Shown: positions 1 to 64,000 of the stretch, in pieces | Position numbering within the stretch: the first letter of the stretch is position 1 | How the letters are laid out: each line of letters opens with the position of its first letter | Assembly: GCA_017398945.1 (NCBI GenBank) | Contig: JAFQES010000018.1 | Span: 74,494-138,493, forward strand | Length of the DNA stretch: 64,000 bases | DNA from: Bacilli bacterium | GTDB lineage: Bacteria > Bacillota_I > Bacilli_A > RF39 > UBA660 | Reading direction: 5' to 3' | The notes under the pieces: generated by a model | The model's database searches: none | Told to the model about the DNA's origin: nothing | Seen by the model: the letters and a program-made list of their open reading frames with translations, nothing else | Position numbers and translations under genes: made by a program

Positions 1-1071
1 ATCGATTTTATACCGTTTATATGTTTCTGTTACGACATCAGTAAACATTGCTAAAACATCATCTTCAATACTTGGCGTATAGTATTTCATAAAAGCTTTT
101 AATTGTTGTAAAGTTTTAGCTATAACTGTATATCCTAAGCCTTGAGCTATTTCAGTTTCATCGATATCTAAAACAACTTCTAAAGGATTTATCATTCCAA
201 GTTGTCCACCACTACCTAAATCGATAAAGTCTCCACCAACAATATCACACATGTTTTGTAATTCACCTTCTGGGTCAATACAAACAACTTTATAACCATT
301 TCTTAAGTGACTTCTAACAAGTAACTTAGCTGCAGTTGATTTACCACTACCAGCAGAACCCAAAATAATAATGTTAGCATTATTACGATTATTTTCTTTC
401 TTTATTTGATATAAAAATTGATTGAATAAAATGACTCCACCAGAGAAATCAACTCCTAAAAGTGTAGAATTTCCTGGATCTTTAATACTATCAAATACAA
501 ATGGATACATTGCCGATAATGTAACAGATGGAATTGGCGTTCCAATTCTATTTTCAATATCTTGGCTTGGAAAAATTGGAATAATAGACTTTAATACTTT
601 TTCTTGTTCAAACATTAAAGATATTCCACGCATTCCGTAACGATCTAAATGATTACGTACATGCATTTTCTTAAGTTCCAAATCTTCTTTATTATCAGCA
701 GTAATCATTAAATGCATTTGGAAATCGAATATACGAGCTTGAGTAGCTGCTAACATCGAAATAAATTGTTCTAATGATTCATAATCCAAACGAATGCTTT
801 CTTGAATTGTATTATCTTTTTCATTTTGATAACGCATCTTTAGTTCTGCTACTTCTTTATTAAGCATTTTTCTAATTGTGTCAAATGGCATTGGAATATG
901 TTTAATCGCTAACTTGACACCACCGATAGCAGTAATATCTGCTAAGTATCCTACTGGAACAGCTTTTGGAAAAGCAATAACAGTCATAATTGTACAATAT
1001 TTACCACCTAAAATAAATTCAGTTGGTTTAAACTCCATCCCTTTTGGAGCTACTTCACTTTTTAATCCCAT
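1..1071 (-). CDS. VirB4/TraE-family type IV secretion (conjugation) ATPase, ATPase portion; 3' end lies beyond the window
   Basis: The minus strand is open from ATG 1069-1071 down to base 1 (357 codons; my translation starts MGLKSEVAPKGMEFKPTEFILGGKYCTIMTVIAFPK...). Walker A 'IILGSAGSGKST' and 'KVVCIDPEGE' fit VirB4/PrgJ/TcpF-type ATPases. It is missing from the ORF track only because no stop lies inside the window. Confidence 0.85.
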   Translation of the reverse strand, partial: MGLKSEVAPKGMEFKPTEFILGGKYCTIMTVIAFPKAVPVGYLADITAIGGVKLAIKHIPMPFDTIRKMLNKEVAELKMRYQNEKDNTIQESIRLDYESLEQFISMLAATQARIFDFQMHLMITADNKEDLELKKMHVRNHLDRYGMRGISLMFEQEKVLKSIIPIFPSQDIENRIGTPIPSVTLSAMYPFVFDSIKDPGNSTLLGVDFSGGVILFNQFLYQIKKENNRNNANIIILGSAGSGKSTAAKLLVRSHLRNGYKVVCIDPEGELQNMCDIVGGDFIDLGSGGQLGMINPLEVVLDIDETEIAQGLGYTVIAKTLQQLKAFMKYYTPSIEDDVLAMFTDVVTETYKRYKID

Positions 1072-1073
1072 TA

Positions 1074-1628
1074 TTACATCACCGTCCCAAAACTAGTATT
1101 AGCACCATCGTTAAAGAAATTATCTAAAATTACTCTTAAATCATTATTAGAAACTTGAACTGAATTTAATCCAGCATTAGCTAAATTCATAATTAAATTA
1201 CGTAATTTCTTTTGAACTATTTCTAATCTCTTTTCTTTAAATAAAATAAAATATTCTGTATCAACAACGCCATATTCTTGACCAGCAAACATATTCCCTT
1301 TGTTGATATCTTGCATGATTAATTTTCGAGCAATTGGATTAGGGTTGTTATTATATAATAATTGTAATTGAGACATATAAACATGAATATCAACTGGACG
1401 ATCTGCTACGATTAACCAAAATTCATAATCAATTGTATTGTAAAAATTACGAAGGGCTGCTAATGCTGAATCTTGAGCTCCTTTTTCTAAAATAAAGATA
1501 TTTTTAGGAGCAATTTTAACCCCACTTACATATTGTCCATCTTCAAGTTGGATCATACCATTTAAAATTTGTTTAATTGGTAACCAATCCTCTGTATATT
1601 TTTCTCCACTATTTTGTGTCATCGCCAT
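1074..1628 (-). CDS. N-terminal segment of the same VirB4-like protein, cut off from the ATPase part by a frame change (possible pseudogene or split gene)
   Basis: The track ORF 1074..1685 (...EKYTEDWLPIKQILNGMIQLEDGQYVSGVKIAPKNIFILE...) sits where the N-terminal domain of Gram-positive VirB4 proteins would be. It ends at TAA 1074-1076, 2 nt before the ATG of the ATPase part. I chose the internal ATG at 1628 as start because the longer form overlaps the upstream gene by 77 nt. Confidence 0.6.
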   Translation of the reverse strand: MAMTQNSGEKYTEDWLPIKQILNGMIQLEDGQYVSGVKIAPKNIFILEKGAQDSALAALRNFYNTIDYEFWLIVADRPVDIHVYMSQLQLLYNNNPNPIARKLIMQDINKGNMFAGQEYGVVDTEYFILFKEKRLEIVQKKLRNLIMNLANAGLNSVQVSNNDLRVILDNFFNDGANTSFGTVM

Positions 1629-1935
1629 ACCACACACACCAACCTTTCCATTTATAGCTTTTTTGCTTAAAAATAAATGTAACAATATTAATGATTAATT
1701 GTAAAACATTATGATAATGAGGCACTGGCATTACTAAGAAAGCTGATACTAATGCCGGTGCTAAAATCATCATCAAAGTTTTAAATTCAGTTGAATTAAT
1801 TACTAACAACATTATAACTGTAGTTAAGACACCAAAACCAAATATAAACAAATCAACCATTGTAAAATAACCCAATATTAATCCCGATCTTTTTGCATTT
1901 GCTGGAATTAAATATGTTTGTTCTTCTTGTTCCAT
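1609..1935 (-). CDS. VirB3/PrgI-like small membrane protein of the T4SS
   Basis: 108 aa with two hydrophobic segments (GLILGYFTMVDLFIFGFGVLTTVIMLLVI; LMMILAPALVSAFLVMPV), placed directly upstream of the VirB4-like gene as PrgI/VirB3-type genes are. Call rests on topology and context. Confidence 0.55.
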   Translation of the reverse strand: MEQEEQTYLIPANAKRSGLILGYFTMVDLFIFGFGVLTTVIMLLVINSTEFKTLMMILAPALVSAFLVMPVPHYHNVLQLIINIVTFIFKQKSYKWKGWCVWYGDDTK

Positions 1936-1950
1936 ATGTTATCTCCCTTT

Positions 1951-4449
1951 TTATTTATCTTTTCCTTTAATTTTCTTTTGAAACTCTTCTCTTTCTTTTG
2001 CTTCTCTTGCTAAAACCTCGTTATTAGCTCGCAATGCTTCAGCTGCATCCTTGATACTTTTAATATCGCTATTAACATTTGCTGTAACCTCATCTATATA
2101 CTCTTGTCCAAGTTCATTAATTTTCTTAACTTGTCCAGTTATAGTTCCACCCATGGACTTTAATTTGCTTTTTAAATTATCCATGGAAGTTCTTATACCC
2201 TCGAAATCACCATAATTACTTTCTGCAATGTCAAAATTTTCGCTTAAATATTTAAAATCACTAGCATGATCAATTATAGTGTTTTGAGTAGCTTTTGTAA
2301 CTTGTTCCACCATATCATCATAGTATTCTTTATATTTCCCATATGCATTTCTTGCATTAACAATTGCCCTTTCTTTAGCGTGCTCAAAGGCCTCTGTATA
2401 TTTTTTATTTAATTCTTCTGTAATTTTTTTCATTTCCGTTTCAAACTCGTCAGATCCTTCAGTATACATTTTTGAAACTTCTAATTTCTTAGTGTCTAAT
2501 TCTTTATTATATTCAACACCGCCAAGATAATCATCTATGTTAATTGATGTAGCAGCATCAGAAAAATCTGTTTTTGTCATTGTACTAAGTACTGCTTTGA
2601 ATTGCGCTATACTAACTCCGCCTTCTAATGCTCCTGTTTCAATAAATACAGTAGCAACATCCTTGCCTGTTTTTCCCTTAAATTTACCATAATTCATTAG
2701 TCCGTCTTTTAATATACATTTTCCATCTTCTATTTTTCCAATTTTTTCGTTTGTTTCAGCATCTAAAATGTCACTTCCATCTAATTTCATTCCCATTTTA
2801 TCTAACATCTTAAATTTTGCAATTACAGAATCTGCACCAGATACCGCATTTTTCTGATAACTTAATAATTGATTTGCATCGTCAATAACAACTTGATAAT
2901 TTCCAGCTTTTCCTGTCGCCCACTCCATAATATGATCTTTGCGATATTTTAAATTTTCTGCAATTCTTCCTGTTTGAATTACTTCTCCAGCATCGTTTTT
3001 TTGATTAAATAAATAAGGGTTACTAGTTAATGCTGTATATTTTCCAGAGGTCTTGGCATCAGTTCTTGAATTAGCCTTATGAATGCTTCCTTTCATATCT
3101 CCAAAGGTTTTAGCATCCTTACTTGATGTCGCTCCTCTCCATCCACCAGAAACTAATCCACCAACTGCACTAGCTACTCCACGCCCAATTAAACCTGCGC
3201 CTTTTAATTTTGACCATTTATCTTCGCTTTCTAGTTGTTTTTTTCTAATATCATAATAACCTTTTGAAGCTGCTCCTCTTTTAACAAGACCAGATAATGC
3301 ACCACCAACTAATCCTCCGGCCATAAATGCTCCTCCAGCAGATAATTTATCTTTGATACCCATACTCATATTTTTGCTGTCTATACCAGTTATTTCACTT
3401 ATTAATTGTGGAGCTTGTTTAGCAAACATTAAACAGCCCATAATTAGTAAAGCTCTTAACGTACGTATTGTAAAAAAACCTGCATTCTGATCTATAATTT
3501 TTCCATTATTAAGAACAACACAAATTACTCTTATTAAGTAAACCATTAAAAATAGCACTGCAATTCTAAGCATTGCTTCAAAAAAAGTTGTTAAAGTTAC
3601 TTTTATCCATTTTTTTAACATATCTTTTTTACCAGGAATTATATCAGCCATAGCTGGAAGTGGAGCTATGATTTCATAAAGAGCTAACTTTACTAGTCTT
3701 AGTGCAAGGGATAAGTTATAGCTAATCATCATATACAGACAAAAACCTCCTGCGATTATAGCAAAAACCCAATTATATACTATATATCCGTCTCCACGAG
3801 TTTCTTCGTTTATGACATCAGCATAATGTTTATAATGATTAAAATTACCATCAGCTACAACCATGTCATGAATTTCTTGAAATTTTCTTCCACCATAATT
3901 AAAATTAGCTATTTCTTCTTGAATGGTTTCATTATCTTTTGATTCTTCCGCTATATATGGATAGAAAAAAGATTCAAATATAGTAATAGAAATATCTATT
4001 CCAGCTTGATCAATAGCTTCAGCAACAGTTTGTTGATCCCCTGTTTGAGAAACTAAATATTCATTTTTAGAATTAGAATCATTTGTTCCTAATATTATTT
4101 TTCCTATTGTGTTTTTTTCTAGCAATGAATCTTGTACTACAAACGCAAATTCAAATGCAGTTGGGACTATAGCAATAACAATAATTGCTTTTATTACGTC
4201 TAAAATAATTTTACCTGTTCCATTTTTATCTTTTGCATCAGGATTTACGATTGTTCTTAACATTGAGTAAGCTAAGAAAAATAGCATCACAACCCCTATT
4301 ACAGTGTACATTCTTCTTATAATTGGCGCTAAAACATTATCTTCAGTGCTAAATATATTTAATCTTGCTAAATAAAGAAAAATATTATATAAAGCGGCTA
4401 CGCCACTATATATCCAACTTACTACTTCAATCAAAAAGTTATTTATCAT
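1951..4449 (-). CDS. VirB6/TrbL-like polytopic membrane protein with a long charged C-terminal half
   Basis: 832 aa. The N-terminal ~400 aa has multiple TM segments, followed by a Gly-rich stretch (SAGGAFMAGGLVGGALSGLV) and a Lys/Glu-rich, coiled-coil-like C-terminus. It lies between the pilin-like genes and the VirB3/VirB4-like genes. Call rests on architecture and context. Confidence 0.55.
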   Translation of the reverse strand: MINNFLIEVVSWIYSGVAALYNIFLYLARLNIFSTEDNVLAPIIRRMYTVIGVVMLFFLAYSMLRTIVNPDAKDKNGTGKIILDVIKAIIVIAIVPTAFEFAFVVQDSLLEKNTIGKIILGTNDSNSKNEYLVSQTGDQQTVAEAIDQAGIDISITIFESFFYPYIAEESKDNETIQEEIANFNYGGRKFQEIHDMVVADGNFNHYKHYADVINEETRGDGYIVYNWVFAIIAGGFCLYMMISYNLSLALRLVKLALYEIIAPLPAMADIIPGKKDMLKKWIKVTLTTFFEAMLRIAVLFLMVYLIRVICVVLNNGKIIDQNAGFFTIRTLRALLIMGCLMFAKQAPQLISEITGIDSKNMSMGIKDKLSAGGAFMAGGLVGGALSGLVKRGAASKGYYDIRKKQLESEDKWSKLKGAGLIGRGVASAVGGLVSGGWRGATSSKDAKTFGDMKGSIHKANSRTDAKTSGKYTALTSNPYLFNQKNDAGEVIQTGRIAENLKYRKDHIMEWATGKAGNYQVVIDDANQLLSYQKNAVSGADSVIAKFKMLDKMGMKLDGSDILDAETNEKIGKIEDGKCILKDGLMNYGKFKGKTGKDVATVFIETGALEGGVSIAQFKAVLSTMTKTDFSDAATSINIDDYLGGVEYNKELDTKKLEVSKMYTEGSDEFETEMKKITEELNKKYTEAFEHAKERAIVNARNAYGKYKEYYDDMVEQVTKATQNTIIDHASDFKYLSENFDIAESNYGDFEGIRTSMDNLKSKLKSMGGTITGQVKKINELGQEYIDEVTANVNSDIKSIKDAAEALRANNEVLAREAKEREEFQKKIKGKDK

Positions 4450-4467
4450 ATACTATTTACTCCTTTA

Positions 4468-5751
4468 CTAACTTAATTTACACGTGGTGTAAGCCCCTAA
4501 TAAAGATAATATAAAATTAATTAATATTGGGAGAAAGAATATTACAATAGCAGCAATTAATCTTTTTACGGCAGTTGTTGTAGATTTTTTTAGTTGGTCT
4601 TTATCTTGATTTATTGTAGCTTTAATAAAATCCATAGTGCTTAAAGCAAACGTTAAAATAATTGCGCCATATTTCATGATATTTAATGTTAAATCCAAAT
4701 AATATGCTGGTTCACAATTAGTCCCCGTCGGACACTCACGACTTCCTAAAAAACCTTCACAGCCTTCTTCTCCGCCCCAATCGATTTTATATTTTTCTAT
4801 ACTTTTAATTCGAAAATTAGCATAATTTCCTAAGCCTTCTGCAAGGTCATTTATATTTTCTGAAACATTTCCTATGTATTCTTGTCTTTGCTCTTCGCTT
4901 AATGATTGATCATTTTCTATAACTTTTTGACACGAATCATAAGCTGAATTAAATTTTGTATTAACTACAGAGGCTACCTTATCAAAAGCATTAGTGTTTA
5001 ACATAAAATCTGGAATATCTTCCACTTGCCAATCGCTATGAATAAAATATGATTGGATTAATTGTTTTTTTATTTGAGTTTCTATTTCTGTAATGTATTC
5101 AGTTACTATTCCATTTTCATCTTCCCTTTTATTTTTCAAATTATTACAAAATGGATTTTCTTCCAAACTTTTATCAGGATAAACACTAAATTTAACAGCT
5201 AAATATTTATCTAACATTGTATTAATAATTTTTTCTTGCTCAGACATAAAATTGAAAGTTCTAATTGCATTTGTTATTGTCCAAGACTTTTCCTTGTGTT
5301 TTGTTTCTAAATAGAATTTTTCATCAGTTGGTTCGTCAAAAAATTTTGGTTCCCCAATTGCTCCCAATGCATCCGGCAAGTCAAAGTAAGCATATGATGG
5401 ACATTGATAAGCTTCTATCATTTCTTTAAATTTTGTTTTATTTAAAGTTTCTCGAGGTATTAAAGCTATCGGATCTGAAGACTTAATACTATATGACTTA
5501 ATTTCATTATCTACCTTTAAACCTTGATAAATCAATTCATATTTATCTGAATTAGGAGAATAGTAAATTGCTGATTTTAATTTTATTAATTTGTTTTCAT
5601 TGGAATCCTTTGAGTTTTTATATTGCAAATGATTTTCATACTCACAAATTTTCACAGAATCACCATATGAAGGTTCCAAATCTGTAGCTAGAACTTTTGT
5701 GGGAAGAAACATAAAAATAACTAGTATTACAAAAAATATAACTTTCTTCAT
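4468..5751 (-). CDS. Secreted T4SS-associated protein with a C-terminal pilin-like two-TM module
   Basis: 427 aa with signal peptide MKKVIFFVILVIFMFLPTKVLA. The last ~80 aa (IMKYGAIILTFALSTMDFIKATINQDKDQLKKSTTTAVKRLIAAIVIFFLPILINFIL) align with the 124-aa and 139-aa pilin-like proteins at 5760..6134 and 35892..36308. Confidence 0.5.
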   Translation of the reverse strand: MKKVIFFVILVIFMFLPTKVLATDLEPSYGDSVKICEYENHLQYKNSKDSNENKLIKLKSAIYYSPNSDKYELIYQGLKVDNEIKSYSIKSSDPIALIPRETLNKTKFKEMIEAYQCPSYAYFDLPDALGAIGEPKFFDEPTDEKFYLETKHKEKSWTITNAIRTFNFMSEQEKIINTMLDKYLAVKFSVYPDKSLEENPFCNNLKNKREDENGIVTEYITEIETQIKKQLIQSYFIHSDWQVEDIPDFMLNTNAFDKVASVVNTKFNSAYDSCQKVIENDQSLSEEQRQEYIGNVSENINDLAEGLGNYANFRIKSIEKYKIDWGGEEGCEGFLGSRECPTGTNCEPAYYLDLTLNIMKYGAIILTFALSTMDFIKATINQDKDQLKKSTTTAVKRLIAAIVIFFLPILINFILSLLGAYTTCKLS

Positions 5752-5759
5752 AAATTCAC

Positions 5760-6134
5760 CTACTCTGAAAATATTCCATCTTTATCGTTTATTTTACATG
5801 AAGATGGTTCCTTTAAACACTTTGTTAAACAATCGAATGTTTTAACTTTATTAACACCATCTACTAAAGACATTACAGCAGTTATTGCATAAGGAATAAA
5901 GAAAATTATTATTGCTGCAATTGCCTTTTTTACTAAAGCACTTATTGCCACTTTGATTGCTTTATCATCGCTTGCTAAAACTGCTTTACCTAGTTCAAAT
6001 GATCCAAGTCCTATTAAAAGAATTGGAATAACAATTTTTAAAAATACTAATACGTATCCAAGTATTTGAAACGCTTTTAATAAGCCACTTTGATCACATA
6101 TTGCAAAGTCAGCTAAAGTAAAAAATTTTTCCAT
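5760..6134 (-). CDS. VirB2/TrbC-like (pilin-like) two-TM conjugal transfer protein, first gene of the T4SS operon
   Basis: 124 aa with a TM hairpin, IVIPILLIGLGSFELGKAVLASDDKAIKVAISALVKKAIAAIIIFFIPYAI, and a Cys-containing tail. Topology and position match pilin-like genes of Gram-positive and Mollicutes ICE T4SS clusters. Family assignment is from memory of that family and is not verified. Confidence 0.5.
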   Translation of the reverse strand: MEKFFTLADFAICDQSGLLKAFQILGYVLVFLKIVIPILLIGLGSFELGKAVLASDDKAIKVAISALVKKAIAAIIIFFIPYAITAVMSLVDGVNKVKTFDCLTKCLKEPSSCKINDKDGIFSE

Positions 6135-6163
6135 AATAAACCTCCAAAAGATTTATATTCTTT

Positions 6164-6180
6164 GACATAATTATACAATA
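6164..6180 (-). promoter_or_regulatory. Possible extended -10 promoter (TGTATAAT) for the T4SS operon
   Basis: The minus strand reads ...ttattgTATAATtatgtc... about 30 nt upstream of the GGAGG and ATG of 5760..6134, just downstream of the weak hairpin that ends the VanY-like gene. No good -35 element. Confidence 0.3.
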
Positions 6181-6195
6181 AAAAAATAGCTTGTG

Positions 6196-6735
6196 CTATC
6201 TTTTTTTGTTATTTAATTGGAAATATTCTTCTAAAGTTAAGTAATCTCCATTGTTATATAGTTCTTTTGCTAAATTTTTACCTACATATCTAAAGTGCCA
6301 TGGTTCATATTTATAACCAGTAATCAACTTTTTTCCTTTCGGATATCTTAAGATAAATCCAAATTTATAAGAATTATGATATAACCATTTGTATTCTTTA
6401 TGATGTTTTTTTATTAGCTTTGATTCTGTATTTACTAAATCTATTGCCAGTCCAGTTTGATGCTCGGAATAACCTGGCATAGCTAAGTATTTTTTGATAT
6501 TTTCAATATTATCAACACGTAAATACTCTTTTAATAATTTTTGTTGATATTTATAAGATCTATAACCACTTACTATATGTAAATTAATTTTATCTTCTTG
6601 AGCTTGACGCCACATTTTATCATATTGGATTAATAATTCTTTATTTAGTTTTTTAGGATTAAAAAATCTAGATAATTTATATTTTTTATTAACTATTAGT
6701 ATTTTTTCTTTATTAAATTTAACATACTTTTTCAC
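6196..6735 (-). CDS. D-alanyl-D-alanine carboxypeptidase, peptidase M15B (VanY-like)
   Basis: Motifs SGYRSYKYQ, SEHQTGLAIDL and EPWHFRYVG match the VanY/M15B zinc-binding and catalytic motifs. No N-terminal signal peptide or TM segment is visible. Confidence 0.85.
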   Translation of the reverse strand: MKKYVKFNKEKILIVNKKYKLSRFFNPKKLNKELLIQYDKMWRQAQEDKINLHIVSGYRSYKYQQKLLKEYLRVDNIENIKKYLAMPGYSEHQTGLAIDLVNTESKLIKKHHKEYKWLYHNSYKFGFILRYPKGKKLITGYKYEPWHFRYVGKNLAKELYNNGDYLTLEEYFQLNNKKR

Positions 6736-6803
6736 TATATCACCAATGTAATTCTATGCTAATTTTTAATTTACTTTAAACATATAATTTGTTAAAATAA
6801 ATT

Positions 6804-7367
6804 ATGAAAGGATATGATAGTATGCCTAAGGCAAAAAAAGTTAAAAATATACCTGTAAAAAATTATTATATGGTTATTTTTATTATTATAGCAGTAATAT
6901 TAGCTACTTTATATATTTTTAAAATGTACGAAGTAAAAAAAGCTGAAAAATATCAAGAAAGTTACCTAATTACAAGTGAAACAGTTAGTTTAGAAATTAA
7001 TGATTTAAACGAAATTAATCAAGTGTTTATGGAAGCCCCAGAAACTTATTTTGTTTATATTGGTTATACTAAAGATGAAAATGTTTATAATTTTGAAAAA
7101 GAACTAAAACCAATTATTGAAGAATATGGTTTAAAGGATGTCTTTTATTACATCGATGCTACTAATTTAAAGGAAGAAGATAATTATCTTGATAAATTAA
7201 ATGATAGTTTAAATTTAAAAGAAGATAAATTAGATAAGATACCAGCTATTATATATTTCAATAATGATACTTATGAAATTGTCAAAAGAGATGATGATAA
7301 TATGATTAAAGCTGCAGACTTAGGCAAATTATTAGATATAAATAATATAGAAAAGATAAGCCAATAA
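6804..7367 (+). CDS. Membrane-anchored protein with a thioredoxin-fold-like ectodomain lacking CxxC (hypothetical)
   Basis: 187 aa with an N-terminal TM segment (YYMVIFIIIAVILATLYIF) and a C-terminal 'IPAIIYFNND' strand like thioredoxin-fold proteins, but no cysteine pair. The ATG at 6822 has the better SD (AAAGGA). Confidence 0.4.
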   Translation: MKGYDSMPKAKKVKNIPVKNYYMVIFIIIAVILATLYIFKMYEVKKAEKYQESYLITSETVSLEINDLNEINQVFMEAPETYFVYIGYTKDENVYNFEKELKPIIEEYGLKDVFYYIDATNLKEEDNYLDKLNDSLNLKEDKLDKIPAIIYFNNDTYEIVKRDDDNMIKAADLGKLLDINNIEKISQ

Positions 7368-7393
7368 GGCTTATTTTTTAAAGGAGTTAAAAG

Positions 7394-7906
7394 ATGATAA
7401 ATATAGTTTTATTTGAACCAGAAATACCTACTAATACTGGTAATATTATGAGAAGTTGTATTGCTACTAAATCTACCCTACATTTAATTAAACCTCTAGG
7501 TTTTTCTTTAGATGATAAATACGTTAAAAGAAGTGGTGTCAATTATATAGATAAATGTAATTATAAAATTTATGAGAATATAGAAGATTTTTATAATCAA
7601 AATGAGGGAACAATGTATTATTTTACAAGATATGGTCATAAACCACATACTTCCTTTGATTATAGTGATTCTAATGAAAATATCTATTTTATTTTTGGTA
7701 AGGAAAGTACTGGAATACCACCTAAGTTATTAAAACCTCATTTAGATAAATGCATGCGCATTCCAATGAGTGCTGATGTAAGAAGTCTTAACTTATCTAA
7801 TTGTGTTGCAATTGTCTTATACGAAGCTTTAAGACAACAAAATTATAATGATTTATTATTTGATGAACCACATAAAAGTAAAACTTTTATTGAAGACGAA
7901 AATTAA
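7394..7906 (+). CDS. trmL: tRNA (cytidine/uridine-2'-O)-methyltransferase TrmL (SpoU/TrmH family)
   Basis: MINIVLFEPEIPTNTGNIMRSC..., GKESTGIP and RSLNLSN are the SpoU-type motifs. The ~170 aa size fits TrmL. Confidence 0.85.
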   Translation: MINIVLFEPEIPTNTGNIMRSCIATKSTLHLIKPLGFSLDDKYVKRSGVNYIDKCNYKIYENIEDFYNQNEGTMYYFTRYGHKPHTSFDYSDSNENIYFIFGKESTGIPPKLLKPHLDKCMRIPMSADVRSLNLSNCVAIVLYEALRQQNYNDLLFDEPHKSKTFIEDEN

Positions 7907-7916
7907 AAATATAAAG

Positions 7917-8741
7917 TTAATCTAAAACTTTATATTTTTTATTTTCTTTTTCAATTTGTTTTAAGCTTTTATCAGGTGTAGGTAAAGCTTCTGGCATCGT
8001 TCCACCAATATCTGCAATTGCTTTCCTAACTTTTTTCCCAACATCATAATGTACTTGATTGGCATTATTTTCTCCTTGGACTTTATCTTTCTTTAATTTT
8101 TGTTCTGTTTGCGAAATTCTAAATAAGTTTGCGATAAGTTCGTCACTACCCATATTATCTAAAATATCTTCTCTATAGTTAAGATTTTTTCTTTTAGCAA
8201 TATCATTTGCTGTTTCTCCATTATATAATCCCTTATAACCAGCGTTATGAAACTTATCAAAATTTTTAACTGCAGAGTTTTTAGCAGCAATGTTTAAGGA
8301 ATGATTTCCTTTTCTAGTTAAGTTTCTTTGGTAGAATCTTTTTTCTTCTTCAGTCAAACTAGAATATTCTTTTTCAGTAATTTCCATTTTCCTAGTTTGG
8401 ATAGCAAAATAAGTTTGTCCAAGAGCAACAGATTTTTTTCTAGGATTAGCATTTTGTACTATTAAATAACATGCATATCTTGACAAACGATAATCTACAA
8501 TATTTTGAATATTTCCTTTACCGCCTACTATCGGTTTCCTGACTTCAGGAAACTGATCAAAAGCTTTTGAAGTACTGTTTTCACATGAAACTATCGCTTG
8601 TTTTATGACTCTGTGAAAATTTTCCCATTTACTATATTCAAGTATTGGCATTAGCTCTCTCGCTTCCCAATATTCTCTTCCGAGTTCATCTATATGTTTT
8701 ATATTTTCAAATATATTATGATTAATTTCTAAATCAGTCAT
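7917..8741 (-). CDS. dinD: DNA-damage-inducible protein D (DinD family), copy 1
   Basis: LSRYACYLIVQNA, GQTYFAIQTRK, HNAGYKGLYNG, DNMGSDELIANLFRISQTEQKL and GGTMPEALPTP are collinear with E. coli DinD. Confidence 0.85.
   Translation of the reverse strand: MTDLEINHNIFENIKHIDELGREYWEARELMPILEYSKWENFHRVIKQAIVSCENSTSKAFDQFPEVRKPIVGGKGNIQNIVDYRLSRYACYLIVQNANPRKKSVALGQTYFAIQTRKMEITEKEYSSLTEEEKRFYQRNLTRKGNHSLNIAAKNSAVKNFDKFHNAGYKGLYNGETANDIAKRKNLNYREDILDNMGSDELIANLFRISQTEQKLKKDKVQGENNANQVHYDVGKKVRKAIADIGGTMPEALPTPDKSLKQIEKENKKYKVLD
8046..8400. repeat. Near-identical ~350-bp direct repeat shared by the two tandem dinD copies (copy A)
   Basis: By-eye alignment with 8909-9263 shows only a handful of mismatches across ~350 nt. 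The flanking gene parts are clearly diverged. Confidence 0.8.
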
Positions 8742-8806
8742 TATATATCACTCCTTTCATTAGTTATATTTCTAAAGTTTAAATTATTTCCTTGTTATAT
8801 TTGGTT

Positions 8807-9604
8807 TTATTTTTCCAATTGTTTTAAGCTTTTAGCTGGAGTTGGTAACTCTTCTGGCATAGTTCCAACATTTTTTGCTATTACATCTCTGATATTTTTT
8901 CCAATATGATAATGTACTTGATTGGCATTATTTTCTCCTTGGACTTTATCTTTCTTTAATTTTTGTTCTGTTTGAGAAATTCTAAATAAGTTTGCGATAA
9001 GTTCGTCACTACCCATATTATCTAAAATATCTTCTCTGTAGTTGAGATTTTTTCTTTTAGCAATATCATTTGCTGTTTCTCCATTATATAATCCCTTATA
9101 ACCAGCGTTATGAAACTTATCAAAATTTTTAACTCCAGAGTTTTTAGCAGCAATGTTTAAGGAACCATTTCCTTTTCTATTTAAGTTTCTTTGGTAGAAT
9201 CTTTTTTCTTCTTCAGTCAAACTAGAATACTCTTTTTCGGTTATTTCCATTTTTCTGGTTTGAATTGCAAAATATGTTTGCGCAAATGCAATCACTTCTT
9301 TTCTTGAATCACCATTTTGCGCAACGAGATAACATGCGTAACGACTCAGTTTATAATCTTCAACCCTTCTTTTACCACCTTTTCCAAGTTTTATCATTTT
9401 GGCTACCTTGACAAAATGATCATTAATACTAACGTTACTGTTTTCACAAGCGATTAAAGCTTTTTTAATAACATTTTCAAACTTACGCCATTCTTTATAA
9501 ACAAAAACTAATTGCAACTCTCTTGCTTCCCAATATTCTTTTCCAAGTTCATCTATATGTTTTATATCTTCAAATATATAATGATTAATTTCTAAATTAT
9601 TCAT
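8807..9604 (-). CDS. dinD: DNA-damage-inducible protein D (DinD family), copy 2 (tandem paralogue)
   Basis: Same motifs as copy 1. The C-terminal half is nearly identical at nucleotide level, while the N-terminal ~110 aa are divergent. Confidence 0.85.
   Translation of the reverse strand: MNNLEINHYIFEDIKHIDELGKEYWEARELQLVFVYKEWRKFENVIKKALIACENSNVSINDHFVKVAKMIKLGKGGKRRVEDYKLSRYACYLVAQNGDSRKEVIAFAQTYFAIQTRKMEITEKEYSSLTEEEKRFYQRNLNRKGNGSLNIAAKNSGVKNFDKFHNAGYKGLYNGETANDIAKRKNLNYREDILDNMGSDELIANLFRISQTEQKLKKDKVQGENNANQVHYHIGKNIRDVIAKNVGTMPEELPTPAKSLKQLEK
8909..9263. repeat. Near-identical ~350-bp direct repeat shared by the two tandem dinD copies (copy B)
   Basis: See 8046-8400; the offset is about 863 nt. 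Confidence 0.8.
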
Positions 9605-9665
9605 TATATATCACTCCTTCATTAGTTATATTGCTAATAACACATCAATTTCCTTTTTATTTCAT

Positions 9666-9699
9666 AAAAAAAGTAAAATAGTTTATTTATTTTACTTTT
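9666..9699 (-). terminator. Rho-independent terminator after the P-type ATPase gene
   Basis: 11-bp stem aaaagtaaaat/attttactttt with a 9-nt loop, followed by a T-run on the minus strand, 8 nt after the stop at 9707. Confidence 0.65.
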
Positions 9700-9706
9700 A
9701 GAAAAT

Positions 9707-12337
9707 TTACACTCCGGTTTTTAAATGTTTCTTACGTAGGATAGTCTTACGGATAAAGTCTATCGGTATAACAGTAAATGCCATGATTAAAACAAAAGCA
9801 AATTCTGATGCATGAAGTCCATAAGTTCTAAATAAGTCTCCACCATGATAAATTAAATATATTTGAACACTAACGATAAATGCTATTACTACTATAAAAA
9901 CTTTGTTTTTAGTAATGTTTCCTAAAATGTTTAATCTTTGACTTCTCGCGTTAAATGAATTAAAGATGCCAATAAAAATAAATAACGCAAAGTAAGCAGT
10001 CATTAAGTATATATTATCAGGTCCTGTTCTTATAAATGTTTTAATTATTGGTAATTTTAGAAATAAAATACATAAAATTGCTGAATATAAACCGGTAAAG
10101 AATATTTCCCCATACATATACGAATTCATAATTGGTTCATTTTTAGCTTTTGGTGGTTCTTTCATATATTCTTTTAATGGTGGTTCAAAGGAAAATGCTA
10201 AACCAGCAAAAGTATCCATAATCATATTTAACCATAGCATTTGAATTATTGTTATAGGTGTATCTATCCCAATAAATGGTCCAACAATTGATAAAACTAA
10301 AGCACACATATTAACTGTTAATTGATAGATAATAAATTTACGAATACTTTTAAAAATAGTTCTTCCATAAAGGATAGCTTTACTTATAGATAAAATGTTA
10401 TTATCTAGAATGATTATATCAGCAGCTTCTTTGGCAACCTCTGTTCCACTTCCCATAGCAAAACCAACATCAGCTTTTTTTAATGCCGGAGCATCATTTA
10501 CGCCGTCTCCTGTCATTCCGACAATTAATTCCATATCTTCAAGTATCTTAACTAATCTAGATTTATCACTAGGTAAAGCTCTAGCAATAACTTTGATATG
10601 CATAATTATTTTTTTGATTTCCTCATCAGATAAGTTATTTAAATCATTACTTGTTAAAACTAAATCATTAGCATCATCAATTAGCCCTACTTCCGCAGCA
10701 ATATTTTTGGCAGTATCTAGAGCATCTCCTGTAATCATAATGGTATGAATTCCGGCGCTTTTAATTAATGATATTCCTTCTTTGGCTTCTTTTCTTAATT
10801 CGTCTTTTATACAAACAATTCCTAAAATTGTACAACCACTTAATTTATCACTTGTATCATTATAAGCGAGTAATATTACTCTGTTTCCTTTTTTGGTTAA
10901 ATCTTTTATTTTATTTTCAATATTATCTTTTTTTAATAAAACATTTTTTTTACCAAATTTATCAACACAATATCTAGCTGCCGGCAATATAACTTCAGTA
11001 GCACCTTTAAAATAAGTAAAACCATTACTTTTGGCAATTGTAACGGCACTATACTTTTTGGAACTATCAAATAAAATTTTGTTAATAACTCCAAAATTAT
11101 TTACTTTGGCGTCTTTAACGTAATTAAGTAAAGCTTGGTCAGTCATATTACCACCGATAATCTTTTCTCCCGTTACTTTACTTTCATTATTATAATAAAG
11201 ATTTTCTATTACTAATTCGTGATAAGTTTTAAATCTTTCTAAAGCTTTGATTGAATTAAATAAAGTTAGATCTGGACTATAAATAGCAGATACTTCTAAC
11301 TCTCCTTTAGTTAATGTTCCTGTCTTATCGGTAAGTAAAACATTTAAACTTCCGGCGGTTTCAATTCCAACTAATTTTCTAACCAAAACATTATCTTTTA
11401 ACATCCTTTTCATATTACTTGATAATACTAAAGTTATCATCATTGGAAGTCCTTCTGGTACTGCAACTACAATGATTGTGACACTTAATGTTAACGCATA
11501 TAATAAATAACTAGACATCATTTGAAAATTTGTTATTGTTGATAAAATTAATTCTTTATCAAAATTATTTTTAATAAAAATTACTGCAAAAAGATATGAT
11601 AGAGTAACCAAACCAGCCCCGATATAACCTATTTTACTAATAACATTAGCTAGTCCTCTTAAACGTAATTTTAAAGGACTTGTTGGATTTTTTTCTTGTA
11701 GTTCTTTAGCTAACTTTCCGTAAATAGTTTTATCCCCTACACTTGTCACAATCATTGTTGCCTCACCACTATAAACAACAGCTCCACGATATATTTTATT
11801 TGCTTCTGTTGGAGGATTTAGTTTATTTAACACGCTAAATTTTTTAGCTTCTTTTTTTTCACCATTTAATGAACTTTCATCAACCGATAAATTTCCTTTA
11901 AACAGATATCCGTCAGCTGGTATTTTATCTCCACTTTGTAAACTAACGTAATCACCTACTACTATTTCTTCTATAGGTATTTCTTTTAATTTGTTTTGAC
12001 GCCACACTTTAGCTTTTATTTTAGAAGCTTCTTCTTGTAATTTTTCAAATGCCGCTTCACTTCCATATTCAGAAATTGAAGAAATAAACGACGCTAAAAA
12101 GACAGCTATTAGTATTCCAATTGTTTCATATATATCAAAATCTTTAAAAAGAAATAACACTTTAATGGCTAAAGCAATTAATAAGATTCTAATAATTGGA
12201 TCAGCAAGTGATTCATATAATAGCTTTAAAAAACTATTTTTTTTAGTTTGAGTAATACTATTTGTACCATTTTCTTTACGGCTTTTTAATACTTGTTCAT
12301 TATTTAATCCGTTCATTATAGGCTTGTCCTCCCACAA
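9707..12337 (-). CDS. P-type Ca2+-transporting ATPase (P2 type)
   Basis: Phosphorylation motif LLTDKTGTLT, VPEGLPMMITL in TM4, TGDALDTA and GDGVNDAPALKKADVGFAMG. 876 aa with about 10 TM segments. Confidence 0.9.
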   Translation of the reverse strand: MWEDKPIMNGLNNEQVLKSRKENGTNSITQTKKNSFLKLLYESLADPIIRILLIALAIKVLFLFKDFDIYETIGILIAVFLASFISSISEYGSEAAFEKLQEEASKIKAKVWRQNKLKEIPIEEIVVGDYVSLQSGDKIPADGYLFKGNLSVDESSLNGEKKEAKKFSVLNKLNPPTEANKIYRGAVVYSGEATMIVTSVGDKTIYGKLAKELQEKNPTSPLKLRLRGLANVISKIGYIGAGLVTLSYLFAVIFIKNNFDKELILSTITNFQMMSSYLLYALTLSVTIIVVAVPEGLPMMITLVLSSNMKRMLKDNVLVRKLVGIETAGSLNVLLTDKTGTLTKGELEVSAIYSPDLTLFNSIKALERFKTYHELVIENLYYNNESKVTGEKIIGGNMTDQALLNYVKDAKVNNFGVINKILFDSSKKYSAVTIAKSNGFTYFKGATEVILPAARYCVDKFGKKNVLLKKDNIENKIKDLTKKGNRVILLAYNDTSDKLSGCTILGIVCIKDELRKEAKEGISLIKSAGIHTIMITGDALDTAKNIAAEVGLIDDANDLVLTSNDLNNLSDEEIKKIIMHIKVIARALPSDKSRLVKILEDMELIVGMTGDGVNDAPALKKADVGFAMGSGTEVAKEAADIIILDNNILSISKAILYGRTIFKSIRKFIIYQLTVNMCALVLSIVGPFIGIDTPITIIQMLWLNMIMDTFAGLAFSFEPPLKEYMKEPPKAKNEPIMNSYMYGEIFFTGLYSAILCILFLKLPIIKTFIRTGPDNIYLMTAYFALFIFIGIFNSFNARSQRLNILGNITKNKVFIVVIAFIVSVQIYLIYHGGDLFRTYGLHASEFAFVLIMAFTVIPIDFIRKTILRKKHLKTGV

Positions 12338-12360
12338 TAACTATATGAACTAATAATGAT

Positions 12361-13308
12361 TTAATGACTAGTTTTATAATTTAAAAAATTTATAACTAAA
12401 TCGACTAAAATATCTTTTTCTTTAGGATCAGATTGAGCGATTAACAATGTAATGCCAACTAACGCATTATTATCAATAACTTGATTTCCATTTAAATAAA
12501 GTAAATTATAGAAGTTTAAGAAGTAGATAAATAATGTTGCCGCAATTCTTTTATTCCCATCAATAAATACATGGTTTTTCGTAATTAAATATAAAAGATT
12601 AGCCGCTTTTTCTTCAATGGACGGATATACATCCTTGCCATCAAATGATTGATATATAGCTCCTAATATTGATTTTAAACCTTCATTCCTTTCAAGAGCA
12701 AATAATTTACTCTTTTCATCAAATTTTAAACTCCTAATAACATTTAAACAATCTTCATAAGTTATTTTGTTATAAGAAATATTTCCTTTGGGTTTAGAAA
12801 GTCTTTGATGATCATAATCATCCAGAAGATTAAAAGCTTTTGAATAATTATTTATAACTCTGATTATCTCTTGAGATTCAGAATTCTCCAAATTTTGATC
12901 AATTCTACTAGCAATATCAATTAGCTTAATAGTTTTTTCGAGATATTCTAATCTTTTATTATTAATAGCGTGTCCTTTAATTAAATAATCTTTTAGAATC
13001 TTATTTGCCCATTTTCTAAAAATTATTCCATTTTTTGATTTAACGCGATAACCTACACTTATTATCATGTCCAAATTATAATAATCAACATTATAAACTT
13101 TACCATCTCGAGCAGTTGTTGCAAATTTTGCAATAACTGAATTTGATAATTCTTCTGCCAATATATTTTTAATGTGCCTAAATATAACCGATTTATTTCG
13201 ATTAAATAATTGAATCATCTGATCTAAAGATAGCCACACAGTTTCATCTTGAAGATTTACTTCTAATTTTATATCTTGATCTTCAAACAAGATAATTTCA
13301 TTTTTCAT
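12361..13308 (-). CDS. RhuM-family N-domain fused to a Fic/DOC domain
   Basis: The N-terminal half has YNLDMIISVGYRVKSKNGIIFRKWA (RhuM-like core). The C-terminal half carries the Fic/Doc motif HVFIDGNKRIAA. Confidence 0.75.
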   Translation of the reverse strand: MKNEIILFEDQDIKLEVNLQDETVWLSLDQMIQLFNRNKSVIFRHIKNILAEELSNSVIAKFATTARDGKVYNVDYYNLDMIISVGYRVKSKNGIIFRKWANKILKDYLIKGHAINNKRLEYLEKTIKLIDIASRIDQNLENSESQEIIRVINNYSKAFNLLDDYDHQRLSKPKGNISYNKITYEDCLNVIRSLKFDEKSKLFALERNEGLKSILGAIYQSFDGKDVYPSIEEKAANLLYLITKNHVFIDGNKRIAATLFIYFLNFYNLLYLNGNQVIDNNALVGITLLIAQSDPKEKDILVDLVINFLNYKTSH

Positions 13309-13462
13309 TTTTGATTTTCCCTTTCTGCCTTATCCATGCAAAAATCAAAAAAATATTTTTAATAACCTTCCATATTAATTATACCATGCGTCTATTTTTA
13401 CGCCAATGTTTATTTAAAGTAAATTATCCAAAAATAGAATTTTCTTCTAAATTTATAATTAT

Positions 13463-13975
13463 CTATTTATAAATAATCTTATACGTTTTATTCATTGGAT
13501 CAAAAAAGAAAAAATTATCTAAAGGATTAAATGTTAAGTAAGCATTTAGTATTAAAATTAAAATAATTATTATAATTGATATGTCATTAACATTTTTTGA
13601 ATTTATATTAATTAATGATGTAATAAATTCTCCAAATACAATTGATAAGAATAATAGTATTAAAGTAAAAACTAAGTTTTCATTGTAATTTAAATAAATT
13701 GGTATATAAATAATTAAAAAGAATATAATGCAACTTAAACTAGAAATTAAACATTCAATAGTTATGTTTTCTTCTTTATATTTAAATATTTTTCTAATTA
13801 AGTAAAAAATTACATAACAAGTAAATATCATTTTCATATGCTGAAATATGCTTTCATTTACTGGAAAGAATAAAGCGGTAAAATTATTTGGAAAATAACC
13901 AAAAAGAAAATGAGCTGGAAAATTTAAAAGATATATTATGACACTTCTAATTAAAATTTTAACAATATTTTTCAT
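13463..13975 (-). CDS. Polytopic membrane protein, function unknown
   Basis: 170 aa with about 5 hydrophobic segments. Last gene of the cluster with the Tyr-rich peptide and the ABC transporter. Confidence 0.4.
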   Translation of the reverse strand: MKNIVKILIRSVIIYLLNFPAHFLFGYFPNNFTALFFPVNESIFQHMKMIFTCYVIFYLIRKIFKYKEENITIECLISSLSCIIFFLIIYIPIYLNYNENLVFTLILLFLSIVFGEFITSLININSKNVNDISIIIIILILILNAYLTFNPLDNFFFFDPMNKTYKIIYK

Positions 13976-13986
13976 ATTAAATTTTA

Positions 13987-15993
13987 CTATTCTTTAGATA
14001 ATGATATGACTGGTTCTTTTTTAGAAGCAATAAATGCCGGAATCAAACTACTTATTAGAGTTAGGATTATACTAGTAACTAATACTGAAACACAAATATT
14101 AAAGTTAATTTGAGCTATATTACTTATTTCTAAGTATTGATATAGTAATTTGTTTATGTAATCAATAAGAAGATAACTGATTACTATAGCGATAATCCCG
14201 GAAGTTAGACCAATTAAAAATCCTTCGGCCAAAAATATTTTTCTAATGTCTTTTGATCGTGCCCCTAAACTTCTTAAGATGCCGATTTCTTTTGTTCTTT
14301 CTAATACAGAAATATAAATTACTATGCTTATCATTAAAATAGATACAATTAGTGATATACATGAAAATAATATTAAAATAATTGTTAAAATGTTAATAAG
14401 TTCTTTAGTCGTATCTGTAAGATCTTTAGCATAATCCGAGAAAATTATTTCTTTGTTTTCTGAAAGATAATTTATTATATTTTCTTTTCCTTTAAAATCT
14501 TTAGGATATAAGTAAATAATTTGAGGCATTATATTTTTATTGAGGGTTTTATCTAAACTATCCAAATAAACAAAATTATCTTTATCATAATTAAATTGCA
14601 TAGCTCCTATAACACTTTCATCTTTTATGATACCTATTCCAACTATTGTTAGTTTTGTATCTTTGTTCTTATTTTTTAATAATATCTTTTGATTAATTAT
14701 TTTTTGTGAATCAATCTTATTTTTATTTAAAGAGAATGCATCTACTAAGCTCCTAGATATTTCTTTATTTTCATTTACTAATAGCAACGCTTCATTATCA
14801 TCTTTAGGATAACAACCAGTCAATAAATTAAATTCGGAAGAAAAATAATCTTTGTTAATGCTAAACATATTTATATTAATTGAAGACAAAGATTTTTTAT
14901 TAATTTTTATCTCATAATCTATAGCATATTGATAGCTAACAGATGATATAAAGTTATTATTAAGATTAGCAATAAAATCCAAATAAGAGTTGGTAAATTT
15001 GTTTTCATGGTATTTATTAGCAATAGTTTCACTTACTATTAAATCTTTACTGGAATTTTTTAATTTGTTGTTGTTAATAGTCTGATTAACTACGCCATTT
15101 TGAATAACTATAGGAAAATTAGCCATAGCTTGCTTTTCAAAATCTTTAATTTGTTTATTAAAGCCACTTGATATCGCTAAAATTATAACAATACCAATTA
15201 AACCAATTGATGCTGCCAAAGCAGTTAGAAAAAAGCGAAATTTTTTAGATAGAAGATTTTTTAAAGAAAGTTTTATAGCAGTTATAAATGATAATTTAGT
15301 TTTTTTTAAGTTAATTTTTGTATTTATATTATTCTTTTCTAGTTGTGGTTTATTAATGATTTTACCATCTTGCATTCTAATGATATGATTAGTATATTTT
15401 AAAGCTAATTTTTCATTATGAGTTACCATTATGACTAACTTTTCTTTGGATATTTCTAAAAAAAGGTTCATTATCTCTAAACTTGTCTTAGAATCAAGAG
15501 CTCCGGTCGGTTCATCAGCCAGGATAATTGGTGGATCATTTACCAATGCTCTAGCGATAGCTACTCTTTGTTTTTCGCCACCTGATAATTGATATGGATA
15601 GGCTTTTTTTTTGGATAATAATCCTACTTCATTTAAAACTTTTAATGATTTCTTAGTATAATCAAATTTGTTGGATAATTTAAGTTTTAAGTTGATATTA
15701 TCCATAACTGATAAATGATTTATTAAATGGTAATTTTGAAAAACAAACCCAATCATATTATTGCGATAGCTATCCCACTCTTTTTCTTTAAAATTTTTAG
15801 TATTTTTATTCGCTAATATTATATTTCCACAACTCGGCTTAGTTAATCCCCCAATAATATTTAACAAAGTTGTTTTACCACAGCCACTATGACCTAAAAT
15901 TGCTATAAAGCCTTTTTTGGGAAATTTGATGTTTATATTTTTTAAGGCTATTGTTTCTTTATAATATTTTGAAATGTTTTTTAGTTCAATCAT
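13987..15993 (-). CDS. ABC transporter, fused ATP-binding and FtsX-like permease protein (MacB-like)
   Basis: Walker A GHSGCGKTT, signature LSGGEKQRVAIARAL, Walker B ILADEPTGALD, and a C-terminal 4-TM FtsX-type domain. The start is set at MIELKNISKYY (SD aaaggaaa upstream); the track start at 16035 is an upstream extension. Confidence 0.85.
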   Translation of the reverse strand: MIELKNISKYYKETIALKNINIKFPKKGFIAILGHSGCGKTTLLNIIGGLTKPSCGNIILANKNTKNFKEKEWDSYRNNMIGFVFQNYHLINHLSVMDNINLKLKLSNKFDYTKKSLKVLNEVGLLSKKKAYPYQLSGGEKQRVAIARALVNDPPIILADEPTGALDSKTSLEIMNLFLEISKEKLVIMVTHNEKLALKYTNHIIRMQDGKIINKPQLEKNNINTKINLKKTKLSFITAIKLSLKNLLSKKFRFFLTALAASIGLIGIVIILAISSGFNKQIKDFEKQAMANFPIVIQNGVVNQTINNNKLKNSSKDLIVSETIANKYHENKFTNSYLDFIANLNNNFISSVSYQYAIDYEIKINKKSLSSININMFSINKDYFSSEFNLLTGCYPKDDNEALLLVNENKEISRSLVDAFSLNKNKIDSQKIINQKILLKNKNKDTKLTIVGIGIIKDESVIGAMQFNYDKDNFVYLDSLDKTLNKNIMPQIIYLYPKDFKGKENIINYLSENKEIIFSDYAKDLTDTTKELINILTIILILFSCISLIVSILMISIVIYISVLERTKEIGILRSLGARSKDIRKIFLAEGFLIGLTSGIIAIVISYLLIDYINKLLYQYLEISNIAQINFNICVSVLVTSIILTLISSLIPAFIASKKEPVISLSKE

Positions 15994-16041
15994 GTTTTTT
16001 CCTTTTCTAATCATAAAAGAAAAAGAAGTATGCACTTCTTA

Positions 16042-16236
16042 TTATCTATATGGAATATATCCACCATATGAATTATAATAATATGGATATGGTGCATATC
16101 CTGCATTATAGTAAGGAGCTACATTATAAATTGGTCTTGGTCTAGTTAATCCAACTGCTGCTCCACCTACTAAAGCACCTGTTAAAAACGGAAAAATTAT
16201 ACGATCTCCATCTTTATAATAAGTATTATAATACAT
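16042..16236 (-). CDS. Small Tyr/Gly/Pro-rich protein with a central Gly-zipper hydrophobic segment
   Basis: 64 aa, roughly a quarter tyrosine (MYYNTYYKDG...APYYNAGYAPYPYYYNSYGGYIPYR), with a central FPFLTGALVGGAAVGL. It sits directly upstream of the MacB-like ABC gene. Confidence 0.5.
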   Translation of the reverse strand: MYYNTYYKDGDRIIFPFLTGALVGGAAVGLTRPRPIYNVAPYYNAGYAPYPYYYNSYGGYIPYR

Positions 16237-16486
16237 ACAAAAATCCCCCTTTTTGTTGTATTTTATGCATAGCTCTTTTCATATGACTAAGCAAATATAC
16301 CATACTTATATTTAAAAATAAAATTGCTAAAATTAATGTTCTGTACTATGTTTTTTCCTAAAATTTATTTATTGTTATACAATTTTATAAAATTAATATT
16401 TTTGAAGATTTAATAAATTAATTTTAAGCATATTTAAAATTTTTATATTGCTTGTTAAAGAATTCACTTTGTGTTATATTAAATAT

Positions 16487-16603
16487 GTCAAGAAAACTTG
16501 AATATAATAAAAAAGGATATATCTAATTTTGCAAGGTTAGGTACACTCCTAAAATTGGGTGTGCACACTAAAACTCAAGCTTTGAGCGTTAGTGTGTTTT
16601 TTT
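16487..16603 (+). ncRNA. Candidate antitoxin small RNA (type I TA-like module, copy 1)
   Basis: Extended -10 TGtTATATT at 16472-16480. A hairpin cacactaa...ttagtgtg (16564-16596) plus T7 lies at the 3' end, abutting the stop codon of the convergent 25-codon ORF. The 5' ~45 nt are conserved in the inverted second copy at ~31.4 kb. Ends are predicted only. Confidence 0.4.
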
Positions 16604-16679
16604 ATTTAAATAGTATTATAAATACTAATATAAATAGGAGGATAATTATAATAAATTGAGAAAATTCTCTTTTTGTCAT
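16602..16679 (-). CDS. Candidate type I toxin: 25-aa hydrophobic peptide MTKREFSQFIIIILLFILVFIILFK
   Basis: Found by hand; too short for the ORF track. GGAGG lies 9 nt upstream of the ATG at 16677-16679. It is convergent with the predicted sRNA, and a paralogous copy lies at 31289..31366. Confidence 0.45.
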   Translation of the reverse strand: MTKREFSQFIIIILLFILVFIILFK

Positions 16680-16866
16680 AAAACCTCACCTCCTTTACGT
16701 ATATGTAACGGAGTGCACCTAACGCCATTAAATATATCCAAAGTCATTAAATATTTTATTAATTATATAAGCAAACCACAAAAAAAGAAGTTTAGATAAT
16801 AGTTACGAAGTTAAAAATTTATTGGTGTTAACAAATTTATATCTTTTCGAAAAAAAGAATTACTAT

Positions 16867-18093
16867 CTAAGCAAATATCGCTAAATAGTAATTCTTTTTT
16901 CCTTTTTTTATTATTATAACTTTTTCATCAATTGCCATACTTTTTGAGATAACTAAATCAACATTAGTTACTTTTTTATTATTTATGCTTATAGCATTTC
17001 CTGTTATCATTTCTCTAGCTTCTCTTTTACTAGAACAGATTCCATTATTAACTAATACATCAATAATATTTTCTTCATTAGTCAAAGTTACTTGTTTAAC
17101 ATCTTTAAAATTAGCAATAATGTCATTAGCACTTAAGTTAACAATGTCTTCTGTAAATAATGCTTCACTAATTTTTAAAGCCTTTTCATATTCTTTATGA
17201 CCATGTAAGAATGTAATTACTTCTTCTGCTAGTTTTTTATGAGCACGACGTTTTTCTGGAGCTACATTATGTTCTTTTTCAATTTCTTCAATCTCTTCTT
17301 TGCTTAAGAAAGTTAATTTTTTTAGATAATCAATTACCATACTATCTTCAACATTTATGAAAAATTGAAACATTTCATAACTAGAAGTTTTATTAAGATC
17401 TAACCAGATGGCATTACCTTCAGTTTTACCAAATTTCGTACCATCAGACTTTGTTATTAACGGCATGGTAAATCCATAAGCTTCTTTACCAATTTTTTTT
17501 CTAATTAATTCAATACCAGCAGTAATGTTTCCCCATTGATCTTGACCAGCCACTTGCATAGTACAATTACGCGTTTCATATAAATGTAAGAAATCTAATG
17601 CTTGCATTATCATATAAGAAAATTCAGTATAAGTAATCCCTAATTCTAATCTTCTTCTAACGATATCTTTATTTAACATATAAGAAATATTAAAATATTT
17701 TCCGTAATCTCTTAAAAAGTCAATAAAATTGATATCTTTACACCAATCATAGTTGTTTACTACTTCAAATCCAAAAATCTTTTTGGCTTGATTAGTTAAG
17801 CATTCAACATTATGAGCAACTGCTTCTTTAGTAATCATGGCTCTTTCTGCAGTTGGCTTTGGATCTCCAATTTGTCCAGTAGCTCCTCCTACTAACAATA
17901 TTGGATTATGACCAGCTTTTTTTAATCTTGTTGCAATTAAGAAAGATGAGAAGTGTCCAATGTGCATTGAATCTCCAGTTGGATCTGTTCCAATGTAAAA
18001 TGTCATTCCTCCATTATTTAATTTTTCAATTAATGCCGGATCAGAAAAATCTTTTATTAACCCTCTCCATAATAATTCATCATATATTTTCAT
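16867..18093 (-). CDS. tyrS: Tyrosine--tRNA ligase
   Basis: HIGH motif (SMHIGHF), KMSKS-type motif (KFGKT), and a C-terminal S4-like domain. 408 aa. Confidence 0.95.
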   Translation of the reverse strand: MKIYDELLWRGLIKDFSDPALIEKLNNGGMTFYIGTDPTGDSMHIGHFSSFLIATRLKKAGHNPILLVGGATGQIGDPKPTAERAMITKEAVAHNVECLTNQAKKIFGFEVVNNYDWCKDINFIDFLRDYGKYFNISYMLNKDIVRRRLELGITYTEFSYMIMQALDFLHLYETRNCTMQVAGQDQWGNITAGIELIRKKIGKEAYGFTMPLITKSDGTKFGKTEGNAIWLDLNKTSSYEMFQFFINVEDSMVIDYLKKLTFLSKEEIEEIEKEHNVAPEKRRAHKKLAEEVITFLHGHKEYEKALKISEALFTEDIVNLSANDIIANFKDVKQVTLTNEENIIDVLVNNGICSSKREAREMITGNAISINNKKVTNVDLVISKSMAIDEKVIIIKKGKKNYYLAIFA

Positions 18094-18103
18094 AAATACC
18101 CTC

Positions 18104-18733
18104 CTATAATATATCTTTTAATTCATATATATTTTTTATTGTTTTTTCATTTGGTTCTTCTTGTTTTGTTAACCAAATGGCATCCATCCCTAATTTTTTA
18201 GGGGTTTCATAATCCAATTTTTTATTATCACCAATCATTAAGCATTCTTCAAATTTAGTACCATTAGCAGCCATAAAATAAGCTTCTTTATTCGGTTTGC
18301 TATGAAGATCAGCACCATATACTTCTTTAAAATATTTCGCTATTTCATATTTTTCCAATCTTTTATATTGTGATTCATAAAAGAAATTAGTTAAAACTAC
18401 AAGTTCATATTTACTAGCTAAATATTCCAAAGTTTTGATTAGTTTTTCATCTTTACTAACTGGTACACAATCCCCAACCCATTCTTTAATTAATAAGAGT
18501 ATTTCATCGGTAATAGTTATACCTGATAATTCACTAACTAATTTTTTAAAATTTTCATCATTATAATTTTGGCAATTATTTTCATATTCATCGATACTAT
18601 CAGCAATATGAACTAATTGTTGTAAATCTAAACTAATGTTGTGATTTTTAACTAGTTCAACAAAATTCATGTAATACTCTTTTGTCCAAGGAATAAGAGT
18701 ATCATCTAAATCAAATATTATTCTCTTTATCAT
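18104..18733 (-). CDS. HAD-superfamily hydrolase
   Basis: Motif I IIFDLDDTL, motif IV GDN, and a cap region between them. It lies between the T-box leader and tyrS. Confidence 0.8.
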   Translation of the reverse strand: MIKRIIFDLDDTLIPWTKEYYMNFVELVKNHNISLDLQQLVHIADSIDEYENNCQNYNDENFKKLVSELSGITITDEILLLIKEWVGDCVPVSKDEKLIKTLEYLASKYELVVLTNFFYESQYKRLEKYEIAKYFKEVYGADLHSKPNKEAYFMAANGTKFEECLMIGDNKKLDYETPKKLGMDAIWLTKQEEPNEKTIKNIYELKDIL

Positions 18734-18747
18734 TCTGCCTCCTAAAA

Positions 18748-18879
18748 TAAAAAATTCATAAACAAAGGACGAGTTTATACCCGCGGTACCACCTTTATTT
18801 ATGAATTATCATACACTTTATGTTATAACGTTACAAACGTTTTGACTCCAGAGTCGTAAATTCCTTCATTGCCAAATAT
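18748..18879 (-). promoter_or_regulatory. T-box leader (tRNA-sensing riboswitch) controlling the HAD-tyrS operon
   Basis: The minus strand carries the conserved T-box sequence AAAGGTGGTACCGCGGG (18782-18793 core), followed by a hairpin and T-run ending ~18748. A promoter TTGAAT-17-TATAAT lies at 18886-18914. A UAC triplet (18856-18858) lies in the upstream stem region. Confidence 0.75.
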
Positions 18880-18916
18880 AGCTTAATTATACTATTAAAA
18901 CTTATTTAATTCAAGT

Positions 18917-19315
18917 TTATTCTTCTATTTTAGCTGCAGCTTCTTTTAATAGTTTTGCTGCTTGTTTTTTTACAGATTTAGCTGCTTCTTCTACTACTGG
19001 AGTTGCTTTTTCTTTGGCTAGTCTTGCTAATTCTTCTGCTTTTTTACTAATTTCCTTAGCTTTTTTCTTAATCACTTCGACAACCTTTTCTTTATCTAAA
19101 TCTGCTAATTCATTTTGAAGTTCTTTTACTTTTAGTTCTATATTTTCTTTTACTTCCTCAATATCGATATCTTTGGCCTTATTTAAAAGTTCATCTAATT
19201 TAGCTTTTAATTCTTTTCTTGTTTGTTCACCTTTTTTTGGGGCAAATAGCATTCCTATACCTACACCTAAACCAGCACCCACTAAAAACTTTCCAATTCC
19301 ACCTTTTTTACTCAT
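18917..19315 (-). CDS. YtxH-domain protein
   Basis: MSKKGGIGKFLVGAGLGVGIGMLFAPKKGEQTRKELK followed by a Lys/Glu coiled coil is typical of YtxH. The ATG at 19313-19315 overlaps the end of the upstream gene (ATGAGTAA); the track start at 19453 is an extension. Confidence 0.75.
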   Translation of the reverse strand: MSKKGGIGKFLVGAGLGVGIGMLFAPKKGEQTRKELKAKLDELLNKAKDIDIEEVKENIELKVKELQNELADLDKEKVVEVIKKKAKEISKKAEELARLAKEKATPVVEEAAKSVKKQAAKLLKEAAAKIEE

Positions 19316-19607
19316 CTTCGTATTCCTCCTCGTTTTGATTTTTCTTTTTTTTGAATAGTCTCTTGGCAAAAAAGTCGCTAATAAAACTGACAAATTTGTC
19401 AGATAAAGATGCAATTTTGTCTGTAGTAAAGTCAATAAGGGAAAAAAAACCATTAAAAGATTCTACTTTTTCTGTTACATCATCAACTACTTTTTCTACC
19501 TTATCTATAGTATTAATCGCTTTTATACCAATTATTATACCAACTATTAAAATTACTATCAAAAGTATATAAATGATTATAGGTAAAAACGTTAACCAAA
19601 ATTCCAT
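19308..19607 (-). CDS. DUF948/YtxG-like membrane-anchored stress protein
   Basis: 99 aa with an N-terminal TM segment (LTFLPIIIYILLIVILIVGIIIGI) and a helical tail. It is paired with ytxH as in Bacillus ytxGH. Confidence 0.65.
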   Translation of the reverse strand: MEFWLTFLPIIIYILLIVILIVGIIIGIKAINTIDKVEKVVDDVTEKVESFNGFFSLIDFTTDKIASLSDKFVSFISDFFAKRLFKKKKNQNEEEYEDE

Positions 19608-20458
19608 TAATCTTCAACCTCCTTTTTATCATCGTACATTGAATCAATTAACTCAAATAAGTCTTGTTCCAAAGTATCATCATCACTAGGTTCTTTTATT
19701 TTATCATCTAAAATTAAATCATCATCTTCATCAATTTTGTCTAATTCATCTTCGATTTCTTTAATATTATTTTCTAGTTCTAAGTCTTCATCAACAATAA
19801 TAGTTTCTTCAGCACTTTCTTCTAATAGTTCGTCTAAAGATTTTTCTTTTATCTCAGGTATTTCTAACTCATAAGATTTTTTTAATTCAATTTCTTCAGG
19901 TTGTTCTATAGTTTCTTTAATAGCATCTTCTAAAGATCCAAAAGCTTTTTTTCTTACAACATCAACATCTAAACGACTCTGTCTTTTTATAGAATCTTCT
20001 TTTACTTTTGGCATTATATCATCTGGATGATAATCTTTGTCCAAAATACCATAAACTGGTGATATTATTGGTGATGGCTTAAACTTTTTCTTTTCATTAT
20101 TTCTTATATCACGTTCTTTTTCAAAAATTCGATATTCATGTTTAACCACTTCCGGTCTTTTCTTTCTCTCTTCTGTATATTCCCTAACCATTTTAGGTTT
20201 TGGTTTGGGCTTTGGTAGAGTATTTTCAAATTCATCTTCATCAAAAGCTGGAAAATTAAAAGTGTTTTCTGATTTGAATAATTCTCGTTCACTTAATTCA
20301 TCTTGCTTTGTAATCGTTTGTTTTACTTGTTCCAATTTTTCTTCAGCATCAACTACTGGAGTTGGAGTAACTATTTTCTCTTCTTTTACTGGAGTTACTG
20401 GAACTTCTATTTCTTCTTCCTCAAAAAGAATATTTTTAATTTTACTAATAAAACCCAT
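19607..20458 (-). CDS. Highly acidic protein with an N-terminal amphipathic helix (function unknown)
   Basis: 283 aa. MGFISKIKNILFEEEE at the N-terminus, a central SPIISPVYGIL motif, and a Glu/Asp-rich C-terminus. Confidence 0.5.
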   Translation of the reverse strand: MGFISKIKNILFEEEEIEVPVTPVKEEKIVTPTPVVDAEEKLEQVKQTITKQDELSERELFKSENTFNFPAFDEDEFENTLPKPKPKPKMVREYTEERKKRPEVVKHEYRIFEKERDIRNNEKKKFKPSPIISPVYGILDKDYHPDDIMPKVKEDSIKRQSRLDVDVVRKKAFGSLEDAIKETIEQPEEIELKKSYELEIPEIKEKSLDELLEESAEETIIVDEDLELENNIKEIEDELDKIDEDDDLILDDKIKEPSDDDTLEQDLFELIDSMYDDKKEVED

Positions 20459-20472
20459 AATAGTGCACCTTC

Positions 20473-21120
20473 CTAGTTTATTAAGTCTGTATCAGGAATA
20501 TAATTATCTTCTACATCATTATCCTTTAAGTTTTCATCATATTTTAAAACATTACCATCATTAGATATTGTTGAAAATATATCGTATTCTTCTTCTTTAA
20601 AATTCATAACATCTTCATCCATTAAACTTGCTATGACATTTTCATTATACGCAATAGAAGATAAAATTGTTATTGCATAACTTATACTTTCATTTATATT
20701 ATCTTTATCTACTATCACTTCTATTTTAGCATAATTATACATAATTTCAATTAAATATTTGTCGTTTTCAAAATTATTTATTTCTAAATATCCTTTTTTT
20801 CCGGTATTTTCATACACTTGAGAATATTGTGCTTCATTATTTTTTTGATAAGTAAAAGCACCTTTATTATAAAAACTAATTCTATCAACATATAAATACA
20901 TATAATATTCATTGTTAGTAAATATGTCATTCACATCAGTGTTATTAATTAACTTTAATCCTTTAGGAAGGTAATAGTTATACCCTTTTCGGTAAATATT
21001 TACATAATTGTATTTATTATCCAAACCATTTGCTATTATACCATCGTAACTTAAATCTTTTATGTCACTACAACCAGTAAGAATAAACAAAGAAATTAAT
21101 AATAAAGCTAGTTTTTTCAT
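20473..21120 (-). CDS. Lipoprotein, function unknown
   Basis: Signal peptide with lipobox MKKLALLLISLFILTGC. Confidence 0.7.
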   Translation of the reverse strand: MKKLALLLISLFILTGCSDIKDLSYDGIIANGLDNKYNYVNIYRKGYNYYLPKGLKLINNTDVNDIFTNNEYYMYLYVDRISFYNKGAFTYQKNNEAQYSQVYENTGKKGYLEINNFENDKYLIEIMYNYAKIEVIVDKDNINESISYAITILSSIAYNENVIASLMDEDVMNFKEEEYDIFSTISNDGNVLKYDENLKDNDVEDNYIPDTDLIN

Positions 21121-21178
21121 ACTGCCTCCTATAATTATATATTATAACAGAAACATATTTAATATTTCAACTTCATAT

Positions 21179-21805
21179 TTATTTCTTATAGGCCTTTAAA
21201 TAGTTAATTTTAAAGCCTTTTTGACTAAATTTATCCTCATATTCGGTCCTAATATTAGGAATTTCACTATTATGTAAATCTAAAGAAACATCTTTAAAAA
21301 GATACCCATAATTTGATAAATATACTAGACTATCCGCAAATAAATCTATATTGTCCGTTTTTTGAATTATTTTCTTTTCATCTTTAAATATTAAGTCGTA
21401 TACTTTCAGAAAATCTTCATGAGTAAGTCTTCTTTTATGATGACGTTTTTTAGGCCATGGATCTGAAAAATTCAAATAAATAGTATCAATTTCATGATCA
21501 AAAATTTCTGCTAATTTTAAAGCATCATAACTAATTAAATATAAATTAGGTAATTTATTAGGCATTTTAGCAATAGCTTTAGCAATTACACTATCAAATT
21601 TTTCTAATCCAATAAAGTTTATATGAGGATTATTTGAAGCCATCTCATAAATAAATTTTCCCTTTCCCATTCCTATTTCTAAATGAATTGGATTATCATT
21701 TTTAAACAATTTTTTAAACTTTCCTTTATACTCGCTCGGATTTTTAATTAAGAATTCACATTTATTAACAATCTCATTTTTATTTTTAATATTTCTAATA
21801 CGCAT
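21179..21805 (-). CDS. trmB: tRNA (guanine-N7)-methyltransferase
   Basis: EIGMGKGKF SAM-binding motif and the hallmark NFSDPWPKKRHHKRRL. Confidence 0.9.
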   Translation of the reverse strand: MRIRNIKNKNEIVNKCEFLIKNPSEYKGKFKKLFKNDNPIHLEIGMGKGKFIYEMASNNPHINFIGLEKFDSVIAKAIAKMPNKLPNLYLISYDALKLAEIFDHEIDTIYLNFSDPWPKKRHHKRRLTHEDFLKVYDLIFKDEKKIIQKTDNIDLFADSLVYLSNYGYLFKDVSLDLHNSEIPNIRTEYEDKFSQKGFKINYLKAYKK

Positions 21806-21860
21806 TTATATCACTACTTTCTAATCTTTTACATATAATAGGAAGTAAGGAGGAATACCT

Positions 21861-22181
21861 ATGAAAAAAGATCGAAATACATTTTTTCAAGAAGCTCAAA
21901 TGAGTTCAGCTAGTTATTTTCCTAACCCTAATATGAATATGATGAGTGCCAATAGTCCAACTGTAGCAAGCCAAGCTAGTCAAAGCTATTATTCAGGTCC
22001 TGGAGTTTATCCAAATAATATGATGCCTAGCGGAAATTATGCTCTTAATGATTTAGAAAGTCGCTTAGCTAAAATGGACCGCCAAATCAACCGGTTAGAA
22101 ACAAGAGTTAATAAGCTGGAAAATCAAGCAACATGTCAAATAGATAATTATGATAACCAAACCAATATGTATATGGTATAA
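21861..22181 (+). CDS. Low-complexity (N/M/P/S/Y-rich) protein with a C-terminal coiled coil, function unknown
   Basis: 106 aa with a C-terminal LESRLAKMDRQINRLETRVNKLENQ. GGAGG is upstream. It neighbours cse60 and the kinase-like genes. Confidence 0.5.
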   Translation: MKKDRNTFFQEAQMSSASYFPNPNMNMMSANSPTVASQASQSYYSGPGVYPNNMMPSGNYALNDLESRLAKMDRQINRLETRVNKLENQATCQIDNYDNQTNMYMV

Positions 22182-22205
22182 CTTACTTTTTAAGTAAGTT
22201 TTTTT
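22180..22205 (+). terminator. Rho-independent terminator (usable from both directions)
   Basis: 9-bp stem aacttactt/aagtaagtt followed by T7. It sits between the convergent genes 21861..22181 and cse60. Confidence 0.65.
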
Positions 22206-22374
22206 ATGAATAAATAATCATTGCACTGAAACAATATAATTGCTCTTCTCCACAAGTGCTAATAGCAACATTGTATTTAATATCAATTATATCAGCTACA
22301 ATTGTTTCTAAGAAAGCATTAATAGCTTGTTCTAAATCTTTTTCATGACTCTCATCAAATATTTTAACTTTCAT
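22204..22374 (-). CDS. cse60: Sporulation protein Cse60 family
   Basis: MKVKIFDESHEKDLEQAINAFLE... matches the Cse60/YteV N-terminus (VKVFDEEHEKDLE). The start is set at the SD-preceded ATG at 22374. Confidence 0.65.
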   Translation of the reverse strand: MKVKIFDESHEKDLEQAINAFLETIVADIIDIKYNVAISTCGEEQLYCFSAMIIYS

Positions 22375-22475
22375 CTTATCACCCTTATAATTATAACATT
22401 TTATAAAGGTCGTAATTTGACAAATTAACATCCATATTATATAATAAATCGCACTAAAAAAAAAGAGGGGTTATT

Positions 22476-23135
22476 ATGTCAATACCATTAAATTATGTAA
22501 AAAAGAACGCTCATAGATATAAACGAACAAATAATAGTATTTTATATAAAAAAGATGATCAACTTTATAAAGTTTTTCAAAAAATCAATTTTAAAGATGC
22601 TGCATCTAAACAAATCGAATATAATCATATGCTTAGAAATGAAGTTAGTCCAACTATTGTTTTACCTACTGATATTATAAGGGAAACAGATGATTATTAT
22701 GACTATAGTGTTGCAGGGTACAAACAACCATATATTCCATCTTATACTTTTCAAGCTTGCTTAAAGAAAAATATTCTGTTAGATAAAAAAGAGCTTATTG
22801 TCAATAGTTTATTTAAAAGTTTGGAAGAAATAAATCAATACTTAGTGGTTGGAGATATTAATTTAGAAAATCTTCTTTTCCCTAAAGATAAAAATGATAA
22901 CGATGGATATATGATAGATTTAGACTTTTTTAAAAGATTAAATAGTAATATAATCATACGTAGTAATTATAATATTCGTGGGCAATATAGTCTTATTGCT
23001 GATTATGACACTAACACTGATATAATAAAAATGTTTATATCTACTTTATCCTTCTTTTATAAATATAATTTTGAAGAACTTGTTTTAGAACCTCAATTTC
23101 CTACTTTAGATATTATTTTAAGAAATCTCAGATAA
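22476..23135 (+). CDS. Mini protein-kinase-like fold protein, paralogue 1
   Basis: 219 aa. It has LYKVFQK (candidate ATP-binding Lys), VVGDINLENLLF (catalytic-loop-like D..N) and YMIDLDFF (DFG-like). Confidence 0.5.
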   Translation: MSIPLNYVKKNAHRYKRTNNSILYKKDDQLYKVFQKINFKDAASKQIEYNHMLRNEVSPTIVLPTDIIRETDDYYDYSVAGYKQPYIPSYTFQACLKKNILLDKKELIVNSLFKSLEEINQYLVVGDINLENLLFPKDKNDNDGYMIDLDFFKRLNSNIIIRSNYNIRGQYSLIADYDTNTDIIKMFISTLSFFYKYNFEELVLEPQFPTLDIILRNLR

Positions 23136-23137
23136 AA

Positions 23138-23926
23138 TTGGATGTGAAATTTATGAAACTAGATGGAAATACAGTTGATTTTTTTACTACCACTTTTTCG
23201 GCGGATTTATATAGAAAAAATGAATATATTTACAAAGTTTTAAAAAATTCTTTTGTAGGATCAAATCACGTTATACGTCAGATTAAGTATAATTATAAAA
23301 TATCCAGTGAAATAAGTAGACAGCTTGTTTTACCAAATAAACTTTTAGCAGATAATATTTATAGAATGGATTTTATAGAAGGATATAATATTGATACTTG
23401 CTTTAAAAGTAAAAACATTTCCTTAGAGAAAAGGATTGCAATAATAAATAGTTTATTTAGAACTTTACAAGAAGCTCATCAATTTTTAATAGTCGGAGAT
23501 GTTGCTGCGAGAAATTGTATGATTCCCAAAGATATTAATGATAAAAATATTTATTTGATTGATTTTGATTTTGCGGCACCAATAAACGCTGGTTATGAAG
23601 CATTATCACCATATGATATTGTTTCTGAAAGAGGAATAATTATTTCAAGTAATTGTAATAGCGATATTGTCAAACTATTTATTGTTAGTCTAAATCTTTT
23701 ATATCAATATGATTTTGAAAAGAAATTTATAAGGCACCCAAAGTTAAAACTGGTTAGAGAATTTTTAAGAGAAAATGTTCAAAATAATGGATATCTTTTA
23801 GAATATTTTAACTATATAAGTGGTGGGATTGAAAATAATCATCCATTTGAATATTTACACCTTCCTGATTCTAGGGCATTTAGAAATGAAATTGAAAAAG
23901 GCGTGAAAAGGATTCGTAATTTATAA
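23138..23926 (+). CDS. Mini protein-kinase-like fold protein, paralogue 2
   Basis: 262 aa. IYKVLKN, IVGDVAARNCMI and YLIDFDFA are collinear with paralogue 1. The gene starts 2 nt after the stop of paralogue 1. Confidence 0.5.
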   Translation: MDVKFMKLDGNTVDFFTTTFSADLYRKNEYIYKVLKNSFVGSNHVIRQIKYNYKISSEISRQLVLPNKLLADNIYRMDFIEGYNIDTCFKSKNISLEKRIAIINSLFRTLQEAHQFLIVGDVAARNCMIPKDINDKNIYLIDFDFAAPINAGYEALSPYDIVSERGIIISSNCNSDIVKLFIVSLNLLYQYDFEKKFIRHPKLKLVREFLRENVQNNGYLLEYFNYISGGIENNHPFEYLHLPDSRAFRNEIEKGVKRIRNL

Positions 23927-23942
23927 AAATATCTAAATTTAA

Positions 23943-24551
23943 TTAGATATTTTTTAATGATGCTAAAATAAGTTCTGATGATGTTTTAATAAAGTTGTTT
24001 ATATTATCTATATTAAAAACAAAGGTTTTGGGTCTATTAATATTTTCATTTATAATTTTAATTTGTTCTAAAAGTAATGATATTCTATCTAAAGGAATTT
24101 CATTAATTATACTAGATATCTCAACATTATTTAGTTCATTTAAATTCAATTTATACTTATCAACTAACTTTTCATTTAAGTTGGTATAATCATTATATAT
24201 GTATAACCTAGCCATTTCACCATTTAATTTTACAATAGTACCATCTAATTTTTTTATTTTATCATTATTATCAATTTCTGTTATAAAATACTTAAACCAT
24301 AAATAATCTGTATAAAGATGGATATAATATCCTAATACAAAATCATCATCTAAATAATTCTTATATTTAGCTAAGAATTTATTTAAATCTACTTTATTAT
24401 TATCATCTAAAAAATGTGAATACTTTTTTGTTTCACCTACTAATTTAGAAAGATCAGGTGCTATGCTGCCTAACAACAATTTTGATTCATCTTTTTTTAA
24501 ATTTTTATTCATTTCTTTGGCCACGGCCATGTGAATTATGGATGATGCCAT
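23943..24551 (-). CDS. Predicted metal-dependent hydrolase (zinc phospholipase C-like His motifs), uncertain
   Basis: N-terminal SSIIHMAVA, SIAPD, YSHF and YIHLYTDYLW resemble the His/Asp ligand spacing of the zinc-dependent phospholipase C superfamily. Weak call. Confidence 0.35.
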   Translation of the reverse strand: MASSIIHMAVAKEMNKNLKKDESKLLLGSIAPDLSKLVGETKKYSHFLDDNNKVDLNKFLAKYKNYLDDDFVLGYYIHLYTDYLWFKYFITEIDNNDKIKKLDGTIVKLNGEMARLYIYNDYTNLNEKLVDKYKLNLNELNNVEISSIINEIPLDRISLLLEQIKIINENINRPKTFVFNIDNINNFIKTSSELILASLKNI

Positions 24552-24587
24552 CTTATTACCTTCTTTTTATTTTAGTATACATTAAAG

Positions 24588-24620
24588 CAAAAAAATAACA
24601 CCTTTATAAGATGTTATTTT
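24588..24620 (-). terminator. Rho-independent terminator after leuS
   Basis: The minus strand reads aaaataacatcttataaaggtgttatttttttgc: a ~9-bp stem with one mismatch, then a T-run. It overlaps the leuS stop. Confidence 0.6.
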
Positions 24621-27022
24621 ACAACTATATTAACAATTTTATTTTTGACTACAATAACTTTAATAATTTGTAATCCCTCTGTGTGTTTTTTAACATTTTC
24701 TTCTGCTAAAGCTTTTTCTTTAACACTATCTTCAGCTTCATCTAATTCAATGTTGATGCTTCCTCTTAATTTACCATTAACTTGTACTCCAATAGTAATT
24801 TCTTTATCAATTGTTTTAGCTTCATCATATTCTGGCCAAGTACTTTCACAAATTGGTTTAAACCCTAATTGTTCATTTAATTCTTCAGTAACATGTGGAG
24901 CAATTGGATTTAATAATGTTAATAATAATTCATAATCTTTTTTAGAAATACTTTGAGCATCTTCATATGCATTAGTTAAAATCATTAAAGCGGACACAGC
25001 TGTATTGTAAGCCATGGTTTGTAAATCATTAGTGACTTTCTTGATTGTTTTATGTTGAATTGATTCTAAAGAACTCGTAAATTCATCGCTATCATTCAAT
25101 TTGCTTTGTAATCTAACTACCTTATCTAAGAAACGTTTACATCCTTTTAATGAATCGGTACTCCAAGGAGCATCCGATGTATAATCACCCATGAACATTT
25201 CATAAATTCTTAGGGTATCTGCTCCATACTCGTTAACGATATCATCTGGATTAATAACATTTCCTTTCGATTTACTCATTTTTTCATTATTTGAACCTAA
25301 AACCATTCCGTGAGAAACTCTAGTCCAAATCATTTCTTTATTAGGAACTAATCCAATGTTGTATAAAAATTGAACCCAGAAACGGGCATATAACAAATGT
25401 CTTGCTGTATGTTCCATTCCACCATTATACCAATCTACTCTATTCCAATATTTCATGGCATCCATAGAAGCAAATTCTTTATCATTACATGCATCCATAA
25501 ATCTTAAGAAATACCAGGAAGATCCAGCCCAGTTTGGCATTGTATCGGTTTCTCTTTTAGCTGCGCCATGACATTTTGGGCAAGTAGTATTTACCCAATC
25601 AGTTATTTTGGCAAGTGGACTTTCGCCATTATCAGTTGGTTCATATTCTGCAACATCAGGTAATAGTAATGGTAAATCTTTTTCATCCATTGGAACCCAT
25701 CCACATTTTTCACAATAAATCATTGGAATTGGTTCTCCCCAGAATCTTTGTCTTGAGAATATCCAATCACGCATTTTATAATTATTAACTTCTCTAGCAA
25801 TACCTAAATCCACTAGTTTTTTAGTTATAGCAGGTTTAGCTTCTTCAACTGTTAGTCCATCAAACTCAGCTGAATTCATTAACTTACAACCTTTTCCTAA
25901 ATAATCATGTTTTTCAAAGGCTTTTTCTTCTACTGATGCTCCGTCAATTACTTGAATCATTTCTAAGTTATGTTCAGTTGCATATTCAAAGTCTCTTTGG
26001 TCATGAGTTGGAACAGCCATAACTGCTCCAGTCCCGTAATCTCCTAAAACAAAGTCTCCTAAGAAAATTGGTACTTCTTTACCATTAATAGGATTAATTG
26101 CTTTGATTCCTTTAATTTTAACACCAGTTTTTCCTTTATTTAATTCAGTACGGTCCATATTAGATTTTTTAGCAGTTTCTTTAATATAGTTTTCTACTTC
26201 TTCTTTATTTTCTACACGAGGCATTAATTCTTTAATTAATTTACCATCTGGAGCAATTACAAAGAATGTAATTCCATAAACAGTTTCGATACAAGTTGTA
26301 AAGACAGAAAATTTTCCGCCACCAACAATATCAACATCTAATTCAACACCAGTTGATTTTCCAATCCAATTTATTTGACCAAGCTTTACTCTTTCGGCAA
26401 AGTTAGTATCATCTAAGCCAGTTAATAAATCCTCGGCATATTCACTCATTTTTAACATCCATTGAGATTTTTCCTTTTGAACTACACTGTCTCCACAACG
26501 TTCACAAACTCCACCTGCGGCATCTTCGTTAGATAAAACACTTTTACAAGTAGGACACCAGTTAACAGGAATAGTAGCTTTGTAAGCCATATTATGTTTA
26601 TAAAATTGTAAGAATTGCCATTGTGTCCATTTATAATATTCTGGATCTGTTGTGGAAAATTCTCTACTCCAATCAAAAGAGAATCCTAATGATTTCATTT
26701 GCCCTTTAAACGTTTTAATATTTTCTTTAACAGCATCTTTAGGATGTATATGATTTTTAATAGCATACTGTTCAGCAGGAGATCCAAAAGCATCCCATCC
26801 CATAGGATATAAAACATTATATCCTTGCATTCTTTTCATTCTAGCTAAAGCATCCTGTGCTGTATAACTTCTTACATGTCCAACATGTAGTCCTGATCCT
26901 GATGGATAAGGAAATTCTACTAATATGTAATATGGTTTTTTATCTCCATTAGTTTTAGCTTCAAATACTTTCGTATTATCCCAAAAATCTTGCCATTTCT
27001 TTTCAATATTTTTAAAATCCAT
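24614..27022 (-). CDS. leuS: Leucine--tRNA ligase
   Basis: HIGH region GLHVGHVRSY, KMSKS region EKMSKSKGN, and the CP1 editing domain. The start is set at MDFKNIEKKW (SD agagg). Confidence 0.95.
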   Translation of the reverse strand: MDFKNIEKKWQDFWDNTKVFEAKTNGDKKPYYILVEFPYPSGSGLHVGHVRSYTAQDALARMKRMQGYNVLYPMGWDAFGSPAEQYAIKNHIHPKDAVKENIKTFKGQMKSLGFSFDWSREFSTTDPEYYKWTQWQFLQFYKHNMAYKATIPVNWCPTCKSVLSNEDAAGGVCERCGDSVVQKEKSQWMLKMSEYAEDLLTGLDDTNFAERVKLGQINWIGKSTGVELDVDIVGGGKFSVFTTCIETVYGITFFVIAPDGKLIKELMPRVENKEEVENYIKETAKKSNMDRTELNKGKTGVKIKGIKAINPINGKEVPIFLGDFVLGDYGTGAVMAVPTHDQRDFEYATEHNLEMIQVIDGASVEEKAFEKHDYLGKGCKLMNSAEFDGLTVEEAKPAITKKLVDLGIAREVNNYKMRDWIFSRQRFWGEPIPMIYCEKCGWVPMDEKDLPLLLPDVAEYEPTDNGESPLAKITDWVNTTCPKCHGAAKRETDTMPNWAGSSWYFLRFMDACNDKEFASMDAMKYWNRVDWYNGGMEHTARHLLYARFWVQFLYNIGLVPNKEMIWTRVSHGMVLGSNNEKMSKSKGNVINPDDIVNEYGADTLRIYEMFMGDYTSDAPWSTDSLKGCKRFLDKVVRLQSKLNDSDEFTSSLESIQHKTIKKVTNDLQTMAYNTAVSALMILTNAYEDAQSISKKDYELLLTLLNPIAPHVTEELNEQLGFKPICESTWPEYDEAKTIDKEITIGVQVNGKLRGSINIELDEAEDSVKEKALAEENVKKHTEGLQIIKVIVVKNKIVNIVVK

Positions 27023-27023
27023 T

Positions 27024-27437
27024 TTAATTACCTCTTTTCCTTTCAACATTTAATAAGTATCTTCCATATATTTCATAAATAGCATAAATAAGAGCAGTTA
27101 GCAAAGCAAATCCTATTAGTAATTTAAAAATTGTTCCTAAGGGAATTAGTTCTATAATAAAAGTTACAAAAGTTATAATAAAACCATTTAATAAAGGAAG
27201 CATAATTTTTAAACTATTATAATTTAACATATCTCGATCTAGCTTAAATTTATTAACCAAATATTCTACCTCACCAATTTTACGCGGTTCCTTTTCTTTG
27301 CTGCTTTTTCTTCCTCTTTTTTTCTTTTTTCCTAACTTTTCATCAATAGCCGGTTTAGTAAGAAAAAAGTAATGAAGAATAAAAACAACTAAGTAAATTG
27401 ATAAAAACGATAAAATATAATAAGTAGTATTATTCAT
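27024..27437 (-). CDS. Small membrane protein co-transcribed with leuS
   Basis: The reading frame from MNNTTYYILSFLSIYLVVFILHYFF... has 3 TM segments and a Lys/Arg-rich loop, with SD agaaagagg. The track's longer start lies inside the T-box terminator. Confidence 0.5.
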   Translation of the reverse strand: MNNTTYYILSFLSIYLVVFILHYFFLTKPAIDEKLGKKKKRGRKSSKEKEPRKIGEVEYLVNKFKLDRDMLNYNSLKIMLPLLNGFIITFVTFIIELIPLGTIFKLLIGFALLTALIYAIYEIYGRYLLNVERKRGN

Positions 27438-27454
27438 ATAAAAACCTCTTTCTA

Positions 27455-27644
27455 AATAAAAAACATTCCTCCCAAAGGACGAATGTTTTCGTGGTACCAC
27501 CTTATTTTTTTCTCTGTAATCTGTTAAGGAAGATTAGCCCAATACAATCAAAAAGCAAGTTCATCAATTTCTTTTCTTAGTTTACACCAACCACTAAGTC
27601 TCTAGAAAAAGAAGATTTGATTACTACTCTTTTCTCATCTGCTT
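27455..27644 (-). promoter_or_regulatory. T-box leader upstream of the membrane-protein-leuS operon
   Basis: The minus strand has Stem-I-like elements (gagaaaagagtag..., tctagagac, ggttggtgtaaac), the T-box sequence AAGGTGGTACCACG (core 27490-27501), and a terminator aaacattc/gaatgttt plus T-run. A TATAAT -10 lies at 27651-27656. Confidence 0.8.
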
Positions 27645-27680
27645 AAAACTATTATACATAAATGTCTTTTTAAAATCAAA

Positions 27681-30071
27681 TTAAATTTCCGAAATATACT
27701 CTAATAGTTTTAAAAACATTCGAATAAATCTTTTTTCTAAACCTATATTAGCTAGTTTTCTAATAGCAATACGTTTTTTTCGAACTTCTTCTTTACTAAA
27801 GAAAATAACTGCTATCTTTTCTTTTAACTTTGTATCTATCTTCAAATCACTAATAATAAAATTTACATCTTCATTTATTATTCTTGCTGCTTCTATTTCT
27901 ATGTTTTTTCCTCGACAATTTATAGTCATCGGTTCTGTTGTATCTACATTTTTCACTTCTACAATAAAATCGTTATCTTCTTCATAACTCACAAAATCCA
28001 GTTTATTTTTTAAATTTTTAGAATAAACATCTACATTTTCAGCTTCTTTGGTATTTCTAAAGCGGATTTTATAATCACGATGATGAGGAATTATGCCATT
28101 TTTTCCTTCAATAGGTCGAATAATAACATTAAAGTTATTTGGCAAATAATTATAATCTATTTCGGTAATCGTATAAAATCCTTCTTTATATAAATTACTT
28201 ATTCCATCATCTTCATATAGTTTATATTTATTATTTTGTCCAGGAAATATATGAATCTCCATTGCACGTGGATTATTTGTAGCATTTAAATTTTCTTCCA
28301 AAATTGCTAATGGAATAATAGCTCCTGCTTTGGCAAATACTGGATAATCCTCATCTTTAAAAAATGTTATATAACGCTTATTTCCCAAAAATTTCTTACC
28401 TGATTTAAAATCATACCAAATACCTTTAGGAAGATAAAGTCTTTCTACAGATCTATTCATTGTTAGATCTTTAGGTTTAGTAATAGGAGCAATTAATAAG
28501 CTTTTTCCTAAGTAATATTCATCTTTATAAAGTGGTTCATCTATTATTTCAGGATAGTTGTAGTAAAGTGGTTGAACTAACGGTTGATATTCTTTATGAT
28601 ATCTATACGTTTCTGTATATAAATATGGTATTAAGCGATGACGTAAAGTACAATATTCCCTTACAATGTTATATGTATTATTATCCCAAAGCCATGGTTC
28701 TCTTTTATAATATAATCCTCTTCTAGCACTAAAGCGAAAAATTGGACTAAACGTTGCTAATTGAACATGTCGTGTATATAACTCACTATCTTCTATTCCA
28801 TTTTTAAAACCACCTACATCATGGCTCCACCATGATACTCCAATATTAGATGAATTGGAATTTAAATATGGTAAAAAATTTAAAGTATCCCAATTAACAA
28901 TTGTTTCTCCCGAATAACTAACGGGATAACGATGAGCTGCTACTAAAGCATTTCGAGTCAACATAATTCCTCTTTTTTCTTTATCTTGTTCCATTTCTTG
29001 GTGATGATAATAATTTAAAGCTCTTAAGCTTAAAATATCTTTTTTGTAATCTATCCAAAAGAAATCTACTCCAATTTGCTTTAATGGTTTAATTAGAAAT
29101 TTGAAATATGAATCCATAAATTTTGGATCAAACGCATTGAAAGGAACAACCTTATTATCACTAATTCCTAGTGACGAAGCAAAGCTATTGTAATTTGCTT
29201 CATGTGGATAAACTCCTTCTTCCGGATCTATATTAATCCCTACTCTAATACCTCTTTGATGCATATAATTTATAAATTCAGTTGGGTTAGGAAATAATCC
29301 AGTATCAAATGTATATCCAGTTTTAAATTTGGAATAATCCTCGGTGTTTTTTAAATGCCAAAATTCGCTTAAAAGTAATGTTGACATTGGGATCTTATAT
29401 CTATTAAACGCTTTAATTAAAGTTTTTATATTTTCAAAGGAATAAATTTTATCTCTATTCCACCATATTCCTAAAGCATATCTTGGAATCATTGGACTTT
29501 TCCCTGTTAAATTAAAATAATCTTTTAAGCACATTCCAAAATCTTTATTATATATAAATAAATAAGTATCTACTCTTCTATTTTTTGGCTTAAATAATGT
29601 TTTATCTTGCATAATTAAAAACGACTCAGAATCATCAACTGAAGCAAAACCATCTGTTGAAAAAAGTCCATTAATTAATTTTGTTTTATTTGGTTCATCA
29701 GCGTTAATTTCAGATGCACTAGCTTTAAAGTTTCTTGCTTCAGGATGATTAAAAAACCAAATCTTATCTGTATTTTTTAACACAACTTTTAAATTAGAGT
29801 CCGGAGCATATTTTGGACCTATATAGGGTTTGTCTTTTTGATATAGAAGAGCAAAATACTTTCCCTCTATTTCCAAGTACTTTTCATCTTCTTCATATTT
29901 TAAATTTACACTTGGAAATTCCCTATTAATAGCAAATTCTGTTGGTAAATCTAAAAATTCTCCGCCAATATTATATTCAAAACGAATTAATCTATCGGTT
30001 AAAATAGTAATACGATATGTTTTCCCTTGAAAAACATTTTGAGTTGTACTTTTGCTTTTTTTCTCGGACAT
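27681..30071 (-). CDS. Glycoside hydrolase family 31 (alpha-glucosidase/alpha-xylosidase type)
   Basis: GVDFFWIDY (nucleophile region) and WWSHDVGGF (acid/base region) are GH31 signatures. The start is set at MSEKKSK (SD gaaggtgga). Confidence 0.85.
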   Translation of the reverse strand: MSEKKSKSTTQNVFQGKTYRITILTDRLIRFEYNIGGEFLDLPTEFAINREFPSVNLKYEEDEKYLEIEGKYFALLYQKDKPYIGPKYAPDSNLKVVLKNTDKIWFFNHPEARNFKASASEINADEPNKTKLINGLFSTDGFASVDDSESFLIMQDKTLFKPKNRRVDTYLFIYNKDFGMCLKDYFNLTGKSPMIPRYALGIWWNRDKIYSFENIKTLIKAFNRYKIPMSTLLLSEFWHLKNTEDYSKFKTGYTFDTGLFPNPTEFINYMHQRGIRVGINIDPEEGVYPHEANYNSFASSLGISDNKVVPFNAFDPKFMDSYFKFLIKPLKQIGVDFFWIDYKKDILSLRALNYYHHQEMEQDKEKRGIMLTRNALVAAHRYPVSYSGETIVNWDTLNFLPYLNSNSSNIGVSWWSHDVGGFKNGIEDSELYTRHVQLATFSPIFRFSARRGLYYKREPWLWDNNTYNIVREYCTLRHRLIPYLYTETYRYHKEYQPLVQPLYYNYPEIIDEPLYKDEYYLGKSLLIAPITKPKDLTMNRSVERLYLPKGIWYDFKSGKKFLGNKRYITFFKDEDYPVFAKAGAIIPLAILEENLNATNNPRAMEIHIFPGQNNKYKLYEDDGISNLYKEGFYTITEIDYNYLPNNFNVIIRPIEGKNGIIPHHRDYKIRFRNTKEAENVDVYSKNLKNKLDFVSYEEDNDFIVEVKNVDTTEPMTINCRGKNIEIEAARIINEDVNFIISDLKIDTKLKEKIAVIFFSKEEVRKKRIAIRKLANIGLEKRFIRMFLKLLEYISEI

Positions 30072-30177
30072 GATTCCACCTTCTCTAGTATTCATAATAA
30101 TGTTATCACAAAAGTCTTTTTATTACAATTGCTAGATTTTTAAAAATTATACGCTATAATAGTTAGCAGGTGATATT

Positions 30178-31098
30178 ATGTTTAAATATTCTTTTGATAA
30201 TAAAAGATATCATACATTAAATTATTTTTTTAAAAACAGATTTAATTCAAAAGTTTTTAAGGTTAGTTTAAATGCAGGATTTTCATGCCCAAATAAAAAG
30301 AATGGTAACGGATGTATATTTTGTAGCAAAGGTTCCGGAGACTTTGGCGGAGATAAAGAAAAAGATTTAGTAACTCAGTTTAATGAAGTAAAAGACAAAA
30401 TTAGTAAAAAGTGGCCGAATAGTAAGTATATTGCCTATTTCCAAGCCAATTCTAATACTTATGCGCCATTAGAAGAATTAAAAGAAAAATATGAAACAGT
30501 AATTAATCTTCCTAATGTAGTTGGCCTTGCGATAGCTACGAGAAGTGATTGTTTGGAAGATGATGTTTTAGATTATTTAGCAGAACTTAATAAAAAAACT
30601 TTTTTAATGGTTGAATTAGGATTACAATCTATGCATGATAAGACTTTAAAACTGATCAATCGTGGTCATGACTTAAAAAACTTTGAAGAAGCTGTTAATA
30701 AGTTACAAGAAAGAAATATTTTTGTTACTATTCATATTATTAATGGCCTACCAGGTGAAAATAAACAAGATATGATTGAAACCGTAAAATATTTAAATAG
30801 TCTAAATATAAATTCCTTAAAAATTCATATGCTTAGTGTTTTAAAAGATACTCCATTAGAAAGATATTATGAACAAAATAAATTCCCTATATTATCCAAG
30901 GAAGAATATATTGATATTGTTTGTGAACAGTTACAATATTTAAATAAAGATATTGTTATTGGAAGGATTACGGGAGATCCTGATCCATTAAAGTTAGTTA
31001 CTCCAAGTTGGCTCGTTAAAAAATTTTGTGTTTTGAATGATATTGATAAAGAAATGAAAGAATTAGATATTTATCAAGGTGATAAAATTAATAAATAG
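30178..31098 (+). CDS. TIGR01212-type radical SAM protein (YtqA-like)
   Basis: Cluster motif CPNKKNGNGCIFC, plus VELGLQS and the overall ~306-aa layout typical of this family. Confidence 0.8.
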   Translation: MFKYSFDNKRYHTLNYFFKNRFNSKVFKVSLNAGFSCPNKKNGNGCIFCSKGSGDFGGDKEKDLVTQFNEVKDKISKKWPNSKYIAYFQANSNTYAPLEELKEKYETVINLPNVVGLAIATRSDCLEDDVLDYLAELNKKTFLMVELGLQSMHDKTLKLINRGHDLKNFEEAVNKLQERNIFVTIHIINGLPGENKQDMIETVKYLNSLNINSLKIHMLSVLKDTPLERYYEQNKFPILSKEEYIDIVCEQLQYLNKDIVIGRITGDPDPLKLVTPSWLVKKFCVLNDIDKEMKELDIYQGDKINK

Positions 31099-31288
31099 AG
31101 TTTATTTAACTACAAAATAAACCTGTACTTATTTAAAATATTTTATTTTTGATTCATATTAATGGCAAAAATAGAAATGTTGTAATTTGATCCTAAATAA
31201 CCTAGTATATAATGCAAATGGATACATTTGAAATATTAGATGTTTTCCCTTTCAATAATCATTAGATTAAAGAAAGGTGGTGATAATT

Positions 31289-31366
31289 ATGACTAAAAGA
31301 TAATTCTCTCAATTTATTATAATTATACTATTATTCTTTATAATAATTACTTTATTATATAGATAA
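31289..31366 (+). pseudogene. Second copy of the 25-codon hydrophobic ORF, interrupted by TAA at codon 5
   Basis: ATG ACT AAA AGA TAA TTC TCT CAA TTT ATT ATA ATT ... = MTKR*FSQFIIIILLFFIIITLLYR*. Compare MTKREFSQFIIIILLF... at 16602..16679, where GAA stands in place of TAA. SD aaaggtgg is upstream. Confidence 0.45.
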
Positions 31367-31479
31367 TAAAAACATCTGATTTCAACATTAGTTGATTTCA
31401 GATGAATATCCAACAAGGGATTACATCTGATTCTCACAATCAAATGTATCCTTTTTTATTATATTCAAGTTGCCTTGAC
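31367..31479 (-). ncRNA. Candidate antitoxin small RNA (type I TA-like module, copy 2)
   Basis: Promoter TTGTCA-17-TATATT (with TGa extension) at 31486-31514. The conserved 5' segment is atgtcaaggcaacttgaatataataaaaaaggatacat. A hairpin lies at 31373-31404, followed by a T-run on the minus strand. Confidence 0.4.
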
Positions 31480-31603
31480 ATATTTAATATATCATATAAA
31501 TAATAATTTGACAATTAGTAAATCATAATGTTTTATAAGATTTTTTAATCAAACGCTATTAAATCAATTGCTTTTCTTAGTAAATGAGATAATATTCAAC
31601 CAA

Positions 31604-32458
31604 TTATATTTGAATGCTATTTAATAAATCATAAATGAAATCTAATTCTTTATTTATTACCGATTCCATATAATTTATAGTATGCTTTTTTGATAGATTA
31701 GGAAAAAATATTTTTTTCTTATTATTTATACAAGTTATCAATTTATTGTCTTTAATATGATATAACACTTTAGAATTTATCAATTTAGTTATATTGTCTA
31801 TTTTAGCTATTAATTCATTATTTAAATAATCTTCTGATTCTTTTGTCCTATCAAAATAAATTTTATACTGGTTTTCTTTACTCTTAATATTTGTTATTGT
31901 TTTTTCATTAATTTTATTTTTTAAAACAAAACTATCATTTGTAATTGTATATTCGTAAGGAATGTTATTTAATAAATCAATTTTAATATATCTTCCATTA
32001 AATAAAATTGCAGTTTTATAACTTATGTCTTTACGACTTAAATCATAATATTTATATTTAAAAGATATTTTTACAAATGATTGTTTAAAATTTCTTTTAT
32101 TATGTTTTAAACTCATTTTATAATCTGATTCATAATCTGGATAATGACAATTCTCAGATAAATATAAAACACTATCATCATTAATTTCATTATAAGAAAA
32201 ACCATTCATGGCAATTTCTATATTTTTTTGCTCTAATAAATTTGTTAAAGTTTGCGAATATAATTTGTGAAATTCTTTAGCATTTTTTCCTGTAAGTACT
32301 GAATACAATACAAAAGCAAAAATTGCAATTAAAGGAATTATTGAGAAGACCTGATGATTAATGATTGCGATAAAGATAATTGGTAACATTATTATTACAT
32401 CTATAACAATATATAATAATATCCTTTTCCTATAATGTTCAAGTTTATCTAAATTCAT
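31604..32458 (-). CDS. Membrane-anchored protein, function unknown
   Basis: 284 aa with two N-terminal TM segments and then a soluble domain. No motif recognised. Confidence 0.45.
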   Translation of the reverse strand: MNLDKLEHYRKRILLYIVIDVIIMLPIIFIAIINHQVFSIIPLIAIFAFVLYSVLTGKNAKEFHKLYSQTLTNLLEQKNIEIAMNGFSYNEINDDSVLYLSENCHYPDYESDYKMSLKHNKRNFKQSFVKISFKYKYYDLSRKDISYKTAILFNGRYIKIDLLNNIPYEYTITNDSFVLKNKINEKTITNIKSKENQYKIYFDRTKESEDYLNNELIAKIDNITKLINSKVLYHIKDNKLITCINNKKKIFFPNLSKKHTINYMESVINKELDFIYDLLNSIQI

Positions 32459-32541
32459 AATAACACCTAATTACATTTTAACAAACAGCTATTAATATTT
32501 CCATAAAAAAAGAAATCGTTTATCTAAACAATTTCCAATTA

Positions 32542-33090
32542 CTATCTATTAACTGTTAACAAGTTAATTACAAAAAGCAAGAATAAACATACATTATAGT
32601 TTACGATATATTTACCAAATTCCCCAAATGCCACTAACATATCAGCTGCACATACTATCCAAGCTTCCCTACTTTTAGGCATTGATTCCTTAATAGATGC
32701 ATTTTCCTTTAAATTAATTAGTGGACATATTTTTCTAGCAACGACATGATGAAACATATGTGTTCTAATAATACTTTCTTCTTCTTCATCAATATTGTAA
32801 TAATATTTAGCATTTAATACACTTGTTTTAGGATGTTCTAAATATGAATTTTCCGGTTTTTCCGTACGTTCTCCATAGAAGAAATCATGTAATAATGCTG
32901 GCCTTACAATATGTTTGTAATCAAAGTTAAAGAATTTAGCTAATTTATAACTTAAATAAGAAACTCTTCGACAATGATCGTATTTATTTGTATTACCGTG
33001 ATGACGGTCTTTTTTTAATAATTTAAAATTTTCATCATTTAACATGTCTTTGGCTAACTGAAGAAACTCTTCATCTTGACTATTTGTCAT
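32542..33090 (-). CDS. HD-domain phosphohydrolase
   Basis: HHGNT...DHCRRVSYLSY and ALLHDFF motifs. Confidence 0.7.
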   Translation of the reverse strand: MTNSQDEEFLQLAKDMLNDENFKLLKKDRHHGNTNKYDHCRRVSYLSYKLAKFFNFDYKHIVRPALLHDFFYGERTEKPENSYLEHPKTSVLNAKYYYNIDEEEESIIRTHMFHHVVARKICPLINLKENASIKESMPKSREAWIVCAADMLVAFGEFGKYIVNYNVCLFLLFVINLLTVNR

Positions 33091-33167
33091 ATTTCCTTTT
33101 CACCTCGAACCATTAAATTATATCATATATTGCACAAAAATGCAAATTTTCATCCTGAATTGACACT

Positions 33168-34379
33168 CTAAGAGAAATTAAACATTAGCCAATTAGGCTT
33201 AAATATCATTAAAATTCCGATTAATAGCATGATTATCGCACCGATTAAATGTGAGTATTTTGTATATTTTGTGGTTAATCCACTTACTTTAAAACTAATC
33301 ATGGCTATAGTAAATATTATTAAATCATCTAACAAAAAGAACAAAATATAGACAATTAAGTATAATAAAGCTTTTATTCCTGTAATATTATTGATTGCTA
33401 AGATATTACTAAACACTACTGGAAGTCCTGCTGAACAAGCTAGTTCAACAATATTTACTGATATAGCTAAACCAACTACCCCGATAATTGATAAAAAAAT
33501 ACTCTTTTCACTCGTAAATTTCTTTATTTTAGCAAATGTCTTTTTTCTTTTACTTTCATCAACAATCCTACATCCAGCATCTTTTTTACATTCATTATAG
33601 TAATTTCTAAAGTTAAATAAACTTGCTAAAACAGCTAAAACACCAATAATTAATTGAACTATTTTTATGTTAGTAAAGTTTACAATAACAGTTAACCACG
33701 ACATCATGAATGCTAAATAAATCAAAGCGGAAGTTACTAAGAAAGTAATTCCAAGTATCCACATTTTTTTACGATCCTTCATATTGATTAACATGCTGAT
33801 TAAAAATATCAACACCCACATTGCGCAAGGATTAAAGCCATCAACTAAACCAATAACTGCACTTGCAAGCAAAATACTTACCTTTTTAGGATTAATCTCA
33901 CCTAATAATGGTATTTTTATATTAGATTCATCAATTGTTATCTTTTCTTTTTCATAATATTCATCGATATTATCTTTAGTAATCTTTTTATTTAAGATTT
34001 TATCAACAAAATCAATATAAGTCCCCTCTTGGTATGCTTCAACTATTTTTTTTATCTCAGATGAGGTATCATCACTATATCCTACTATAGTTTTACTTCC
34101 AATTACGGTAAATGGAACATAAGGACTTGATTCATCAAAAACATCTTTAACTAAATCTAGTTTTTCAGCATTAACTTTATTGTAATTCACTTCAAAATAA
34201 TGAATTTTAATATTTTCTTCATTTTTATACTCATTTAAAAACTCTTTTTCACTTTGACAATGTGGACAATCTTTAGAATAAAATAAATAAATGTCAATTA
34301 ATTTTTGTTCATCAGCAAATCCTAATAAAGGAAATAATATGAATAAAAATAAACTAAATATATATACAACTTTTTTCAT
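33168..34379 (-). CDS. Secreted thioredoxin-like domain fused to a CcdA/DsbD-type thiol-disulfide membrane transporter
   Basis: Signal peptide, CPHC in the N-terminal domain, and a six-TM C-domain with GFNPCAMWVL and ELACSAGLP. Confidence 0.65.
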   Translation of the reverse strand: MKKVVYIFSLFLFILFPLLGFADEQKLIDIYLFYSKDCPHCQSEKEFLNEYKNEENIKIHYFEVNYNKVNAEKLDLVKDVFDESSPYVPFTVIGSKTIVGYSDDTSSEIKKIVEAYQEGTYIDFVDKILNKKITKDNIDEYYEKEKITIDESNIKIPLLGEINPKKVSILLASAVIGLVDGFNPCAMWVLIFLISMLINMKDRKKMWILGITFLVTSALIYLAFMMSWLTVIVNFTNIKIVQLIIGVLAVLASLFNFRNYYNECKKDAGCRIVDESKRKKTFAKIKKFTSEKSIFLSIIGVVGLAISVNIVELACSAGLPVVFSNILAINNITGIKALLYLIVYILFFLLDDLIIFTIAMISFKVSGLTTKYTKYSHLIGAIIMLLIGILMIFKPNWLMFNFS

Positions 34380-34387
34380 AAAACCTC

Positions 34388-34642
34388 CTAATTTTCAATT
34401 ATATTTTTAATTTCTTCTAAAGTTTTTTCGCCATCAAGACGAGCAATTAAATCATCATTTCGATAAAACAAGATAACGGGTAAAATATCTTTTACATCGT
34501 ACTCTTTAACAATATCTTCATCCATATCATAATCGTATTCAATTATTTCAATATCAGGATAATCTTTTTTTAAAATATCCCAATATTTATGCATTTTTAA
34601 ACATGCTGAGCACCACATTGCCCCTATTTTAATTATTTTCAT
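34388..34642 (-). CDS. Thioredoxin-family protein
   Basis: 84 aa with GAMWCSACLKM (CxxC) and a thioredoxin-like layout. Confidence 0.75.
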   Translation of the reverse strand: MKIIKIGAMWCSACLKMHKYWDILKKDYPDIEIIEYDYDMDEDIVKEYDVKDILPVILFYRNDDLIARLDGEKTLEEIKNIIEN

Positions 34643-35762
34643 GAGCGACCTCTAATAATTTAGTTACTTCATTCTTGAATATCTTAATAAACTCATCAAG
34701 TTCTTCTTTAGTAGTATTATAAGACAAACTAATTCTGATACTGCTTTTAGCTCGTTCTTCATCATTTGTTAATGATAAAACAGATTTAGATAAAGAATTT
34801 GTGCTAGAGCATGCAGTTTGTGTTGAAATATATATTTCATGTTTTTCTAAAGCATGAAGTAAGCTTTCTGGTTTTACTCCAATAACACTTAAATTAAGGA
34901 TATGAGCTATACATTTTTCGTTACTATTTATTTTAACATTTTTATTAAATACTAATTCTTTTTGGAGATATTCATTAAATTTTCTAATTTGTTCATAACT
35001 TCCTAATTTCTCATAAGCTAAGCGTAGTGCTTTAGCCATTGAAGCAATTAGAGCAACTGTTGGAGTTCCACTACGATATTTTGTAGTACTTTTCCCGCCA
35101 TGAATTAAAGGAATTATATCGATTCCTTCTTTTTTTATTAACCCTCCAATACCTTTGATGCCATAGAATTTATGAGCAGAAAAGCTAGCTAAATCAACAT
35201 TACTTAGATCAATTTCTTTTTTTCCAACAATTTGGGTAATATCTGAATGGAAAAAGGCATTAGAATTTTCCTTTATAGTTTTACCTATCTCATTAATTGG
35301 TTGAATGATACCTATTTCACTATTTACTGCTCCGATACTTACTAATATAGTATCTTTTTTTAATAATGATTTTAAATGTTCTAAGTTAACTAGACCATTA
35401 CTATCACTATCTACAAATTCAACTTCATATCCTAGAGTTTGAAGATAACCAATTGGGCCATATATAGAAGAATGTTCAAATTTCGTTGTAATTATATGTT
35501 TACGATTAGGATATTTTAAACATATCCCTTTTATCACTGTATTATTTGATTCACTTGATCCACTTGTATAAATAATTTCTGATTCTTTAACTTTTAAAAT
35601 ATCTGCTATTTGCTTATTGGCTGCATCAATTAAGTCTTTGCTTTTACTACCTAAATCATGTAATGAATTGGGATTACCAATAAATTCATTTGTAACTTTA
35701 CAAAATGTATCTAATACATCTTTATGTACTGGAGTTGTTGCTGAATAATCCAAATATATCAT
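34629..35762 (-). CDS. Cysteine desulfurase (NifS/IscS-like, class V aminotransferase)
   Basis: MIYLDYSATTP..., PLP-lysine region SFSAHKFYGIKGIG, and RSGTP. Promoter TTAACA-17-TATAAT lies upstream. The track start at 35837 is an extension. Confidence 0.9.
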   Translation of the reverse strand: MIYLDYSATTPVHKDVLDTFCKVTNEFIGNPNSLHDLGSKSKDLIDAANKQIADILKVKESEIIYTSGSSESNNTVIKGICLKYPNRKHIITTKFEHSSIYGPIGYLQTLGYEVEFVDSDSNGLVNLEHLKSLLKKDTILVSIGAVNSEIGIIQPINEIGKTIKENSNAFFHSDITQIVGKKEIDLSNVDLASFSAHKFYGIKGIGGLIKKEGIDIIPLIHGGKSTTKYRSGTPTVALIASMAKALRLAYEKLGSYEQIRKFNEYLQKELVFNKNVKINSNEKCIAHILNLSVIGVKPESLLHALEKHEIYISTQTACSSTNSLSKSVLSLTNDEERAKSSIRISLSYNTTKEELDEFIKIFKNEVTKLLEVAHENN

Positions 35763-35833
35763 AATATCGCCTTCTTTTATAAATTGTAATATTATTATAC
35801 TATAAAATAAGTGTATTGTTAATAAATTTGCCC

Positions 35834-35858
35834 ACAAAAAAACCCAATTAGGGTTTTA
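35834..35858 (-). terminator. Rho-independent terminator closing the Tad-like/pilin-like gene block
   Basis: The minus strand reads aaaaccc-taatt-gggtttt followed by further Ts, 34 nt after the stop of 35892..36308. Confidence 0.65.
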
Positions 35859-35891
35859 GGTTGTAAAATATTTTATATAGAATTACTAAAG

Positions 35892-36308
35892 TTAATTTCC
35901 GTTATTATTTTCATCAGTTTTTTCGTTATATGTTGCATCTTTAGCAGATTCTACAGCGGTTTTACAAGCTCCATCTTTTTTATTAGGATTAGTAATACAA
36001 GCTTGACATATTTTATAGTCTTTTTCAACATCATCAAATCCTATTACAATTCCAAAAATAAAACTTACTAAGAATGGTAAGAAGAAAATTACTACTCCAG
36101 CAATCGCTCTTTTAACTAATGAACTTGTAGCATTTTTAATAGCCTTATCATCATTAGCAACTACTGCCTTTCCTAAATCCATCATACCAAAAATAATTAA
36201 TAATAGTGGAATTGCTATTTTAAATACATATAAAACATATCCTACAAATTGCCATATAGGTGATGTTCTTGTACAAAATTGAGTTACCTCTGCAAGAATA
36301 TTTAACAT
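35892..36308 (-). CDS. VirB2-like (pilin-like) two-TM protein, paralogue of 5760..6134
   Basis: IAIPLLLIIFGMMDLGKAVVANDDKAIKNATSSLVKRAIAGVVIFFLPFLV aligns residue-for-residue with the T4SS-operon protein. The Cys-containing tail is ICQAC...GAC. Confidence 0.5.
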   Translation of the reverse strand: MLNILAEVTQFCTRTSPIWQFVGYVLYVFKIAIPLLLIIFGMMDLGKAVVANDDKAIKNATSSLVKRAIAGVVIFFLPFLVSFIFGIVIGFDDVEKDYKICQACITNPNKKDGACKTAVESAKDATYNEKTDENNNGN

Positions 36309-36333
36309 CAAAATCTCTCCTTCTCTGCATATA

Positions 36334-36362
36334 ATTTTATCTAAATTATCTTATTTTGTCAA
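36334..36362 (-). promoter_or_regulatory. SigA-type promoter for the pilin-like gene (TTGACA-17-TAAAAT)
   Basis: The minus strand reads TTGACAaaataagataatttagaTAAAAT, then GAAGGAGAG and ATG. It lies immediately after the TadZ-like stop. Confidence 0.5.
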
Positions 36363-36368
36363 TATATA

Positions 36369-37364
36369 TCACTTAAACAAGCCAAATAGTTTGCTTTTTC
36401 CACCATTAGGATTTTTAAGCTTTGCAAATCCTAGTGCTATTCCAAATTCATCCATAACTTTATGATGATCTTTTTTATCATCGATATATGGTATGTTAAA
36501 GAAAACTTTACTATTACTTTCGTATTCAAAATCACTAACATCTTTATTACTTAAAATACTTCTATTTAAAACTACTTTTTTATCTTTTAATTTATCAAAC
36601 ACTTTAGGATCTTCTCTAATAAGCTTATTTAATTTTATGATTCCTGGTTCAATTAAATACACAACATCTGTACATCCAGTTTCACTACCATCATCCCCTA
36701 AGTCAACCAAAATAGCTTCTAAATCTTGATGCATTGCTACAAAAGCAGCAAATTCTAGCGTACTAATACTTTTTAATGATTCATCAGAAAAAAATGCAAA
36801 GTCATTTTTATCAAGTTCTACTGCTACAACTTTGTACGCCTGTTCTAAATGTTTTTTTAGCATATATACTAAAGTTGTTGATCCAGCATGGGATGTAACA
36901 TTTTTAAAACCAATCACTCTCGTCTTCATCGACCCAAAAACTCCGCCAATACCATTCATATCAGGAACTTGTGATGCTACACCTTCCATATTATGATAAC
37001 TTGCAACATCTTTATATGTATTTGGATTATCAATTAAAAATTTAATGGCATCTAAGTTACGGGTAAAGTTATAAATTCCCATTGAGACTAATTGAGAAAG
37101 ATACATAGGCGCATTAGCTTCTTCTGAATCATCTAAAAGAATAATAACTTTATTCATATCAAAACTAACTGAAAGTTCTTGAATAACAGCTATTTGTTTA
37201 TAATCTTTTATAGCTGTAATATCTAAAATCATTTTATTATAAAAAAAATTATTAAATTGATTAGCTAACTCACCTGGAGTAAATTCGCCATTAATGCTTT
37301 TTATTACATCTACATCTAAAGTTGTTAGCATTGCTTGGTATTTATTTGAAACTATTACATTCAT
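36369..37364 (-). CDS. tadZ: TadZ/CpaE-like protein (receiver-like N-domain plus degenerate ParA/MinD-type domain)
   Basis: The C-domain RVIGFKNVTSHAGSTTLVYMLKKHLEQAYKVVAVELD has ParA/MinD spacing, but the P-loop is SHAGSTT instead of KGGxGKT. The N-terminal ~120 aa are CheY-like in pattern. Context is the Tad-like operon. Confidence 0.55.
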   Translation of the reverse strand: MNVIVSNKYQAMLTTLDVDVIKSINGEFTPGELANQFNNFFYNKMILDITAIKDYKQIAVIQELSVSFDMNKVIILLDDSEEANAPMYLSQLVSMGIYNFTRNLDAIKFLIDNPNTYKDVASYHNMEGVASQVPDMNGIGGVFGSMKTRVIGFKNVTSHAGSTTLVYMLKKHLEQAYKVVAVELDKNDFAFFSDESLKSISTLEFAAFVAMHQDLEAILVDLGDDGSETGCTDVVYLIEPGIIKLNKLIREDPKVFDKLKDKKVVLNRSILSNKDVSDFEYESNSKVFFNIPYIDDKKDHHKVMDEFGIALGFAKLKNPNGGKSKLFGLFK

Positions 37365-37376
37365 TTTTATTCCTCT

Positions 37377-37865
37377 TTAATCAAATTGATCCTTTCTATC
37401 TATCATATCTGAAGTCTTTCCTTTAACGGTAAATCTGGCAATATCACCAAGAATAGGAACATTAAAACTATAAAATAGTGTTACTTCATAATTGACTCTT
37501 GTTAAACTATCATTAAATCCTTGTTTTCTTTCTTGTTCTATACAATAAAAATAATTTTCATTTTCAGTTACATTTTGAGCATTTATATCATTATAATCAT
37601 TTATTCCTAACATAGGGTTCTCGGTCGGATTATTTTGATCAACGCATCTTCCCATAGTCATGTATCCAGAGTTTCTTAAATAATTATTTATTATTTCAGC
37701 AGATACATCTGTATATCCTTGGTATTTTTCTATTATCGATATAACTTCGTTTTTTACTTTAAATACCTTTGAGTATGTTATAGTTAATGTTAGGAAAGCA
37801 ACAAATAACAAAATGAACCCTATCATTAATTGTAAAGTCCATGTTGAGCCATAAACGTCTTTCAT
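37377..37865 (-). CDS. TadE/TadF-like pseudopilin candidate
   Basis: 162 aa starting MKDVYGSTWTLQLMIGFILLFVAFLTL. It is a paralogue of 37876..38349 (shared VFKVKNEVISIIEK and a C-terminal beta-strand region ending FTVKGKTSDMI). Confidence 0.5.
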   Translation of the reverse strand: MKDVYGSTWTLQLMIGFILLFVAFLTLTITYSKVFKVKNEVISIIEKYQGYTDVSAEIINNYLRNSGYMTMGRCVDQNNPTENPMLGINDYNDINAQNVTENENYFYCIEQERKQGFNDSLTRVNYEVTLFYSFNVPILGDIARFTVKGKTSDMIDRKDQFD

Positions 37866-37875
37866 AACAAACCTC

Positions 37876-38349
37876 CTATATCATTGGTTTTGTATCACCT
37901 TTTATAGTTAAATTAAAAATCGAGCGAATAAGGGGTATTTCTAAATGATAAAAGGTTTTTATTTGATAATAATACATAGGTGCCCCTAATGTTGCTGATG
38001 CACTATTTACTTTTCTTACACAAAAGGCTGCAGCTCCGCTTGCAATATTTCCTCGTTCATCAAATCCTACCCATTCTGCGTCACCATCAAAATCTGAGTT
38101 ACAATTACCATTTATTCTATAACCTATTTCTTCTAATTCTTCAGTTACTTCTTCAGTAAAATATATATCATCTGCTAAATCAGTAACTTCCGTTAGTCCA
38201 GCACCATTTCGTTCTAATATTCTAATTAAACTATTTTTTACATTAAAAGCTTTTGTTTGATTAATTGACAAACACATATATCCAGCAAATAAAATAACAA
38301 AAAAGATTACTATCATAAATAACCAGTTACCACCAATAGCTTCTTTCAA
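37876..38349 (-). CDS. TadE/TadF-like pseudopilin candidate
   Basis: 157 aa starting MKEAIGGNWLFMIVIFFVILFAGYM, with the C-terminus YYYQIKTFYHLEIPLIRSIFNLTIKGDTKPMI. Confidence 0.5.
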   Translation of the reverse strand: MKEAIGGNWLFMIVIFFVILFAGYMCLSINQTKAFNVKNSLIRILERNGAGLTEVTDLADDIYFTEEVTEELEEIGYRINGNCNSDFDGDAEWVGFDERGNIASGAAAFCVRKVNSASATLGAPMYYYQIKTFYHLEIPLIRSIFNLTIKGDTKPMI

Positions 38350-38359
38350 TTTTGTTCAC

Positions 38360-38590
38360 CTACCCTTTATATGCACAATCGAAAGTATTACCTGGATTGC
38401 TTTCCATATAACACTCACATACACCTGTAGATTCATTACAACTTGTACATATTGCATCACTACAATTAGCGGAATCTTGTATTCCTGTTTTAATAGCTGG
38501 CCATATCACCACAGAAAAAAGAGCCACTAGACCAGCTACGGCTAAAACAATTATTACTGTTAAATTAAGTTCACTAATGGCTTCTTTCAT
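38360..38590 (-). CDS. Small pilin-like protein (candidate fibre subunit), Cys-rich
   Basis: 76 aa starting MKEAISELNLTVIIVLAVAGLVALFSVVIWPAIK, then 6 Cys in the last 34 aa. Confidence 0.5.
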   Translation of the reverse strand: MKEAISELNLTVIIVLAVAGLVALFSVVIWPAIKTGIQDSANCSDAICTSCNESTGVCECYMESNPGNTFDCAYKG

Positions 38591-38599
38591 TATTTATTC

Positions 38600-38872
38600 C
38601 TATTCTTCTAAACAATTTCGAGTATAATCTCTATTATTATAGTGAGCTGTACACTCAAAATGAGTACATTCAACAGTTCCTTCTCCATTAGCTCCAACTC
38701 CAGCATCAGCTGAGCTATAGTTTCCGTTTGAATTAACACTACTACAAGCCGTACTTAAAAGTAAATTAGCTTGAATATTTGGCCAAACAAACATTGTAAA
38801 TAATAATCCTACTGCAGCAATTGCTACTACAGTAATTACTGTCATATTTAATTCTCCTGTTGCTTCTTTCAT
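38600..38872 (-). CDS. Small pilin-like protein (candidate major subunit), Cys-containing
   Basis: 90 aa starting MKEATGELNMTVITVVAIAAVGLLFTMFVWPNIQ, then 4 Cys. It is preceded by a near-consensus promoter. Confidence 0.5.
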   Translation of the reverse strand: MKEATGELNMTVITVVAIAAVGLLFTMFVWPNIQANLLLSTACSSVNSNGNYSSADAGVGANGEGTVECTHFECTAHYNNRDYTRNCLEE

Positions 38873-38907
38873 TTATATATCATCTCCTATTTTTAATCTA
38901 TATTTTT

Positions 38908-38936
38908 ATTATACATATTTTTTAATTTAATATCAA
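38908..38936 (-). promoter_or_regulatory. Internal near-consensus SigA promoter (TTGATA-17-TATAAT) in front of the pilin-like genes
   Basis: The minus strand reads TTGATAttaaattaaaaaatatgTATAAT, in the only sizeable (80-nt) gap within the operon. Confidence 0.55.
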
Positions 38937-38952
38937 TATTTTAAATTATATT

Positions 38953-39741
38953 TTACATATTCATCATTTGTAAAACTGCTAATACTAGCAAAATCATAAC
39001 TCCAACTCCAGTAGTTACTAACATTTGCATTGTTTTACTTTCCATTTTTTCCAAACGTTCTTTATATCTAGTCTCTCTGGCTTTTTGTTGAAGATTAGAA
39101 ATTGTTTTAGAAAAAGTCATTAATTGTTCTTGTTTTCTTTCTTGTCTCCCTAAACTTAAACGATATAGTAATCTCATCATACGCATTGAATCTCTAACTG
39201 GATAATTTCTAGCAAAATCCATATATGGTTCAATAGTATCATTACCAGCATTAATTTCATTTATCATTTGTTGTAATCCATCTTTAAAAATTGCTGGTGC
39301 ATCATTCATTGACTTACCTATAGCAACAGGAACAGTATAATGTTGGATTAAAATTTCTAAACTTTTTAAATAATAAGGAAGCATTGAATCTATTTTGTGC
39401 AAATGTGATTTATGATAGTTTTTTATAGATATGTAGTCCCATTTAAAAATAGCAAATGCTCCTATTAAAGATATAACTACTGATATAGCACTAATATCTT
39501 TTATCATAAATAACATTATTAGTATAAAGATCAAAAAAGCATTTTTTATTCTTTTGGCAAATAATATATCTGGACTTACTCCATCACCATATTTAGCTCT
39601 AACATAAAAATCCCAATCGTCTTCTTTTAATCTTCTAAATAACATTTCATTGTCAGCAAATAATTTATTGAGATCTAATCTTCCGGTGTAACTCATTATA
39701 AAGAAGACAATAATCGCTATAATAATAATTTCTATTTGCAT
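38953..39741 (-). CDS. TadC-like platform protein (T2SS-F-type domain)
   Basis: 262 aa with N-terminal and central TM segments, a cytoplasmic helical domain (LPYYLKSLEILIQHYTVPVAIGKSM...) and a C-terminal TM segment. It overlaps the upstream gene by 1 nt. Confidence 0.55.
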   Translation of the reverse strand: MQIEIIIIAIIVFFIMSYTGRLDLNKLFADNEMLFRRLKEDDWDFYVRAKYGDGVSPDILFAKRIKNAFLIFILIMLFMIKDISAISVVISLIGAFAIFKWDYISIKNYHKSHLHKIDSMLPYYLKSLEILIQHYTVPVAIGKSMNDAPAIFKDGLQQMINEINAGNDTIEPYMDFARNYPVRDSMRMMRLLYRLSLGRQERKQEQLMTFSKTISNLQQKARETRYKERLEKMESKTMQMLVTTGVGVMILLVLAVLQMMNM

Positions 39742-40634
39742 TATTCTACCCCCACATCTTCATTATAATATTTTACACCTTTAATTAAAAAGATAGCATT
39801 TATTATGATAATGGCATGAAGAATAATCTGAACATAAACTTTTTCTAATAATTCAACGTAATTTTCAGAACCTAGTAAAAATTGCATAACTAAAACTAAC
39901 AAAAATAAAACAAAACCAAAAGTTAAAAATTTTCGATAGAATGTTTTTCTATCCATTTGATCTCGATAGACACCTTCAACTAGGGTATCAATATCCATAG
40001 CCATATTTTCTAAGGATTCTCCAGAGTCTCTTGCTCCTTCTTTAGTGATTTGTAAGAATAATTGATGCATATTTTTTACCATATAAAATGGGTATTTACT
40101 ATTAAAATATTCGATTGATTCATCAATGGTACCATTTTTATATGACATATCTATCATATTTTTTAAATCTCTTAAAACAGGATCTTCAATAATACCAGAA
40201 TCTCTAACTCCTTCTAAGGATTTAACAAAACTCTGTGTTGTATTAAATTCCATTATAACGTTAGTCGTATATACTTGAATTTGTTCAAAAATGTATTCAC
40301 TATATAACCTTTGACTTCTTAAATAAGCAAGATATGGAATAAAAGCAATTGCTACCCCAGCATAAACTATTGCCCATAAGATACTATAGAAATAAAAGTA
40401 TGAAATACCACCTGCTAATCCTCCAAATAAAACTACTTGTAATACATATTGTTTTTTAGTATATTGAAAACCTAATTCTTTTGTTTTTTGATTTACTTCT
40501 TTGAAAGTATATGGAGCATATTTTTCATATACATCAATAGCCTTCTTAGAAGCATCCTTGTAAGCTTGTTGACCATTACCAGTTCTATATAACATTACAA
40601 AAGCTGCAATTGCAAGTAATAAAATTAGCTCCAT
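39741..40634 (-). CDS. TadB-like platform protein (T2SS-F-type domain)
   Basis: 297 aa with the same TM/helical-domain/TM layout. It directly follows the ATPase gene. Confidence 0.55.
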   Translation of the reverse strand: MELILLLAIAAFVMLYRTGNGQQAYKDASKKAIDVYEKYAPYTFKEVNQKTKELGFQYTKKQYVLQVVLFGGLAGGISYFYFYSILWAIVYAGVAIAFIPYLAYLRSQRLYSEYIFEQIQVYTTNVIMEFNTTQSFVKSLEGVRDSGIIEDPVLRDLKNMIDMSYKNGTIDESIEYFNSKYPFYMVKNMHQLFLQITKEGARDSGESLENMAMDIDTLVEGVYRDQMDRKTFYRKFLTFGFVLFLLVLVMQFLLGSENYVELLEKVYVQIILHAIIIINAIFLIKGVKYYNEDVGVE

Positions 40635-40649
40635 TTATTAACCTTCTTT

Positions 40650-41786
40650 CTATAATGATTCTATATTGTTAGAAATCAATTGAGTTTCTAAATTGTTTTG
40701 TTGACTATTATCTTCTACTGCTTCAGCAGCTGTTATATGAAGAGGATTTTCGTCTAAAATAACACCTTGCGCTCCCATATATCTTCTTAAATACTCAGTT
40801 GGATTATTAAAAGATATCGTTCCATCTAATCCCTTTTTAAATAAGATATTAGAACCTGCTTCATTGTTATCATCAACAAAGAACTCACATACTTCAACTA
40901 TTTCTCTTTGAAATCTACCTAATTCTTTGCTTAAATAACCTTTTACATGAACCCCAATTTGAACATATCGATGAATTGATTTTAAAAATTGGTCAATATC
41001 TTGATTACTTTCTAATAAACTGTACATACGCATCGGAATATTTTTGGCACTGTCTGAGTGAATAGTAGAAATTATGTTATGTCCAGAAGAAATTGAGTTT
41101 CTTACAGCCATTACAGCTTCTCCACTACGAACTTCGGAAAGTAAAATCCATCGAGGATTCTGTCTCATACATGTTACCAATACATCTGAATATGAAGCGA
41201 TATTATTAGTTTTCATTGCAACAATATCACGCATTGGAAATATTTTGTCTAAGTGTAATTCTAGTGTATCCTCAATAGTAATAATTTTTTCATTTTCCTT
41301 TGTGTTACTAGCTAAGTATTTTACCAATTCGGTTTTACCTGAACCAGTTTCTCCACTTACTATAATATTGCAATGTCCAATAACACATTGAATAAGAAAA
41401 TTATGTAATTCCTCTGTTACATATTTTTCGTCTAATAATTTTTCTTTATTTAATCTAATTTTGGCTGGAGTTTTACGTATAACTAACGCTGTTCCATTTG
41501 TAGCAATTGAGTCATGTACAAAGTTCATACGTAACTCAGCACTTTCAGCATCCAAAAAAGGATGAGCCATATTAAACGTCTTACCCATAACATTAGCACA
41601 TTGAAAGGCTAACTTATCAATTAAGGGATCATTTATTTCTGGTCTTTCAACTTTATAAACACCTTTGTCTAAAGACTTTAACCAAATTTGCCCCCCATTG
41701 GTATATGAAACGTCTGTTATATTGTCATCCTCTAAAAACTCTTTTAACGGACCAAAATCGATTTGGGAAAATATTGCATCTCTCAT
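40650..41786 (-). CDS. tadA: TadA/CpaF-type secretion ATPase (T2SS-E/VirB11 superfamily)
   Basis: Walker A SGETGSGKTE, Asp box IITIEDTLEL, MRQNPRWILLSEVRSGEA, His box STIHSDSA, and the N-terminal NITDVSYTNGGQIWL motif. Confidence 0.8.
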   Translation of the reverse strand: MRDAIFSQIDFGPLKEFLEDDNITDVSYTNGGQIWLKSLDKGVYKVERPEINDPLIDKLAFQCANVMGKTFNMAHPFLDAESAELRMNFVHDSIATNGTALVIRKTPAKIRLNKEKLLDEKYVTEELHNFLIQCVIGHCNIIVSGETGSGKTELVKYLASNTKENEKIITIEDTLELHLDKIFPMRDIVAMKTNNIASYSDVLVTCMRQNPRWILLSEVRSGEAVMAVRNSISSGHNIISTIHSDSAKNIPMRMYSLLESNQDIDQFLKSIHRYVQIGVHVKGYLSKELGRFQREIVEVCEFFVDDNNEAGSNILFKKGLDGTISFNNPTEYLRRYMGAQGVILDENPLHITAAEAVEDNSQQNNLETQLISNNIESL

Positions 41787-41800
41787 GGTCTTACCTCTTT

Positions 41801-42598
41801 TTAATTTCCAACTACTGCAGAATTTGCTTCTATCATGTTTTTTAAATATAAATTTACGATATTTTCTTTTTGTTCAGTTATTTCTGAGTACGGTACTTCT
41901 TTCGGAACCGGTATAAGTTCAAATGAATATGTACTTAACATAGTCGCTTTTGTTAATAACTCAAAATTTGCTTTAGAAACAACCGTAATTATGTATTTCG
42001 GAGATGAACCTTCATCACCAGCCGTTGTACTCCATTTTGTATCAACTACATCTATTACTTCCAAGTTTTCCATAAATGGCGCAAATATTACTTTACCAGT
42101 TTCATCTTTCCCTTGTAAATATAAGTCGATAGCATTCCCTGGTGCAATGGAATTTCCGTGTGTTGTATCTAAATCAACATCTAACATAAATAACTTGTAA
42201 TCTTTTTTTAAATTTTTATATAATTTTTGATCAGCTTTTTCTGATTTAGCAACCAGATCATCAGTACATAGCAAAGAACCAGCTGTCAAACTATGATCAA
42301 AATTTACAAAAAAGAATTCGTTGTTACCATCTTTTATTTGCGATAAATTTGTAACTAAATTTTTATATGTTTCGGTTAATTTTTTATTAACAGTAACCTT
42401 ACCTAACATATCTTCTGTTAATTGCGTATTACTTCCTACGGCTTCTTTAACATAATATACTTGAATCGTTGCAACGCTTTGATTTACCCGATAATTATAC
42501 CCAACATATAAAACGATAATCCCTGCTAATACACCTAAAATTGTTACAGTGTTTTTATTTGCTATAAATCTTTTTAAATTATTTAATAAATTACCCAT
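41801..42598 (-). CDS. cpaB: CpaB/RcpC-like pilus assembly protein (N-terminal TM, SAF-like and beta-clip domains)
   Basis: TM segment TVTILGVLAGIIVLYVG, then IQVYYVKEAVGSNTQLTEDMLGKVTV (SAF-like), and LFMLDVDLDTTHGNSIAPGNAIDLYL...LEVIDVVD...YIITVVSKANFELLTKA (RcpC-like). Confidence 0.65.
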   Translation of the reverse strand: MGNLLNNLKRFIANKNTVTILGVLAGIIVLYVGYNYRVNQSVATIQVYYVKEAVGSNTQLTEDMLGKVTVNKKLTETYKNLVTNLSQIKDGNNEFFFVNFDHSLTAGSLLCTDDLVAKSEKADQKLYKNLKKDYKLFMLDVDLDTTHGNSIAPGNAIDLYLQGKDETGKVIFAPFMENLEVIDVVDTKWSTTAGDEGSSPKYIITVVSKANFELLTKATMLSTYSFELIPVPKEVPYSEITEQKENIVNLYLKNMIEANSAVVGN

Positions 42599-42613
42599 TT
42601 TTATTCCTTTCTA

Positions 42614-43027
42614 CTACTTTTCAAATTCTCCATGGTTTATTACTGCATCTATTTTTTCAACTATATCAAAACTATCTGCATCACCCATAACGTTAAATGA
42701 ATTTGATTGACTCGAAACTCTTACACTAACTTTTGGAGGTGCCTCATAAATATCATAAAAACTTATGGTATAAGTACTACTTAATGATACTGAATCAGCA
42801 AATCTTCTGATGAAAGATTCTATAAACTTCTCTTTGTTAATTCTTACTTCTTTCCAATCACGATAATAAGTATAATCAATAGCATCTAACATAGAAGCTT
42901 GAGCTATTTCTTTTACTAAGTAATAGTCTTGACTTTTTGTAGTTGTAATATTATTTATAAGCATCATTACTACTACAATAAATATACCTAGTAAAACTAA
43001 CCAATAACCCCAATAGGTATCTTTCAT
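42614..43027 (-). CDS. Pilin-like/pseudopilin candidate
   Basis: 137 aa starting MKDTYWGYWLVLLGIFIVVVMMLINN, with the same MK(E/D)-type short leader as the four genes at 37.4-38.9 kb. Confidence 0.45.
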   Translation of the reverse strand: MKDTYWGYWLVLLGIFIVVVMMLINNITTTKSQDYYLVKEIAQASMLDAIDYTYYRDWKEVRINKEKFIESFIRRFADSVSLSSTYTISFYDIYEAPPKVSVRVSSQSNSFNVMGDADSFDIVEKIDAVINHGEFEK

Positions 43028-43043
43028 TATTTACACACTCCTT

Positions 43044-46007
43044 CTATCTGAATGCTGGTCCTTCTTGTGATTTTTTACCCTTGTAAGCGGACCATATACG
43101 TTCTGATACATCTAATTCATCAAGATTGTCTTCAATTTTATTATTATCTAATTCTCCTGCTAAAGTATCAAGATAAGTACTTGTACAAATTACATAATCA
43201 TTTGTTAAATTTATACAATTTAAAGTATTATTTAAATAACCTCCAGCATCTTCAACAGAGTCATTATAATCACGAATTCTATTAATATCATTTGGTTCTA
43301 ATGTAATACTGTAAACTAAATTATCCTCAGTATATGCTTCTTCGCCTGAATTTTTAATATTAGCTAAAGCCGCTTGTCCTTTCTCAGTTCTCCAATTTGC
43401 TGCCAAGCCTTCTGTATTCGGAGTTGCTGTTGCAACAACATCTTCAACATTATTTTCTTCTTTTGCTTCAACTGAATTATAAGCTAAAGCATTTTTATGA
43501 ACATTATTTAAGTATGCTACATCTGCTCCTGCAAAAGGATTCATTAGCGAAATTGGTGAAAAATCTATTGCCAAGCCATTAGAAATATCAAATACACATC
43601 CTACGCTACGACATTGCCAAATACATTCATCATCACAATCAGGATCTCCCCAACACATTCCTTCGGGATCACATCCCCAATCACAGTCTGTACATCCGTT
43701 AACGTTATAAGGACAAATAAGATCTACTTCATCCAAACCTAATTCATAAGCAACTGCTTCTAGTCTACCTGCTTTACATTTGCCGCCATGAAGATGGTGT
43801 CCATAATTACTAACAATAAATTGATATGAGTATTGACCTTGAGGTGTTTCATAATCTACTGGCCATCCTTCAGTATATACTGTTCCAGGCATCTCTTCAC
43901 ATTGATCTTTAGTATAATTATAATATGATTCCCCTTTGTTGTAATCATTACAAATTCCAACAGAATTTAATTTGTAAGTATTTTTTATAGTAGCTGAACC
44001 ACTCGTATAGTTAGCATCAGTAAATTCTTTAGTCTTTTCAGAACCAATACCTAAAGAAACCGATGTTTTTTTGCTTGTTTTGTTACTTTGATATTTTCCA
44101 GTAGTAGATTTATAAGTAGTAGTAGGTGTATTAGTTGTTACCTCTACATTTACAAGTTCTAAATCCTTGCTAGTTATTCTTAACCATTCTCCATCTGTAT
44201 ATGTAAAACTTACACTTGGATGACAATTTCCTGATTTAGATACTGCTTTTTCTAAATTTCCAAAGTCCCAACTATTACATTGTTCATACAATCCAACTTG
44301 TTCATTTGAATAATTAATATATTCAGCTTTTTTTGCTGCAATAGTCGCGTCATCTGCCTTTATTGTTTGAGCAACACATGTTCCTACAGCTACCTCTTCA
44401 GTTATTGTGCCTGATTTAGTAGGGTCATTTACTATTTCAACTGCCAAACTACTTCCTTTTCTTCTAGCAACATATTCTTTGGTAGTTGTAGTTTTAGCTT
44501 CTTTAGTTTCTTTTGAGCCATCATCTAAAGTTTCTTTCCAAGTAGTACATGTTACAGTTGTTTCACTTAAAGTATTAGCATATTGTTGCGCTTTATTTAC
44601 TATGTTTTCCATTAATTTATCAATATAGTTTTCACCATAACATGAAATATGAGTTTCATCATAAGCTTCATCAGGTTCAAAATTAAAATACGACCCAGAT
44701 GTTATTAAATATTCATTACCATTTTTATCTAGTGTACTTAATGGCCCAGGTGATAAGAATTCGTAATCTTCTGTACAATAAATATCACAATATTCATTGG
44801 ATTTAATTGTTTCACCCATTATCATTTCAGTCGCCTTTAACGACGTTCCGGTTATATCTTCTTCACCAATAATACATGCATCAATAGATTCATCAGTTGA
44901 TGTATATTCATCTCCTTCAGTAACAGTAACAACTGTTTGCCCAAAACTATCACATAATCCACTAAATGCTCCTGGAACGCCACCAGATGAGTTGTCAGTG
45001 TATCCAGGTATTTCTCTACAGTCTTCATCTCCTGGATCATCAGGATCAGCACCACAATTTATTGGTTCACCAGAAGCTATATCTATAGTTGATTCTCCGC
45101 CTCCGTTACTTGTTTGGTCGCATCCCATATAATTTTGAGCTCCAGATCCTAAATTACAGTTATATTGAACTACTTTAGTACAAGCATTGGCTGCCCCACT
45201 ATAAGTAAGTGTTGCAGAATAAGTTCCACAATTTCCGCTTCCATCATCCTTTTTGGTTGCATTAAAACTTTTTGAAACTGAACCTGATACTTCTGTAGTA
45301 CCAGCACCTTCCAAATCTCCAGTAACCGTAAGTTTTGCTCCAGAAGGTACATTTGAACATGTTATTGTTACTTTACCATTAGCATTTTTAGCGCTACAGC
45401 TTGGCGCTTGAAATTGGGCCGGACTTCCTGTACCAGCTCCACTAGCCGAAATAGCTCCAGCCGCAAGATCTATAGCAGCAGTACCAATTTCATCAGTTTG
45501 GACGCCAAACTCACTAGCGCAATTTGCACCATAAGAACTTTTCTTACTTGTTAATCCTTCAGACATTTTATACCCAGCTTTTGATGATGCTTGAGATGCT
45601 GCAGAAATATATCCACATTGAGTGTTTACAACATCCTTACTAGAAGAATTCTGGAATCTAGAAGTTCCTGTGGCAGTAGAATAAATTCTCATCGCTAACG
45701 CCTTTGTTTCTTCATCAGCATTACTACTAAAAATGTAGGCCGCTCCAGCCGCTTGTTGCCCAGTTACTTCTTTTGAAGTACAAGATGCTCCACTAGTTGC
45801 AGTTACCTTTCCTGGATCAACACAGTATGCGCTTCCTCCATCTTCAAAATTAATTATTGTTGCCCCTCCAGCTTTATAACCATCATCTTTATAAAAATGA
45901 GTACTACTAACATCAGAATAATCAGAAACTTTTTTATCTGCGTTTGCCATCATTGGACAAACAAATAAAGTTAAAATAATTAATAAACTTAATATTTTCT
46001 TTTTCAT
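43044..46007 (-). CDS. Large secreted cysteine-rich protein (987 aa), function unknown
   Basis: Signal peptide MKKKILSLLIILTLFVCPMMANA. About 35 Cys by my count, including 9 in CPYNVNGCTDCDWGCDPEGMCWGDPDCDDECIWQCRSVGC. There are Gly/Ser/Ala/Thr-rich segments. No LPXTG motif or C-terminal TM segment is seen. Confidence 0.7.
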   Translation of the reverse strand: MKKKILSLLIILTLFVCPMMANADKKVSDYSDVSSTHFYKDDGYKAGGATIINFEDGGSAYCVDPGKVTATSGASCTSKEVTGQQAAGAAYIFSSNADEETKALAMRIYSTATGTSRFQNSSSKDVVNTQCGYISAASQASSKAGYKMSEGLTSKKSSYGANCASEFGVQTDEIGTAAIDLAAGAISASGAGTGSPAQFQAPSCSAKNANGKVTITCSNVPSGAKLTVTGDLEGAGTTEVSGSVSKSFNATKKDDGSGNCGTYSATLTYSGAANACTKVVQYNCNLGSGAQNYMGCDQTSNGGGESTIDIASGEPINCGADPDDPGDEDCREIPGYTDNSSGGVPGAFSGLCDSFGQTVVTVTEGDEYTSTDESIDACIIGEEDITGTSLKATEMIMGETIKSNEYCDIYCTEDYEFLSPGPLSTLDKNGNEYLITSGSYFNFEPDEAYDETHISCYGENYIDKLMENIVNKAQQYANTLSETTVTCTTWKETLDDGSKETKEAKTTTTKEYVARRKGSSLAVEIVNDPTKSGTITEEVAVGTCVAQTIKADDATIAAKKAEYINYSNEQVGLYEQCNSWDFGNLEKAVSKSGNCHPSVSFTYTDGEWLRITSKDLELVNVEVTTNTPTTTYKSTTGKYQSNKTSKKTSVSLGIGSEKTKEFTDANYTSGSATIKNTYKLNSVGICNDYNKGESYYNYTKDQCEEMPGTVYTEGWPVDYETPQGQYSYQFIVSNYGHHLHGGKCKAGRLEAVAYELGLDEVDLICPYNVNGCTDCDWGCDPEGMCWGDPDCDDECIWQCRSVGCVFDISNGLAIDFSPISLMNPFAGADVAYLNNVHKNALAYNSVEAKEENNVEDVVATATPNTEGLAANWRTEKGQAALANIKNSGEEAYTEDNLVYSITLEPNDINRIRDYNDSVEDAGGYLNNTLNCINLTNDYVICTSTYLDTLAGELDNNKIEDNLDELDVSERIWSAYKGKKSQEGPAFR

Positions 46008-46750
46008 AAAACACTTTCTCTCTTTCGTTTTATATTCACCACTACAATGGCAACCCCTGCAATAACGATTATAGAGCCTCCAGCAATAAATGCTACTTTA
46101 TGTTTTTTAACAAAATCCCCTATATTTTCGTACCATTTTTTATTCTCTTCTTTTTCTTTCTTTTCATTTTCTACTACTTCTAAGTATTCACTAATTTGTT
46201 CATATTGGTCAGCATATTCCATTTTGACAGTGATATACTTTTGACAAGGTAAATAATCAGTTATTCCTTCACACATTATTGTTTCATAAAAATCATTGTA
46301 CATTGGAGTAACTAGATAATTTGTAAAATATTTTTCATTCCTACAGTCGGTTTCATCTGAAGAATATATTTCAAATGTAAAATTAACTACATCATCTAAG
46401 TTATACCAATTTAAAGTATACATTCCATCGGTTGTATCTTTGTACCTAATGAATTTAACTTCATCGTTATAATCGTTCATAACTTTAACATATATTTCTT
46501 TCGTAATATTTGTAAAAATAATTTTAAAGTATTCTCGATATAGTTCAACTTCTCCAACAGTTTCATTTGTAGGAGCATATAAAGAAGAATCTACTTTTTG
46601 CGATGCTTCTTCATATACAGCTTTAACACTGCCAGCCACCTTACTTAATTCCACTTGTTTTTCATAAGAACATGCCGATGCAGCGTCTACTACATTTAGA
46701 TTTGTTAATGCAAGTATTCCAGCTAGTATTCCAACCACTTTTTTCTTCAT
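46004..46750 (-). CDS. Secreted protein with a C-terminal membrane anchor, first gene of the operon
   Basis: MKKKVVGILAGILALTNLNVVDA signal peptide, C-terminal TM segment VAFIAGGSIIVIAGVAIVVV, and an NIKRKRE tail. Its stop overlaps the next ATG (ATGA). Confidence 0.6.
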   Translation of the reverse strand: MKKKVVGILAGILALTNLNVVDAASACSYEKQVELSKVAGSVKAVYEEASQKVDSSLYAPTNETVGEVELYREYFKIIFTNITKEIYVKVMNDYNDEVKFIRYKDTTDGMYTLNWYNLDDVVNFTFEIYSSDETDCRNEKYFTNYLVTPMYNDFYETIMCEGITDYLPCQKYITVKMEYADQYEQISEYLEVVENEKKEKEENKKWYENIGDFVKKHKVAFIAGGSIIVIAGVAIVVVNIKRKRESVL

Positions 46751-46774
46751 AGTATACACCAACCTCTACATGTG

Positions 46775-46803
46775 ATTCTACCATAAATTAAAGAAGATAG
46801 CAA
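46775..46803 (-). promoter_or_regulatory. Promoter of the Tad-like operon (TTGCTA-17-TGgTAGAAT)
   Basis: The minus strand reads TTGCTAtcttctttaatttaTGgTAGAAT, about 25 nt upstream of the SD and ATG at 46750. Confidence 0.5.
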
Positions 46804-46876
46804 TTATAAATTAATAGTCATAAAAAGCTTTAAAATAATTAAAAATATGGTATATTATATACGAGGATGATAAAAA

Positions 46877-47548
46877 ATGATAGATGTTAAAGAAAAATCA
46901 AAAAATATTGGAAAGTTTTTAATAATTTTATTTTTATATTTTGCTTTATCTTATGTATTAGCTTTTGCTTTTCAAGAAGCTTTCAACTCAAAAAACAATT
47001 TAATAAATCAAACTAGTTCAATATTAGCAAGCCTATTTATATTATTAGTATTGGCACTTTTTCATATCCCGAAGATTATTAATGATTCTAGAAATTTAAC
47101 TAAAGATAATTTAAAATTAGCTTACAAAAATTGGTTAATTGGTTTAATTATAATGTATATTAGTAATACATTTATACTACTTATTAACAAAGATTTAGCT
47201 GCTAACGAAACCGCTAATCGCGCTATCTTAGAACAAGCACCTATATATGCAATTTTAGTTATGATAGTAATTGCCCCTATAACCGAGGAGATAATATTCA
47301 GATTATCACTAAAAAAAATTTTTAAAAGTAAATATACATACTGCTTCTTTTCCGGATTAATTTTTGGGCTTATGCATTTAACTTCAATTAAAGAAATATT
47401 ATTTATAGTTCCTTACGGAGCTTTGGGTTTTTTCTTCGCAAAAACTTTATATGATACTGATAACATTTTTGCTCCTACGATTACTCATATTACACATAAT
47501 GCAATGATCATATTTATTTTACTTGCCAGTAATTTTGTAGGTATTTAA
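46877..47548 (+). CDS. CPBP-family intramembrane glutamic endopeptidase (CAAX protease/Abi)
   Basis: Motifs ITEEIIFR, FGLMH and HITHN in a polytopic membrane protein. It is divergent from the Tad-like operon. Confidence 0.8.
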   Translation: MIDVKEKSKNIGKFLIILFLYFALSYVLAFAFQEAFNSKNNLINQTSSILASLFILLVLALFHIPKIINDSRNLTKDNLKLAYKNWLIGLIIMYISNTFILLINKDLAANETANRAILEQAPIYAILVMIVIAPITEEIIFRLSLKKIFKSKYTYCFFSGLIFGLMHLTSIKEILFIVPYGALGFFFAKTLYDTDNIFAPTITHITHNAMIIFILLASNFVGI

Positions 47549-47549
47549 G

Positions 47550-48323
47550 ATGAAGAAATATATAAAAATAGTATTATTTATCTTATTTTTTATTATTTTG
47601 GTAATAATGTTTGGCTTCTTAGAGACAAAACGTTTTAAAATAAAGGAATACAATATTATAGATAAATCTTTACCAAGTAGTTTTAACGGAATTAAAATAG
47701 TTCATTTCGGGGATATTTTATATGGGACTTCTATTAATAAAAATATGTTAAAAAAAATTATTAACGAAATAAATACTTTAAAACCAGATATAGTCATTTT
47801 TACTGGAGACTTATATCCAGAAGGTATTAAATTAACTAAAGATAACGAAAAAGACATAAAAAATATTTTAGGAAAAATTGATGCAAGTTTATATAAATAT
47901 GCTATTAAAGGAGATAATGATACTGATAATTATAATCATATTATGAGTGAAGCAGGTTTTATTTTATTAGATAATACCAAAGAAAAACTTTATTATAAAG
48001 GAAATACTCCAATAATTATTAGCAATACAACCTGTGAAGAAGATTTGTTTTCTATAAGATTAATCCATAAGCCTGATGATGTTGATAATTTAGATTTTAC
48101 TAACATTAATCTTATCATTGCTGGTCATAGTTTAAATGGACAAATTAGAATTCCTTTTTATGGCGGAGCCATAAAAAAAGAAGGTAGTAAGAAATATCTT
48201 GACGAGAAATATATGGTTAATAATATTCCATTTTATATTACCAACGGACTAGGAACAAACTCATTTAAATTTCGTCTATTTAATACACCTTCATTTAATT
48301 TATATCGTTTAACTAATTATTAG
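47550..48323 (+). CDS. Membrane-anchored metallophosphoesterase
   Basis: HFGDILYG, FTGDL, GDND and AGHSLNGQIR motifs, with an N-terminal TM segment. Confidence 0.75.
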   Translation: MKKYIKIVLFILFFIILVIMFGFLETKRFKIKEYNIIDKSLPSSFNGIKIVHFGDILYGTSINKNMLKKIINEINTLKPDIVIFTGDLYPEGIKLTKDNEKDIKNILGKIDASLYKYAIKGDNDTDNYNHIMSEAGFILLDNTKEKLYYKGNTPIIISNTTCEEDLFSIRLIHKPDDVDNLDFTNINLIIAGHSLNGQIRIPFYGGAIKKEGSKKYLDEKYMVNNIPFYITNGLGTNSFKFRLFNTPSFNLYRLTNY

Positions 48324-49023
48324 TTAAAATTTCTCTCTTAAGTTTTTGAATTTGTGGTTGATACACAAATTCATTTTTTGTATAACGAATAATCGCTTTA
48401 ATAGTATCAATAGTAATTTTTTCGTTTTTTCTATTATTTAGAATTTCTTTTATCCCTTCAGGAATATTTAAATCAGGTATTTCTTCAGCATTAATTATTG
48501 AAAAATCTAATCCATACAAAACACTTAAAACTAATACGCAAAAATTATAATCTAATAATGGAGTATCGAATTGTTCATGCATTATTACATCAATTAAAAA
48601 ATGCGGATTTATTAACCTTATTTTTTGGGAATTTTCTACTAACAGATCTTCTAAACACCAATTTGTATATGCACTATTATTATTTAATAATTTTTCATAT
48701 AAATCGACTAAGTTTTGAGCAATAGCTTTTCTATCCGCCAAATCAGGTAAATTTTCAATAATTTTGACACCATCTACACCATAAGTAAGGCTTGTTACAT
48801 ATCCAACACATTTGCCTTTATTAATAATTAGACAGCTAATCGGTATTACACAAGTTTCATTTTCTTGCGAAATATCTTTCCAATCTAACGCATCAGATAA
48901 TTTAACCTTGCTATTAAAAATAGTATAACAATGGCTATAGCCTCTGTAAACTTTCAATTCATTATTTTCTTTTTCTAAATATTTATTGTTTAAATCTACT
49001 TTTTTTAAAGAAATAAAATTCAT
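48313..49023 (-). CDS. Mini protein-kinase-like fold protein, paralogue 3 (possibly catalytically degenerate)
   Basis: Collinear with 22476..23135 and 23138..23926. It has LKVYRG, CLEDLLVEN in place of the GD...N loop, and RLINPHF where the others have IDLDF/IDFDF. Confidence 0.45.
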   Translation of the reverse strand: MNFISLKKVDLNNKYLEKENNELKVYRGYSHCYTIFNSKVKLSDALDWKDISQENETCVIPISCLIINKGKCVGYVTSLTYGVDGVKIIENLPDLADRKAIAQNLVDLYEKLLNNNSAYTNWCLEDLLVENSQKIRLINPHFLIDVIMHEQFDTPLLDYNFCVLVLSVLYGLDFSIINAEEIPDLNIPEGIKEILNNRKNEKITIDTIKAIIRYTKNEFVYQPQIQKLKREILTNN

Positions 49024-49198
49024 TTAATCCACCTCTTCTAAAGATTATACTATAAAACTATTTTTAAGCAATTATTTTTGCAAAAGCTAACAAGTTTGAC
49101 CATCGCAATTTTTTCTTACATTATTCTTTGCTTCAATAATTTTCATATGACTTTTCTCACGTATTTTTAATTATACATAAGATTAACTATTTTGCAAT

Positions 49199-49221
49199 CT
49201 AAAAAAGGACTAAAGTCCTTT
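49199..49221 (-). terminator. Rho-independent terminator after the CotY/CotZ-like gene
   Basis: The minus strand reads aaggac-ttta-gtcctt followed by T5. It overlaps the stop codon. Confidence 0.6.
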
Positions 49222-49663
49222 AGCAAACACAATCTACAAAAGTATCTGATAAACATTTTATGGCACATATACAATTACAATTCATAGTAAAGAATGAGTT
49301 TGTTGAAACATATGGATTTAAACTTGTTGGATCTGGATTTTCTTGTAATACCCTAAAAGTAGCACAACATCCTTCAATTTTTTCTACTCTAAACACTGTT
49401 GAGCATGTTTCTGACACAGTACCCACTTCACAAGTTGTTGTAGTATCTTTAGAAATTGGCATACTCCATGGAGCCCCATTTCCACAACAAGTATAAAGCA
49501 TTACTGGTCTTGTATTACAAATCAAACAATTTGGTCCTCCACCTAAAACTGGACGATCACAGCTATCTAAGCAATTATCTGGGCATGCATTTTCTTGTAA
49601 AACTAAAATAACTTTTAAGATTTCCATAATGCAGTTGCTTTGATTGTTTTCATTATTGCACAT
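49220..49663 (-). CDS. Cysteine-rich spore coat/exosporium protein, CotY/CotZ/ExsY family
   Basis: CIMEILKVILVLQENAC, FRVEKIEGCCATFRVL and CNCICAIKCLS are collinear with B. subtilis CotY (CVCDAVEKILAEQE, FRVEKLCDCCATLSIL, CFCAIQCLS). Confidence 0.8.
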   Translation of the reverse strand: MCNNENNQSNCIMEILKVILVLQENACPDNCLDSCDRPVLGGGPNCLICNTRPVMLYTCCGNGAPWSMPISKDTTTTCEVGTVSETCSTVFRVEKIEGCCATFRVLQENPDPTSLNPYVSTNSFFTMNCNCICAIKCLSDTFVDCVC

Positions 49664-49694
49664 ATCTTTTCACCCTTTCATGTATTCTCATTAA

Positions 49695-49721
49695 TAATTT
49701 ATGATTATTATTTAAAATCGT
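49695..49721 (-). promoter_or_regulatory. Possible SigK-type promoter (AC-16-CATAAATTA) for the coat gene
   Basis: The minus strand reads AC gattttaaataataat CATAAATTA, matching AC-N16/17-CATAnnnTA. The information content is low in AT-rich DNA. Confidence 0.25.
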
Positions 49722-49781
49722 GATTATAAAATAATGTTTTATTTTTAAATAATTTAGTGTATAATTGTTTTAGGTGATAAT

Positions 49782-50099
49782 ATGTCAACAATGATTCAAT
49801 ATATTATAATTATATTTATTATGGTTATTATAGCTGCTGTTATAGTAAAAACTTCTAAAAAAGATTTTAATATTCAAGCAAACAAATTAATTACTTATTT
49901 AGGAGGCAAAGATAATATTATTAACGCTCAATGTAATATGTCGAGATTTAAAGTAATTTTAAAAGATGTTAGTATTGTTGATAAAGATGCTATTTTAAAA
50001 TTAGGCGCTACTGGTGTTGTTGAGATAGATAATCAATTAAAAATAATTTTAGGAAAAGATGCTCGACAATTAAAAAAATATATTGATGAATTATTATAA
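49782..50099 (+). CDS. Membrane-anchored PTS EIIB(Glc)-like domain protein
   Basis: N-terminal TM segment, then YLGGKDNIINAQCNMSRFKVILKD...GATGVVEIDNQLKIILG, resembling the EIIB LGGxxNI...C(I/A)TRLR pattern with an altered motif. Confidence 0.55.
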   Translation: MSTMIQYIIIIFIMVIIAAVIVKTSKKDFNIQANKLITYLGGKDNIINAQCNMSRFKVILKDVSIVDKDAILKLGATGVVEIDNQLKIILGKDARQLKKYIDELL

Positions 50100-50115
50100 G
50101 AAGAAAAATATCTTC

Positions 50116-50421
50116 TTATTTTTTTTTAATATCAATTATTTCATTTAATCTAATAGTTTTTCCTGTCATAGTTAAAATACTATTTGCTGTTTTTCCAATA
50201 ATAACTTCCTCTTTTTCTCCGTCTTTTGTCGTTATTAATACAATACTTTTAAATATATGGTCAGATGAATTAAAAATATTATTAATTTTTTTAATGATTT
50301 CATTTAAACTAAAGCTTCTATTTGATTGACTAATATTAACATTTCCATAAAATATTTCTTGTGTGTTATTCAGTTTCTTATTAAAATGGTTAGCAAATAC
50401 TTTTGGTAACTTTTTTTCCAC
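50116..50421 (-). CDS. Hypothetical small protein
   Basis: 101 aa. No motif recognised. The C-terminal half is beta-rich (SIVLITTKDGEKEEVIIGKTANSILTMTGKTIRL). Confidence 0.4.
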   Translation of the reverse strand: MEKKLPKVFANHFNKKLNNTQEIFYGNVNISQSNRSFSLNEIIKKINNIFNSSDHIFKSIVLITTKDGEKEEVIIGKTANSILTMTGKTIRLNEIIDIKKK

Positions 50422-50480
50422 TTATACCACCTCACAATATTTTATGATAATCGTCATGTTTTGAGACATAATATAAATAT

Positions 50481-51551
50481 ATGAAAAAAAGAGTAAAAGA
50501 AAATAATCTGTTTATTTACATCCCCGTTCTTATTATTTTATTAATAAGCATTTTTGTTTTGTCAAAGTATCCCCTAGATAGTTATATGCTAAAGCAAGTT
50601 TTATGGATAGTAATTGGATTAGTTATCTTTTTTATCGTTAAGAAATTTAAAATTAAAATACTTTTCGCTTATAGTCATTGGATTTATTTATTTAATGTTA
50701 TTTTACTTATCTTAGTTTTGTTTATAGGTAAAGAAATAAATGGAGCTAAAGCGTGGTTTGACTTTAAATATTTTTCTTTTCAACCAAGTGAACTTATGAA
50801 AGTTAGTTTAGCTTTATATTTATATCAGATTGTTAATACAAACTTTCCTAAACATTTTAAAGAAGAAATTCTATTAATTTGTAAAATTAGTTTCATTTTT
50901 CTTTTACCAGCTATTTTAGTTTTTTTAGAGCCTGATACGGGTGCTATTATTTTATATTTTATAATTACAATTGTAGCTTTGTATTTTGCCAAAATTAGGC
51001 GAAATTGGTTTATTATGATATTTGGATTATTAATATGTTTATTAGTTATATTTTTTATTTTGTATTTTGGAAACCAAAATTTATTAATAAAGTTAATTGG
51101 AACTAGTTTTTTTTATCGGGTTGATCGACTGATTTCTTTTGCAAACAATTCTGGTTATCAAATAAATCAAGCGTTAATAGCTATTGGGTCTGCAGGTTTA
51201 TTTGGAAAAAAACATTCTTTACACATCCCAGAAGCAACAACTGATTTTATTTTTGCTTTTATGATAAGTAAGTTTGGCTTTATTATGGCAATTATTATTC
51301 TAGGATGTTATTTATTAATAGATATTTACTTTATAAAACTAATATTAAAAACTAAGAATCTCTTTATTTCTATGTTTTTCTTTATGTTTTTATTTCAACA
51401 AATACAAAATATTTTAATGAATATAGGATTATTTCCTATTATGGGAATTCCTTTGCCATTCTTATCTTATGGAGGCACTAATACTATTATTTATTTTATT
51501 TTTTTGGGAATAGTTTTAAACATTAAAAAAGTTAGAAATTTTTCTTTCTAA
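50481..51551 (+). CDS. FtsW/RodA/SpoVE-family peptidoglycan polymerase
   Basis: FQPSELMK, EPDTG, PEATTDFIF and GIPLPFLSYGGT motifs, with 9-10 TM segments. Confidence 0.85.
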   Translation: MKKRVKENNLFIYIPVLIILLISIFVLSKYPLDSYMLKQVLWIVIGLVIFFIVKKFKIKILFAYSHWIYLFNVILLILVLFIGKEINGAKAWFDFKYFSFQPSELMKVSLALYLYQIVNTNFPKHFKEEILLICKISFIFLLPAILVFLEPDTGAIILYFIITIVALYFAKIRRNWFIMIFGLLICLLVIFFILYFGNQNLLIKLIGTSFFYRVDRLISFANNSGYQINQALIAIGSAGLFGKKHSLHIPEATTDFIFAFMISKFGFIMAIIILGCYLLIDIYFIKLILKTKNLFISMFFFMFLFQQIQNILMNIGLFPIMGIPLPFLSYGGTNTIIYFIFLGIVLNIKKVRNFSF

Positions 51552-52496
51552 CTATTTTGTTAATCCTCTTGTCATATCATTCTGTCTTCTTTGTAGATCT
51601 GCTAAAAACTCTTGATAAACCCGAATATTATATTCCCTAGCTAGTTCTGCTACCTCAACAGTGAGATAAACCCCATTATAAGTAGCGGCAACTTTTCCAT
51701 CTATTACAACGTCTACCAAAGCTGTAAATTCATTAGCTAGATAAATGTAACAACTTATCGCTCCTTTGCAATTACTATCTGTTATAAATTCTTCAGGGAA
51801 TTGATTCCAAAATCCTTCTAAATCTGCCATTACATTTTGATCTAAATGCTCTTTTGAGTATCCTGTTAGAACAAGTACTTGTATTAATTTCATATAATTT
51901 TTATTATCTTCATAAACAGCATTAATATCTTTGGTTGGAGAATTTACAAACATCGGAAATTGAATATCATTATTATTCGTATTCCCTTTAATTAGAAACG
52001 CCAAAGCTGCTGCTGTTTTTAAATCATTATCTTTTGCTATATCTTCTTCATAAACATTTTGAATTATTTCTAAAGGCGTTCTTCCTGCACTTTTTTCGTT
52101 CCATACACCCATATAATAATTACATAAATCGTCTAAATCGTTAAATCTACTTGATGATATTATTCTATCTTCAGATATTTCATATGTAGTAGTTGTTTCA
52201 ACTATATTAGTACTTTCAGCAAATTTATTTATTGAAGCTTCTGGGTTAGTTTCAGTAACAAATCCAAATATTGATGTTGTTGGTTCCTCAACTACAAAAG
52301 TTTTTCCACTTATATTATATTCATTACTTGTGGGTATTTGTCCTTTATATTCCTGAGACTGTTCAGTAGTAGCTTCAAGATATTCTGGCTCATTATTATT
52401 TATGTGATGAGTAACGGCAATCCCTCCACCTACTGCTACAGCACCGGCAACTCCAATAGCAGTTGCTTTCTTACTTATATCACTAAATTCACTCAT
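51552..52496 (-). CDS. Membrane-anchored protein, function unknown
   Basis: 314 aa with an N-terminal Gly/Ala-rich TM segment (AIGVAGAVAVGGGIAV). No motif recognised. Confidence 0.45.
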   Translation of the reverse strand: MSEFSDISKKATAIGVAGAVAVGGGIAVTHHINNNEPEYLEATTEQSQEYKGQIPTSNEYNISGKTFVVEEPTTSIFGFVTETNPEASINKFAESTNIVETTTTYEISEDRIISSSRFNDLDDLCNYYMGVWNEKSAGRTPLEIIQNVYEEDIAKDNDLKTAAALAFLIKGNTNNNDIQFPMFVNSPTKDINAVYEDNKNYMKLIQVLVLTGYSKEHLDQNVMADLEGFWNQFPEEFITDSNCKGAISCYIYLANEFTALVDVVIDGKVAATYNGVYLTVEVAELAREYNIRVYQEFLADLQRRQNDMTRGLTK

Positions 52497-52510
52497 TTTT
52501 TATTCTCCTT

Positions 52511-54061
52511 TTATTTTGCTTCTTCTTGCGCTCTTGTTTCTCTTACTACCGTAATTTTAATTGTACCAGGATATTGCATTTCGGATTCAATTTTTTCTTT
52601 TATTTCACGAGCCATTTTGTAACTAGATAGGTCATCTACTTCATCAGGTTTTACGATAACTCTTACTTCTCTTCCCGCTTGCATTGCATAGGCTTTATCT
52701 ACTCCTTCATAAGAGTTTCCAATTTCTTCTAATTGAGCAATTCTTTTAACATAGTTTTCTAAAGAATCGTTTCTTGCTCCAGGACGAGCTGCTGATAATG
52801 TATCAGCTATTTCAACCAGGATAGAAATAATATATTTTTGTTCCGTATCATGGTGATGCGATGCAATAGCATTTATAACAACATCATCTTCACGATATTT
52901 CTTAGCTATTTCTTCACCTAGTTCAACATGGCTTCCTTCAACTTCAAAGTCAATTGATTTACCAATATCATGTAGTAAACCAGCTCTTTTAGCTAAAGAG
53001 ACATTTTCTCCTAACTCGCTAGCCATTAAACCAGCTAAATGAGCTACTTGTAAACTGTGAGTTAAAGCATTTTGACCATAGCTTGTTCTAAATTTCAATT
53101 TACCAATTAAAGTAATTAATTCCGGATCTATTTTACCTAGTTTAAGTTCATAAATAGCATCGTTACCAATTTCGGTAATTTTATTTTGCATATCTTTACT
53201 TACTTTATCATATACTTCTTCAATTCTAGCTGGATGAATTCTTCCGTCTTTAATTAAAGTTTCGATAGTAATTTTAGCTATTTCTCTTCTTAATGGGTCA
53301 AAACTGGAAATAACAATTGCTTCTGGAGTATCATCAATAATTAAATCTACTCCTGTTACTGATTCAATCGTACGAATGTTTCTTCCTTCTCTTCCGATTA
53401 AGCGACCTTTCATTTCATCGTTAGGAAGGGCAATTGTACCTACAGTAATTTCTTCTACAACATCACTAGCATAACGTTGCATGCTATTTACTAATAAATT
53501 TTTAGCTTTTTCATTAGCTTCTAATTTAGCTTTCGCTTCTTCTTCTTTTAAGTATTCATTAATTTCACTAGCCATTTGTTCTTCCACTTTTCTCATAATT
53601 GTATCATGAGCTTTTTCTTTAGAAAATTTGGCTATTTTTTCTAATTCTTCTAATTCTTTTTTTAGAAGTTCTTCCACTTTAACTTCTTTTTCTTGTAAAC
53701 TTTTTTGCTTTTCTAATAAATTATTTTCTTTTTCTTCTAATATTTCATCTCTTTTTTGAAGCATTTCTTCTCTTTTATCTAGACTTTTTTCTCTAGTTAA
53801 AAGTCTTTCTTCACTATCTTTAATCTCTGATTTTTTTTCTTTTACTTCAGCATCTACTTGTTGTTTTAATTTGTAAGATTCTTCTTTTAATTCTAGTAAG
53901 GTATCTCTTTTATGTTTATCTGCTTCTTTTTTAGCATCTTCAATTAATTTATTAGCTTTCGCTTCTACACTTTTATTTTTAATAAAGTTTATGATAACTA
54001 CAATAATAGCTCCTACAAAAAGTCCAATCATAAGAGTTAAAATGGCTTGTGCATTATCCAT
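52511..54061 (-). CDS. rny: Ribonuclease Y
   Basis: N-terminal TM segment, long coiled coil, KH domain (LIGREGRNIRTIE), and HD domain (LLHDIGKS, HH). Confidence 0.95.
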   Translation of the reverse strand: MDNAQAILTLMIGLFVGAIIVVIINFIKNKSVEAKANKLIEDAKKEADKHKRDTLLELKEESYKLKQQVDAEVKEKKSEIKDSEERLLTREKSLDKREEMLQKRDEILEEKENNLLEKQKSLQEKEVKVEELLKKELEELEKIAKFSKEKAHDTIMRKVEEQMASEINEYLKEEEAKAKLEANEKAKNLLVNSMQRYASDVVEEITVGTIALPNDEMKGRLIGREGRNIRTIESVTGVDLIIDDTPEAIVISSFDPLRREIAKITIETLIKDGRIHPARIEEVYDKVSKDMQNKITEIGNDAIYELKLGKIDPELITLIGKLKFRTSYGQNALTHSLQVAHLAGLMASELGENVSLAKRAGLLHDIGKSIDFEVEGSHVELGEEIAKKYREDDVVINAIASHHHDTEQKYIISILVEIADTLSAARPGARNDSLENYVKRIAQLEEIGNSYEGVDKAYAMQAGREVRVIVKPDEVDDLSSYKMAREIKEKIESEMQYPGTIKITVVRETRAQEEAK

Positions 54062-54184
54062 TTTAATTCCTCCATTTTTTATTTATAGTAATTTAATATA
54101 AACTATCTATACTTTAATTATAAAAGTTTTATAATTATTTAGCAAGAATTTTAAACACAAAAAAAGGAATTTTGCATTCCTTAA

Positions 54185-54652
54185 TTATTTTCTTATTAAA
54201 GTTTGTGGCGCTTCTGTCAGATTTCCAACTTTTTCACAGCCAATATTTGGTTTTTGGGACAAATCTTCCGCTTCATTACAAATACAAGTTTTGTACTTTC
54301 CTTCCAAAAAATATTTATTTAATTTTAAATCAGCAATTTTTTGATGACAAGCTTTACGATCTTTATGTGTACTAAAAAGAATTGTTCCTGCCATTAGCGT
54401 ATTACCTGCAGTTAGTGATAGCAAATAAGTTTTTACAGTTTCATAAAGTTCTTCCGTAATTACTGTTTCTGGTTCAATATTAAAGTATCTAAATATAGCA
54501 TTTACTGCACTAAGACCAAATACTGATATAATCCAGTAAGTTAATATTAACATTAATCTTTCTGAACGTATCAATGAATTATAGTACTTAATTGTTTGTT
54601 TATTGTTATAATCTAATTTTTCAAATAAATTATCGCAATTTTTTTTATTCAT
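54185..54652 (-). CDS. Two-TM membrane protein, function unknown
   Basis: MNKKNCDNLFEKLD... with TM segments MLILTYWIISVFGLSAV and LLSLTAGNTLMAGTILF. AGGAGG lies before the ATG at 54652. Confidence 0.45.
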   Translation of the reverse strand: MNKKNCDNLFEKLDYNNKQTIKYYNSLIRSERLMLILTYWIISVFGLSAVNAIFRYFNIEPETVITEELYETVKTYLLSLTAGNTLMAGTILFSTHKDRKACHQKIADLKLNKYFLEGKYKTCICNEAEDLSQKPNIGCEKVGNLTEAPQTLIRK

Positions 54653-54799
54653 AATTTTTCCTCCTAATAAAAAACTCATTGTAAATACAATGAGTCCTAA
54701 AAATCAATTTTACTTGTTTCTTAAAACCCCTAAAATATTTACAAGTAATTAAATTATATCATAAACATCTATTTTTGTCAAATTCGTGTAAACATTATA

Positions 54800-55566
54800 T
54801 TATTTTAAAGATTTAAGTGTATTTTTTTCTTTTTCTATTTGTTTTAAACTTTTTTCAGGTGTTGGCAAAGCTTCTGGCATTGTTCCTCCATTTTTTTCTA
54901 TAACATCTCTAATATTTTTTCCGATGTTATAATGCGTTTTATTTGCTTCATTCTCATTTTCGATTTTATTATTCTTTAATCTAGACTCGGTTTGCGTAAT
55001 TCTAAATAAATTTGCAGCTAACTCTTCACTACCCATATTATCTAAAATATCTTCTCTATAATTTAGATTTTTTCTCTTAGCTATGTCATTAGCAGTTTCA
55101 CCATTATATAAACCTTTGTAACCAGCATTATGAAACTTATCAAAATTTTTAACTCCAGAATTTTTAGCAGCAATGTTTAATGAATAATTCTCTTTTCTAG
55201 TCAAATCTCTTTGATAAAATCTTTTTTCTATTTCTGTTAAATTGGAAAGTGCAATTGTTTTTTTCTTGAATCACCATTTTGGGCTATTAAGTAACAAGCA
55301 TATCTTGTCAAATGATAATCAATTATTGTTCTTTTACCGCCGTTTACATTTATTGACAATTTCCCGACCTCGGGAAATTGTTCATTTGTGTCAACATTAC
55401 TAATTTGACACGCTATCATGGCTTGCTTAATTACTTTAAAAAAATTGTCCCATTTTTCATATCCTAATACTTCTTGTAGTTCTCTTGCTTTCCAATATTC
55501 CTTTCCATATTTATCAATATGTTTAATATTTTCAAAAATGGCGCTATTTATTTCTAATTTATTCAT
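54800..55566 (-). pseudogene. dinD: Decayed third dinD copy (frameshift plus internal deletion)
   Basis: The 109-aa N-terminal ORF (55237..55566) and the 134-aa C-terminal ORF (54800..55204) are in different frames. The frame change is at an A7 run (T7 at 55258-55264 on the plus strand). About 19 codons that include the conserved AQTYFAIQTR block are missing. Confidence 0.8.
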
Positions 55567-55693
55567 ATAATCCAGCCTTTCTATTATTGTGTATATCCTT
55601 TTGTTTGCATATTACAAAAAATATATTTGAAAGTCAAAAAGCAAAAAAGTTGTTTTTGTTTTTACGGTTTGACAAAAAATAATTTATTGAATT

Positions 55694-55726
55694 AAAAAAG
55701 AACTATCTTTTGCAAAAATAGTTCTT
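55694..55726 (-). terminator. Rho-independent terminator after the PFOR gene
   Basis: 8-bp stem agaactat/atagttct with a T-run on the minus strand, 9 nt after the stop. Confidence 0.65.
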
Positions 55727-55734
55727 CAATAATT

Positions 55735-58700
55735 TTAATTTGCTATTTTTTTATAATATTCATATCTTTTCTTCGCAAATTCAATTTGTTTTGCTAGTAA
55801 TTCTTTGGCTAGATTCTCATCTTTTTCTAAAAGAGTTTTGTATCTTCTTTCATTGTTAATAAACTTCTCATAAAGACTAAAATCTGGTTCTTTAGAATCA
55901 AGATATAATTTTTCTTCTTCTGGATTATAACGCATTAGTAAGTTATAACCAGCGTCGACTGAGAGTTTTTGTTCTTCTAAAGCATTAGTCATACCACCTT
56001 TAATACCTTGTTCAACGCAAGGACTATAGGCAATTATGATACTTGGACCATTATGAGCATCTGCTTCTTTAAACGCTTTTAATGTTTGAAAATAATTAGC
56101 CCCTAAACTTATGGAAGCAACATAACAATTTGGATAAGCCATCGCAATTCTAAATAAATCTTTTTTGAAAGTTTTCTTGCCTTCATTAGCAAATTCAGCA
56201 ACTTGGCCCATCTTGCTTGATTTACTTGCTTGACCTCCAGTATTAGAGTAAACTTCGGTATCTAAAACTAAGATTTTAATATTTTCATTTGTGGATAAGA
56301 TATGATCTAGACCTCCAAAACCGATATCATAAGCCCAACCATCTCCTCCAATTACCCATACAGTTTTTGGAGTCATATAATTTAATAAATCTATTAAATC
56401 ATTAGGTATTTCTTTATTTTTTAAGTTTTCAACAATTGCTTTAGTTTTATTATAGTCGTTTTTATGTTCTTGATATGAGTCATATAGTCTTTTTACTTCA
56501 TTATCAACAGATTCATATGATTTAGCAATAATATCATCGATTTGTTTGTGCTTTTCTTGATATGTTAAATGCATTCCTAAACCAAATTCTGCTGCATCTT
56601 CAAATAATGAATTTGCCCAATTAATACTATATGGAGTACTAGGTGTACTTCCCGCGTAAATTGAAGAACATCCAGTAGCATTAGCAATTGTTATTTTATC
56701 TTGATAAAGTTGAGTTAATAACTTAATATATGGAGTTTCTCCACAACCAGCACAAGCTCCACTAAATTCAAAACGGGGTTTACATAATTGACTTCCTTTT
56801 ATCGTAAATTTATCCATCACTTGATCATTTTTATGAGTTTCAAACAATTTATCAACTCTATCTTGTTCTTCATAAGTTGGCGCGGTTAATTCTAAGGCTT
56901 TATTGCCAGCTTTTCCCGGACAAGCTTGTACACATAGTCCACAGCCAGTACAATCTGCTTCACTTATTAATATTTCGTATTTGTATTCGCTATTTCCTAA
57001 TAAAGGTATTCCTTTTTCATTTTCTTTATCAACAATCGGTCTTATAACAGCATGAGGACAAACTAGCGCACAAATTCCACAAGTTGTACAATTTTCTTTA
57101 ATCCAAGAAGGTACAACATTACTAATTTTTCTTTTTTCATACTTAGATAATTCATTAGGAAAAGTACCTGTTTTAAATGGAACTAAATCACTTACTTTTA
57201 AATTATTTCCTTCTAAAGCATTTATTTTATCGTAAATACTTTTTTCTTTATTAAAAATATTTCCTTTAACAGTAAAGTTATCCATAACATTTATTTCATC
57301 TTCAACATGAGTTAAAGCATTTAAATTGTTATTAACTATGTCGTTTCCTTTATTAGCTAAAACCTTTTTGACACTTTCTTTTATAAGCTCTTCATAATTT
57401 GGTACATTTAATAATTTTAATATTAGGAGTTGCATAATTTTATTAATCTTACCGTTAATATTATTTTCCATAGCAATTTTTTCAGCATTAATAATAATTG
57501 TTGTTATATTTCTATCTTTGATAATCATTTTATCTTTATCTGTTAATAATTCATTTAGTTCTTCAGAATTTTTGACGGTGTTGATAAGTAAATAACCGTC
57601 TTTGGCTATATCATCCAAACATGATATTTTTTTAAAGTAAGCATCTTTAGTTACAACAACAATTTTAGGACTCGTCACATAATATGGAGCATTTATTTTA
57701 TGATCAGATATTCTTAAATGACTTATAGTAATTCCCCCACTTTTTTTAGAATCATATTGAAAATATCCTTGAACATATTTATTTAAAGAGTCGTGTAATA
57801 TTTCTAGTGTATTTTTACTAGCACTAACCATTCCATCAGAACCAAAACCATATATTTTTAGTTCTTCACAATCTAGATTAACATTTAAATCGATTGGTTT
57901 TAAACTTAAATTAGTTACATCATCCTCAATACCGATTGTAAAGTTATTAACAGGACTTGTTTTTAACATTTTAAAAACAGCATTAATTTGGACTGGAGTA
58001 GTATTTTTACTAGATAAACCATATCTTCCTCCGACCACATTAATATTATTTGGAACCGATGTTTTCACATCTTGATATAAAGCTTCTCCATTAGTTGAAA
58101 AATCTTTAGAACGATCTAAAACAGCAATATTAGTGACTGTTTTAGGTAAACTTTCTAATAAATATTTTTGACTAAATGGTCTAAATAAATGGACTCCGAT
58201 AACCCCAACTTTTTCATTAGTTTCATTTAACTTATCCACTACTAATTTTATGGTATCTATAACACTTCCCATGGCAATAATAACTCTGGTAGCATCTTTC
58301 GCACCATAATATTCAAAAGGTGCATAATTGGTATTTTTTATTCCATTAATTTTTTGCATGTAGTCATTTACAATATCAGCAACATTGTCATAATCTTTAT
58401 TACGAGCTTCAACGGATTGAAAGTAAATATCTTCGTTTTGAGCCATACCTTTTTGAATTTGATTTCCGTCATTGATACTGCGAGATTTAAATTCGTTAAT
58501 TTTTTCATAGTTAACTAATTTTAATATATCGGTATCTTTTAATTCATCAATCGTATTTATCTCATGACTAGTTCTAAATCCATCAAAGAAATGTAAGAAT
58601 GGTAATGATGACGATATAGCACTTAGATGAGCAACGGCTGCTAAGTGATTAGCTTCTTCCACATTAAAACTAGATAGCATACAAAAGCCCGTTTTACTTG

Positions 58701-59085
58701 CAGCATAAACATCTGAATGATCCCCAAATATTGAAAGAGCGTGAGTAGCTATAGTCCTTGATGCACAATGAATAACTCCGGGAAGCATTTCTCCAGCTAT
58801 TTTATACATATTAGGAATCATTAATAAAAGACCTTGGCTTGAAGTAAAGGTTGAAGCTAATGATCCTGTAATTAACGCACCATGTAAAGTTCCAGCTGCA
58901 CCTGCTTCGCTTTGCATCTCAACTACTTTAACTTTTTGATTATATAAATTTTTGGCATCTTTATTTGCCAGCAAATCTACTTGAGAAGCCATTGGACTTG
59001 AAGGGGTAATTGGGTAGATACTACATATTTCACTTAATAAATAAGCAACATTACTACAAGCTTTATTTCCATCTAAAATTTTCAT
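55735..59085 (-). CDS. nifJ: Pyruvate:ferredoxin (flavodoxin) oxidoreductase
   Basis: Two ferredoxin-type clusters, CTTCGICALVCPHAVIRP and CTGCGLCVQACPG; the TPP region GGDGWAYDIGFGGLDH; 1116 aa with a single-chain PFOR layout. Confidence 0.95.
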   Translation of the reverse strand: MKILDGNKACSNVAYLLSEICSIYPITPSSPMASQVDLLANKDAKNLYNQKVKVVEMQSEAGAAGTLHGALITGSLASTFTSSQGLLLMIPNMYKIAGEMLPGVIHCASRTIATHALSIFGDHSDVYAASKTGFCMLSSFNVEEANHLAAVAHLSAISSSLPFLHFFDGFRTSHEINTIDELKDTDILKLVNYEKINEFKSRSINDGNQIQKGMAQNEDIYFQSVEARNKDYDNVADIVNDYMQKINGIKNTNYAPFEYYGAKDATRVIIAMGSVIDTIKLVVDKLNETNEKVGVIGVHLFRPFSQKYLLESLPKTVTNIAVLDRSKDFSTNGEALYQDVKTSVPNNINVVGGRYGLSSKNTTPVQINAVFKMLKTSPVNNFTIGIEDDVTNLSLKPIDLNVNLDCEELKIYGFGSDGMVSASKNTLEILHDSLNKYVQGYFQYDSKKSGGITISHLRISDHKINAPYYVTSPKIVVVTKDAYFKKISCLDDIAKDGYLLINTVKNSEELNELLTDKDKMIIKDRNITTIIINAEKIAMENNINGKINKIMQLLILKLLNVPNYEELIKESVKKVLANKGNDIVNNNLNALTHVEDEINVMDNFTVKGNIFNKEKSIYDKINALEGNNLKVSDLVPFKTGTFPNELSKYEKRKISNVVPSWIKENCTTCGICALVCPHAVIRPIVDKENEKGIPLLGNSEYKYEILISEADCTGCGLCVQACPGKAGNKALELTAPTYEEQDRVDKLFETHKNDQVMDKFTIKGSQLCKPRFEFSGACAGCGETPYIKLLTQLYQDKITIANATGCSSIYAGSTPSTPYSINWANSLFEDAAEFGLGMHLTYQEKHKQIDDIIAKSYESVDNEVKRLYDSYQEHKNDYNKTKAIVENLKNKEIPNDLIDLLNYMTPKTVWVIGGDGWAYDIGFGGLDHILSTNENIKILVLDTEVYSNTGGQASKSSKMGQVAEFANEGKKTFKKDLFRIAMAYPNCYVASISLGANYFQTLKAFKEADAHNGPSIIIAYSPCVEQGIKGGMTNALEEQKLSVDAGYNLLMRYNPEEEKLYLDSKEPDFSLYEKFINNERRYKTLLEKDENLAKELLAKQIEFAKKRYEYYKKIAN

Positions 59086-59582
59086 TATTTTCCTCTTTTC
59101 CCTTTATTTTTTCGTTCACCATATAATATGTCTATAATTACTTTATCTATTTCCTGATCCAACTCTTCATCAGTTATATCTAAATTTGTTATTTTCTCAT
59201 TTTTACTTTCTACTTCCTTAATAGTATTTTCAACCTTTGGAGATTCTTCAGTTTTATTTAATAATCGTTTTTCAAACTCAATTCTTTGATCGGGATCAAA
59301 TATTTTATATTTAGGATCAATAGTGTCATTATTTAATATTTCCTTTCTAAACCAATCAACTAATGTTTGATAATGTTCTTTACTAGTTATTTCAATAATA
59401 TATTTTTTTACAATAAAAATCTTCACGGTAAAGGGATATTTAATATTCTCAGCATAAATGATGGGATAATTTTTATTATCTTTTTCACTAGTTACTTGCC
59501 CTACGTGAACAACTATATATTTTCCAATACCTTTTCCAGCTAAAGAAATGATGTCACCATTTTTGAAATCTTTTAATGTCAT
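59085..59582 (-). CDS. Hypothetical protein translationally coupled to PFOR
   Basis: 165 aa. Its stop overlaps the PFOR ATG (ATGA at 59085). No motif recognised. Confidence 0.45.
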   Translation of the reverse strand: MTLKDFKNGDIISLAGKGIGKYIVVHVGQVTSEKDNKNYPIIYAENIKYPFTVKIFIVKKYIIEITSKEHYQTLVDWFRKEILNNDTIDPKYKIFDPDQRIEFEKRLLNKTEESPKVENTIKEVESKNEKITNLDITDEELDQEIDKVIIDILYGERKNKGKRGK

Positions 59583-59660
59583 ATTATAATCCTCACATAT
59601 TTTTAATTATAGCATAAATAACTAAATAATAACCATAATAATAATAAAGGAGTTAAAAAA

Positions 59661-60197
59661 ATGTTAATAATAGTTGGATCGCGCCGGGAAGGAAATTGCT
59701 ATAACTTAGCAAAGAAATTAAAAGAAAAATTTGATCAAGAAAGAATAAATTGTGAAATAATAACCCCAGGTAATCAAAAAATACACTTGTGTACAGGTTG
59801 CATGGATTGTGATAAAAATGGTGTTTGTGATTTTACTGATGATATGAGAGAAAATATAAATAAAATTAGTAAGGAAGAAATTATAATGTTTATAACTCCA
59901 ACAAGATGGAATTTATTATCAGGAGATTTAAAAATATTTATGGATCGCTTAAATCCATTGTATGCTAGAAAAGGTCTTAAAAATAAAAAAATGATAGCCG
60001 TAAGTATTGGCGCAAGGCCAAAACAACTTTATAGCACTGAAGCCGCTATAAGCTCTTTAACTAGTTTTGCAGAAAGTGCTGGAATGAATGTTATATTAAA
60101 AAAAGAATTTAATAATTGCTTAAATGCGTATGATATATTATCTCAAGAAGACGAAATAAATAACTTTTTTAATGAAATTAATAAGCTAACTATTTAA
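59661..60197 (+). CDS. Flavodoxin-like fold FMN reductase / iron-sulfur flavoprotein family
   Basis: MLIIVGSRREGNCY and CTGCMDCDKNGVC are typical of NADPH-dependent FMN reductase / iron-sulfur flavoproteins. Confidence 0.65.
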   Translation: MLIIVGSRREGNCYNLAKKLKEKFDQERINCEIITPGNQKIHLCTGCMDCDKNGVCDFTDDMRENINKISKEEIIMFITPTRWNLLSGDLKIFMDRLNPLYARKGLKNKKMIAVSIGARPKQLYSTEAAISSLTSFAESAGMNVILKKEFNNCLNAYDILSQEDEINNFFNEINKLTI

Positions 60198-60279
60198 TAA
60201 TAGTTTGTTTTTTTCTATGGATATTCAAACTCAAAACATAAAAAAATCCAGATTTAAGAAATAATCTGGATTTTAATTG

Positions 60280-60819
60280 TTAATAATTGTTGGCTTTTCT
60301 TTCAAAATAGCTTTGTGGATGTGCACATACTGGACATACTGCTGGAGCTTTAGTTCCAATAACAATATGTCCGCAGTTACGACATACCCAAATAGTATCT
60401 CCATCGTTTGAGAATACTAAACCTTCTTCAATATTGCTAATTAATTTACGATATCTTTCTTCATGTTCTTTTTCAATTTTAGCAACACCTTCAAATAATT
60501 TAGCGATTCTTTCAAACCCTTCTTCTCTTGCTGTCTTAGCAAATTCATCATACATGTCTGTCCATTCATAATTTTCACCTGCTGCAGCATCGGCTAAATT
60601 TTCTAAGGTATCTGGCACTTTACCACCATGTAATTCTTTAAACCACATTTTAGCATGTTCTTTTTCATTGTTAGCAGTTTCTTCAAAAATTGCTGCTATT
60701 TGTTCATAACCATCTTTTTTAGCTTTGCTTGCATAATAAGTATACTTATTTCTAGCTTGACTTTCTCCTGCAAAAGCTGCCATTAAATTTTGTTCTGTTT
60801 TACTTCCTTTTAATTCCAT
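60280..60819 (-). CDS. rbr: Rubrerythrin
   Basis: Ferritin-like [14 protein letters not shown] and EKEHAKMW, plus the C-terminal rubredoxin-type CRNCGH...CPVCAHP. The start is set at MELKGSK (SD aaaggag). Confidence 0.9.
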
Positions 60820-60824
60820 AATTT

Positions 60825-61193
60825 CTACTCCTTTTCTTTTTTCAAACAATCATTACAAATTCCTTTAAAATTAATTTCATAGTCATTTACTTTACCAAAT
60901 TTATCATTAAGAGAGATTTCAATATCTTCAAATATATCAATTATTTTATGACACTTTGTACAAAACATATGATTATGTTTAATATTTATTTGGTCATATC
61001 TATCAAATTCTTCAAATTTTATTTTTTTAATTAAATTCTCATTAACTAAATTATTTAAATTACGATAAACAGTACCCAAACTAATATTTTTAATTGATTT
61101 TAAACTTTCTTTGTGAATTTCTTCAGCACTTAAGTGATTCTTGCTATTATTTACGATATCAAGAATTAAATTTCGCTGTTTGGTAACTCTCAT
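60825..61193 (-). CDS. Fur-family transcriptional regulator (PerR-like by context)
   Basis: 122 aa with a winged-helix N-domain ([11 protein letters not shown]) and CTKCHK...CNDC zinc motifs. It is in an operon with rubrerythrin. Confidence 0.8.
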
Positions 61194-61206
61194 GATCTCT
61201 CCTTAA

Positions 61207-61221
61207 TAGTAATGATTACTA
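61207..61221. promoter_or_regulatory. 7-1-7 palindrome TAGTAATnATTACTA, a Fur/PerR-box-like operator
   Basis: A perfect inverted repeat between the extended -10 (TGaTATACT, 61227-61235 on the minus strand) and the SD of the Fur-family gene. It has the same architecture as Fur/PerR boxes (TnAnAAT-n-ATTnTnA). Confidence 0.55.
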
Positions 61222-61257
61222 ATAATAGTATATCACATTTATTAAAAAAAGCAATAA

Positions 61258-62991
61258 TTATTCTTGCTCTTTTAATTCATTTTCATAAAGTTTTTTATAA
61301 GCTTTACTCTTTTTTAATAGCGTACTATGTTTTCCTTTTGCTGTTATTTTGCCATCTTCAATTAACATGATTCGATCTGAATCTACTATGGTAGATAAAC
61401 GATGAGCTATTATTAAAATAGTATATTTATTTTTTAAATTATTAATGGCTTCTTTAATTAAAGTTTGCGTTTCATTATCTAATGCACTGGTAGCTTCATC
61501 AAATAAAATGATTTCAGTATCTTGAACAAATGCTCTAGCTATGGCAAGTCTTTGACGTTGTCCACCTGATAAAGTAACACCACCTTCACCTACAATGGTA
61601 TCGTACTTATCAGGTAAGGCTTCAATAAATTCACTTAAACAAGCTAAGCGACAAGCTTCTTTCATTTCTTTATCAGTTAAGTTTTCTTTAACTAATCTTA
61701 AATTATCTTTAATTGACATATTAAAAATATAAGGATTTTGCGAAATTATGGTGATGTTATTACGAATAGAATATTCATCTAATTCTTTTATATCAATACC
61801 ATCTAATAAAATTTGCCCTTTATTTATATCATATAACTTGCATAAAAGGGAAAAGATAGTTGTTTTACCTGCTCCACTTTTTCCAACAAACGCTACAGTT
61901 TCATTTGCTTTAATTTTAAAACTTAGACCTTTTAATACTTCATTGCTTCCATAGCTAAAATAAACATCTTTAAATTCAAAATTTCCTTCTACTTTATCTA
62001 AATGTTTTGTTCCAAAAGTTTCTTTTTTAAATTCTTCATTTCCTAATACAGAAAATACTCTAGCACATGATAAATTAAACCCTTGAATTTCAGTAAATAA
62101 ATGACCTATATTATTGATTAGATTTTTTAAAATATTAATTCTATAACTATATAAGATTATAGCTGCAGATAAAACAATTTTTTCTTTCGACAATAATACA
62201 ATAAGTAAGACAATTAGTAAAAATTGGATTGTAGCATTTACAATATCTGCAACACAATTAAATGCCATATCAACATTTCTTAAATCAAATTGACTTTGAG
62301 TAAGTTTATCTATGTTTACTTCCATTTCATTAACAAACGAATCTTTAGCATGTAGCATTTTAATATCTCTAATCCCTCTTACTAATTCGCCAACAAGACC
62401 ACTAGTTTTTTCTCTTTGTTTACGAAACATTTTATCTTTTTCATCTACTTTTTTTACTTTAATCAAATGAATTATACATAAAACAACTGCGCTTATAACA
62501 AAAAATAAGAAAGCTGTTTTGTTTATAATAAAAATCGCTACAAAAATACCAACATCAGTTACTATTCCTGTTAAAAATCCCATTCCTCTTGTAAATATAA
62601 CTGACATTTCATTTGTATCGTTGCCAATTCTTTGAATAAAAGTTCCGCTAGAGCGTTTATCTATATCACTAAGTTCAATTTTTAAAATTTCTTTAGCAGT
62701 TTTTAACTGAATATTTTTAGTAGTTCCTCTAAAAAACACTTGAGTATTTTTTCTAATAACTAAATGATTAATCGCACGTAAACAGTCTACTATTAATATT
62801 AAAGCTGAAGCTCCTAATAATTGATTAAATAGTCCATCTGTTATATATATTAATTGTTTAGCAGTTATAATTGGTAATAGTATATTTATAAAAACAAAAA
62901 ATAAAGATAATAAACATAATAGAATTAAGTTCTTTTTATACTCTATTCCAAATTGATATACCTTTTTTAAATTACGAAAAGTTTCTTTCAT
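61258..62991 (-). CDS. ABC exporter, fused permease and ATP-binding protein (MsbA/MdlB-like)
   Basis: Six-TM N-domain, Walker A GKSGAGKTT, signature LSGGQRQRLAIARA, Walker B ILFDEATSALD. Confidence 0.9.
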   Translation of the reverse strand: MKETFRNLKKVYQFGIEYKKNLILLCLLSLFFVFINILLPIITAKQLIYITDGLFNQLLGASALILIVDCLRAINHLVIRKNTQVFFRGTTKNIQLKTAKEILKIELSDIDKRSSGTFIQRIGNDTNEMSVIFTRGMGFLTGIVTDVGIFVAIFIINKTAFLFFVISAVVLCIIHLIKVKKVDEKDKMFRKQREKTSGLVGELVRGIRDIKMLHAKDSFVNEMEVNIDKLTQSQFDLRNVDMAFNCVADIVNATIQFLLIVLLIVLLSKEKIVLSAAIILYSYRINILKNLINNIGHLFTEIQGFNLSCARVFSVLGNEEFKKETFGTKHLDKVEGNFEFKDVYFSYGSNEVLKGLSFKIKANETVAFVGKSGAGKTTIFSLLCKLYDINKGQILLDGIDIKELDEYSIRNNITIISQNPYIFNMSIKDNLRLVKENLTDKEMKEACRLACLSEFIEALPDKYDTIVGEGGVTLSGGQRQRLAIARAFVQDTEIILFDEATSALDNETQTLIKEAINNLKNKYTILIIAHRLSTIVDSDRIMLIEDGKITAKGKHSTLLKKSKAYKKLYENELKEQE

Positions 62992-63079
62992 AGTTATCTA
63001 CTCCTATGATAAATTATATCATAGAAATTTAATTTAACATAAATTAATTTTTAGATTGTTATATTTAAATATTCTTTTT

Positions 63080-63199
63080 TCATCTTTTAAGTAAGTTATC
63101 ACGCTTACCAACATCTACAATTTTTCCTTCATCAATAACAACAATTTTATCACAAGAAATAACGATTGATAAGCAATAGGTAATTGTTAAAAATTTGTT
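63080..63199 (-). pseudogene. Remnant of the C-terminus of a second ABC exporter ATPase
   Basis: My translation gives NKFLTITYCLSIVISCDKIVVIDEGKIVDVGKRDNLLKR*. It parallels ...IIAHRLSTIVDSDRIMLIEDGKITAKGKHSTLLKK of the neighbouring gene. There is no start, and the upstream part is absent. Confidence 0.5.
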
Positions 63200-63201
63200 T
63201 A

Positions 63202-63831
63202 TTATTTTATAGGAACCATATTGGCATATACTTTTTTTAAATAATTATCATTATATTTATTATCAATATAAGTCCAAAATTTATTATTACGAGTAATGTT
63301 GTTTCTTCTTTCCTTCATACGGTAAACTGCTATAAAAGAAATTATAATGTCATATAGTAGAAATATTAATTCACCTATACTTATAATTATTAGAAATAAT
63401 TTAACTTTTATTTTGGCGAAGAAAGTTATAAATGGTAGTAAAAATAATTTATATGCTATTGTTGTAACTAAACCAAACAATATAGAATATATCAAGTTTA
63501 CTCTTCCGTTTAAATTAACCGGAAATTTTGTATAATCCCACGATTTGGTAGCAAAAATTTTTTCTTGTAAGAAGCTTGATATATATTCAATAATTGTACT
63601 AATTAAAACACCAACTATAAATATTTCATATATTTGACTTATTTTTAACAAATGTATTACTAAAACAATTAAGACACTAGTAATTCCGTATATAGGAATA
63701 AATGGTTCGTAAATCAATCCCTTTCTACTTTCTAATCTACCATTTTTAATAAAACACCAAACTGTTTCGATGATAAATCCTAAGAAATTTCCTAAAATAA
63801 ATATCCAAAAATAACATAATAATGTTTGCAA
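63202..63831 (-). CDS. Polytopic membrane protein (resembles the 'putative ABC-transporter type IV'/DUF1113 family)
   Basis: 209 aa. GNFLGFIIETVWCFIKNGRLESRKGLIYEPFIPIYG is reminiscent of that family. Weak call. Confidence 0.45.
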   Translation of the reverse strand: MQTLLCYFWIFILGNFLGFIIETVWCFIKNGRLESRKGLIYEPFIPIYGITSVLIVLVIHLLKISQIYEIFIVGVLISTIIEYISSFLQEKIFATKSWDYTKFPVNLNGRVNLIYSILFGLVTTIAYKLFLLPFITFFAKIKVKLFLIIISIGELIFLLYDIIISFIAVYRMKERRNNITRNNKFWTYIDNKYNDNYLKKVYANMVPIK

Positions 63832-63845
63832 TTGATCACTTCCTT

Positions 63846-64000
63846 TTACTTTCTCTTTGATGGTATAAAATGCCGTACAAATTTATATTTATCGCGATTT
63901 AATATATACAAATACCCAAATAGACTAAAACAAGTTGCTCCTATAAAATTTACAAGTAAATCTTTCATAGTATCATTTAATCCAACATCAAGATACCCAT
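63846..64000 (-). CDS. C-terminal end of a membrane protein (5' part outside the window)
   Basis: The open frame reads ...GYLDVGLNDTMKDLLVNFIGATCFSLFGYLYILNRDKYKFVRHFIPSKRK*, with the stop at 63846-63848. Confidence 0.4.
   Translation of the reverse strand, partial: GYLDVGLNDTMKDLLVNFIGATCFSLFGYLYILNRDKYKFVRHFIPSKRK

Follow-up and report, generated by a model that had tools for sequence, protein, structure and literature searches.

Putative pilin-like hairpin proteins of the PF18895 type at the junction of a Tad-like filament operon and a relaxase-less T4SS in uncultured gut Bacilli

Among single-membrane bacteria, a pilin-bearing secretion system has so far been reported only in the Patescibacteria (CPR), whose T4SSs are accompanied by arrays of VirB2-like pilin genes (Quinonero-Coronel et al., 2025, PMC12102498; Wang et al., 2023, as cited there). 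These loci carry PF18895 pilin arrays of 2-11 genes and separate TrsD and VirB4, and have no relaxase (PMC12102498). In Ca. Southlakia epibionticum the pilin array is essential; the same source treats Patescibacteria as the sole exception to the absence of VirB2/VirB5-type subunits from Gram-positive T4SSs, and gives no pilin-like component for the Mycoplasma ICEs (PMC12857230). The Patescibacteria pilins were described as "absent in MPF_FATA", and their origin was left open (PMC12102498).

Here we describe related arrays in uncultured, low-GC gut Bacilli of a broad clade, and their arrangement in one 64-kb stretch of DNA (the window). Three ORFs on the minus strand encode proteins of 124 aa (5760..6134), 139 aa (35892..36308) and 427 aa (4468..5751), with positions and peptides that agree with those given in an earlier note on this DNA. 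The proposal made there, that all three share one TM-loop-TM module, is borne out: BLASTP aligned the 124-aa and 139-aa proteins with 47% identity over 100 aa (E 2e-27), and aligned each of them with the C-terminus of the 427-aa protein (E 6e-9 and 7e-13, respectively). A module HMM run over every six-frame segment of 30 aa or longer in the window recovered exactly three copies (E 1e-35 to 5e-39), with the next segment at E 0.1.

The gene for the 139-aa protein probably starts at the ATG at 36308, giving 138 aa, which is consistent with the coordinates of the earlier note. Its product consists of a short N-terminal tail with a conserved Cys, TM1, a charged loop (GKAVVANDDKAIK...VKR), TM2 and a CxxC...C tail, and its AF2 model (pLDDT 79.7) has helices at residues 16-51 and 54-88. 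The Cys tail expected on both free-standing copies is present (Cx3C...C in the 124-aa protein), and the family has a further conserved Cys near the N-terminus that had gone unmentioned. Among 20 relatives, C12, C104 and C115 are invariant and C101 nearly so, and the polar loop is the best-conserved part of the hairpin, above the exposed tails. The 427-aa protein is built differently, with a signal-peptide-like N-terminus, a variable ectodomain of ~320 aa whose beta-rich part precedes a helical one, then a Cys-rich linker and, at the C-terminus, the hairpin (~aa 345-420, 4492..4719; HMM match to aa 360-428 of the stop-to-stop segment); the AF2 model of the whole protein has a pLDDT of 66.9.

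The copies fall into two apparent types according to their nearest relatives. Those of the 139-aa protein are encoded, in other species, immediately after the gene for a 331-aa protein (T331) that closes the Tad-like block, and the 124-aa protein is nearest by distance to the same set of genes, the 139-aa copy among them. We class both as 'first-in-array' or type-A paralogues, the 124-aa protein being a diverged one. The closest relatives of the 427-aa hairpin are encoded directly upstream of VirB6-like genes elsewhere, either free-standing or fused, and we class it as 'VirB6-adjacent' or type B.

The family to which the hairpin belongs is best seen from its relatives. The 139-aa protein scored 23.0 bits (E 8e-5) against Pfam PF18895 (T4SS_pilin), below the gathering score of 26.6, with residues 18-85 aligned to positions 4-71 of 71 and hence spanning the two-helix hairpin of ~70 residues. 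The 124-aa and 427-aa proteins did not match PF18895, so that no copy in the window reaches the gathering score, and the 124-aa protein had no Pfam match at all. Seventeen of the 20 relatives matched PF18895 at E<0.01 (best E 4.8e-8) and three matched T4SS_CagC. In the wider family, of which we collected 9,283 cluster representatives at E<=1e-3, many clusters carry a precomputed PF18895 match. These profile matches assign the module to PF18895 at the level of the family.

The designation 'VirB2-type', which the earlier note had used, draws on this family-level assignment to PF18895, in which the window copies themselves remain sub-threshold, and comparison with the classical pilins did not support it. 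The suggested profile search against TrbC/VirB2 (PF04956, hmmscan) gave no match among the window proteins and the 20 relatives. Alignment of 124 family members with five VirB2/TrbC proteins (Agrobacterium-type VirB2) by hhalign, a low-power test, returned a probability of 0.5%, the same as controls. A sequence search of the PDB revealed no resemblance of the hairpin to classical VirB2/TrbC, and Foldseek against the PDB gave no match at E<=0.001, just unrelated helical proteins, as expected for a bare hairpin. A cleaved signal peptide is typical of VirB2. The 124-aa and 139-aa proteins have none; in each, TM1 is preceded by just ~18-20 polar residues, and no in-frame start lies further upstream. 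What the hairpin has in common with the VirB2/TrbC/TraA pilins of the Agrobacterium T-pilus and the F-pilus is a small two-helix form, a basic loop, both termini predicted outside, and a gene that leads a T4SS operon, ahead of those for VirB3 and VirB4; it differs from them in its lack of sequence or profile similarity, its longer loop (~24 residues), its Cys-rich extracellular tail and its monoderm host.

As had been proposed, the 124-aa gene opens the T4SS block, where it directly follows a VanY gene and is preceded by the ribosome-binding site GGAGG. After it and the 427-aa gene come genes for a VirB6-like polytopic membrane protein of 832 aa (1951..4449; NCBIfam MMCAP2_0566, E 3.9e-10, and the ICE transmembrane protein model Mbov_0396, E 2.5e-9, both below cut-off), a VirB3/TcpE-like membrane protein of 108 aa (1609..1935; weak Pfam TcpE match), a TrsD/TraC-like protein of 187 aa (1074..1637; precomputed PF26593) and a VirB4 ATPase of 594 aa, whose 5' part lies at 1..1071 and whose gene leaves the window; all are on the minus strand. 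For VirB4 the matches were below cut-off, at E 2.7e-104 to the Mycoplasma ICE VirB4 model NF045975 and at 4e-48 to NF045971. The two smaller proteins align to other parts of NF045975, the 108-aa protein to positions 2-96 and the 187-aa protein to positions 98-280 (E 3.6e-13). The latter is thus the equivalent of the VirB4 N-terminal domain on a separate gene, which overlaps the 108-aa gene by 29 nt. A frameshift in VirB4 at ~1074-1098 was considered and rejected; this point is the boundary between the 187-aa and 594-aa genes.

Past VirB4, the same contig encodes a SpoIID-domain hydrolase of 651 aa, a protein of 289 aa and a coupling protein of 754 aa, followed by housekeeping genes. The coupling protein is VirD4-type, of the conjugative family CD1115, and exceeds the cut-off of its model (NF045973, 296.9 bits vs 250; PF02534, E 1.6e-52). 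The T4SS is flanked by genes for RmuC, PyNP, LeuRS, TyrRS, PFOR and RNase Y, and a few kb upstream there are Bro-N and RhuM/Fic genes. Neither the 64-kb window, for nearly all of which precomputed Pfam annotation was consulted, nor the 3 kb past the coupling protein contains a relaxase, integrase or replication gene, and there was no match among 72,556 plasmids. The system is chromosomal, and since no relaxase or integrase is nearby, its description as a conjugation system is doubtful.

By profile similarity its closest relatives are the T4SSs of Mollicutes ICEs (Mycoplasma agalactiae/bovis: CDS5 VirD4, CDS16 VirB6-like, CDS17 VirB4), which provide the best models for VirB4 and the 832-aa protein and are likewise minimal monoderm systems. 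The differences are that the VirB4 and VirB6 scores here fall below the family cut-offs, that the region of one Mycoplasma VirB4 polypeptide corresponds to three genes (108, 187 and 594 aa), that there is a wall hydrolase in a host with peptidoglycan genes, and that a DDE transposase, an integrase and other ICE backbone genes are absent here.

The Tad-like block, also on the minus strand, opens with two secreted Cys-rich proteins of 987 and 252 aa (43044..46762), the first of them diverging fast (56% identical to its counterpart in the related locus L005, compared with at least 90% for its neighbours). These are followed by an RcpC/CpaB-like protein of 265 aa (22.9 bits against RcpC, cut-off 28.8) and a DUF5411 protein of 137 aa with a pilin-like N-terminus (E 6e-56; 41801..43027), and by a CpaF-type secretion ATPase of 378 aa (40650..41786; Pfam T2SSE, E 6e-29), for which CpaF is the best relative of solved structure (E 1e-19), ahead of VirB11 (6e-15) and FlaI. 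Two polytopic membrane proteins of 262 and 297 aa (38953..40634) occupy the TadC/TadB position, an assignment based on position and sequence; neither has a T2SSF Pfam match or a PDB match. Two small prepilin-like proteins of 76 and 90 aa (38360..38872), which carry the conserved leader MKEATGEL or MKEAISEL and combine a single hydrophobic helix with a Cys-rich C-terminus, are candidate fibre subunits of the machine; they lack the Flp G/XXXXEY motif, in place of which the MKEATGEL leader is conserved in 43 of 61 orthologues. Two minor-pilin-like proteins of 162 and 157 aa (37377..38349), with MK[DE]xxG[GS]-type leaders and then a hydrophobic helix, bring the prepilin-like proteins of the block to five. 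The last gene (36369..37364) encodes T331, which in relatives always lies directly upstream of the first hairpin gene; it has no Pfam or PDB match and may be TadZ/CpaE-like. No A24 prepilin peptidase was found in the annotated window.

The block thus resembles Tad/Flp (type IVc) pili in its ATPase, the weak RcpC/CpaB-like protein, two platform-like proteins, small pilins with larger pseudopilin-like ones and a possible TadZ-like last gene, and departs from them in its leader (MKEATG-EL rather than the Flp motif), in the lack of T2SSF, TadE and TadZ Pfam matches and of a prepilin peptidase in the window, and in the two large Cys-rich secreted proteins at its head. Because it encodes prepilin-like proteins of its own, the hairpin is not needed as a subunit of the Tad-like fibre.

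Gene order was compared in 80 species-level loci from other species, 50 of which were informative. The Tad-like and T4SS blocks are contiguous in 21 of these, 14 contain the T4SS only, 14 the Tad-like block only and one neither, and in 49 the hairpin family adjoins one block or both. The module is therefore no generic hairpin, and its neighbourhood is conserved, so that neither of the outcomes named in the earlier note as refuting its proposal was seen. In the 21 contiguous loci, the Tad-like block, 2-8 hairpin genes and the genes for VirB6-like, VirB3-like, TrsD-like, VirB4, wall hydrolase and coupling proteins follow one another in the same direction, and arrays of 2-8 directly upstream of the VirB6-like, VirB3-like, TrsD-like and VirB4 genes were seen in 40 loci. 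All 235 family ORFs are co-directional; 122 are free-standing and 113 are fused to N-terminal ectodomains, so that the fusion seen in the window is a regular feature of the family, and in nearly all fusions inspected the module is C-terminal (L014 is the one exception). The link between the two operons through the hairpin family is thereby stronger than had been proposed, with hairpins at the junction of a single cluster. The expectation that the 139-aa gene would always accompany the Tad-like operon was not borne out: a hairpin gene follows the block in 33 of 45 loci and is missing in 12. Thirteen species combine a Tad core that lacks the small prepilin genes with an immediately following hairpin gene and have no T4SS within 10 kb; 14 species have an array and T4SS with no Tad-like block within 10 kb. 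From the 13 species and the 12 Tad-like loci we conclude that the association is strong and not obligate.

The cluster is found in hundreds of species-level genomes, and its synteny is kept within clades. Its ancestral or most common layout is one co-directional supercluster, and the window shows a derived split of it, with the two parts ~30 kb apart. The type-A 139-aa gene remained where the Tad-like block ends, and the type-A 124-aa and type-B 427-aa genes lead the T4SS block. The same split recurs in independent assemblies and other species (L001-L007, L085-L087 and L093) and is therefore not a misassembly. One further locus, L172, is broken at a different point, and its Tad-like block is immediately followed by the genes for the hydrolase and the coupling protein.

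Both free-standing copies are under purifying selection, with dN/dS of 0.14 for the 139-aa gene (against L005) and 0.15 for the 124-aa gene (against strain L090, 94% identical). Between strains, the 427-aa protein retains 94% identity in its hairpin and 35% in its ectodomain (aa 1-160), and the 832-aa VirB6-like protein ~90% in its N-terminal half and 15-29% in its C-terminal half. Hypervariability marks the type-B ectodomain, the hydrolase and, in the VirB6-like protein, the C-terminal half, and the variability of the window ectodomain is compatible with a surface-exposed role in recognition.

In composition, the T4SS of the window mirrors that of the Patescibacteria. Both have PF18895-type hairpin arrays near virB4 (2-11 genes there, 2-8 here) with members variable in sequence, a TrsD-like protein separate from VirB4, VirB3-like and VirB6-like proteins and a wall hydrolase; both are chromosomal and relaxase-less (here, within the region scanned), and both occur in organisms with a type IV pilus system. 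They differ in that the host here is a member of the Bacillota, an uncultured gut Bacilli lineage; that the coupling protein lies in the cluster, whereas CPR genomes mostly have it far from virB4; and that roughly half of the hairpins carry large fused ectodomains, the tails are Cys-rich and the cluster is physically joined to a Tad-like operon. Tandem variable pilus-subunit genes, thought to diversify binding to target surfaces, are also known from the Bartonella Trw T4SS (PMC12857230, PMC12102498), although Bartonella is diderm, its system is without a coupling protein, and its variable VirB5-type proteins are separate rather than fused to hairpins. The genetic or functional coupling of a type IV filament to a VirB4/T4CP machine for cell-cell contact and transfer has counterparts, among the examples cited in PMC12102498 and PMC12857230, in the R64 thin pilus, PAPI-1 and the Ups pili with Ced of Sulfolobales, from which the present locus differs in its divergent Tad/CpaF type, its monoderm host, its single operon-like cluster with the T4SS and its additional VirB2-like hairpin family.

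The reading that we favour, and consider somewhat probable, is that the three ORFs are PF18895 hairpin paralogues whose arrays join a Tad-like operon and a relaxase-less T4SS, the type-A proteins forming a pilus or stalk and the fusions displaying ectodomains. The blocks so joined are a divergent Tad-like type IV filament operon and a chromosomal T4SS related to those of Mollicutes ICEs. The hairpin would be inserted with both ends outside and the basic loop inside, a topology that fits the basic loop, the signal peptide of the fusion and the extracellular Cys on both tails. Conserved type-A subunits would assemble on the VirB6/VirB4 platform into a short wall-crossing pilus or stalk, on which the fusion proteins, held by the same hairpin anchor, would present variable ectodomains as target-recognition modules. 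The Tad-like fibre could serve in longer-range attachment or retraction, pulling a target cell to the T4SS, into which the coupling protein would then pass DNA or protein. Both pilus formation and the adhesin role are inferences.

Several other explanations were weighed against this one. The hairpin might be a non-polymerising membrane subunit or anchor beside the VirB6/VirB3/VirB4 translocon, with fusions that merely tether ectodomains and no pilus at all, a possibility that deserves consideration, if as a minority view. It would account for the lack of detectable homology to proven pilins (PDB search, Foldseek, hhalign), for a loop more conserved than the exposed tails, as for interaction at the cytoplasmic face, and for the use of almost half of the family as C-terminal anchors of larger proteins, and it agrees with the statement that monoderm T4SSs other than those of Patescibacteria are without VirB2/VirB5, which form the pilus in diderms (PMC12857230). 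Against it, the PF18895 assignment and the array organisation match the Patescibacteria pilin arrays, a conserved, abundant-type free-standing paralogue beside variable fused ones is the pattern of major and minor subunits, and helices of ~35 residues in the AF2 model exceed a simple membrane span. We regard as improbable that the supercluster is the transfer module of an ICE, in which a Tad-like pilus stabilises mating pairs (cf. R64, PAPI-1), the hairpins serve as subunits for mating-pair formation, and a relaxase and an integrase are encoded elsewhere or went unrecognised. The above-threshold coupling protein of a conjugative family, the Mycoplasma ICE models nearest to VirB4 and VirB6, the nearby Bro-N and RhuM/Fic genes and the precedents for T4P-assisted conjugation cited in PMC12102498 would all suit such an element; the missing relaxase, integrase and replication genes in the region scanned, the housekeeping flanks, the 30 kb of core genes between the halves, the clade-wide conservation of the cluster and the lack of plasmid matches would not.

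That the 139-aa protein serves the Tad-like machine itself as an assembly or anchoring subunit, independently of the T4SS, with the 124-aa protein doing the equivalent for the T4SS, seems quite improbable. The 13 species in which a hairpin gene ends a Tad core without small prepilin genes or a nearby T4SS favour this idea, as does the retention of the 139-aa gene with the block, under purifying selection, in the clade of the window. However, the 139-aa protein has neither the single N-terminal helix nor the prepilin leader of type IV filament subunits, both of which occur in five other proteins of the block, and the 14 species with array and T4SS and the 12 Tad-like loci without a hairpin gene also speak against the idea. 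We regard as negligible the chance that the similarity reflects hydrophobic hairpins of a generic kind, or that the rearrangement left the 139-aa gene behind as a decaying relic. Low-complexity TM segments may inflate similarity, and profile searches did return weak spurious GPCR matches; but the BLASTP value of 2e-27 was obtained with compositional adjustment, hydrophobicity cannot explain a conserved polar loop and four conserved Cys, the context is conserved in 49 of 50 loci, and the ORF is intact with a dN/dS of 0.14. Together these results effectively refute the idea.

The same PF18895 arrays occur here in bona fide Bacillota beside a T4SS whose closest models are monoderm families (Mollicutes ICE, CD1115), so that the origin of the Patescibacteria pilins becomes testable by phylogenies that treat VirB4, TrsD and the hairpins jointly. 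The physical fusion of a T4SS with a type IV filament operon, with hypervariable surface-exposed parts, was previously undescribed in monoderms; its hosts belong to an abundant, never-cultured group of gut bacteria of animals and humans. More speculatively, and in our estimation rather unlikely in full, this gut Bacillota clade may possess a chromosomal contact apparatus of the Patescibacteria kind, in which a relaxase-less T4SS builds a VirB2-like PF18895 pilus with hypervariable ectodomain tips and is fused to a Tad-like pilus operon. If so, it would be the first T4SS of Firmicutes to form a pilus. It would suggest a contact-dependent lifestyle, possibly epibiotic or obligately partner-dependent, and would identify the monoderm lineage from or into which the Patescibacteria T4SS and pilins were exchanged.

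We also note two intergenic features around the 139-aa gene. The promoter TTGACA-17-TAAAAT attributed to it is present as a motif (36334..36362, minus strand; 11 of 12 matches) in the 57-bp gap upstream of the gene, although as evidence for a promoter it is weak, such motifs being no more frequent in this AT-rich window (65 found) than in shuffled sequence (74 expected). Downstream, between the 139-aa and NifS-like genes and not flagged in a terminator scan, a weak terminator-like hairpin on the minus strand (AAAACCC-TAATT-GGGTTTT followed by Ts, 35836..35857) can be read by eye.

Pairwise BLASTP searches with compositional adjustment bore out the claim of the earlier note that three minus-strand proteins of the window share one module. 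The free-standing 124-aa (5760..6134) and 139-aa proteins match each other at E 2e-27 and 47% identity, and the C-terminus of the 427-aa fusion protein (4468..5751) matches them at E 6e-9 and 7e-13, respectively. When a small HMM of this hairpin was run against all six-frame segments of at least 30 aa, exactly three copies were found in the window, the runner-up segment having an E value of 0.1. What the three have in common is a pair of transmembrane helices (TM1 and TM2) joined by a polar loop (G-K-A-V..DDK.IK....L.KR). In the free-standing proteins, TM1 is in addition preceded by a conserved Cys and TM2 is followed by a CxxC...C tail; across 20 relatives, C12, C104, and C115 are invariant. 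Because of the conserved cysteines and polar loop, the similarity goes well beyond hydrophobic composition. AlphaFold2 predicts for the 139-aa protein two ~35-residue helices (16-51 and 54-88) and, after them, a helical tail rich in Cys (pLDDT 79.7). Its gene spans 35892..36311 when read from a TTG codon, and the ATG at 36308, giving 138 aa, is the better-placed start. The promoter previously ascribed to this gene is present as a motif at 36362..36334, but such motifs are no more frequent than in shuffled sequence; a weak hairpin and T-run lie in the DNA 3' of the gene.

The 139-aa protein scores 23 bits against Pfam PF18895 (T4SS_pilin; cut-off 26.6), and the Pfam search gave no PF18895 match for the 124-aa and 427-aa proteins. 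In an alignment of 20 relatives, 17 sequences have a PF18895 match (best E 4.8e-8), three a weak T4SS_CagC match, and none a match to TrbC/VirB2 PF04956. The family is large, with 9,283 cluster representatives at E<=1e-3 when its profile was searched against a 1.84-billion-protein library. No NCBIfam model matches the hairpin proteins, a PDB sequence search with the family profile returned only spurious GPCR and nucleoprotein matches (E>0.3), and Foldseek comparison of the 139-aa and 427-aa models with the PDB gave nothing at E<=0.001; the model of the 427-aa protein is itself of low confidence (pLDDT 66.9, pTM 0.40, from an alignment of only 5 sequences). An hhalign comparison with five Agrobacterium- and Acetobacteraceae-type VirB2/TrbC proteins from plasmid records yielded 0.5% probability, no better than controls, and has no power, since the control comparison of Bacilli VirB3-like with proteobacterial VirB3 proteins was also blank. 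The description of the module as VirB2-type is therefore only a family label (PF18895): "VirB2-like" here draws on Pfam assignment, architecture, and genomic context, and not on a demonstrated homology to VirB2.

The window comes from a gut metagenome, on a contig of 174.8 kb, and the closest named relative of its genome is a goat-rectum "Bacilli bacterium" MAG (locus L005). Its T4SS block is headed by VanY, the 124-aa hairpin, the 427-aa fusion, and an 832-aa polytopic protein with sub-cut-off matches to two membrane families of Mycoplasma ICEs, MMCAP2_0566 and Mbov_0396. There follow proteins of 108, 187, and 594 aa, a 651-aa SpoIID-domain hydrolase, a 289-aa protein, and a 754-aa coupling protein that matches NF045973 above cut-off; beyond it lie rhodanese, DedA-like, RmuC, and nucleoside phosphorylase genes. 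The 108-, 187-, and 594-aa proteins (minus strand; window 1..1935, and 9703..12351 in locus L088) align consecutively to positions 2-96, 98-280, and 296-893 of NF045975, the 894-position Mycoplasma ICE VirB4 model, and the apparent break in VirB4 at the left end of the window is thus a gene boundary, between VirB3-like, TrsD-like, and VirB4 genes, and not a frameshift. What is a single VirB4 polypeptide in Mycoplasma ICEs is here three consecutive genes, the first two overlapping by 29 nt. A VirB4 pseudogene was rejected, as the same gene boundary is present in the related strain L090; such a boundary has been described in Patescibacteria (PMC12102498).

The Tad-like block (36369..46762, minus strand) contains a CpaF-type ATPase, whose best match among solved relatives is CpaF (E 1e-19), followed by VirB11 and FlaI, together with a weak RcpC/CpaB match and DUF5411 in Pfam. 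Its two platform-like membrane proteins have no Pfam match, the 331-aa protein has no match, and no prepilin peptidase gene was found in the window. In five of its proteins (37377..38872 and 42614..43027), a hydrophobic helix comes after a short and highly conserved leader; the leader sequences (MKEATGEL, MKEAISEL, MKEAIGG, MKDVYGS, and MKDTYWG) are unlike the Flp G/XXXXEY motif, and MKEATGEL recurs in 43 of 61 small-pilin orthologues. With its CpaF-type ATPase and these five proteins, the block is a type IV filament system of divergent type that brings candidate fibre subunits of its own. It opens, at 43044..46762, with two secreted proteins, one of 252 aa anchored at its C-terminus and one of 987 aa that is rich in Cys (1,302 aa in locus L047), neither with a Pfam match; the latter is 56% identical to its counterpart in L005, with neighbours at 90% or more.

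GTDB representatives (one genome per species) were scanned with the family alignment, giving 390 relatives, and the proteins of the window were mapped onto the best 80 of these loci, nearly all from MAGs of uncultured gut Bacilli, "Tenericutes", or Erysipelotrichaceae. Fifty loci were informative, having enough sequence on both sides. In 21 of them the Tad-like block and the T4SS are contiguous, in the order 252-aa protein, 987-aa protein, DUF5411, RcpC-like, CpaF, two membrane proteins, small pilins, two larger pilin-like proteins, 331-aa protein, hairpin genes, VirB6-like, VirB3-like, TrsD-like, and VirB4, with the hydrolase and coupling protein next where the sequence is long enough. Fourteen loci have the array and T4SS with no Tad-like block within 10 kb upstream, eight have, like the window, a full Tad-like block and hairpin with no T4SS downstream, six have a Tad core with one hairpin gene directly after it and then unrelated genes, and one has neither block; seven more with a Tad core plus one hairpin were left uncounted, their downstream sequence being too short. 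A survey in the opposite direction, which took the CpaF-like ATPase of metagenome contigs as its starting point, gave 45 informative loci. The 139-aa gene is not a constant partner of the Tad-like operon, as hairpin genes follow the 331-aa gene in only 33 of the 45 and are absent there in 12. In one of these 12 (L172, 11126..17547), the genes next to the 331-aa gene encode a 795-aa wall hydrolase, a lipoprotein, and a coupling protein that shares 61% identity with that of this genome; the hairpin, VirB6-like, and VirB4 genes are absent between the 331-aa gene and the hydrolase. L172 represents a different breakpoint of the same supercluster. The layout of the window is therefore derived, by a split, from a single ancestral locus, and the connection that the earlier note had drawn between the two machineries is real and ancestral. 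Misassembly as the cause of the split was rejected, because the same split occurs in independent assemblies and in other species.

Two further arrangements were observed. A reduced operon in L047 (1162..10360) and 12 other loci (L017, L019, L026, L033, L040, L053, L054, L066, L068, L069, L076, and L084) comprises the Cys-rich proteins, DUF5411, RcpC-like, CpaF, two membrane proteins, and a single PF18895-type hairpin gene, without small prepilin genes, the 331-aa gene, or a T4SS within 10 kb. In one human-gut lineage (L150, 8404..8847), the PF18895-type gene occupies the DUF5411 position upstream of RcpC-like instead of closing the Tad-like operon.

The best 80 loci contain 235 hairpin-bearing ORFs, all co-directional, in arrays of 2-8 genes (one locus has only 1). 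Free-standing ORFs (<=170 aa) number 122, and the other 113 have N-terminal extensions of up to ~670 aa that fall into at least 19 unrelated BLAST clusters; the module is C-terminal in nearly all fusions inspected, with one exception (L014). Distance analysis of the module separated positional types: the 139-aa protein clusters with genes in first position behind the 331-aa gene (type A), and the 427-aa protein has a hairpin of the kind encoded just ahead of VirB6-like (type B), by a gene that in other species is free-standing or fused. The nearest neighbours of the 124-aa protein are type A, the 139-aa copy among them, and it is a diverged type-A paralogue.

Comparison with L090 revealed a conserved core, with identities of 98% for VirB4, 99% for TrsD-like, 96% for VirB3-like, and 94% for the 124-aa hairpin (dN/dS 0.15); the 139-aa hairpin is 94% identical to that of L005 (dN/dS 0.14), and both free-standing genes are functional, not relics. 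The 427-aa fusion is 59% identical overall, its hairpin 94% and its residues 1-160 only 35%, with dS ~1.3 versus about 0.2-0.27 in most neighbouring genes. Similarly, the VirB6-like protein is about 90% identical in its N-half and 15-29% in its C-half, and the SpoIID-domain hydrolase and 289-aa protein are at 54% and 25%. In the Tad-like block, too, the 987-aa and pilin-like proteins are divergent, at 56-75%, with its cytoplasmic and membrane parts at 90% or more. The pattern is one of conserved core subunits and exchanged or rapidly diversifying exposed parts. We also note that the mosaic divergence from L090 is extreme at 1951..4449 and 4468..5751 of the window and 12394..15215 of L088, with flanking genes at 91-99%; it suggests cassette replacement by recombination and not just fast point evolution.

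In composition, the closest known system is the T4SS of Patescibacteria, a chromosomal system that lacks a relaxase and has PF18895 pilin arrays of 2-11 genes, separate TrsD and VirB4, and VirB3- and VirB6-like proteins (PMC12102498); in Ca. Southlakia epibionticum the pilin array is essential (PMC12857230). Gram-positive T4SSs otherwise lack VirB2 homologues (PMC12102498, PMC12857230), and a review describes Patescibacteria as unique among monoderms in having them (PMC12857230). Full-text literature searches on PF18895/T4SS_pilin, DUF5411, and RF39/RFN20 with secretion found no such system described in Bacilli and no description of a Tad-like operon fused with a T4SS in monoderms, a fusion that recalls the T4P-assisted transfer systems R64, PAPI-1, and Ups/Ced. 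The finding should be of considerable interest to T4SS and gut-microbiome specialists.

We propose that the hairpin inserts with both termini outside. Its basic loop is consistent with this topology, as are extracellular Cys on either tail and, in fusions, a signal peptide and ectodomain on the N-terminal end of TM1. Type-A subunits would build a wall-spanning pilus or stalk on a VirB6-like/VirB4 platform, in which fused hairpins would place variable ectodomains as recognition modules; the adhesin role suggested earlier for the 427-aa fusion is plausible. The Tad-like fibre may give attachment or retraction, and the coupling protein may deliver DNA or protein to the channel. That the hairpin is a non-polymerising anchor or channel accessory is the strongest competing explanation, though an improbable one.

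By sequence models the nearest T4SS is of the Mollicutes ICE type, and the block includes a coupling protein. Precomputed Pfam hits show no relaxase, integrase, or replication genes in the window; the 30-kb interval that separates the blocks and the remainder of the window encode LeuRS, TyrRS, PFOR, RNase Y, FtsW/RodA, transporters, and other functions of a housekeeping kind. A tblastn search with the 139-aa protein gave zero matches in 72,556 plasmids, and a sequence-run search matched only gut DNA metagenomes and no RNA runs. Conjugation, the role first suggested for this T4SS, is doubtful, and we regard a cryptic ICE transfer module as quite unlikely for the supercluster; a Tad-specific role for the 139-aa copy seems slightly less likely still.

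Directly 3' of the Cys-rich 139-aa gene (33168..35762, minus strand) are genes for a NifS-like aminotransferase, an 84-aa thioredoxin (CSAC), and a 403-aa protein in which a secreted thioredoxin-like CPHC domain is fused to a CcdA/DsbD-like membrane domain. These could be disulfide machinery for the Cys-rich exported proteins of both blocks; the adjacency may be coincidental, being limited to the clade of the window (also L005-L007 and L093), and the window-type loci L005-L007 share the NifS-Trx-Dsb-HD continuation. Finally, two tandem Bro-N-domain paralogues, a RhuM/Fic-domain gene, and a third short Bro-N gene (7917..9604, 12361..13308, and 55237..55566) lie amid the housekeeping genes; all are phage-like or mobile-element-like remnants, and one of the Bro-N copies is missing from strain L090, as is RhuM/Fic.

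Follow-up and report, generated by a model that had tools for sequence, protein, structure and literature searches.

A divergent Tad-like operon of uncultured gut Bacilli and its relation to conjugative plasmid modules

Which machine is encoded by 13 tightly packed genes that resemble a Tad pilus operon and end with a T4SS pilin gene? An initial annotation of the DNA analyzed here (a stretch of 64,000 nucleotides, hereafter the window) held that the system could not be placed in a described subtype. It can be placed, since it matches a module carried by pLS20, by pXO1 and by plasmids of Listeria, Lactococcus and Priestia.

Layout and conservation of the locus

The 13 open reading frames (g01-g13; all features given below lie on the minus strand) occupy positions 35892-46762, exactly where the initial annotation had put them. 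They are separated by 9-16 nt, except for g07/g08 (80 nt) and g12/g13 (57 nt), and both of the reported overlaps (ATGA at 46004-46007 and 1 nt at 39741) are present. The promoter-like site claimed 5' of g01 (46775-46803) exists as a consensus match, TTGCTA-17-TAGAAT with a TG extension, but it is weak evidence taken alone because sites of this kind show no enrichment over shuffled sequence (64 observed, 71 +/- 8 expected). Stronger matches (11/12 each) were found 5' of g08, inside the 80-nt gap (38908-38936, TTGATA-17-TATAAT, likewise by consensus only), and in the gap 5' of g13 (36334-36362, TTGACA-17-TAAAAT). Both g08/g09 and g13 probably have promoters of their own. The proposed terminator, a hairpin and T-run 3' of g13 (35834-35858), can be read directly in the sequence as AAAACCC-TAATT-GGGTTTTTTT; a simple scan for terminators missed it.

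The synteny search suggested with the initial annotation revealed the identical gene order in about 60-80 species-level genomes, which are MAGs of uncultured gut 'Bacilli bacterium'. In the best 80 related loci (GTDB species genomes), the order g01 to g13 is kept where the contig is long enough, an arrangement far beyond chance. Cross-species identity is 59-81% for the machine parts (g05, 81%; g06, 70%; g07, 67%; g12, 59%) and 26-40% for the exposed parts (g02, 26%; g01, 32%; g10, 35%; g11, 38%; g09, 40%); g08, at 52%, is above the other exposed parts because its N-terminus is near-invariant. In L007, the one related locus that contains the flanking housekeeping genes, these genes are 56-65% identical to those of the window, compared with 88% for the ATPase and 82% for g06. 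The operon belongs to the core chromosome of an uncultured gut Bacilli lineage.

ATPase, platform and candidate scaffold proteins

Pfam and NCBIfam see almost nothing in this operon, so the core family assignments mostly rest on profile-profile and fold evidence. The 378-aa secretion ATPase g05 (40650-41786), a member of the CpaF/VirB11 superfamily, matches T2SSE above the cut-off (6e-29, 101 bits), and its translation contains the motifs GETGSGKTE, IITIEDTLEL and STIHSDSA reported previously. It is 73-88% identical across 80 species genomes. CpaF is the best match in PDB (1e-19), followed by VirB11 (6e-15) and FlaI (2e-14), and the top NCBIfam score, which is sub-threshold, is for VirB11. The recommended phylogeny was run against CpaF, VirB11 and TrbB as a small NJ tree that leaves out archaeal, PilB and GspE sequences, and in this tree g05 belongs to a Firmicutes clade apart from all three families. 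The ATPases of the window, pLS20, Listeria pLM1686, Lactococcus, pXO1 and Priestia form one clade (bootstrap 90%), which takes in the product of pLS20 gene 37, named 'VirB11' in the literature. The earlier designation as a TadA/CpaF-type ATPase agrees with the T2SSE match and the closest solved structure, but not with the position of g05 outside the CpaF clade.

Two polytopic proteins had been described as TadB/TadC-like, and this is supported, though the relationship shows only in profile-profile comparison (91-95%, with negative controls at <=3%). The TadB/T2SSF-type g06 (297 aa, 39741-40634) has no direct Pfam match. Its family HMM matches a Priestia 'T2SSF family protein' at 4e-13, which itself matches Pfam T2SSF at 3.4e-5, and no family other than T2SSF recurs among its remote homologues; in hhalign, g06 aligns with canonical TadB/C at 91% (E 1e-6). 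Its paralogue g07, of the TadC/T2SSF type (262 aa, 38953-39741), aligns with canonical TadB/C at 95% (E 5e-8) and with the g06 family at 98% (E 2e-13), and its HMM matches pLS20 gene 39 at 3e-5. The AF2 model of g07 was poor (pLDDT 63) and a Foldseek search with it uninformative.

The remaining core components are candidate scaffold proteins. For g04 (265 aa with an N-terminal TM segment, 41801-42598), the CpaB/RcpC-like assignment made earlier is supported by matches to RcpC (8e-5) and TIGR03177 (1.7e-7), both under the curated cut-offs, by matches of its family HMM to a Priestia SAF protein (2e-33) and Ralstonia CpaB (4.5e-5), and by hhalign against CpaB (94%). The TadZ-like candidate g12 (36369-37364) is a 331-aa cytoplasmic two-domain protein, whose AF2 model (pLDDT 76) combines a receiver-like a/b N-domain with a SIMIBI (ParA/MinD-like) C-domain with a degenerate Walker A/P-loop. 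Foldseek matched it to ParA, MinD, BcsQ, HypB and SRP54 in PDB (E 2e-4 to 1e-3). The fold thus fits the earlier TadZ/CpaE-like call, but no sequence similarity to TadZ/CpaE was detected and TadZ is absent from the top 50 Foldseek matches, so g12 is best described only as a protein of ParA fold in a suitable gene context. It has more than 6000 homologues, none of them annotated. The observation that the tadZ-like gene comes last was correct.

Pilin-like and secreted proteins

The five pilin-like proteins recognized by the initial annotation share an MK[ED]xxG N-terminus followed by one TM segment. This motif differs from the Flp motif G/XXXXEY, which none of them carries. The prepilin-peptidase motif GxGD[VILAMF]K is absent from every frame of the window, as the earlier report of a missing peptidase implied. 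The candidate major subunit, g08 (90 aa, 38600-38872), has the near-invariant N-terminus MKEATGELNMTV and four Cys in its C-terminal part; its paralogue (hhalign 99.8%) is the small pilin-like g09 (76 aa, six Cys, 38360-38590). The N-terminus of g08/g09 is ~99% conserved. Pfam Flp does not match g08, and hhalign detects no similarity of either protein to Flp.

The other three proteins are larger. The 137-aa g03 (42614-43027; N-terminus MKDTYWG, then the TM segment) is a DUF5411 protein (Pfam, 6e-56) with homologues in pLS20 (gene 36) and Priestia (a DUF5411 protein). Two minor-pilin-like paralogues (hhalign 99.9%) are g10 (157 aa, TTG start, N-terminus MKEAIGG and TM segment, 37876-38349) and g11 (162 aa, DUF4320/TadE-like, 37377-37865). 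The g11 family HMM matches a Listeria 118-aa protein (5e-7), the N-terminus of a Lactococcus BspA-LRR protein (3e-7), which is a minor-pilin-adhesin fusion, Sphingobium TadE (3e-4) and pLS20 gene 40 (1e-3), and hhalign against DUF4320 gives 70%. No similarity of g03 or g10 to TadE was detected by hhalign.

At the head of the operon, g01 (46004-46750) is a type-I membrane protein of 248 aa, in which a signal peptide is followed by an extracellular domain with four Cys and a C-terminal TM anchor. It has no Pfam or NCBIfam family; 66 related loci contain it, with a median identity of 32%. The next gene, g02 (43044-46007), codes for a 987-aa secreted protein with an ordinary Sec signal peptide and no anchor. 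The '~35 cysteines' counted earlier are 36 in total, 35 of them past the signal peptide. In no fewer than 55 of 65 related loci, its slot is occupied by a single giant ORF (891-1972 aa; median identity 26%); for the other ten, our script listed no ORF of at least 150 aa. Of 69 g02-slot proteins, at least 90% retain the near-invariant Cys62, within the YCVDP motif (YCxDP in the family), and 81% retain Gln357. The only recurrent Pfam matches in these proteins are TED (5/69) and TED_2 (3/69), and the window's own g02 is not matched by Pfam. In hhalign, g02 aligns with pLS20 Tie and a Listeria thioester protein (93.8%, E 1.7e-7) over a region that includes the thioester Cys, with which Cys62 is aligned; in pLS20 Tie, this Cys is experimentally essential (PMC8092201). 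Judged from a profile match of 63 columns and the conserved Cys/Gln pair, g02 is a candidate divergent thioester-domain (TIE-like) adhesin and not an orphan.

Plasmid relatives and the linked T4SS

The operon and pLS20 genes 34-40 correspond to each other component by component: gene 34 (Tie) corresponds to g02, 36 (DUF5411) to g03, 37 (ATPase) to g05, 38 to g06, 39 to g07 and 40 (DUF4320) to g11. The same module occurs in Listeria pLM1686, Lactococcus, pXO1 and Priestia plasmids, where it had not been recognized, and the window operon is its chromosomal and most complete version. Gram-positive conjugative plasmids such as pLS20, in which the module has gone unnoticed, are usually described as pili-less. 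The operon is not a canonical Flp/Tad system, from which it differs by having neither an Flp motif nor a prepilin peptidase. The initial annotation also described its gene order as unlike textbook tad loci. Much of that departure reflects a comparison with diderm loci; a monoderm Streptomyces locus (SAF-TadZ-ATPase-TadB-TadC-Flp-TadE-TadE-TadG) has a close order.

The last gene, g13 (35892-36311), encodes a VirB2-type T4SS pilin of 138/139 aa with a two-TM hairpin and a Cys-containing tail. Pfam T4SS_pilin matches it at 8e-5 and matches 27 of 34 family members (best, 4.6e-7); in relatives, the gene is found as tandem arrays (2-5 copies). As claimed earlier, a paralogue (5760-6134; 47% identity, E 2e-27) heads a T4SS operon, located at 1-6134 and running past the left window end. 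Besides this pilin, the T4SS operon codes for a 427-aa protein whose C-terminus is pilin-like, a polytopic VirB6-like protein (832 aa), a VirB3-like protein (108 aa) and a split VirB4; past the window edge lie genes for a SpoIID-domain hydrolase, a 289-aa protein and VirD4. The T4SS is complete (VirB3, B4, B6, hydrolase and VirD4), and no relaxase was found beside it. In 7 of 30 related loci, T4SS genes lie immediately 3' of g13 and share its strand; in the other 23 and in the window, they are not adjacent to the operon. Functionally, g13 belongs to the T4SS, outside the Tad-like core.

We favor, at a probability of roughly 0.55, a Tad-like filament that presents an adhesin and cooperates with a domesticated, relaxase-less T4SS. 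The colonization pilus offers a different view, in which a stand-alone filament, like Bifidobacterium Tad pili, attaches to host mucus, epithelium or food particles independently of the T4SS, and the VirB2-like neighbor is a historical accident. The separation of the two loci in the window and in most relatives, the promoter-like site preceding g13, the gut-dwelling lineage and the hypervariability of adhesin and pilins, which would suit exposure to host or phage selection, are all compatible with it, and an analogous lineage-conserved Tad-like cluster of gut TANB77 Clostridia was so interpreted (PMC11680825). We nevertheless consider it rather unlikely, given that all characterized or annotated relatives of the module lie within or beside a conjugation/T4SS operon (pLS20, pLM1686, pXO1), that most relatives with a contig extending far enough have a T4SS pilin gene or array 3' of g12, and that module and T4SS are contiguous and co-oriented in seven genomes.

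Such linkage with VirB3, B4, B6 and D4 would also be expected if the module were an integral T4SS sub-assembly, with the ATPase as VirB11 and the platform and pilin-like proteins forming a short pseudopilus or wall conduit rather than an extended fibre. The closest studied homologue is indeed annotated and published as VirB11 of the pLS20 conjugation operon (PMC8557374), in line with the top NCBIfam score. However, the ATPase falls outside the VirB11 and TrbB clades with CpaF as its best solved relative, VirB11 systems use no T2SSF-type platform, CpaB or TadZ-like proteins such as those present here, and, according to the literature, most Gram-positive T4SSs function without VirB11, which makes this explanation improbable. 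More doubtful still is a competence-type DNA-uptake filament, or a T2SS-like secretion pseudopilus or piston exporting g02. T4F machines are versatile, Tad-like pili of Micrococcus take up DNA, and genomes of the window's lineage look reduced, so that import of DNA or nucleotides could be useful; g02, moreover, is secreted and anchor-less. Yet the ORFs scanned around the operon include no ComEA/ComEC-like or nuclease genes, and g02, having an ordinary Sec signal peptide, needs no dedicated exporter. The role of the homologous plasmid modules is donor-recipient attachment (PMC8092201).

In the favored reading of a filament cooperating with the T4SS, the machine itself would, with slightly better than even odds, be a monoderm Tad-type (type IVc-like) filament-assembly system of a very divergent, Firmicutes-specific and so far undescribed subfamily. 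A hexameric g05 would power the platform formed by g06 and g07, with g04 and g12 positioning or scaffolding the machine. The platform would polymerize the small pilins g08 and g09 onto a tip probably primed by the minor pilins g03, g10 and g11, and the leader-like N-termini of all five would presumably be recognized by a peptidase encoded elsewhere. The filament may then present or retain the hypervariable g02, with g01 as its putative membrane-anchored partner, allowing a firm, possibly covalent contact with either another cell or the surface of a host, and this contact apparatus would cooperate with the VirB2/B3/B4/B6/D4 T4SS whose pilin gene ends the operon. Tie likewise has no known anchor and is required mainly in liquid mating (PMC8092201), and in IncI plasmids it is a type IV pilus that serves mating in liquid (PMC12857230).

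Gene order and occurrence of the operon

The thirteen genes of the operon (g01 to g13 in transcription order) occupy the minus strand from 46762 to 35892, exactly at the coordinates of the initial annotation. Both overlaps that it had reported, ATGA at 46004-46007 and a single nucleotide at 39741, are present, and the genes are otherwise 9-16 nt apart, save for wider gaps upstream of g08 (80 nt) and g13 (57 nt). The promoter-like site upstream of the operon and the hairpin/T-run downstream were also found. Since promoter-like matches are not enriched over shuffled sequence, we give such sites little weight; the better ones (11/12) lie directly before the small pilin genes and before g13.

A protein identical to g05, the operon's ATPase, occurs on 10 metagenome contigs with unchanged gene order, and a scan of GTDB species genomes revealed 545 relatives. 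The best 80 of these 545 have ATPase identities of 73-88% and are gut MAGs from humans, rabbits, goats, buffalo and chickens, among them Candidatus Onthocola and Clostridium sp. CAG:609. The order g01 to g13 is kept in these best 80 wherever the contig permits; the arrangement is beyond chance, and the initial observation of it is confirmed. NCBI places the relatives in Bacilli incertae sedis, and we take the lineage to be the GTDB order RF39. The synteny is inherited across the lineage, and the locus is chromosomal, amid housekeeping genes.

Composition along the window ranges from 23 to 35% G+C, and its remaining content is ordinary chromosomal genes, including those for TyrRS, LeuRS, RNase Y, PFOR and FtsW. 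A T-box leader (27472-27647, minus strand; Rfam RF00230, 97.6 bits) precedes the LeuRS gene (24614-27049), an instance of ordinary regulation. Most of the 13 operon products are annotated as hypothetical in every database searched, and their homologues number thousands. In one related locus (L007), the motor was compared with neighboring housekeeping genes and is more conserved than these. It follows from this conservation, together with the thousands of homologues, that the operon is clearly important to widespread uncultured gut bacteria.

Motor, platform and pilin-like proteins

The ATPase g05 is the only part of the operon clearly recognized by standard libraries. Pfam and NCBIfam scans of g01, g02 and g06-g12 gave nothing usable, and PDB sequences yielded no match to profiles of g06, g07 and g12 or to g02 and g04 as single queries. 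g05 itself matches Pfam T2SSE above the cut-off (6e-29) and scores nearly equally against the NCBIfam VirB11, TadA-like and TrbB models, in each case below the cut-off. Among solved structures, CpaF is the best match (1e-19), followed by VirB11 (6e-15) and FlaI (2e-14). The top-ranking relatives of g05 in a plasmid collection come from Gram-positive plasmids, namely those of Priestia, pLS20 (gene 37), Lactococcus, Listeria and pXO1.

In a small neighbor-joining tree without archaeal or PilB/GspE sequences (297 trimmed columns, 200 bootstraps), the clade of the window's ATPase groups with the Firmicutes plasmid ATPases at 86-90% bootstrap, and VirB11 (99%), TrbB (100%) and proteobacterial CpaF (100%) form separate clades, all excluding g05. 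The g05 HMM gives 51-77 bits to VirB11/TrbB versus 122-193 bits to the Firmicutes plasmid ATPases. Tree and scores together place g05 outside the VirB11/TrbB clade, so the position inside VirB11 that would have counted against the initial annotation does not occur; pLS20 gene 37 has been published as "VirB11" (PMC8557374). The original assignment of g05 as a TadA/CpaF-type ATPase agrees with its best structural match, but in this small tree the protein lies outside the canonical CpaF clade.

The two polytopic proteins g06 and g07 matched nothing in Pfam, NCBIfam or PDB sequences, and their lineage-only profiles showed no similarity to each other by hhalign. Their HMMs match two genes downstream of the Priestia koreensis plasmid ATPase (4e-13 and 3e-16), one of which is annotated as T2SSF (Pfam T2SSF, 3.4e-5), and also match pLS20 genes 38 and 39. 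In a library of 1.84 billion proteins, only 235 clusters match g06, with T2SSF as the sole recurrent Pfam family. Both profiles were broadened with plasmid homologues, and that of g06 also with remote homologues from this library. With the broadened profiles, g06 matched canonical TadB/TadC proteins of Ralstonia, Sphingobium and Streptomyces by hhalign at 91% (E 1e-6) and g07 at 95% (E 5e-8); unrelated membrane families used as controls gave at most 3%. The kinship of g06 and g07, visible only after this broadening, extends over the cytoplasmic T2SSF helical domain (98%, E 2e-13). The call of two TadB/TadC-like proteins is thus upheld, g06 and g07 being of T2SSF type by profile-profile comparison and by the link through Priestia and remote homologues, with no direct Pfam match. 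An AF2 model of g07 was of low confidence (pLDDT 63), a probable effect of the narrow set of available homologues (at least 68% identity throughout), and Foldseek with this model was uninformative. Several remote g06 homologues (P0430, P0442, P0444, P0447, P0459, P0463, P0495, P0496, P0501, P0503 and P0508-P0510) are 450-750 residues long. They look like fused double platform proteins, resembling the fused TadC-TadB reported for the TANB77 cluster of gut Clostridia.

For g04, the CpaB/RcpC-like assignment holds: hhalign against CpaB gave 94%, the g04 HMM finds the Priestia SAF protein at 2e-33 and Ralstonia CpaB at 4.5e-5, and TIGR03177 (1.7e-7) and RcpC (8e-5) match below threshold. g12 has more than 6000 homologues, every one unannotated. 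Its AF2 model (pLDDT 76) has a five-stranded alpha/beta N-domain and a SIMIBI C-domain whose fold matches ParA, MinD, BcsQ, HypB and SRP54, and its Walker A motif is degenerate (G.KN.T.HAG.TT). No sequence-profile similarity was found to five TadZ/CpaE proteins, and TadZ is absent from the top 50 fold matches of the model. The earlier TadZ/CpaE-like call has the TadZ architecture of the model, an alpha/beta N-domain plus a ParA-like fold, in its favor and the lack of sequence similarity against it; g12 is a TadZ-like candidate.

Five proteins, g03, g08, g09, g10 and g11, each begin with MK[ED]xxG followed by one N-terminal hydrophobic segment; g08/g09 and g10/g11 are paralogue pairs. The MKEATGELNMTV start of g08/g09 is conserved in about 99% of the family. 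g03 is a DUF5411 protein (Pfam, 6e-56). The g11 HMM matches plasmid DUF4320-type proteins and, weakly, a Sphingobium TadE (3e-4); hhalign of g11 against a TadE set was negative. A further match of the g11 HMM is to the first 88 residues of a Lactococcus BspA leucine-rich-repeat protein, whose architecture is that of a minor pilin fused to an adhesin. None of g03 and g08-g11 matches Flp in Pfam or resembles any of three Flp proteins by hhalign, and the Flp motif G/XXXXEY is absent, the small-pilin N-terminus being MKEATG-ELNMTV with no EY. An hhalign match of g03 with g10 (100% over 257 columns) was rejected as an artefact, as both family alignments contain some over-extended ORFs. In the N-terminus of g09 (38573-38590), position 6 is Ser (MKEAIS) versus Gly in about 99% of the family (MKEATG); if cleavage occurs after residue 6, g09 may be processed poorly. 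Two genes for 67/68-aa proteins in the pXO1 locus (MLTKMKNWLKNEDSQLSSENG-MLIALAVIIVLVIGPFVWKAIQ; L098 9956-10438) are Flp-type-pilin-like and have an FVW(P/K)xIQ stretch in common with g08/g09 (hhalign 14%, weak).

The reported lack of a prepilin peptidase is borne out: the A24 motif GxGD[VILAMF]K does not occur in any frame of the 64-kb window, and no such peptidase is annotated in the homologous plasmid loci. Divergent from the operon, on the plus strand (46877-48323), are genes for a CAAX/Rce1-like intramembrane protease and a metallophosphoesterase. Among 52 relatives, the metallophosphoesterase adjoins the operon in 41 and the CAAX protease in 20; a CAAX protease is also encoded within the conjugation operon of Listeria pLM1686 (L097 12778-13428). 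Because it adjoins the operon in only 20 of the 52, the protease is put forward no more strongly than as a possible, unproven candidate for the pilin-processing enzyme that the window lacks.

A candidate adhesin and a linked type IV secretion system

The operon begins with g01, which carries a signal peptide and is anchored at its C-terminus, and g02, a protein with 36 cysteines that has a Sec signal peptide and lacks an anchor. The slot between g01 and g03 holds one giant ORF of 891-1972 aa in at least 55 of 65 delimitable related loci; for the other 10, no ORF of at least 150 aa is listed. Proteins of the g02 slot are divergent (median identity 26%, mean column identity 13%), but at least 90% of 69 of them keep Cys62 as part of a YCxDP motif, and 81% keep a Gln at the position of Q357. 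The g02 N-terminal profile matches Tie, the product of pLS20 gene 34, together with the Listeria plasmid thioester protein (93.8%, E 1.7e-7, 63 columns). This hhalign alignment places g02 Cys62 in the same column as the VYCIDP cysteine, i.e., Tie Cys68, whose mutation inactivates the adhesin (PMC8092201). Among the 69 N-termini, TED (in 5) and TED_2 (in 3) are the only recurrent Pfam families, and the window's g02 itself matches neither. Because of the conserved Cys62 and Gln357, the Tie profile match and the recurrence of TED/TED_2, we read g02 as a candidate divergent thioester-type adhesin.

At the other end, g13 has two hydrophobic segments, as in a two-TM hairpin. The view that it is a VirB2-like pilin-type gene fits T4SS_pilin (PF18895), which 27 of 34 members of its family match (best 4.6e-7), the window's g13 lying just under the cut-off (8e-5). 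Relatives carry 1-5 tandem copies of this type. The predicted paralogue is at 5760-6134 (47% identical) and indeed heads a T4SS operon. This operon, on the minus strand at 1-6134, runs past the window edge and continues in adjoining sequence (L100 12515-20356); it is a complete Gram-positive-type, relaxase-less system. Its genes encode, in order, the VirB2-like pilin, a 427-aa protein that likewise ends in a pilin-like C-terminus, a VirB6-like protein (832 aa), a VirB3-like protein (108 aa), a split VirB4, a SpoIID-domain hydrolase, a 289-aa protein and VirD4. VirB4 is divided into a TraC-like part of 187 aa and an AAA_10 part of 594 aa, a division kept in two relatives (L057 and L052). No relaxase gene lies beside the system, and housekeeping genes follow VirD4. 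With housekeeping neighbors, no adjacent relaxase and synteny inherited across the lineage, the locus does not look like part of a self-transmissible element with relaxase, oriT and a plasmid or ICE backbone.

In 7 of 30 related loci with enough downstream sequence, T4SS genes follow g13 directly and on the same strand, so the window's separation of the two gene sets, each break marked by a pilin copy, looks derived. In pLS20, the corresponding module precedes VirD4, VirB6 and VirB4 (PMC8557374), a succession that the operon and its T4SS genes parallel. Between the T4SS operon and housekeeping genes, at 7917-13308, a tandem pair of Bro-N domain genes and a RhuM/Fic gene adjoin a P-type cation ATPase gene; these look like mobile-element remnants or a defence locus.

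Relation to known systems and possible function

The closest parallels are plasmid modules. pLS20 genes 34-40 correspond to the operon in the same order: Tie to g02, gene 36 to g03 (DUF5411), gene 37 to g05, genes 38 and 39 to g06 and g07, and gene 40 to g11. In both, the adhesin or adhesin candidate has no anchor and T4SS genes are downstream, and the ATPases form one clade (86-90% bootstrap). The weakest of these links are g02-Tie (63 columns, 93.8%) and g11-gene 40 (1e-3). pLS20 and Listeria pLM1686 have a thioester adhesin, small genes, DUF5411, the ATPase, two polytopic proteins and a DUF4320-like protein, then the T4SS. The Priestia locus consists of genes for an SLH protein, a 993-aa Ig-like protein, DUF5411, SAF, a ParA-like protein, the ATPase, T2SSF, its paralogue and DUF4320. 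That of pXO1 encodes an SLH protein, a 783-aa protein, an AAA/ParA-like protein, the ATPase, a platform protein and two 67-aa Flp-like proteins; the module also occurs in Lactococcus. Unlike the pLS20-type module, the window locus is chromosomal, conserved lineage-wide and has no relaxase nearby. Beyond pLS20, it has the CpaB-like and TadZ-like proteins, two small pilins, a second DUF4320-like pilin, g01 and the VirB2-like pilin.

An actinobacterial, monoderm Tad locus on a Streptomyces plasmid (L099) has the order SAF-TadZ-TadA-TadB-TadC-Flp-TadE-TadE-TadG. The window operon comprises the same set of functions in nearly the same order (CpaB/SAF, ATPase, two single-domain T2SSF proteins, small pilins, larger pseudopilins) and, like it, no secretin. 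It differs in that its ATPase belongs to another clade, its platform proteins are too divergent for Pfam, its pilins have neither the Flp motif nor hhalign similarity to Flp/TadE, and its TadZ-like gene is last and without sequence similarity to TadZ; it also has a thioester-adhesin candidate at the head and a T4SS pilin at the tail. The TANB77 cluster is likewise lineage-wide, conserved, poorly annotated and Tad-like, in uncultured gut Firmicutes, with genes for CpaB, TadZ/CpaE, TadA and TadB/C and, after them, a series for pilin-like proteins (PMC11680825). It stands apart by an ATPase of 640 aa that includes a TM segment, a TadC-TadB fusion of 693 aa, two genes of ParA-like type and seven for pilin-like proteins of up to 621 aa, and neither a T4SS link nor a thioester adhesin has been reported for it (PMC11680825).

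Overall, what the analysis supports is a set of motor, platform and scaffold proteins of Tad type combined with five proteins bearing a leader-like motif, a thioester-adhesin candidate and a T4SS linkage. Median identity across species is 81% for the ATPase, 67-70% for the platform proteins, 59% for g12, 35-52% for the pilins, 32% for g01 and 26% for g02; this gradient, in which the motor is more conserved than the presumably exposed parts, fits a surface organelle. We propose that the ATPase and platform would polymerise g08/g09 into a filament primed by g03, g10 and g11, that the filament would present or retain g02, possibly with g01, and that the resulting cell contact would serve the T4SS. 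Indirect support comes from Tie, which lacks a sortase signal, a lipobox and any other anchor and is important chiefly for mating in liquid (PMC8092201), and from IncI plasmids, which use a type IV pilus for liquid mating (PMC12857230).

A more far-reaching version of this reading, to which we assign a probability of about 0.3, is that the Firmicutes "VirB11" proteins are motors of an unrecognised Tad-like pilus that carries or retains thioester adhesins, that pLS20-like plasmids build a mating filament, and that an uncultured gut Bacilli lineage has domesticated the pilus, a covalent adhesin and a relaxase-less T4SS with VirB2-like pilin arrays as a core-genome cell-contact organelle. The operon could instead encode a stand-alone pilus for host colonisation, which we consider doubtful. 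That it forms a T4SS sub-assembly with no fibre at all seems quite unlikely, and we give hardly any weight to a pseudopilus for DNA uptake or secretion. If the proposed mating filament is real, Gram-positive conjugative plasmids such as pLS20 would possess one, contrary to the textbook view, and the domesticated apparatus would be analogous to the T4P and T4SS pair needed by Patescibacteria for epibiotic growth.

Like Patescibacteria, the window lineage is presumably monoderm with a reduced genome. The T4SS of Patescibacteria is also chromosomal, MPF-FATA-like and relaxase-less, with tandem T4SS_pilin arrays, and it occurs in a monoderm alongside a type IV filament system (PMC12102498; PMC12857230). 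The window's lineage, in contrast, belongs to Bacilli, and its filament system, of Tad-like type, is in physical linkage with T4SS genes. A recent review describes the VirB2-like pilin arrays of the Patescibacteria T4SS as unique among monoderms (PMC12857230). This claim may be too narrow: the relaxase-less T4SS linked to the operon, with its VirB2-like pilin arrays, is a sign that Patescibacteria are not alone in having "potential conjugative pili in monoderms". The thin type IVb pilus of IncI (R64) and the type IV pilus of PAPI-1 are likewise filament machines encoded alongside a T4SS, and they promote donor-recipient contact, especially in liquid (PMC12857230). These are diderm type IVb pili with PilQ/PilR-type components and have no module-level homology to the window operon.

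A Tad-like type IV filament in monoderms is already known, as is the analogous TANB77 cluster with its different architecture (PMC11680825). The literature searched held no description of a Firmicutes subfamily with DUF5411, a distinct ATPase clade and very divergent TadB/C, of the way in which this subfamily constantly accompanies Gram-positive T4SSs and thioester or other large adhesins, or of an uncultured gut lineage having domesticated it in the core chromosome. Papers on pLS20 and the B. cereus group treat the ATPase as VirB11 and say that Gram-positive systems lack pili; the plasmid genes appear there as "VirB11" plus unknowns, not as a pilus module. The homology with pLS20 bears on how Gram-positive donors, said to be pilus-less, find and hold recipients in liquid, and on how the anchor-less Tie stays on the cell. 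As pLS20 in Bacillus subtilis is genetically tractable, a Tad-like filament displaying a thioester adhesin is directly testable, and this concrete prediction is the main value of the analysis.

Directly downstream of the operon, at 33168-35837 on the minus strand, are genes for a NifS-like class-V aminotransferase, an 84-aa thioredoxin (WCSAC) and a 403-aa protein in which a secreted thioredoxin-like domain (CPHC) is fused to a membrane domain of CcdA/DsbD type. The thioredoxin and CcdA-type genes could serve in disulfide handling for the Cys-rich exported proteins of the operon. Their adjacency to it is kept only in the closest relative, L007; a conserved thioredoxin-like gene also occurs in lactococcal conjugation clusters (PMC10221548).

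Follow-up and report, generated by a model that had tools for sequence, protein, structure and literature searches.

A very probable Tad-like type IV filament module with a shared short subunit N-terminus, partner of a T4SS in uncultured gut bacteria

Analysis of the window (the whole stretch of 64,000 nucleotides under study, from the Bacilli bacterium contig JAFQES010000018.1) led to five ORFs, which very probably encode the filament subunits of a highly diverged pilus-assembly module operating next to a conjugation-type secretion system in uncultured gut bacteria. The best explanation of the whole, to which we assign a probability of about 45%, is that these subunits are used with their N-terminus intact, as "leaderless" pilins. 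Gene content, conservation, linkage to a type IV secretion system (T4SS) and remote homologies were shown; from these, filament formation, the major and minor roles and the lack of cleavage are deduced.

Gene content of the pilin-like operon

The five ORFs belong to one operon on the minus strand (43027..37377). A sequence-only reading of the same DNA had described them as pilin-like proteins with a short MK(E/D) leader, and they exist at its coordinates with exactly the N-termini it quoted. The operon and its divergent neighbor are:

46877..47548, plus strand: CPBP (Rce1-like) intramembrane protease, divergent; PF02517, E-value = 1e-16
46004..46762, minus strand: first operon gene, 252 aa; signal peptide and C-terminal TM helix, no Pfam match
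43044..46007, minus strand: secreted, Cys-rich, fast-evolving protein, 987 aa; signal peptide visible, no Pfam match
42614..43027, minus strand: putative minor pilin-like subunit, 137 aa; Pfam DUF5411 (PF17424, E-value = 6e-56), N-terminus MKDTYWGYWLVLLG
41801..42598, minus strand: CpaB/RcpC-like protein; N-terminal TM and SAF-like domain
40650..41786, minus strand: CpaF/TadA/VirB11-family secretion ATPase, 378 aa; PF00437 T2SSE, E-value = 6e-29
39741..40634, minus strand: platform-like polytopic membrane protein, 297 aa; TadB/T2SSF-like via intermediate sequences
38953..39741, minus strand: second platform-like polytopic membrane protein, 262 aa; TadC position
38600..38872, minus strand: putative major pilin-like subunit 1, 90 aa; N-terminus MKEATGELNMTV, 4 Cys
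38360..38590, minus strand: putative major pilin-like subunit 2, 76 aa, paralogue of the 90-aa protein; N-terminus MKEAISELNLTV, 6 Cys
37876..38349, minus strand: putative minor pilin-like subunit, 157 aa; TTG start, N-terminus MKEAIGGNWLF
37377..37865, minus strand: putative minor pilin-like subunit, 162 aa; N-terminus MKDVYGSTWTLQ
36369..37364, minus strand: soluble protein, 331 aa; always after the minor subunits
35892..36311, minus strand: VirB2-like two-TM "T4SS pilin" protein, 139 aa; last operon gene, PF18895 at 8e-5, below cut-off

With its CpaB-like protein, CpaF/VirB11 ATPase, pair of platform-like proteins and five subunits (two major, three minor), the operon very probably encodes a type IV filament module of a highly diverged Tad-like kind. 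The pilin-like reading of the five ORFs follows from this company, as the ATPase (T2SSE family), the CpaB-like protein and both platform-like proteins share their operon; predicted structure supports it as well. The matches of the CpaB-like protein to TIGR03177 (1.7e-7) and PF16976 (8e-5) are below the curated cut-offs, and the best NCBIfam matches of the ATPase, VirB11 and TadA-family, are all below the equivalog cut-offs. Neither platform-like protein has a direct match in Pfam or PDB, nor is homology detectable between the two.

HMM searches connected these genes with Bacillus, Priestia and Peribacillus. The CpaB-like HMM matched a B. thuringiensis gene annotated cpaB (8e-36) and a Priestia SAF protein (1e-33). 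The 297-aa HMM matched a Priestia protein named "type II secretion system F family" by NCBI (2e-12), which itself matches PF00482 at 3.4e-5, and a 310-aa B. thuringiensis protein (1e-6), which matches PF00482 at 0.0036; these intermediates link the 297-aa protein to T2SSF. The 262-aa HMM matched a 279-aa Priestia protein (3e-15) and a 247-aa Peribacillus protein (5e-8). Remote matches of the DUF5411 HMM were gene 36 of the Bacillus plasmid pLS20 (2e-5), a Priestia DUF5411 protein (1e-5) and a 149-aa B. thuringiensis protein (4e-6). DUF5411 has also been described in predicted pilus/secretion operons of Clostridia (Miller et al., 2022; PMC9523054). The pBMB431 locus of B. thuringiensis encodes CpaB, ParA-like, CpaF, T2SSF-like, DUF4320 (a true member, 3e-21) and DUF5411 proteins, along with two Flp-like genes and an A24-like gene. 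Such a very diverged A24-like peptidase gene is present in related Bacillus megaplasmid loci, an observation that goes beyond the sequence-only reading.

Concerning the remaining genes, the 252-aa ORF is present in 66 of 80 loci and always first in the conserved gene order. Orthologues of the 987-aa protein share only ~24% identity, and its position is taken in related loci by Ig-like, thioester, isopeptide or cadherin-like adhesins, suggesting a putative adhesin or displayed cargo. The 331-aa protein (53 loci, 50–65% identity, invariant motif GFKNVT.H.G.TT) has no match in Pfam, NCBIfam or PDB; by eye, it may combine a receiver-like N-terminus with a degenerate ParA/TadZ-like P-loop. The 139-aa VirB2-like gene occurs in 1–5 tandem copies per locus.

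The five subunits represent three independent families, namely the majors (two paralogues), the minors of 157 and 162 aa (likewise two paralogues) and DUF5411. The 157-aa and 162-aa proteins form one superfamily, as their HMMs cross-match and the 162-aa profile (1,390 representatives at E-value ≤ 1e-3) also retrieves 157-type sequences. The 90-aa major has 2,062 homologous clusters, 0 of them with a Pfam domain, while DUF5411 orthologues exist in 77 loci. In the AF2 models a long N-terminal helix leads into a small beta-sheet, both for the 90-aa protein (pLDDT 77; coil at residues 1–9, helix 10–44, three-stranded sheet) and for the 162-aa one (pLDDT 75; helices 4–47 and 53–66, four strands).

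We infer that these proteins form a filament of major and minor subunits. They would insert in the membrane via the N-terminal hydrophobic helix with the C-terminus outside, in agreement with the C-terminal surface-repeat extensions of some family members. Extraction and polymerisation into a short pilus or pseudopilus crossing the thick wall would be the work of the CpaF/VirB11-type ATPase by way of both platform-like proteins. The role of the minor subunits would be to start or cap the filament, and they may also display the large secreted protein.

The shared N-terminus and its conservation

All five N-termini read M-K-(E/D), followed by ~20 hydrophobic residues. Each start codon is fixed by an in-frame stop 1–6 codons upstream and an AGGAG-like ribosome-binding site, so that a longer leader is impossible. 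An M[KR][ED] start occurs in just 7 of the 71 non-shadow ORFs of the window, and its combination with an N-terminal hydrophobic helix only in these five; the shared pattern is beyond chance.

The orthologue alignment that the sequence-only reading had proposed bore out the leader motif, which is kept in ~160 related loci. For the major subunit more than 2,000 clusters share it, and for the minor subunits more than 1,390 representative clusters do. Specifically, MKEATGELNMTV is near-invariant in 249 major-subunit homologues, distant higher-GC lineages included. Members of the 157/162-aa superfamily align from residue 1 as a rule and read M-[RK]-[EQD]-[SAVT]-[IYV]-[G/S/A in 96%]-x-T-W(88%) in 174 diverse representatives; N, D, E or R stands at position 6 in ~4% of minor subunits. 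DUF5411 orthologues start with MK(E/N)(S/A)(Y/F)W(G/A)YW, with G/A at position 7 in 97%. The Gly reported at position 6–7 holds at position 6 for ~92% of the 249 major homologues, but not for the ~8% (some 20 sequences) with S, A, Q or T. The latter are apparently all of the second, pil76-like type, a paralogue class in which position 6 varies and G is much commoner than S, A, Q or T. The family signature is the shared N-terminus M-[KR]-[ED]-small-x-[G/S/A].

As previously proposed, the N-termini fit none of the patterns G↓F(T/S)LxE, G↓xxxxEY and (K/R)G↓ (the arrow marks the cut). The broader claim of a leader unlike known signals is only partly true: compared with the type IVa leader (MKxxxG), length and layout are the same, whereas the net charge of ~0 before the hydrophobic helix and the conserved acidic residue at position 3 are unusual. 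An acidic residue at position 3 is also encoded by genes 40 and 41 of pLS20.

Cleavage or an intact N-terminus

No A24 peptidase was detected in the window ORFs (Pfam and NCBIfam; all multi-TM and most other ORFs), in the contig beyond it (~3.5 kb past the right end, up to the contig end, and ~10 kb past the left), in 80 genome and 80 metagenome loci (flanks of at most 10 kb, as far as the contig reached), or in the annotation of a self-transmissible pLS20-type plasmid. The earlier remark that no prepilin peptidase lies nearby is therefore correct for the window, although it carries little weight, since these enzymes are often encoded apart from the machinery, as "loners" (Denise et al., 2019; PMC6668835).

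Of the two alternatives left by the sequence-only reading, we lean toward uncleaved subunits. Such subunits would perhaps need no dedicated prepilin peptidase, and an ion pair of K2 and E3, with E7 in the majors, would do what the free amino terminus and Glu5 do in classical pilins. Besides the missing A24-like ORF, this is favored by residues 2–5 being as conserved as residues 6–12, by the uncharged leader, by the occurrence at position 6 of Q, T, S or A in ~8% of major homologues and of N, D, E or R in ~4% of minors, and by the acidic position 3 common to pLS20 genes 40 and 41. Additionally, Bacillus megaplasmid pilins in loci with the A24-like gene have long leaders, and the contrast between 21 aa in peptidase-bearing branches and only 3–7 polar residues elsewhere points the same way. 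comC is a member of the ComK regulon. The pLS20-type plasmid, which has no annotated A24 and is self-transmissible, represses comK (PMC12378983), which we also count in favor of intact subunits.

It is nevertheless almost as probable that the same machine uses a true minimal class III signal peptide, which an unlinked A24-type enzyme would cut after Gly6 in the majors and, in the minors, after a G/S/A residue at position 6 or 7. The candidates would be a ComC/PilD shared with the competence pseudopilus or a diverged TadV as on Bacillus megaplasmids, and the mature major subunit would start with Glu. No characterised type IV filament does without a prepilin peptidase, whose gene is often unlinked (PMC6668835). 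That three unrelated families so strongly favor a small residue at position 6/7 is what a −1 cleavage rule predicts, the leader has the type IVa length and layout, and AF2 leaves residues 1–9 of the major subunit unstructured, starting the helix after them. Moreover, Bacillus loci pair the A24-like gene with Flp-like genes whose products lack Glu+5 and EY (..SSENG↓MLIALAV), and such residues are thus not needed by that peptidase branch. Against cleavage by such an enzyme stand the linkage in 0 of 160 loci and the plasmid annotation, some paralogues with Q or T as residue 6, a leader without positive charge and conserved throughout as strongly as the mature part, and the Bacillus A24-like family, which has no homologue in any fetched locus.

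Trimming by an unconventional protease, either the neighboring CPBP glutamic endopeptidase or another membrane protease, is very improbable. The CPBP gene exists at 46877–47548 as reported and is the operon's divergent neighbor both here and in 23 loci, with another copy ~10 kb upstream of a Peribacillus conjugation operon. However, its proposed role as a linked protease finds little backing, as it was detected in only 23 of 80 loci (the adjacent metallophosphoesterase in 45 of 80), and in ~22 further loci the interval from the metallophosphoesterase gene to the operon is free of CPBP genes. Nor is one annotated on the pLS20-type plasmid, on the B. thuringiensis plasmid stretch read or in L089–L102. 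CPBP paralogues are abundant in Firmicutes, so that adjacency is expected by chance, and the protease is probably a neighbor and not part of the system. The C39-like peptidases of L089 and L101 are not conserved either.

Partner T4SS and comparison with pLS20

Beyond the sequence-only reading, the operon and a Gram-positive T4SS of the pLS20 type are the two halves of a larger machine. The T4SS genes lie at 6134..1 of the same window:

1074..6134, minus strand: partner T4SS module, running on past the left window end
5760–6134, minus strand: VirB2-like protein heading the module; paralogue (w124) of the 139-aa protein
1951–4449, minus strand: VirB6-like conjugal TM protein, 832 aa; NCBIfam MMCAP2_0566/Mbov_0396 conjugal TM protein, 4e-10
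1074–1685, minus strand: TraC-like/VirB4 N-terminal protein; NCBIfam Mbov_0397 VirB4, 5e-13

The module also encodes a 427-aa and a 108-aa protein, and VirB4-like, SpoIID-domain, 289-aa and VirD4 genes follow on the contig beyond the left window end. In L003, L044, L048, L089–L091, L100 and L101 the pilin module is immediately followed by the same T4SS genes, and in L046, L051 and L092 by part of the set. The T4SS thus adjoins the pilin module in several lineages and differing contexts, the two modules (A and B) are found in both orders, and VirB2-like genes occur in both. With VirB4, VirD4, VirB6-like and VirB2-like proteins and a wall hydrolase as the partner T4SS, the pilin module would probably supply the cell-contact or wall-crossing step.

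This tight linkage also fits a different view, which we regard as unlikely, that the five proteins are signal-anchor accessory or channel parts of the T4SS, not a filament, and the ATPase its VirB11. The subunits have no match to Pfam pilin families and their models no significant Foldseek match to solved pilins (for the 90-aa model, none in PDB), VirB11 is the best NCBIfam match of the ATPase, and no ATPase module was called in the 10 kb fetched upstream in L089, L100 and L101. To our knowledge, though, a VirB11 ATPase is not accompanied by T2SSF-type platform proteins, CpaB or ParA/TadZ-like partners, yet this one is, here as in the Bacillus relatives, the latter also with Flp-like genes and an A24-like gene. 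Two tiny abundant paralogues and larger ones with a shared N-terminal helix are, furthermore, the typical major/minor pilin pattern, in agreement with filament subunits.

The pLS20 literature treats genes 36–41 of the conjugation operon as unknown T4SS parts (PMC8557374), which would suit a channel role; these are the genes that match the pilin module, in a parallel order. The product of gene 37 ("VirB11") and the Priestia/Peribacillus CpaF/VirB11 proteins are ~35% identical to the 378-aa ATPase over 80–84% of its length. Homology of the tiny gene 41 product with the major subunits could not be shown. Genes 38 and 39 are matched by the 297-aa (0.003) and 262-aa (3e-4) HMMs, respectively, and gene-40-like proteins, with a weak DUF4320 match, align with the 162-aa subunit (hhalign E-value = 1e-4, probability 57%). 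Finally, gene 45, the positional counterpart of the 139-aa protein, passes PF18895 (1.3e-7).

The five subunits and their families

Reading of the window ORFs placed five pilin-like proteins at the positions listed below, with N-termini identical to those quoted in the sequence-only reading. All of them lie in one operon on the minus strand (46762..35892).

Pilin-like proteins of the operon (window positions)
42614-43027, minus strand, minor subunit of 137 aa (DUF5411)
38600-38872, minus strand, major subunit of 90 aa
38360-38590, minus strand, major subunit of 76 aa
37876-38349, minus strand, minor subunit of 157 aa
37377-37865, minus strand, minor subunit of 162 aa

Ahead of each of the five starts stand an AGGAG-like ribosome-binding site and, 1-6 codons away, an in-frame stop, and a longer leader is therefore impossible. 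An M[KR][ED] start occurs in seven of the 71 non-overlapping ORFs of the window, and only these five combine it with a hydrophobic N-terminal helix. The 90- and 76-aa proteins are paralogues and the 157- and 162-aa proteins form one superfamily; the N-terminal format is common to three independent families, and the five proteins are not fully independent. The 137-aa protein matches PF17424 (DUF5411) with 188 bits against a cut-off of 30 (E-value = 6e-56), residues 1-131 aligning to profile positions 1-131.

Orthologue alignments, which the sequence-only reading had proposed, established that the leader is conserved across relatives of the major and of the minor subunits. In the major subunits MKEATGELNMTV is nearly invariant, while the remainder of the protein is only ~45% identical, and MKEASGELSMTA is the N-terminus in distant, higher-GC lineages. 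The 162-aa family profile aligns as a rule from residue 1 to its matches (E-value <= 1e-3), with the consensus M-[RK]-[EQD]-[SAVT]-[IYV]-[G/S/A 96%]-x-T-W. With 2,062 homologous clusters at 90% identity for the major subunit, at least 1,390 representatives of 50%-identity clusters for the minor one and a Pfam domain in none, these are large unannotated families. They are kept across hundreds of uncultured gut Bacilli species and would represent a common gut-bacterial surface machine that is invisible to annotation. The main interest of the locus is the size of these families together with the testable link to genes 36-41 of plasmid pLS20, and less the missing peptidase.

Hydropathy, and AF2 models of two of the proteins, indicate that ~20 hydrophobic residues begin a long N-terminal helix, which is followed by a beta-sheet head. 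In the models (pLDDT 75-77) the helix of the 162-aa protein spans 4-47 and is joined to a four-stranded sheet, while that of the 90-aa protein spans 10-44 and is joined to a three-stranded sheet. Both would have the 'lollipop' layout of pilins, a fold assignment made on topology only. Membership at the fold level is not established, since Foldseek found no PDB match with E<0.4 for either model. The G|xxxxEY motif is absent from the five proteins and, DUF5411 of the 137-aa protein aside, no Pfam or NCBIfam model matched them, including Flp (PF04964) and TadE (PF07811); PF13400 (TadE/G-like; E-value = 0.09) and DUF4320 gave noise-level matches only, in two of 29 family members. These null results leave some room for the five proteins not being filament subunits at all, a reading that we consider improbable beside the predicted layout and the assembly genes described below.

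The pilin-like subunits carry 4-6 conserved Cys. The minus strand a few kb downstream of the operon (33168-34642) encodes an 84-aa thioredoxin and a membrane protein of 403 aa; the latter has no Pfam match and by eye consists of a thioredoxin-like N-terminus and a CcdA/DsbD-like membrane part. This neighbourhood is common to only one of the 80 loci compared, and its linkage to the operon is doubtful. Some members of the 162-aa family (P0040, P0042, P0047, P0054, P0071, P0094, P0109) have long C-terminal extensions with TYTVSFN.NGG...GY.F.GW repeats. We take these to resemble Listeria-Bacteroides surface repeats, in which case the proteins would be modular minor subunits with adhesin-like domains.

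A probable Tad-like assembly module and its T4SS partner

The ATPase of the operon belongs to the T2SSE/CpaF/VirB11 family (PF00437, E-value = 6e-29). The 265-aa CpaB-like protein matched TIGR03177 directly only below threshold (1.7e-7), and the HMM of its family matched the annotated cpaB of a B. thuringiensis plasmid with an E-value of 8e-36. Neither of the 297- and 262-aa polytopic proteins had a direct Pfam or PDB match. The 297-aa HMM matched a Priestia protein named 'type II secretion system F family' by NCBI (2e-12), itself matching PF00482 at 3.4e-5, and a B. thuringiensis protein (1e-6) that matches PF00482 at 0.0036. The 297-aa protein is a putative T2SSF relative reached only through such intermediate sequences; in a Pfam search with all members of its family T2SSF was not matched once. 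No homology between the 297- and 262-aa families was found with hhalign, the 262- and 331-aa proteins matched no family, and the profiles of the 331-, 297- and 262-aa families found nothing among PDB sequences. Taken together, the gene content and the models suggest that the operon encodes a type IV filament module of Tad-like type, strongly diverged, whose five subunits comprise two major and three minor ones.

When GTDB species genomes were searched with the operon ATPase, at least 545 relatives were obtained, of which the best 80 loci were taken (ATPase 73-88% identical); all 80 belong to 'Bacilli/Tenericutes' MAGs of uncultured gut bacteria, to Candidatus Onthocola or to Clostridium sp. 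CAG:609. The conserved order begins with the 252-aa, 987-aa, DUF5411, CpaB-like (1-2 copies), ATPase, 297-aa and 262-aa genes and continues with two small subunits and the 157-aa, 162-aa, 331-aa and VirB2-like (1-5 copies) genes. A further 80 metagenome loci have the same order. The operon is modular. The ATPase/platform half occurs without an adjoining pilin half after the 262-aa gene in six loci (L062, L064, L068, L069, L071, L073). In three others (L089, L100, L101) T4SS genes adjoin the pilin half, and an ATPase half was not called in the 10 kb fetched upstream. The two halves stand in reverse order in L102. Reduced sets, in which the HMMs detect one major and one minor subunit, the 331-aa and the VirB2-like protein, were seen in L148, L152, L154, L159, L161 and others; since these lineages show a single subunit of each kind by HMM detection, the design does not depend on duplicated subunits.

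At its end (35892-36311) the operon encodes a VirB2-like 'T4SS pilin' (PF18895, 8e-5). In loci reached by looking up distant members of the 162-aa family (L089/L090, L091/L092, L100, L101), the pilin, minor subunit, 331-aa-like and VirB2-like genes are followed directly by VirB6-like, TraC-like and VirB4-like ATPase genes. An M23/lysozyme wall hydrolase comes next in L089/L090, L100 and L101; L091 and L092 stop short of that point. T4SS genes also come after the VirB2-like end of the module in L003, L044, L046, L048 and L051. The T4SS directly adjoins the pilin module in L003, L044, L048, L089-L091, L100 and L101; a part of the set is seen there in L046, L051 and L092. In the window itself a T4SS gene set lies ~30 kb from the operon on the same strand.

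T4SS genes of the window and its contig
6134..1, minus strand, T4SS gene set, annotated over 1074-6134: VirB2-like paralogue; 427-aa protein; 832-aa conjugal membrane protein of the Mbov_0396/MMCAP2_0566 type (VirB6-like); 108-aa protein; TraC-like/VirB4 N-terminal part
Contig past the left end of the window (L087): VirB4-like, SpoIID-domain, 289-aa and VirD4 genes

No relaxase was seen with this set (window 1074-6134 and the contig continuation). The features by which a Gram-positive conjugative T4SS is recognised, namely VirB4, VirD4, a VirB6-like protein and a cell-wall hydrolase, are present and linked to the module, and the set may be conjugative.

The housekeeping genes tyrS and leuS stand between the T4SS set and the Tad-like operon, and the set is flanked by Bro-N and Fic/RhuM genes. 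Three Bro-N genes and one Fic/RhuM gene are scattered over the window (7917-9604, 12361-13308, 55237-55566) and a transposase fragment lies just past its right end (L085), which suggests mobile-element remnants around both modules. A CotZ-like spore-coat protein (PF10612, 3e-14) encoded at 49220-49663 on the minus strand suggests that the organism is a spore former, though its relatives are labelled 'Tenericutes'.

Processing of the N-terminus

No A24 peptidase gene was found in the window, in ~3.5 kb past its right and ~10 kb past its left end, in the 160 related loci (each with up to 10 kb of flank where the contig allows) or in the annotation of a pLS20-type plasmid. Such absence is weak evidence by itself, because prepilin peptidases are often encoded apart; MSH loci all lack one, and tadV has been modelled as a 'loner' (PMC6668835). 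Asp/GD.K motifs are lacking from the two small multi-TM proteins encoded in the window at 13463-13975 (DUF6512) and 27024-27500. A search of the window and 80 loci for G[FM][TS]LxE (ComGC/PilA-type), as a proxy for a resident A24 enzyme, found one member of the 157-aa family only.

The CPBP protein encoded beside the operon, to which the sequence-only reading had looked as a possible processing enzyme, is unlikely to be a dedicated peptidase: it was detected in only 23 of 80 loci, and ~22 further loci have no CPBP gene between the neighbouring metallophosphoesterase gene and the operon, so that it is not a dedicated partner. The C39-like peptidases of L089 and L101 are not conserved between loci. 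Cleavage by a protease of some such other kind, for which these genes were the candidates at hand, appears very improbable. The metallophosphoesterase gene (47550-48323, plus strand) is itself conserved beside the operon, in divergent orientation, in 45 of 80 loci; it is a more constant neighbour than the CPBP gene, which separates the two in the window.

Megaplasmids of Bacillus and Priestia carry a family of polytopic proteins of 172-181 aa that are annotated as hypothetical; their motif TD(L/V)K contains an Asp, and SPGDTK is a further motif.

Putative A24-like genes on megaplasmids
L099:13980-14525 (B. thuringiensis pBMB431), directly after two Flp-like genes
L096:4461-4979 (Priestia plasmid), 172 aa

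The best Pfam match of the B. thuringiensis homologue is Peptidase_A24 (PF01478), over nearly the whole model but with an E-value of only 0.012; the Priestia candidate alone has no Pfam, NCBIfam or PDB match. The A24 assignment of this family, drawn from such remote similarity, is a lead and not a result. With tblastn the family was found in 271 plasmid records, 266 of them from Bacillus, as 'hypothetical protein' in 25 of the 25 listed. An HMM of these proteins gave only spurious antisense matches among all fetched ORFs. The Flp-like proteins of pBMB431 have a 21-residue leader (...SSENG|MLIALAV) with neither Glu+5 nor EY, and the DUF4320 and DUF5411 minor subunits of this plasmid have very short N-termini without Gly.

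The MK(E/D) N-termini stand as the sequence-only reading had them, while the new class of processing signal that it considered was not demonstrated. Leader length (5-6) and Gly6 fit a class III signal for the first major subunit; the second one in the window has Ser6. The net charge of the leader is ~0, against the positively charged leader of type IV prepilins, and Glu at +5 is absent: a cut after residue 6 would leave Glu at +1 and Thr at +5 in the majors, and most minors would have Gln/Gly at +6 and no Glu. We favour, at slightly less than even odds, the reading that the subunits are not cleaved. In none of the 160 related loci does a peptidase gene accompany the operon, and conservation is as strong at residues 2-5 as at residues 6-12. 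Of the major-subunit homologues ~8% have Q, T, S or A at position 6, and ~4% of the minor subunits have N, D, E or R there. The pairing of K2 with E/D3 leaves the N-terminal segment with no net positive charge; in pLS20 genes 40 and 41, too, position 3 is acidic (MLDG.., MLDQNADR..). Loci with an A24-like gene have long leaders, while those without have 3-7 polar residues. ComC, which we take to be the only A24 enzyme of B. subtilis, presumably belongs to the ComK regulon. Plasmid pLS20 itself has no annotated peptidase and represses comK (PMC12378983).

Against uncleaved subunits stands the use of a prepilin peptidase by all known type IV filaments, and cleavage by an unlinked A24-type enzyme is a serious possibility. 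It would account for Gly6 in ~92% of 249 major-subunit homologues, for G/S/A at position 6 in 96% of the minor subunits, for G/A at position 7 in DUF5411 and for the MKxxxG layout, which is that of type IVa leaders; residues 1-9 are also predicted to be unstructured in the AF2 model of the major subunit. If the subunits are cleaved, the enzyme would be shared with another system or belong to the very diverged A24-like family of the megaplasmids. If they remain uncleaved, the general dependence of type IV filaments on a prepilin peptidase would have an exception.

pLS20 and other known systems

In a tblastn search of plasmids the best matches of the ATPase were Priestia and Peribacillus plasmids and the ~64-kb B. 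subtilis pLS20 family (~35% identity over 80-84%). Tblastn of DUF5411 against plasmids found nothing, though annotated DUF5411 genes occur there; DUF5411 is too diverged for BLAST.

Proposed correspondence of the pLS20 genes with the window operon
g34, adhesin: by position only
g36, 126 aa: DUF5411 1.4e-5; window HMM 2e-5
g37, 'VirB11' ATPase: ATPase HMM 1e-47
g38 and g39, polytopic proteins: HMM 0.003 and 3e-4
g40, 120 aa: DUF4320 at 0.006; hhalign to the 162-aa family 1e-4, prob. 57%
g41, 47 aa, duplicated: position only, similarity to the major subunits not detectable
g45, T4SS_pilin: PF18895 1.3e-7; no match by the window 139-aa HMM
Downstream genes: VirD4, VirB6, DUF5592, VirB4, in annotated order

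The two operons are collinear, with an adhesin, a DUF5411-like protein, the ATPase, two polytopic proteins, N-anchored DUF4320-like and tiny duplicated proteins and a VirB2-like protein; the pLS20 operon (genes 34-52) also has a hydrolase beside VirD4, VirB6, DUF5592 and VirB4. However, pLS20 is without counterparts of the CpaB-like and 331-aa proteins and carries the extra genes 43 and 44, its N-termini (MLDG../MLDQNADR..) have no Lys and often no Gly, and it is a plasmid, whereas the window genes are chromosomal and lie in two blocks ~30 kb apart. Genes 36 and 38-41 of pLS20 have been described as unknown and pilus components as absent (Val-Calvo et al. 2021, PMC8557374), and no description of the module as Tad-like was found in the literature. 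The module probably corresponds to pLS20 genes 36-41, conserved genes with no assigned function in the Bacillus conjugative plasmid that has been studied best, and a Tad-like filament module in pLS20-type operons would offer a genetically testable hypothesis for mating-pair formation in liquid. Going further, pLS20-type and related chromosomal T4SSs of Firmicutes may contain a built-in Tad-like filament of 'leaderless' pilins that keep their native M-(K/R)-(E/D) N-terminus with no prepilin peptidase, a possibility to which we assign a probability of roughly 0.3. If true, this would be the first peptidase-independent type IV filament, and a pilus-like structure for Gram-positive conjugation-type systems, which are now thought to be without one (PMC11730352, PMC8557374).

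Megaplasmids of the Bacillus cereus group and Priestia (pBMB431, NZ_CP004877.1; NZ_CP061869.1) share CpaB, CpaF/VirB11, the T2SSF-like pair, DUF5411 and DUF4320-type minors with the window, whose protein HMMs match these loci at 1e-5 to 1e-58. They differ in having a ParA-like TadZ of canonical type, Flp-like subunits whose 21-residue leader ends in Gly and, within the locus, a diverged A24-like gene; none of these was found in the clade of the window. IncI thin-pilus systems presumably have a prepilin peptidase of their own, PilU. These thin type IVb pili (R64, TP114) are a functional analogy only: a type IV filament is encoded with a conjugative T4SS and makes mating contact via tip adhesins (PMC9045228), but the pili are Gram-negative type IVb with canonical prepilins and are likened by function, not by sequence. 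In Roseburia, Ruminococcus and Eubacterium, computation had flagged DUF5411 operons with CpaF and a PilC-like protein as a 'secretion-related machinery' that is uncharacterised (Miller et al. 2022, PMC9523054). These gut Firmicutes share CpaF, a PilC/GspF-like protein, DUF5411, a large protein resembling an adhesin and several tiny proteins that lack annotation; the likeness is one of description, their PilC-like protein is a single one of 434 aa as against two smaller ones here, and neither a T4SS link nor the N-terminal motif is described. The Tad locus of Bulleidia extructa, with tadV in the operon, is a different system (PMC12786226).

The locus resembles Tad/Flp (type IVc) systems in a single CpaF/TadA-family ATPase of the bifunctional type, a CpaB-like protein, two consecutive platform-like proteins and very small two-copy majors with larger minors, all with an N-terminal hydrophobic helix. 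Unlike these, it is without G|xxxxEY, TadV and Flp/TadE matches, PF00482 gives no direct match to its platform proteins, the leader consists of only 5-6 uncharged residues and the major subunits have a Cys-rich beta domain. The feature is best taken as a probable filament module of Tad-like type, noncanonical in its subunits and coupled to a T4SS of the Gram-positive kind.
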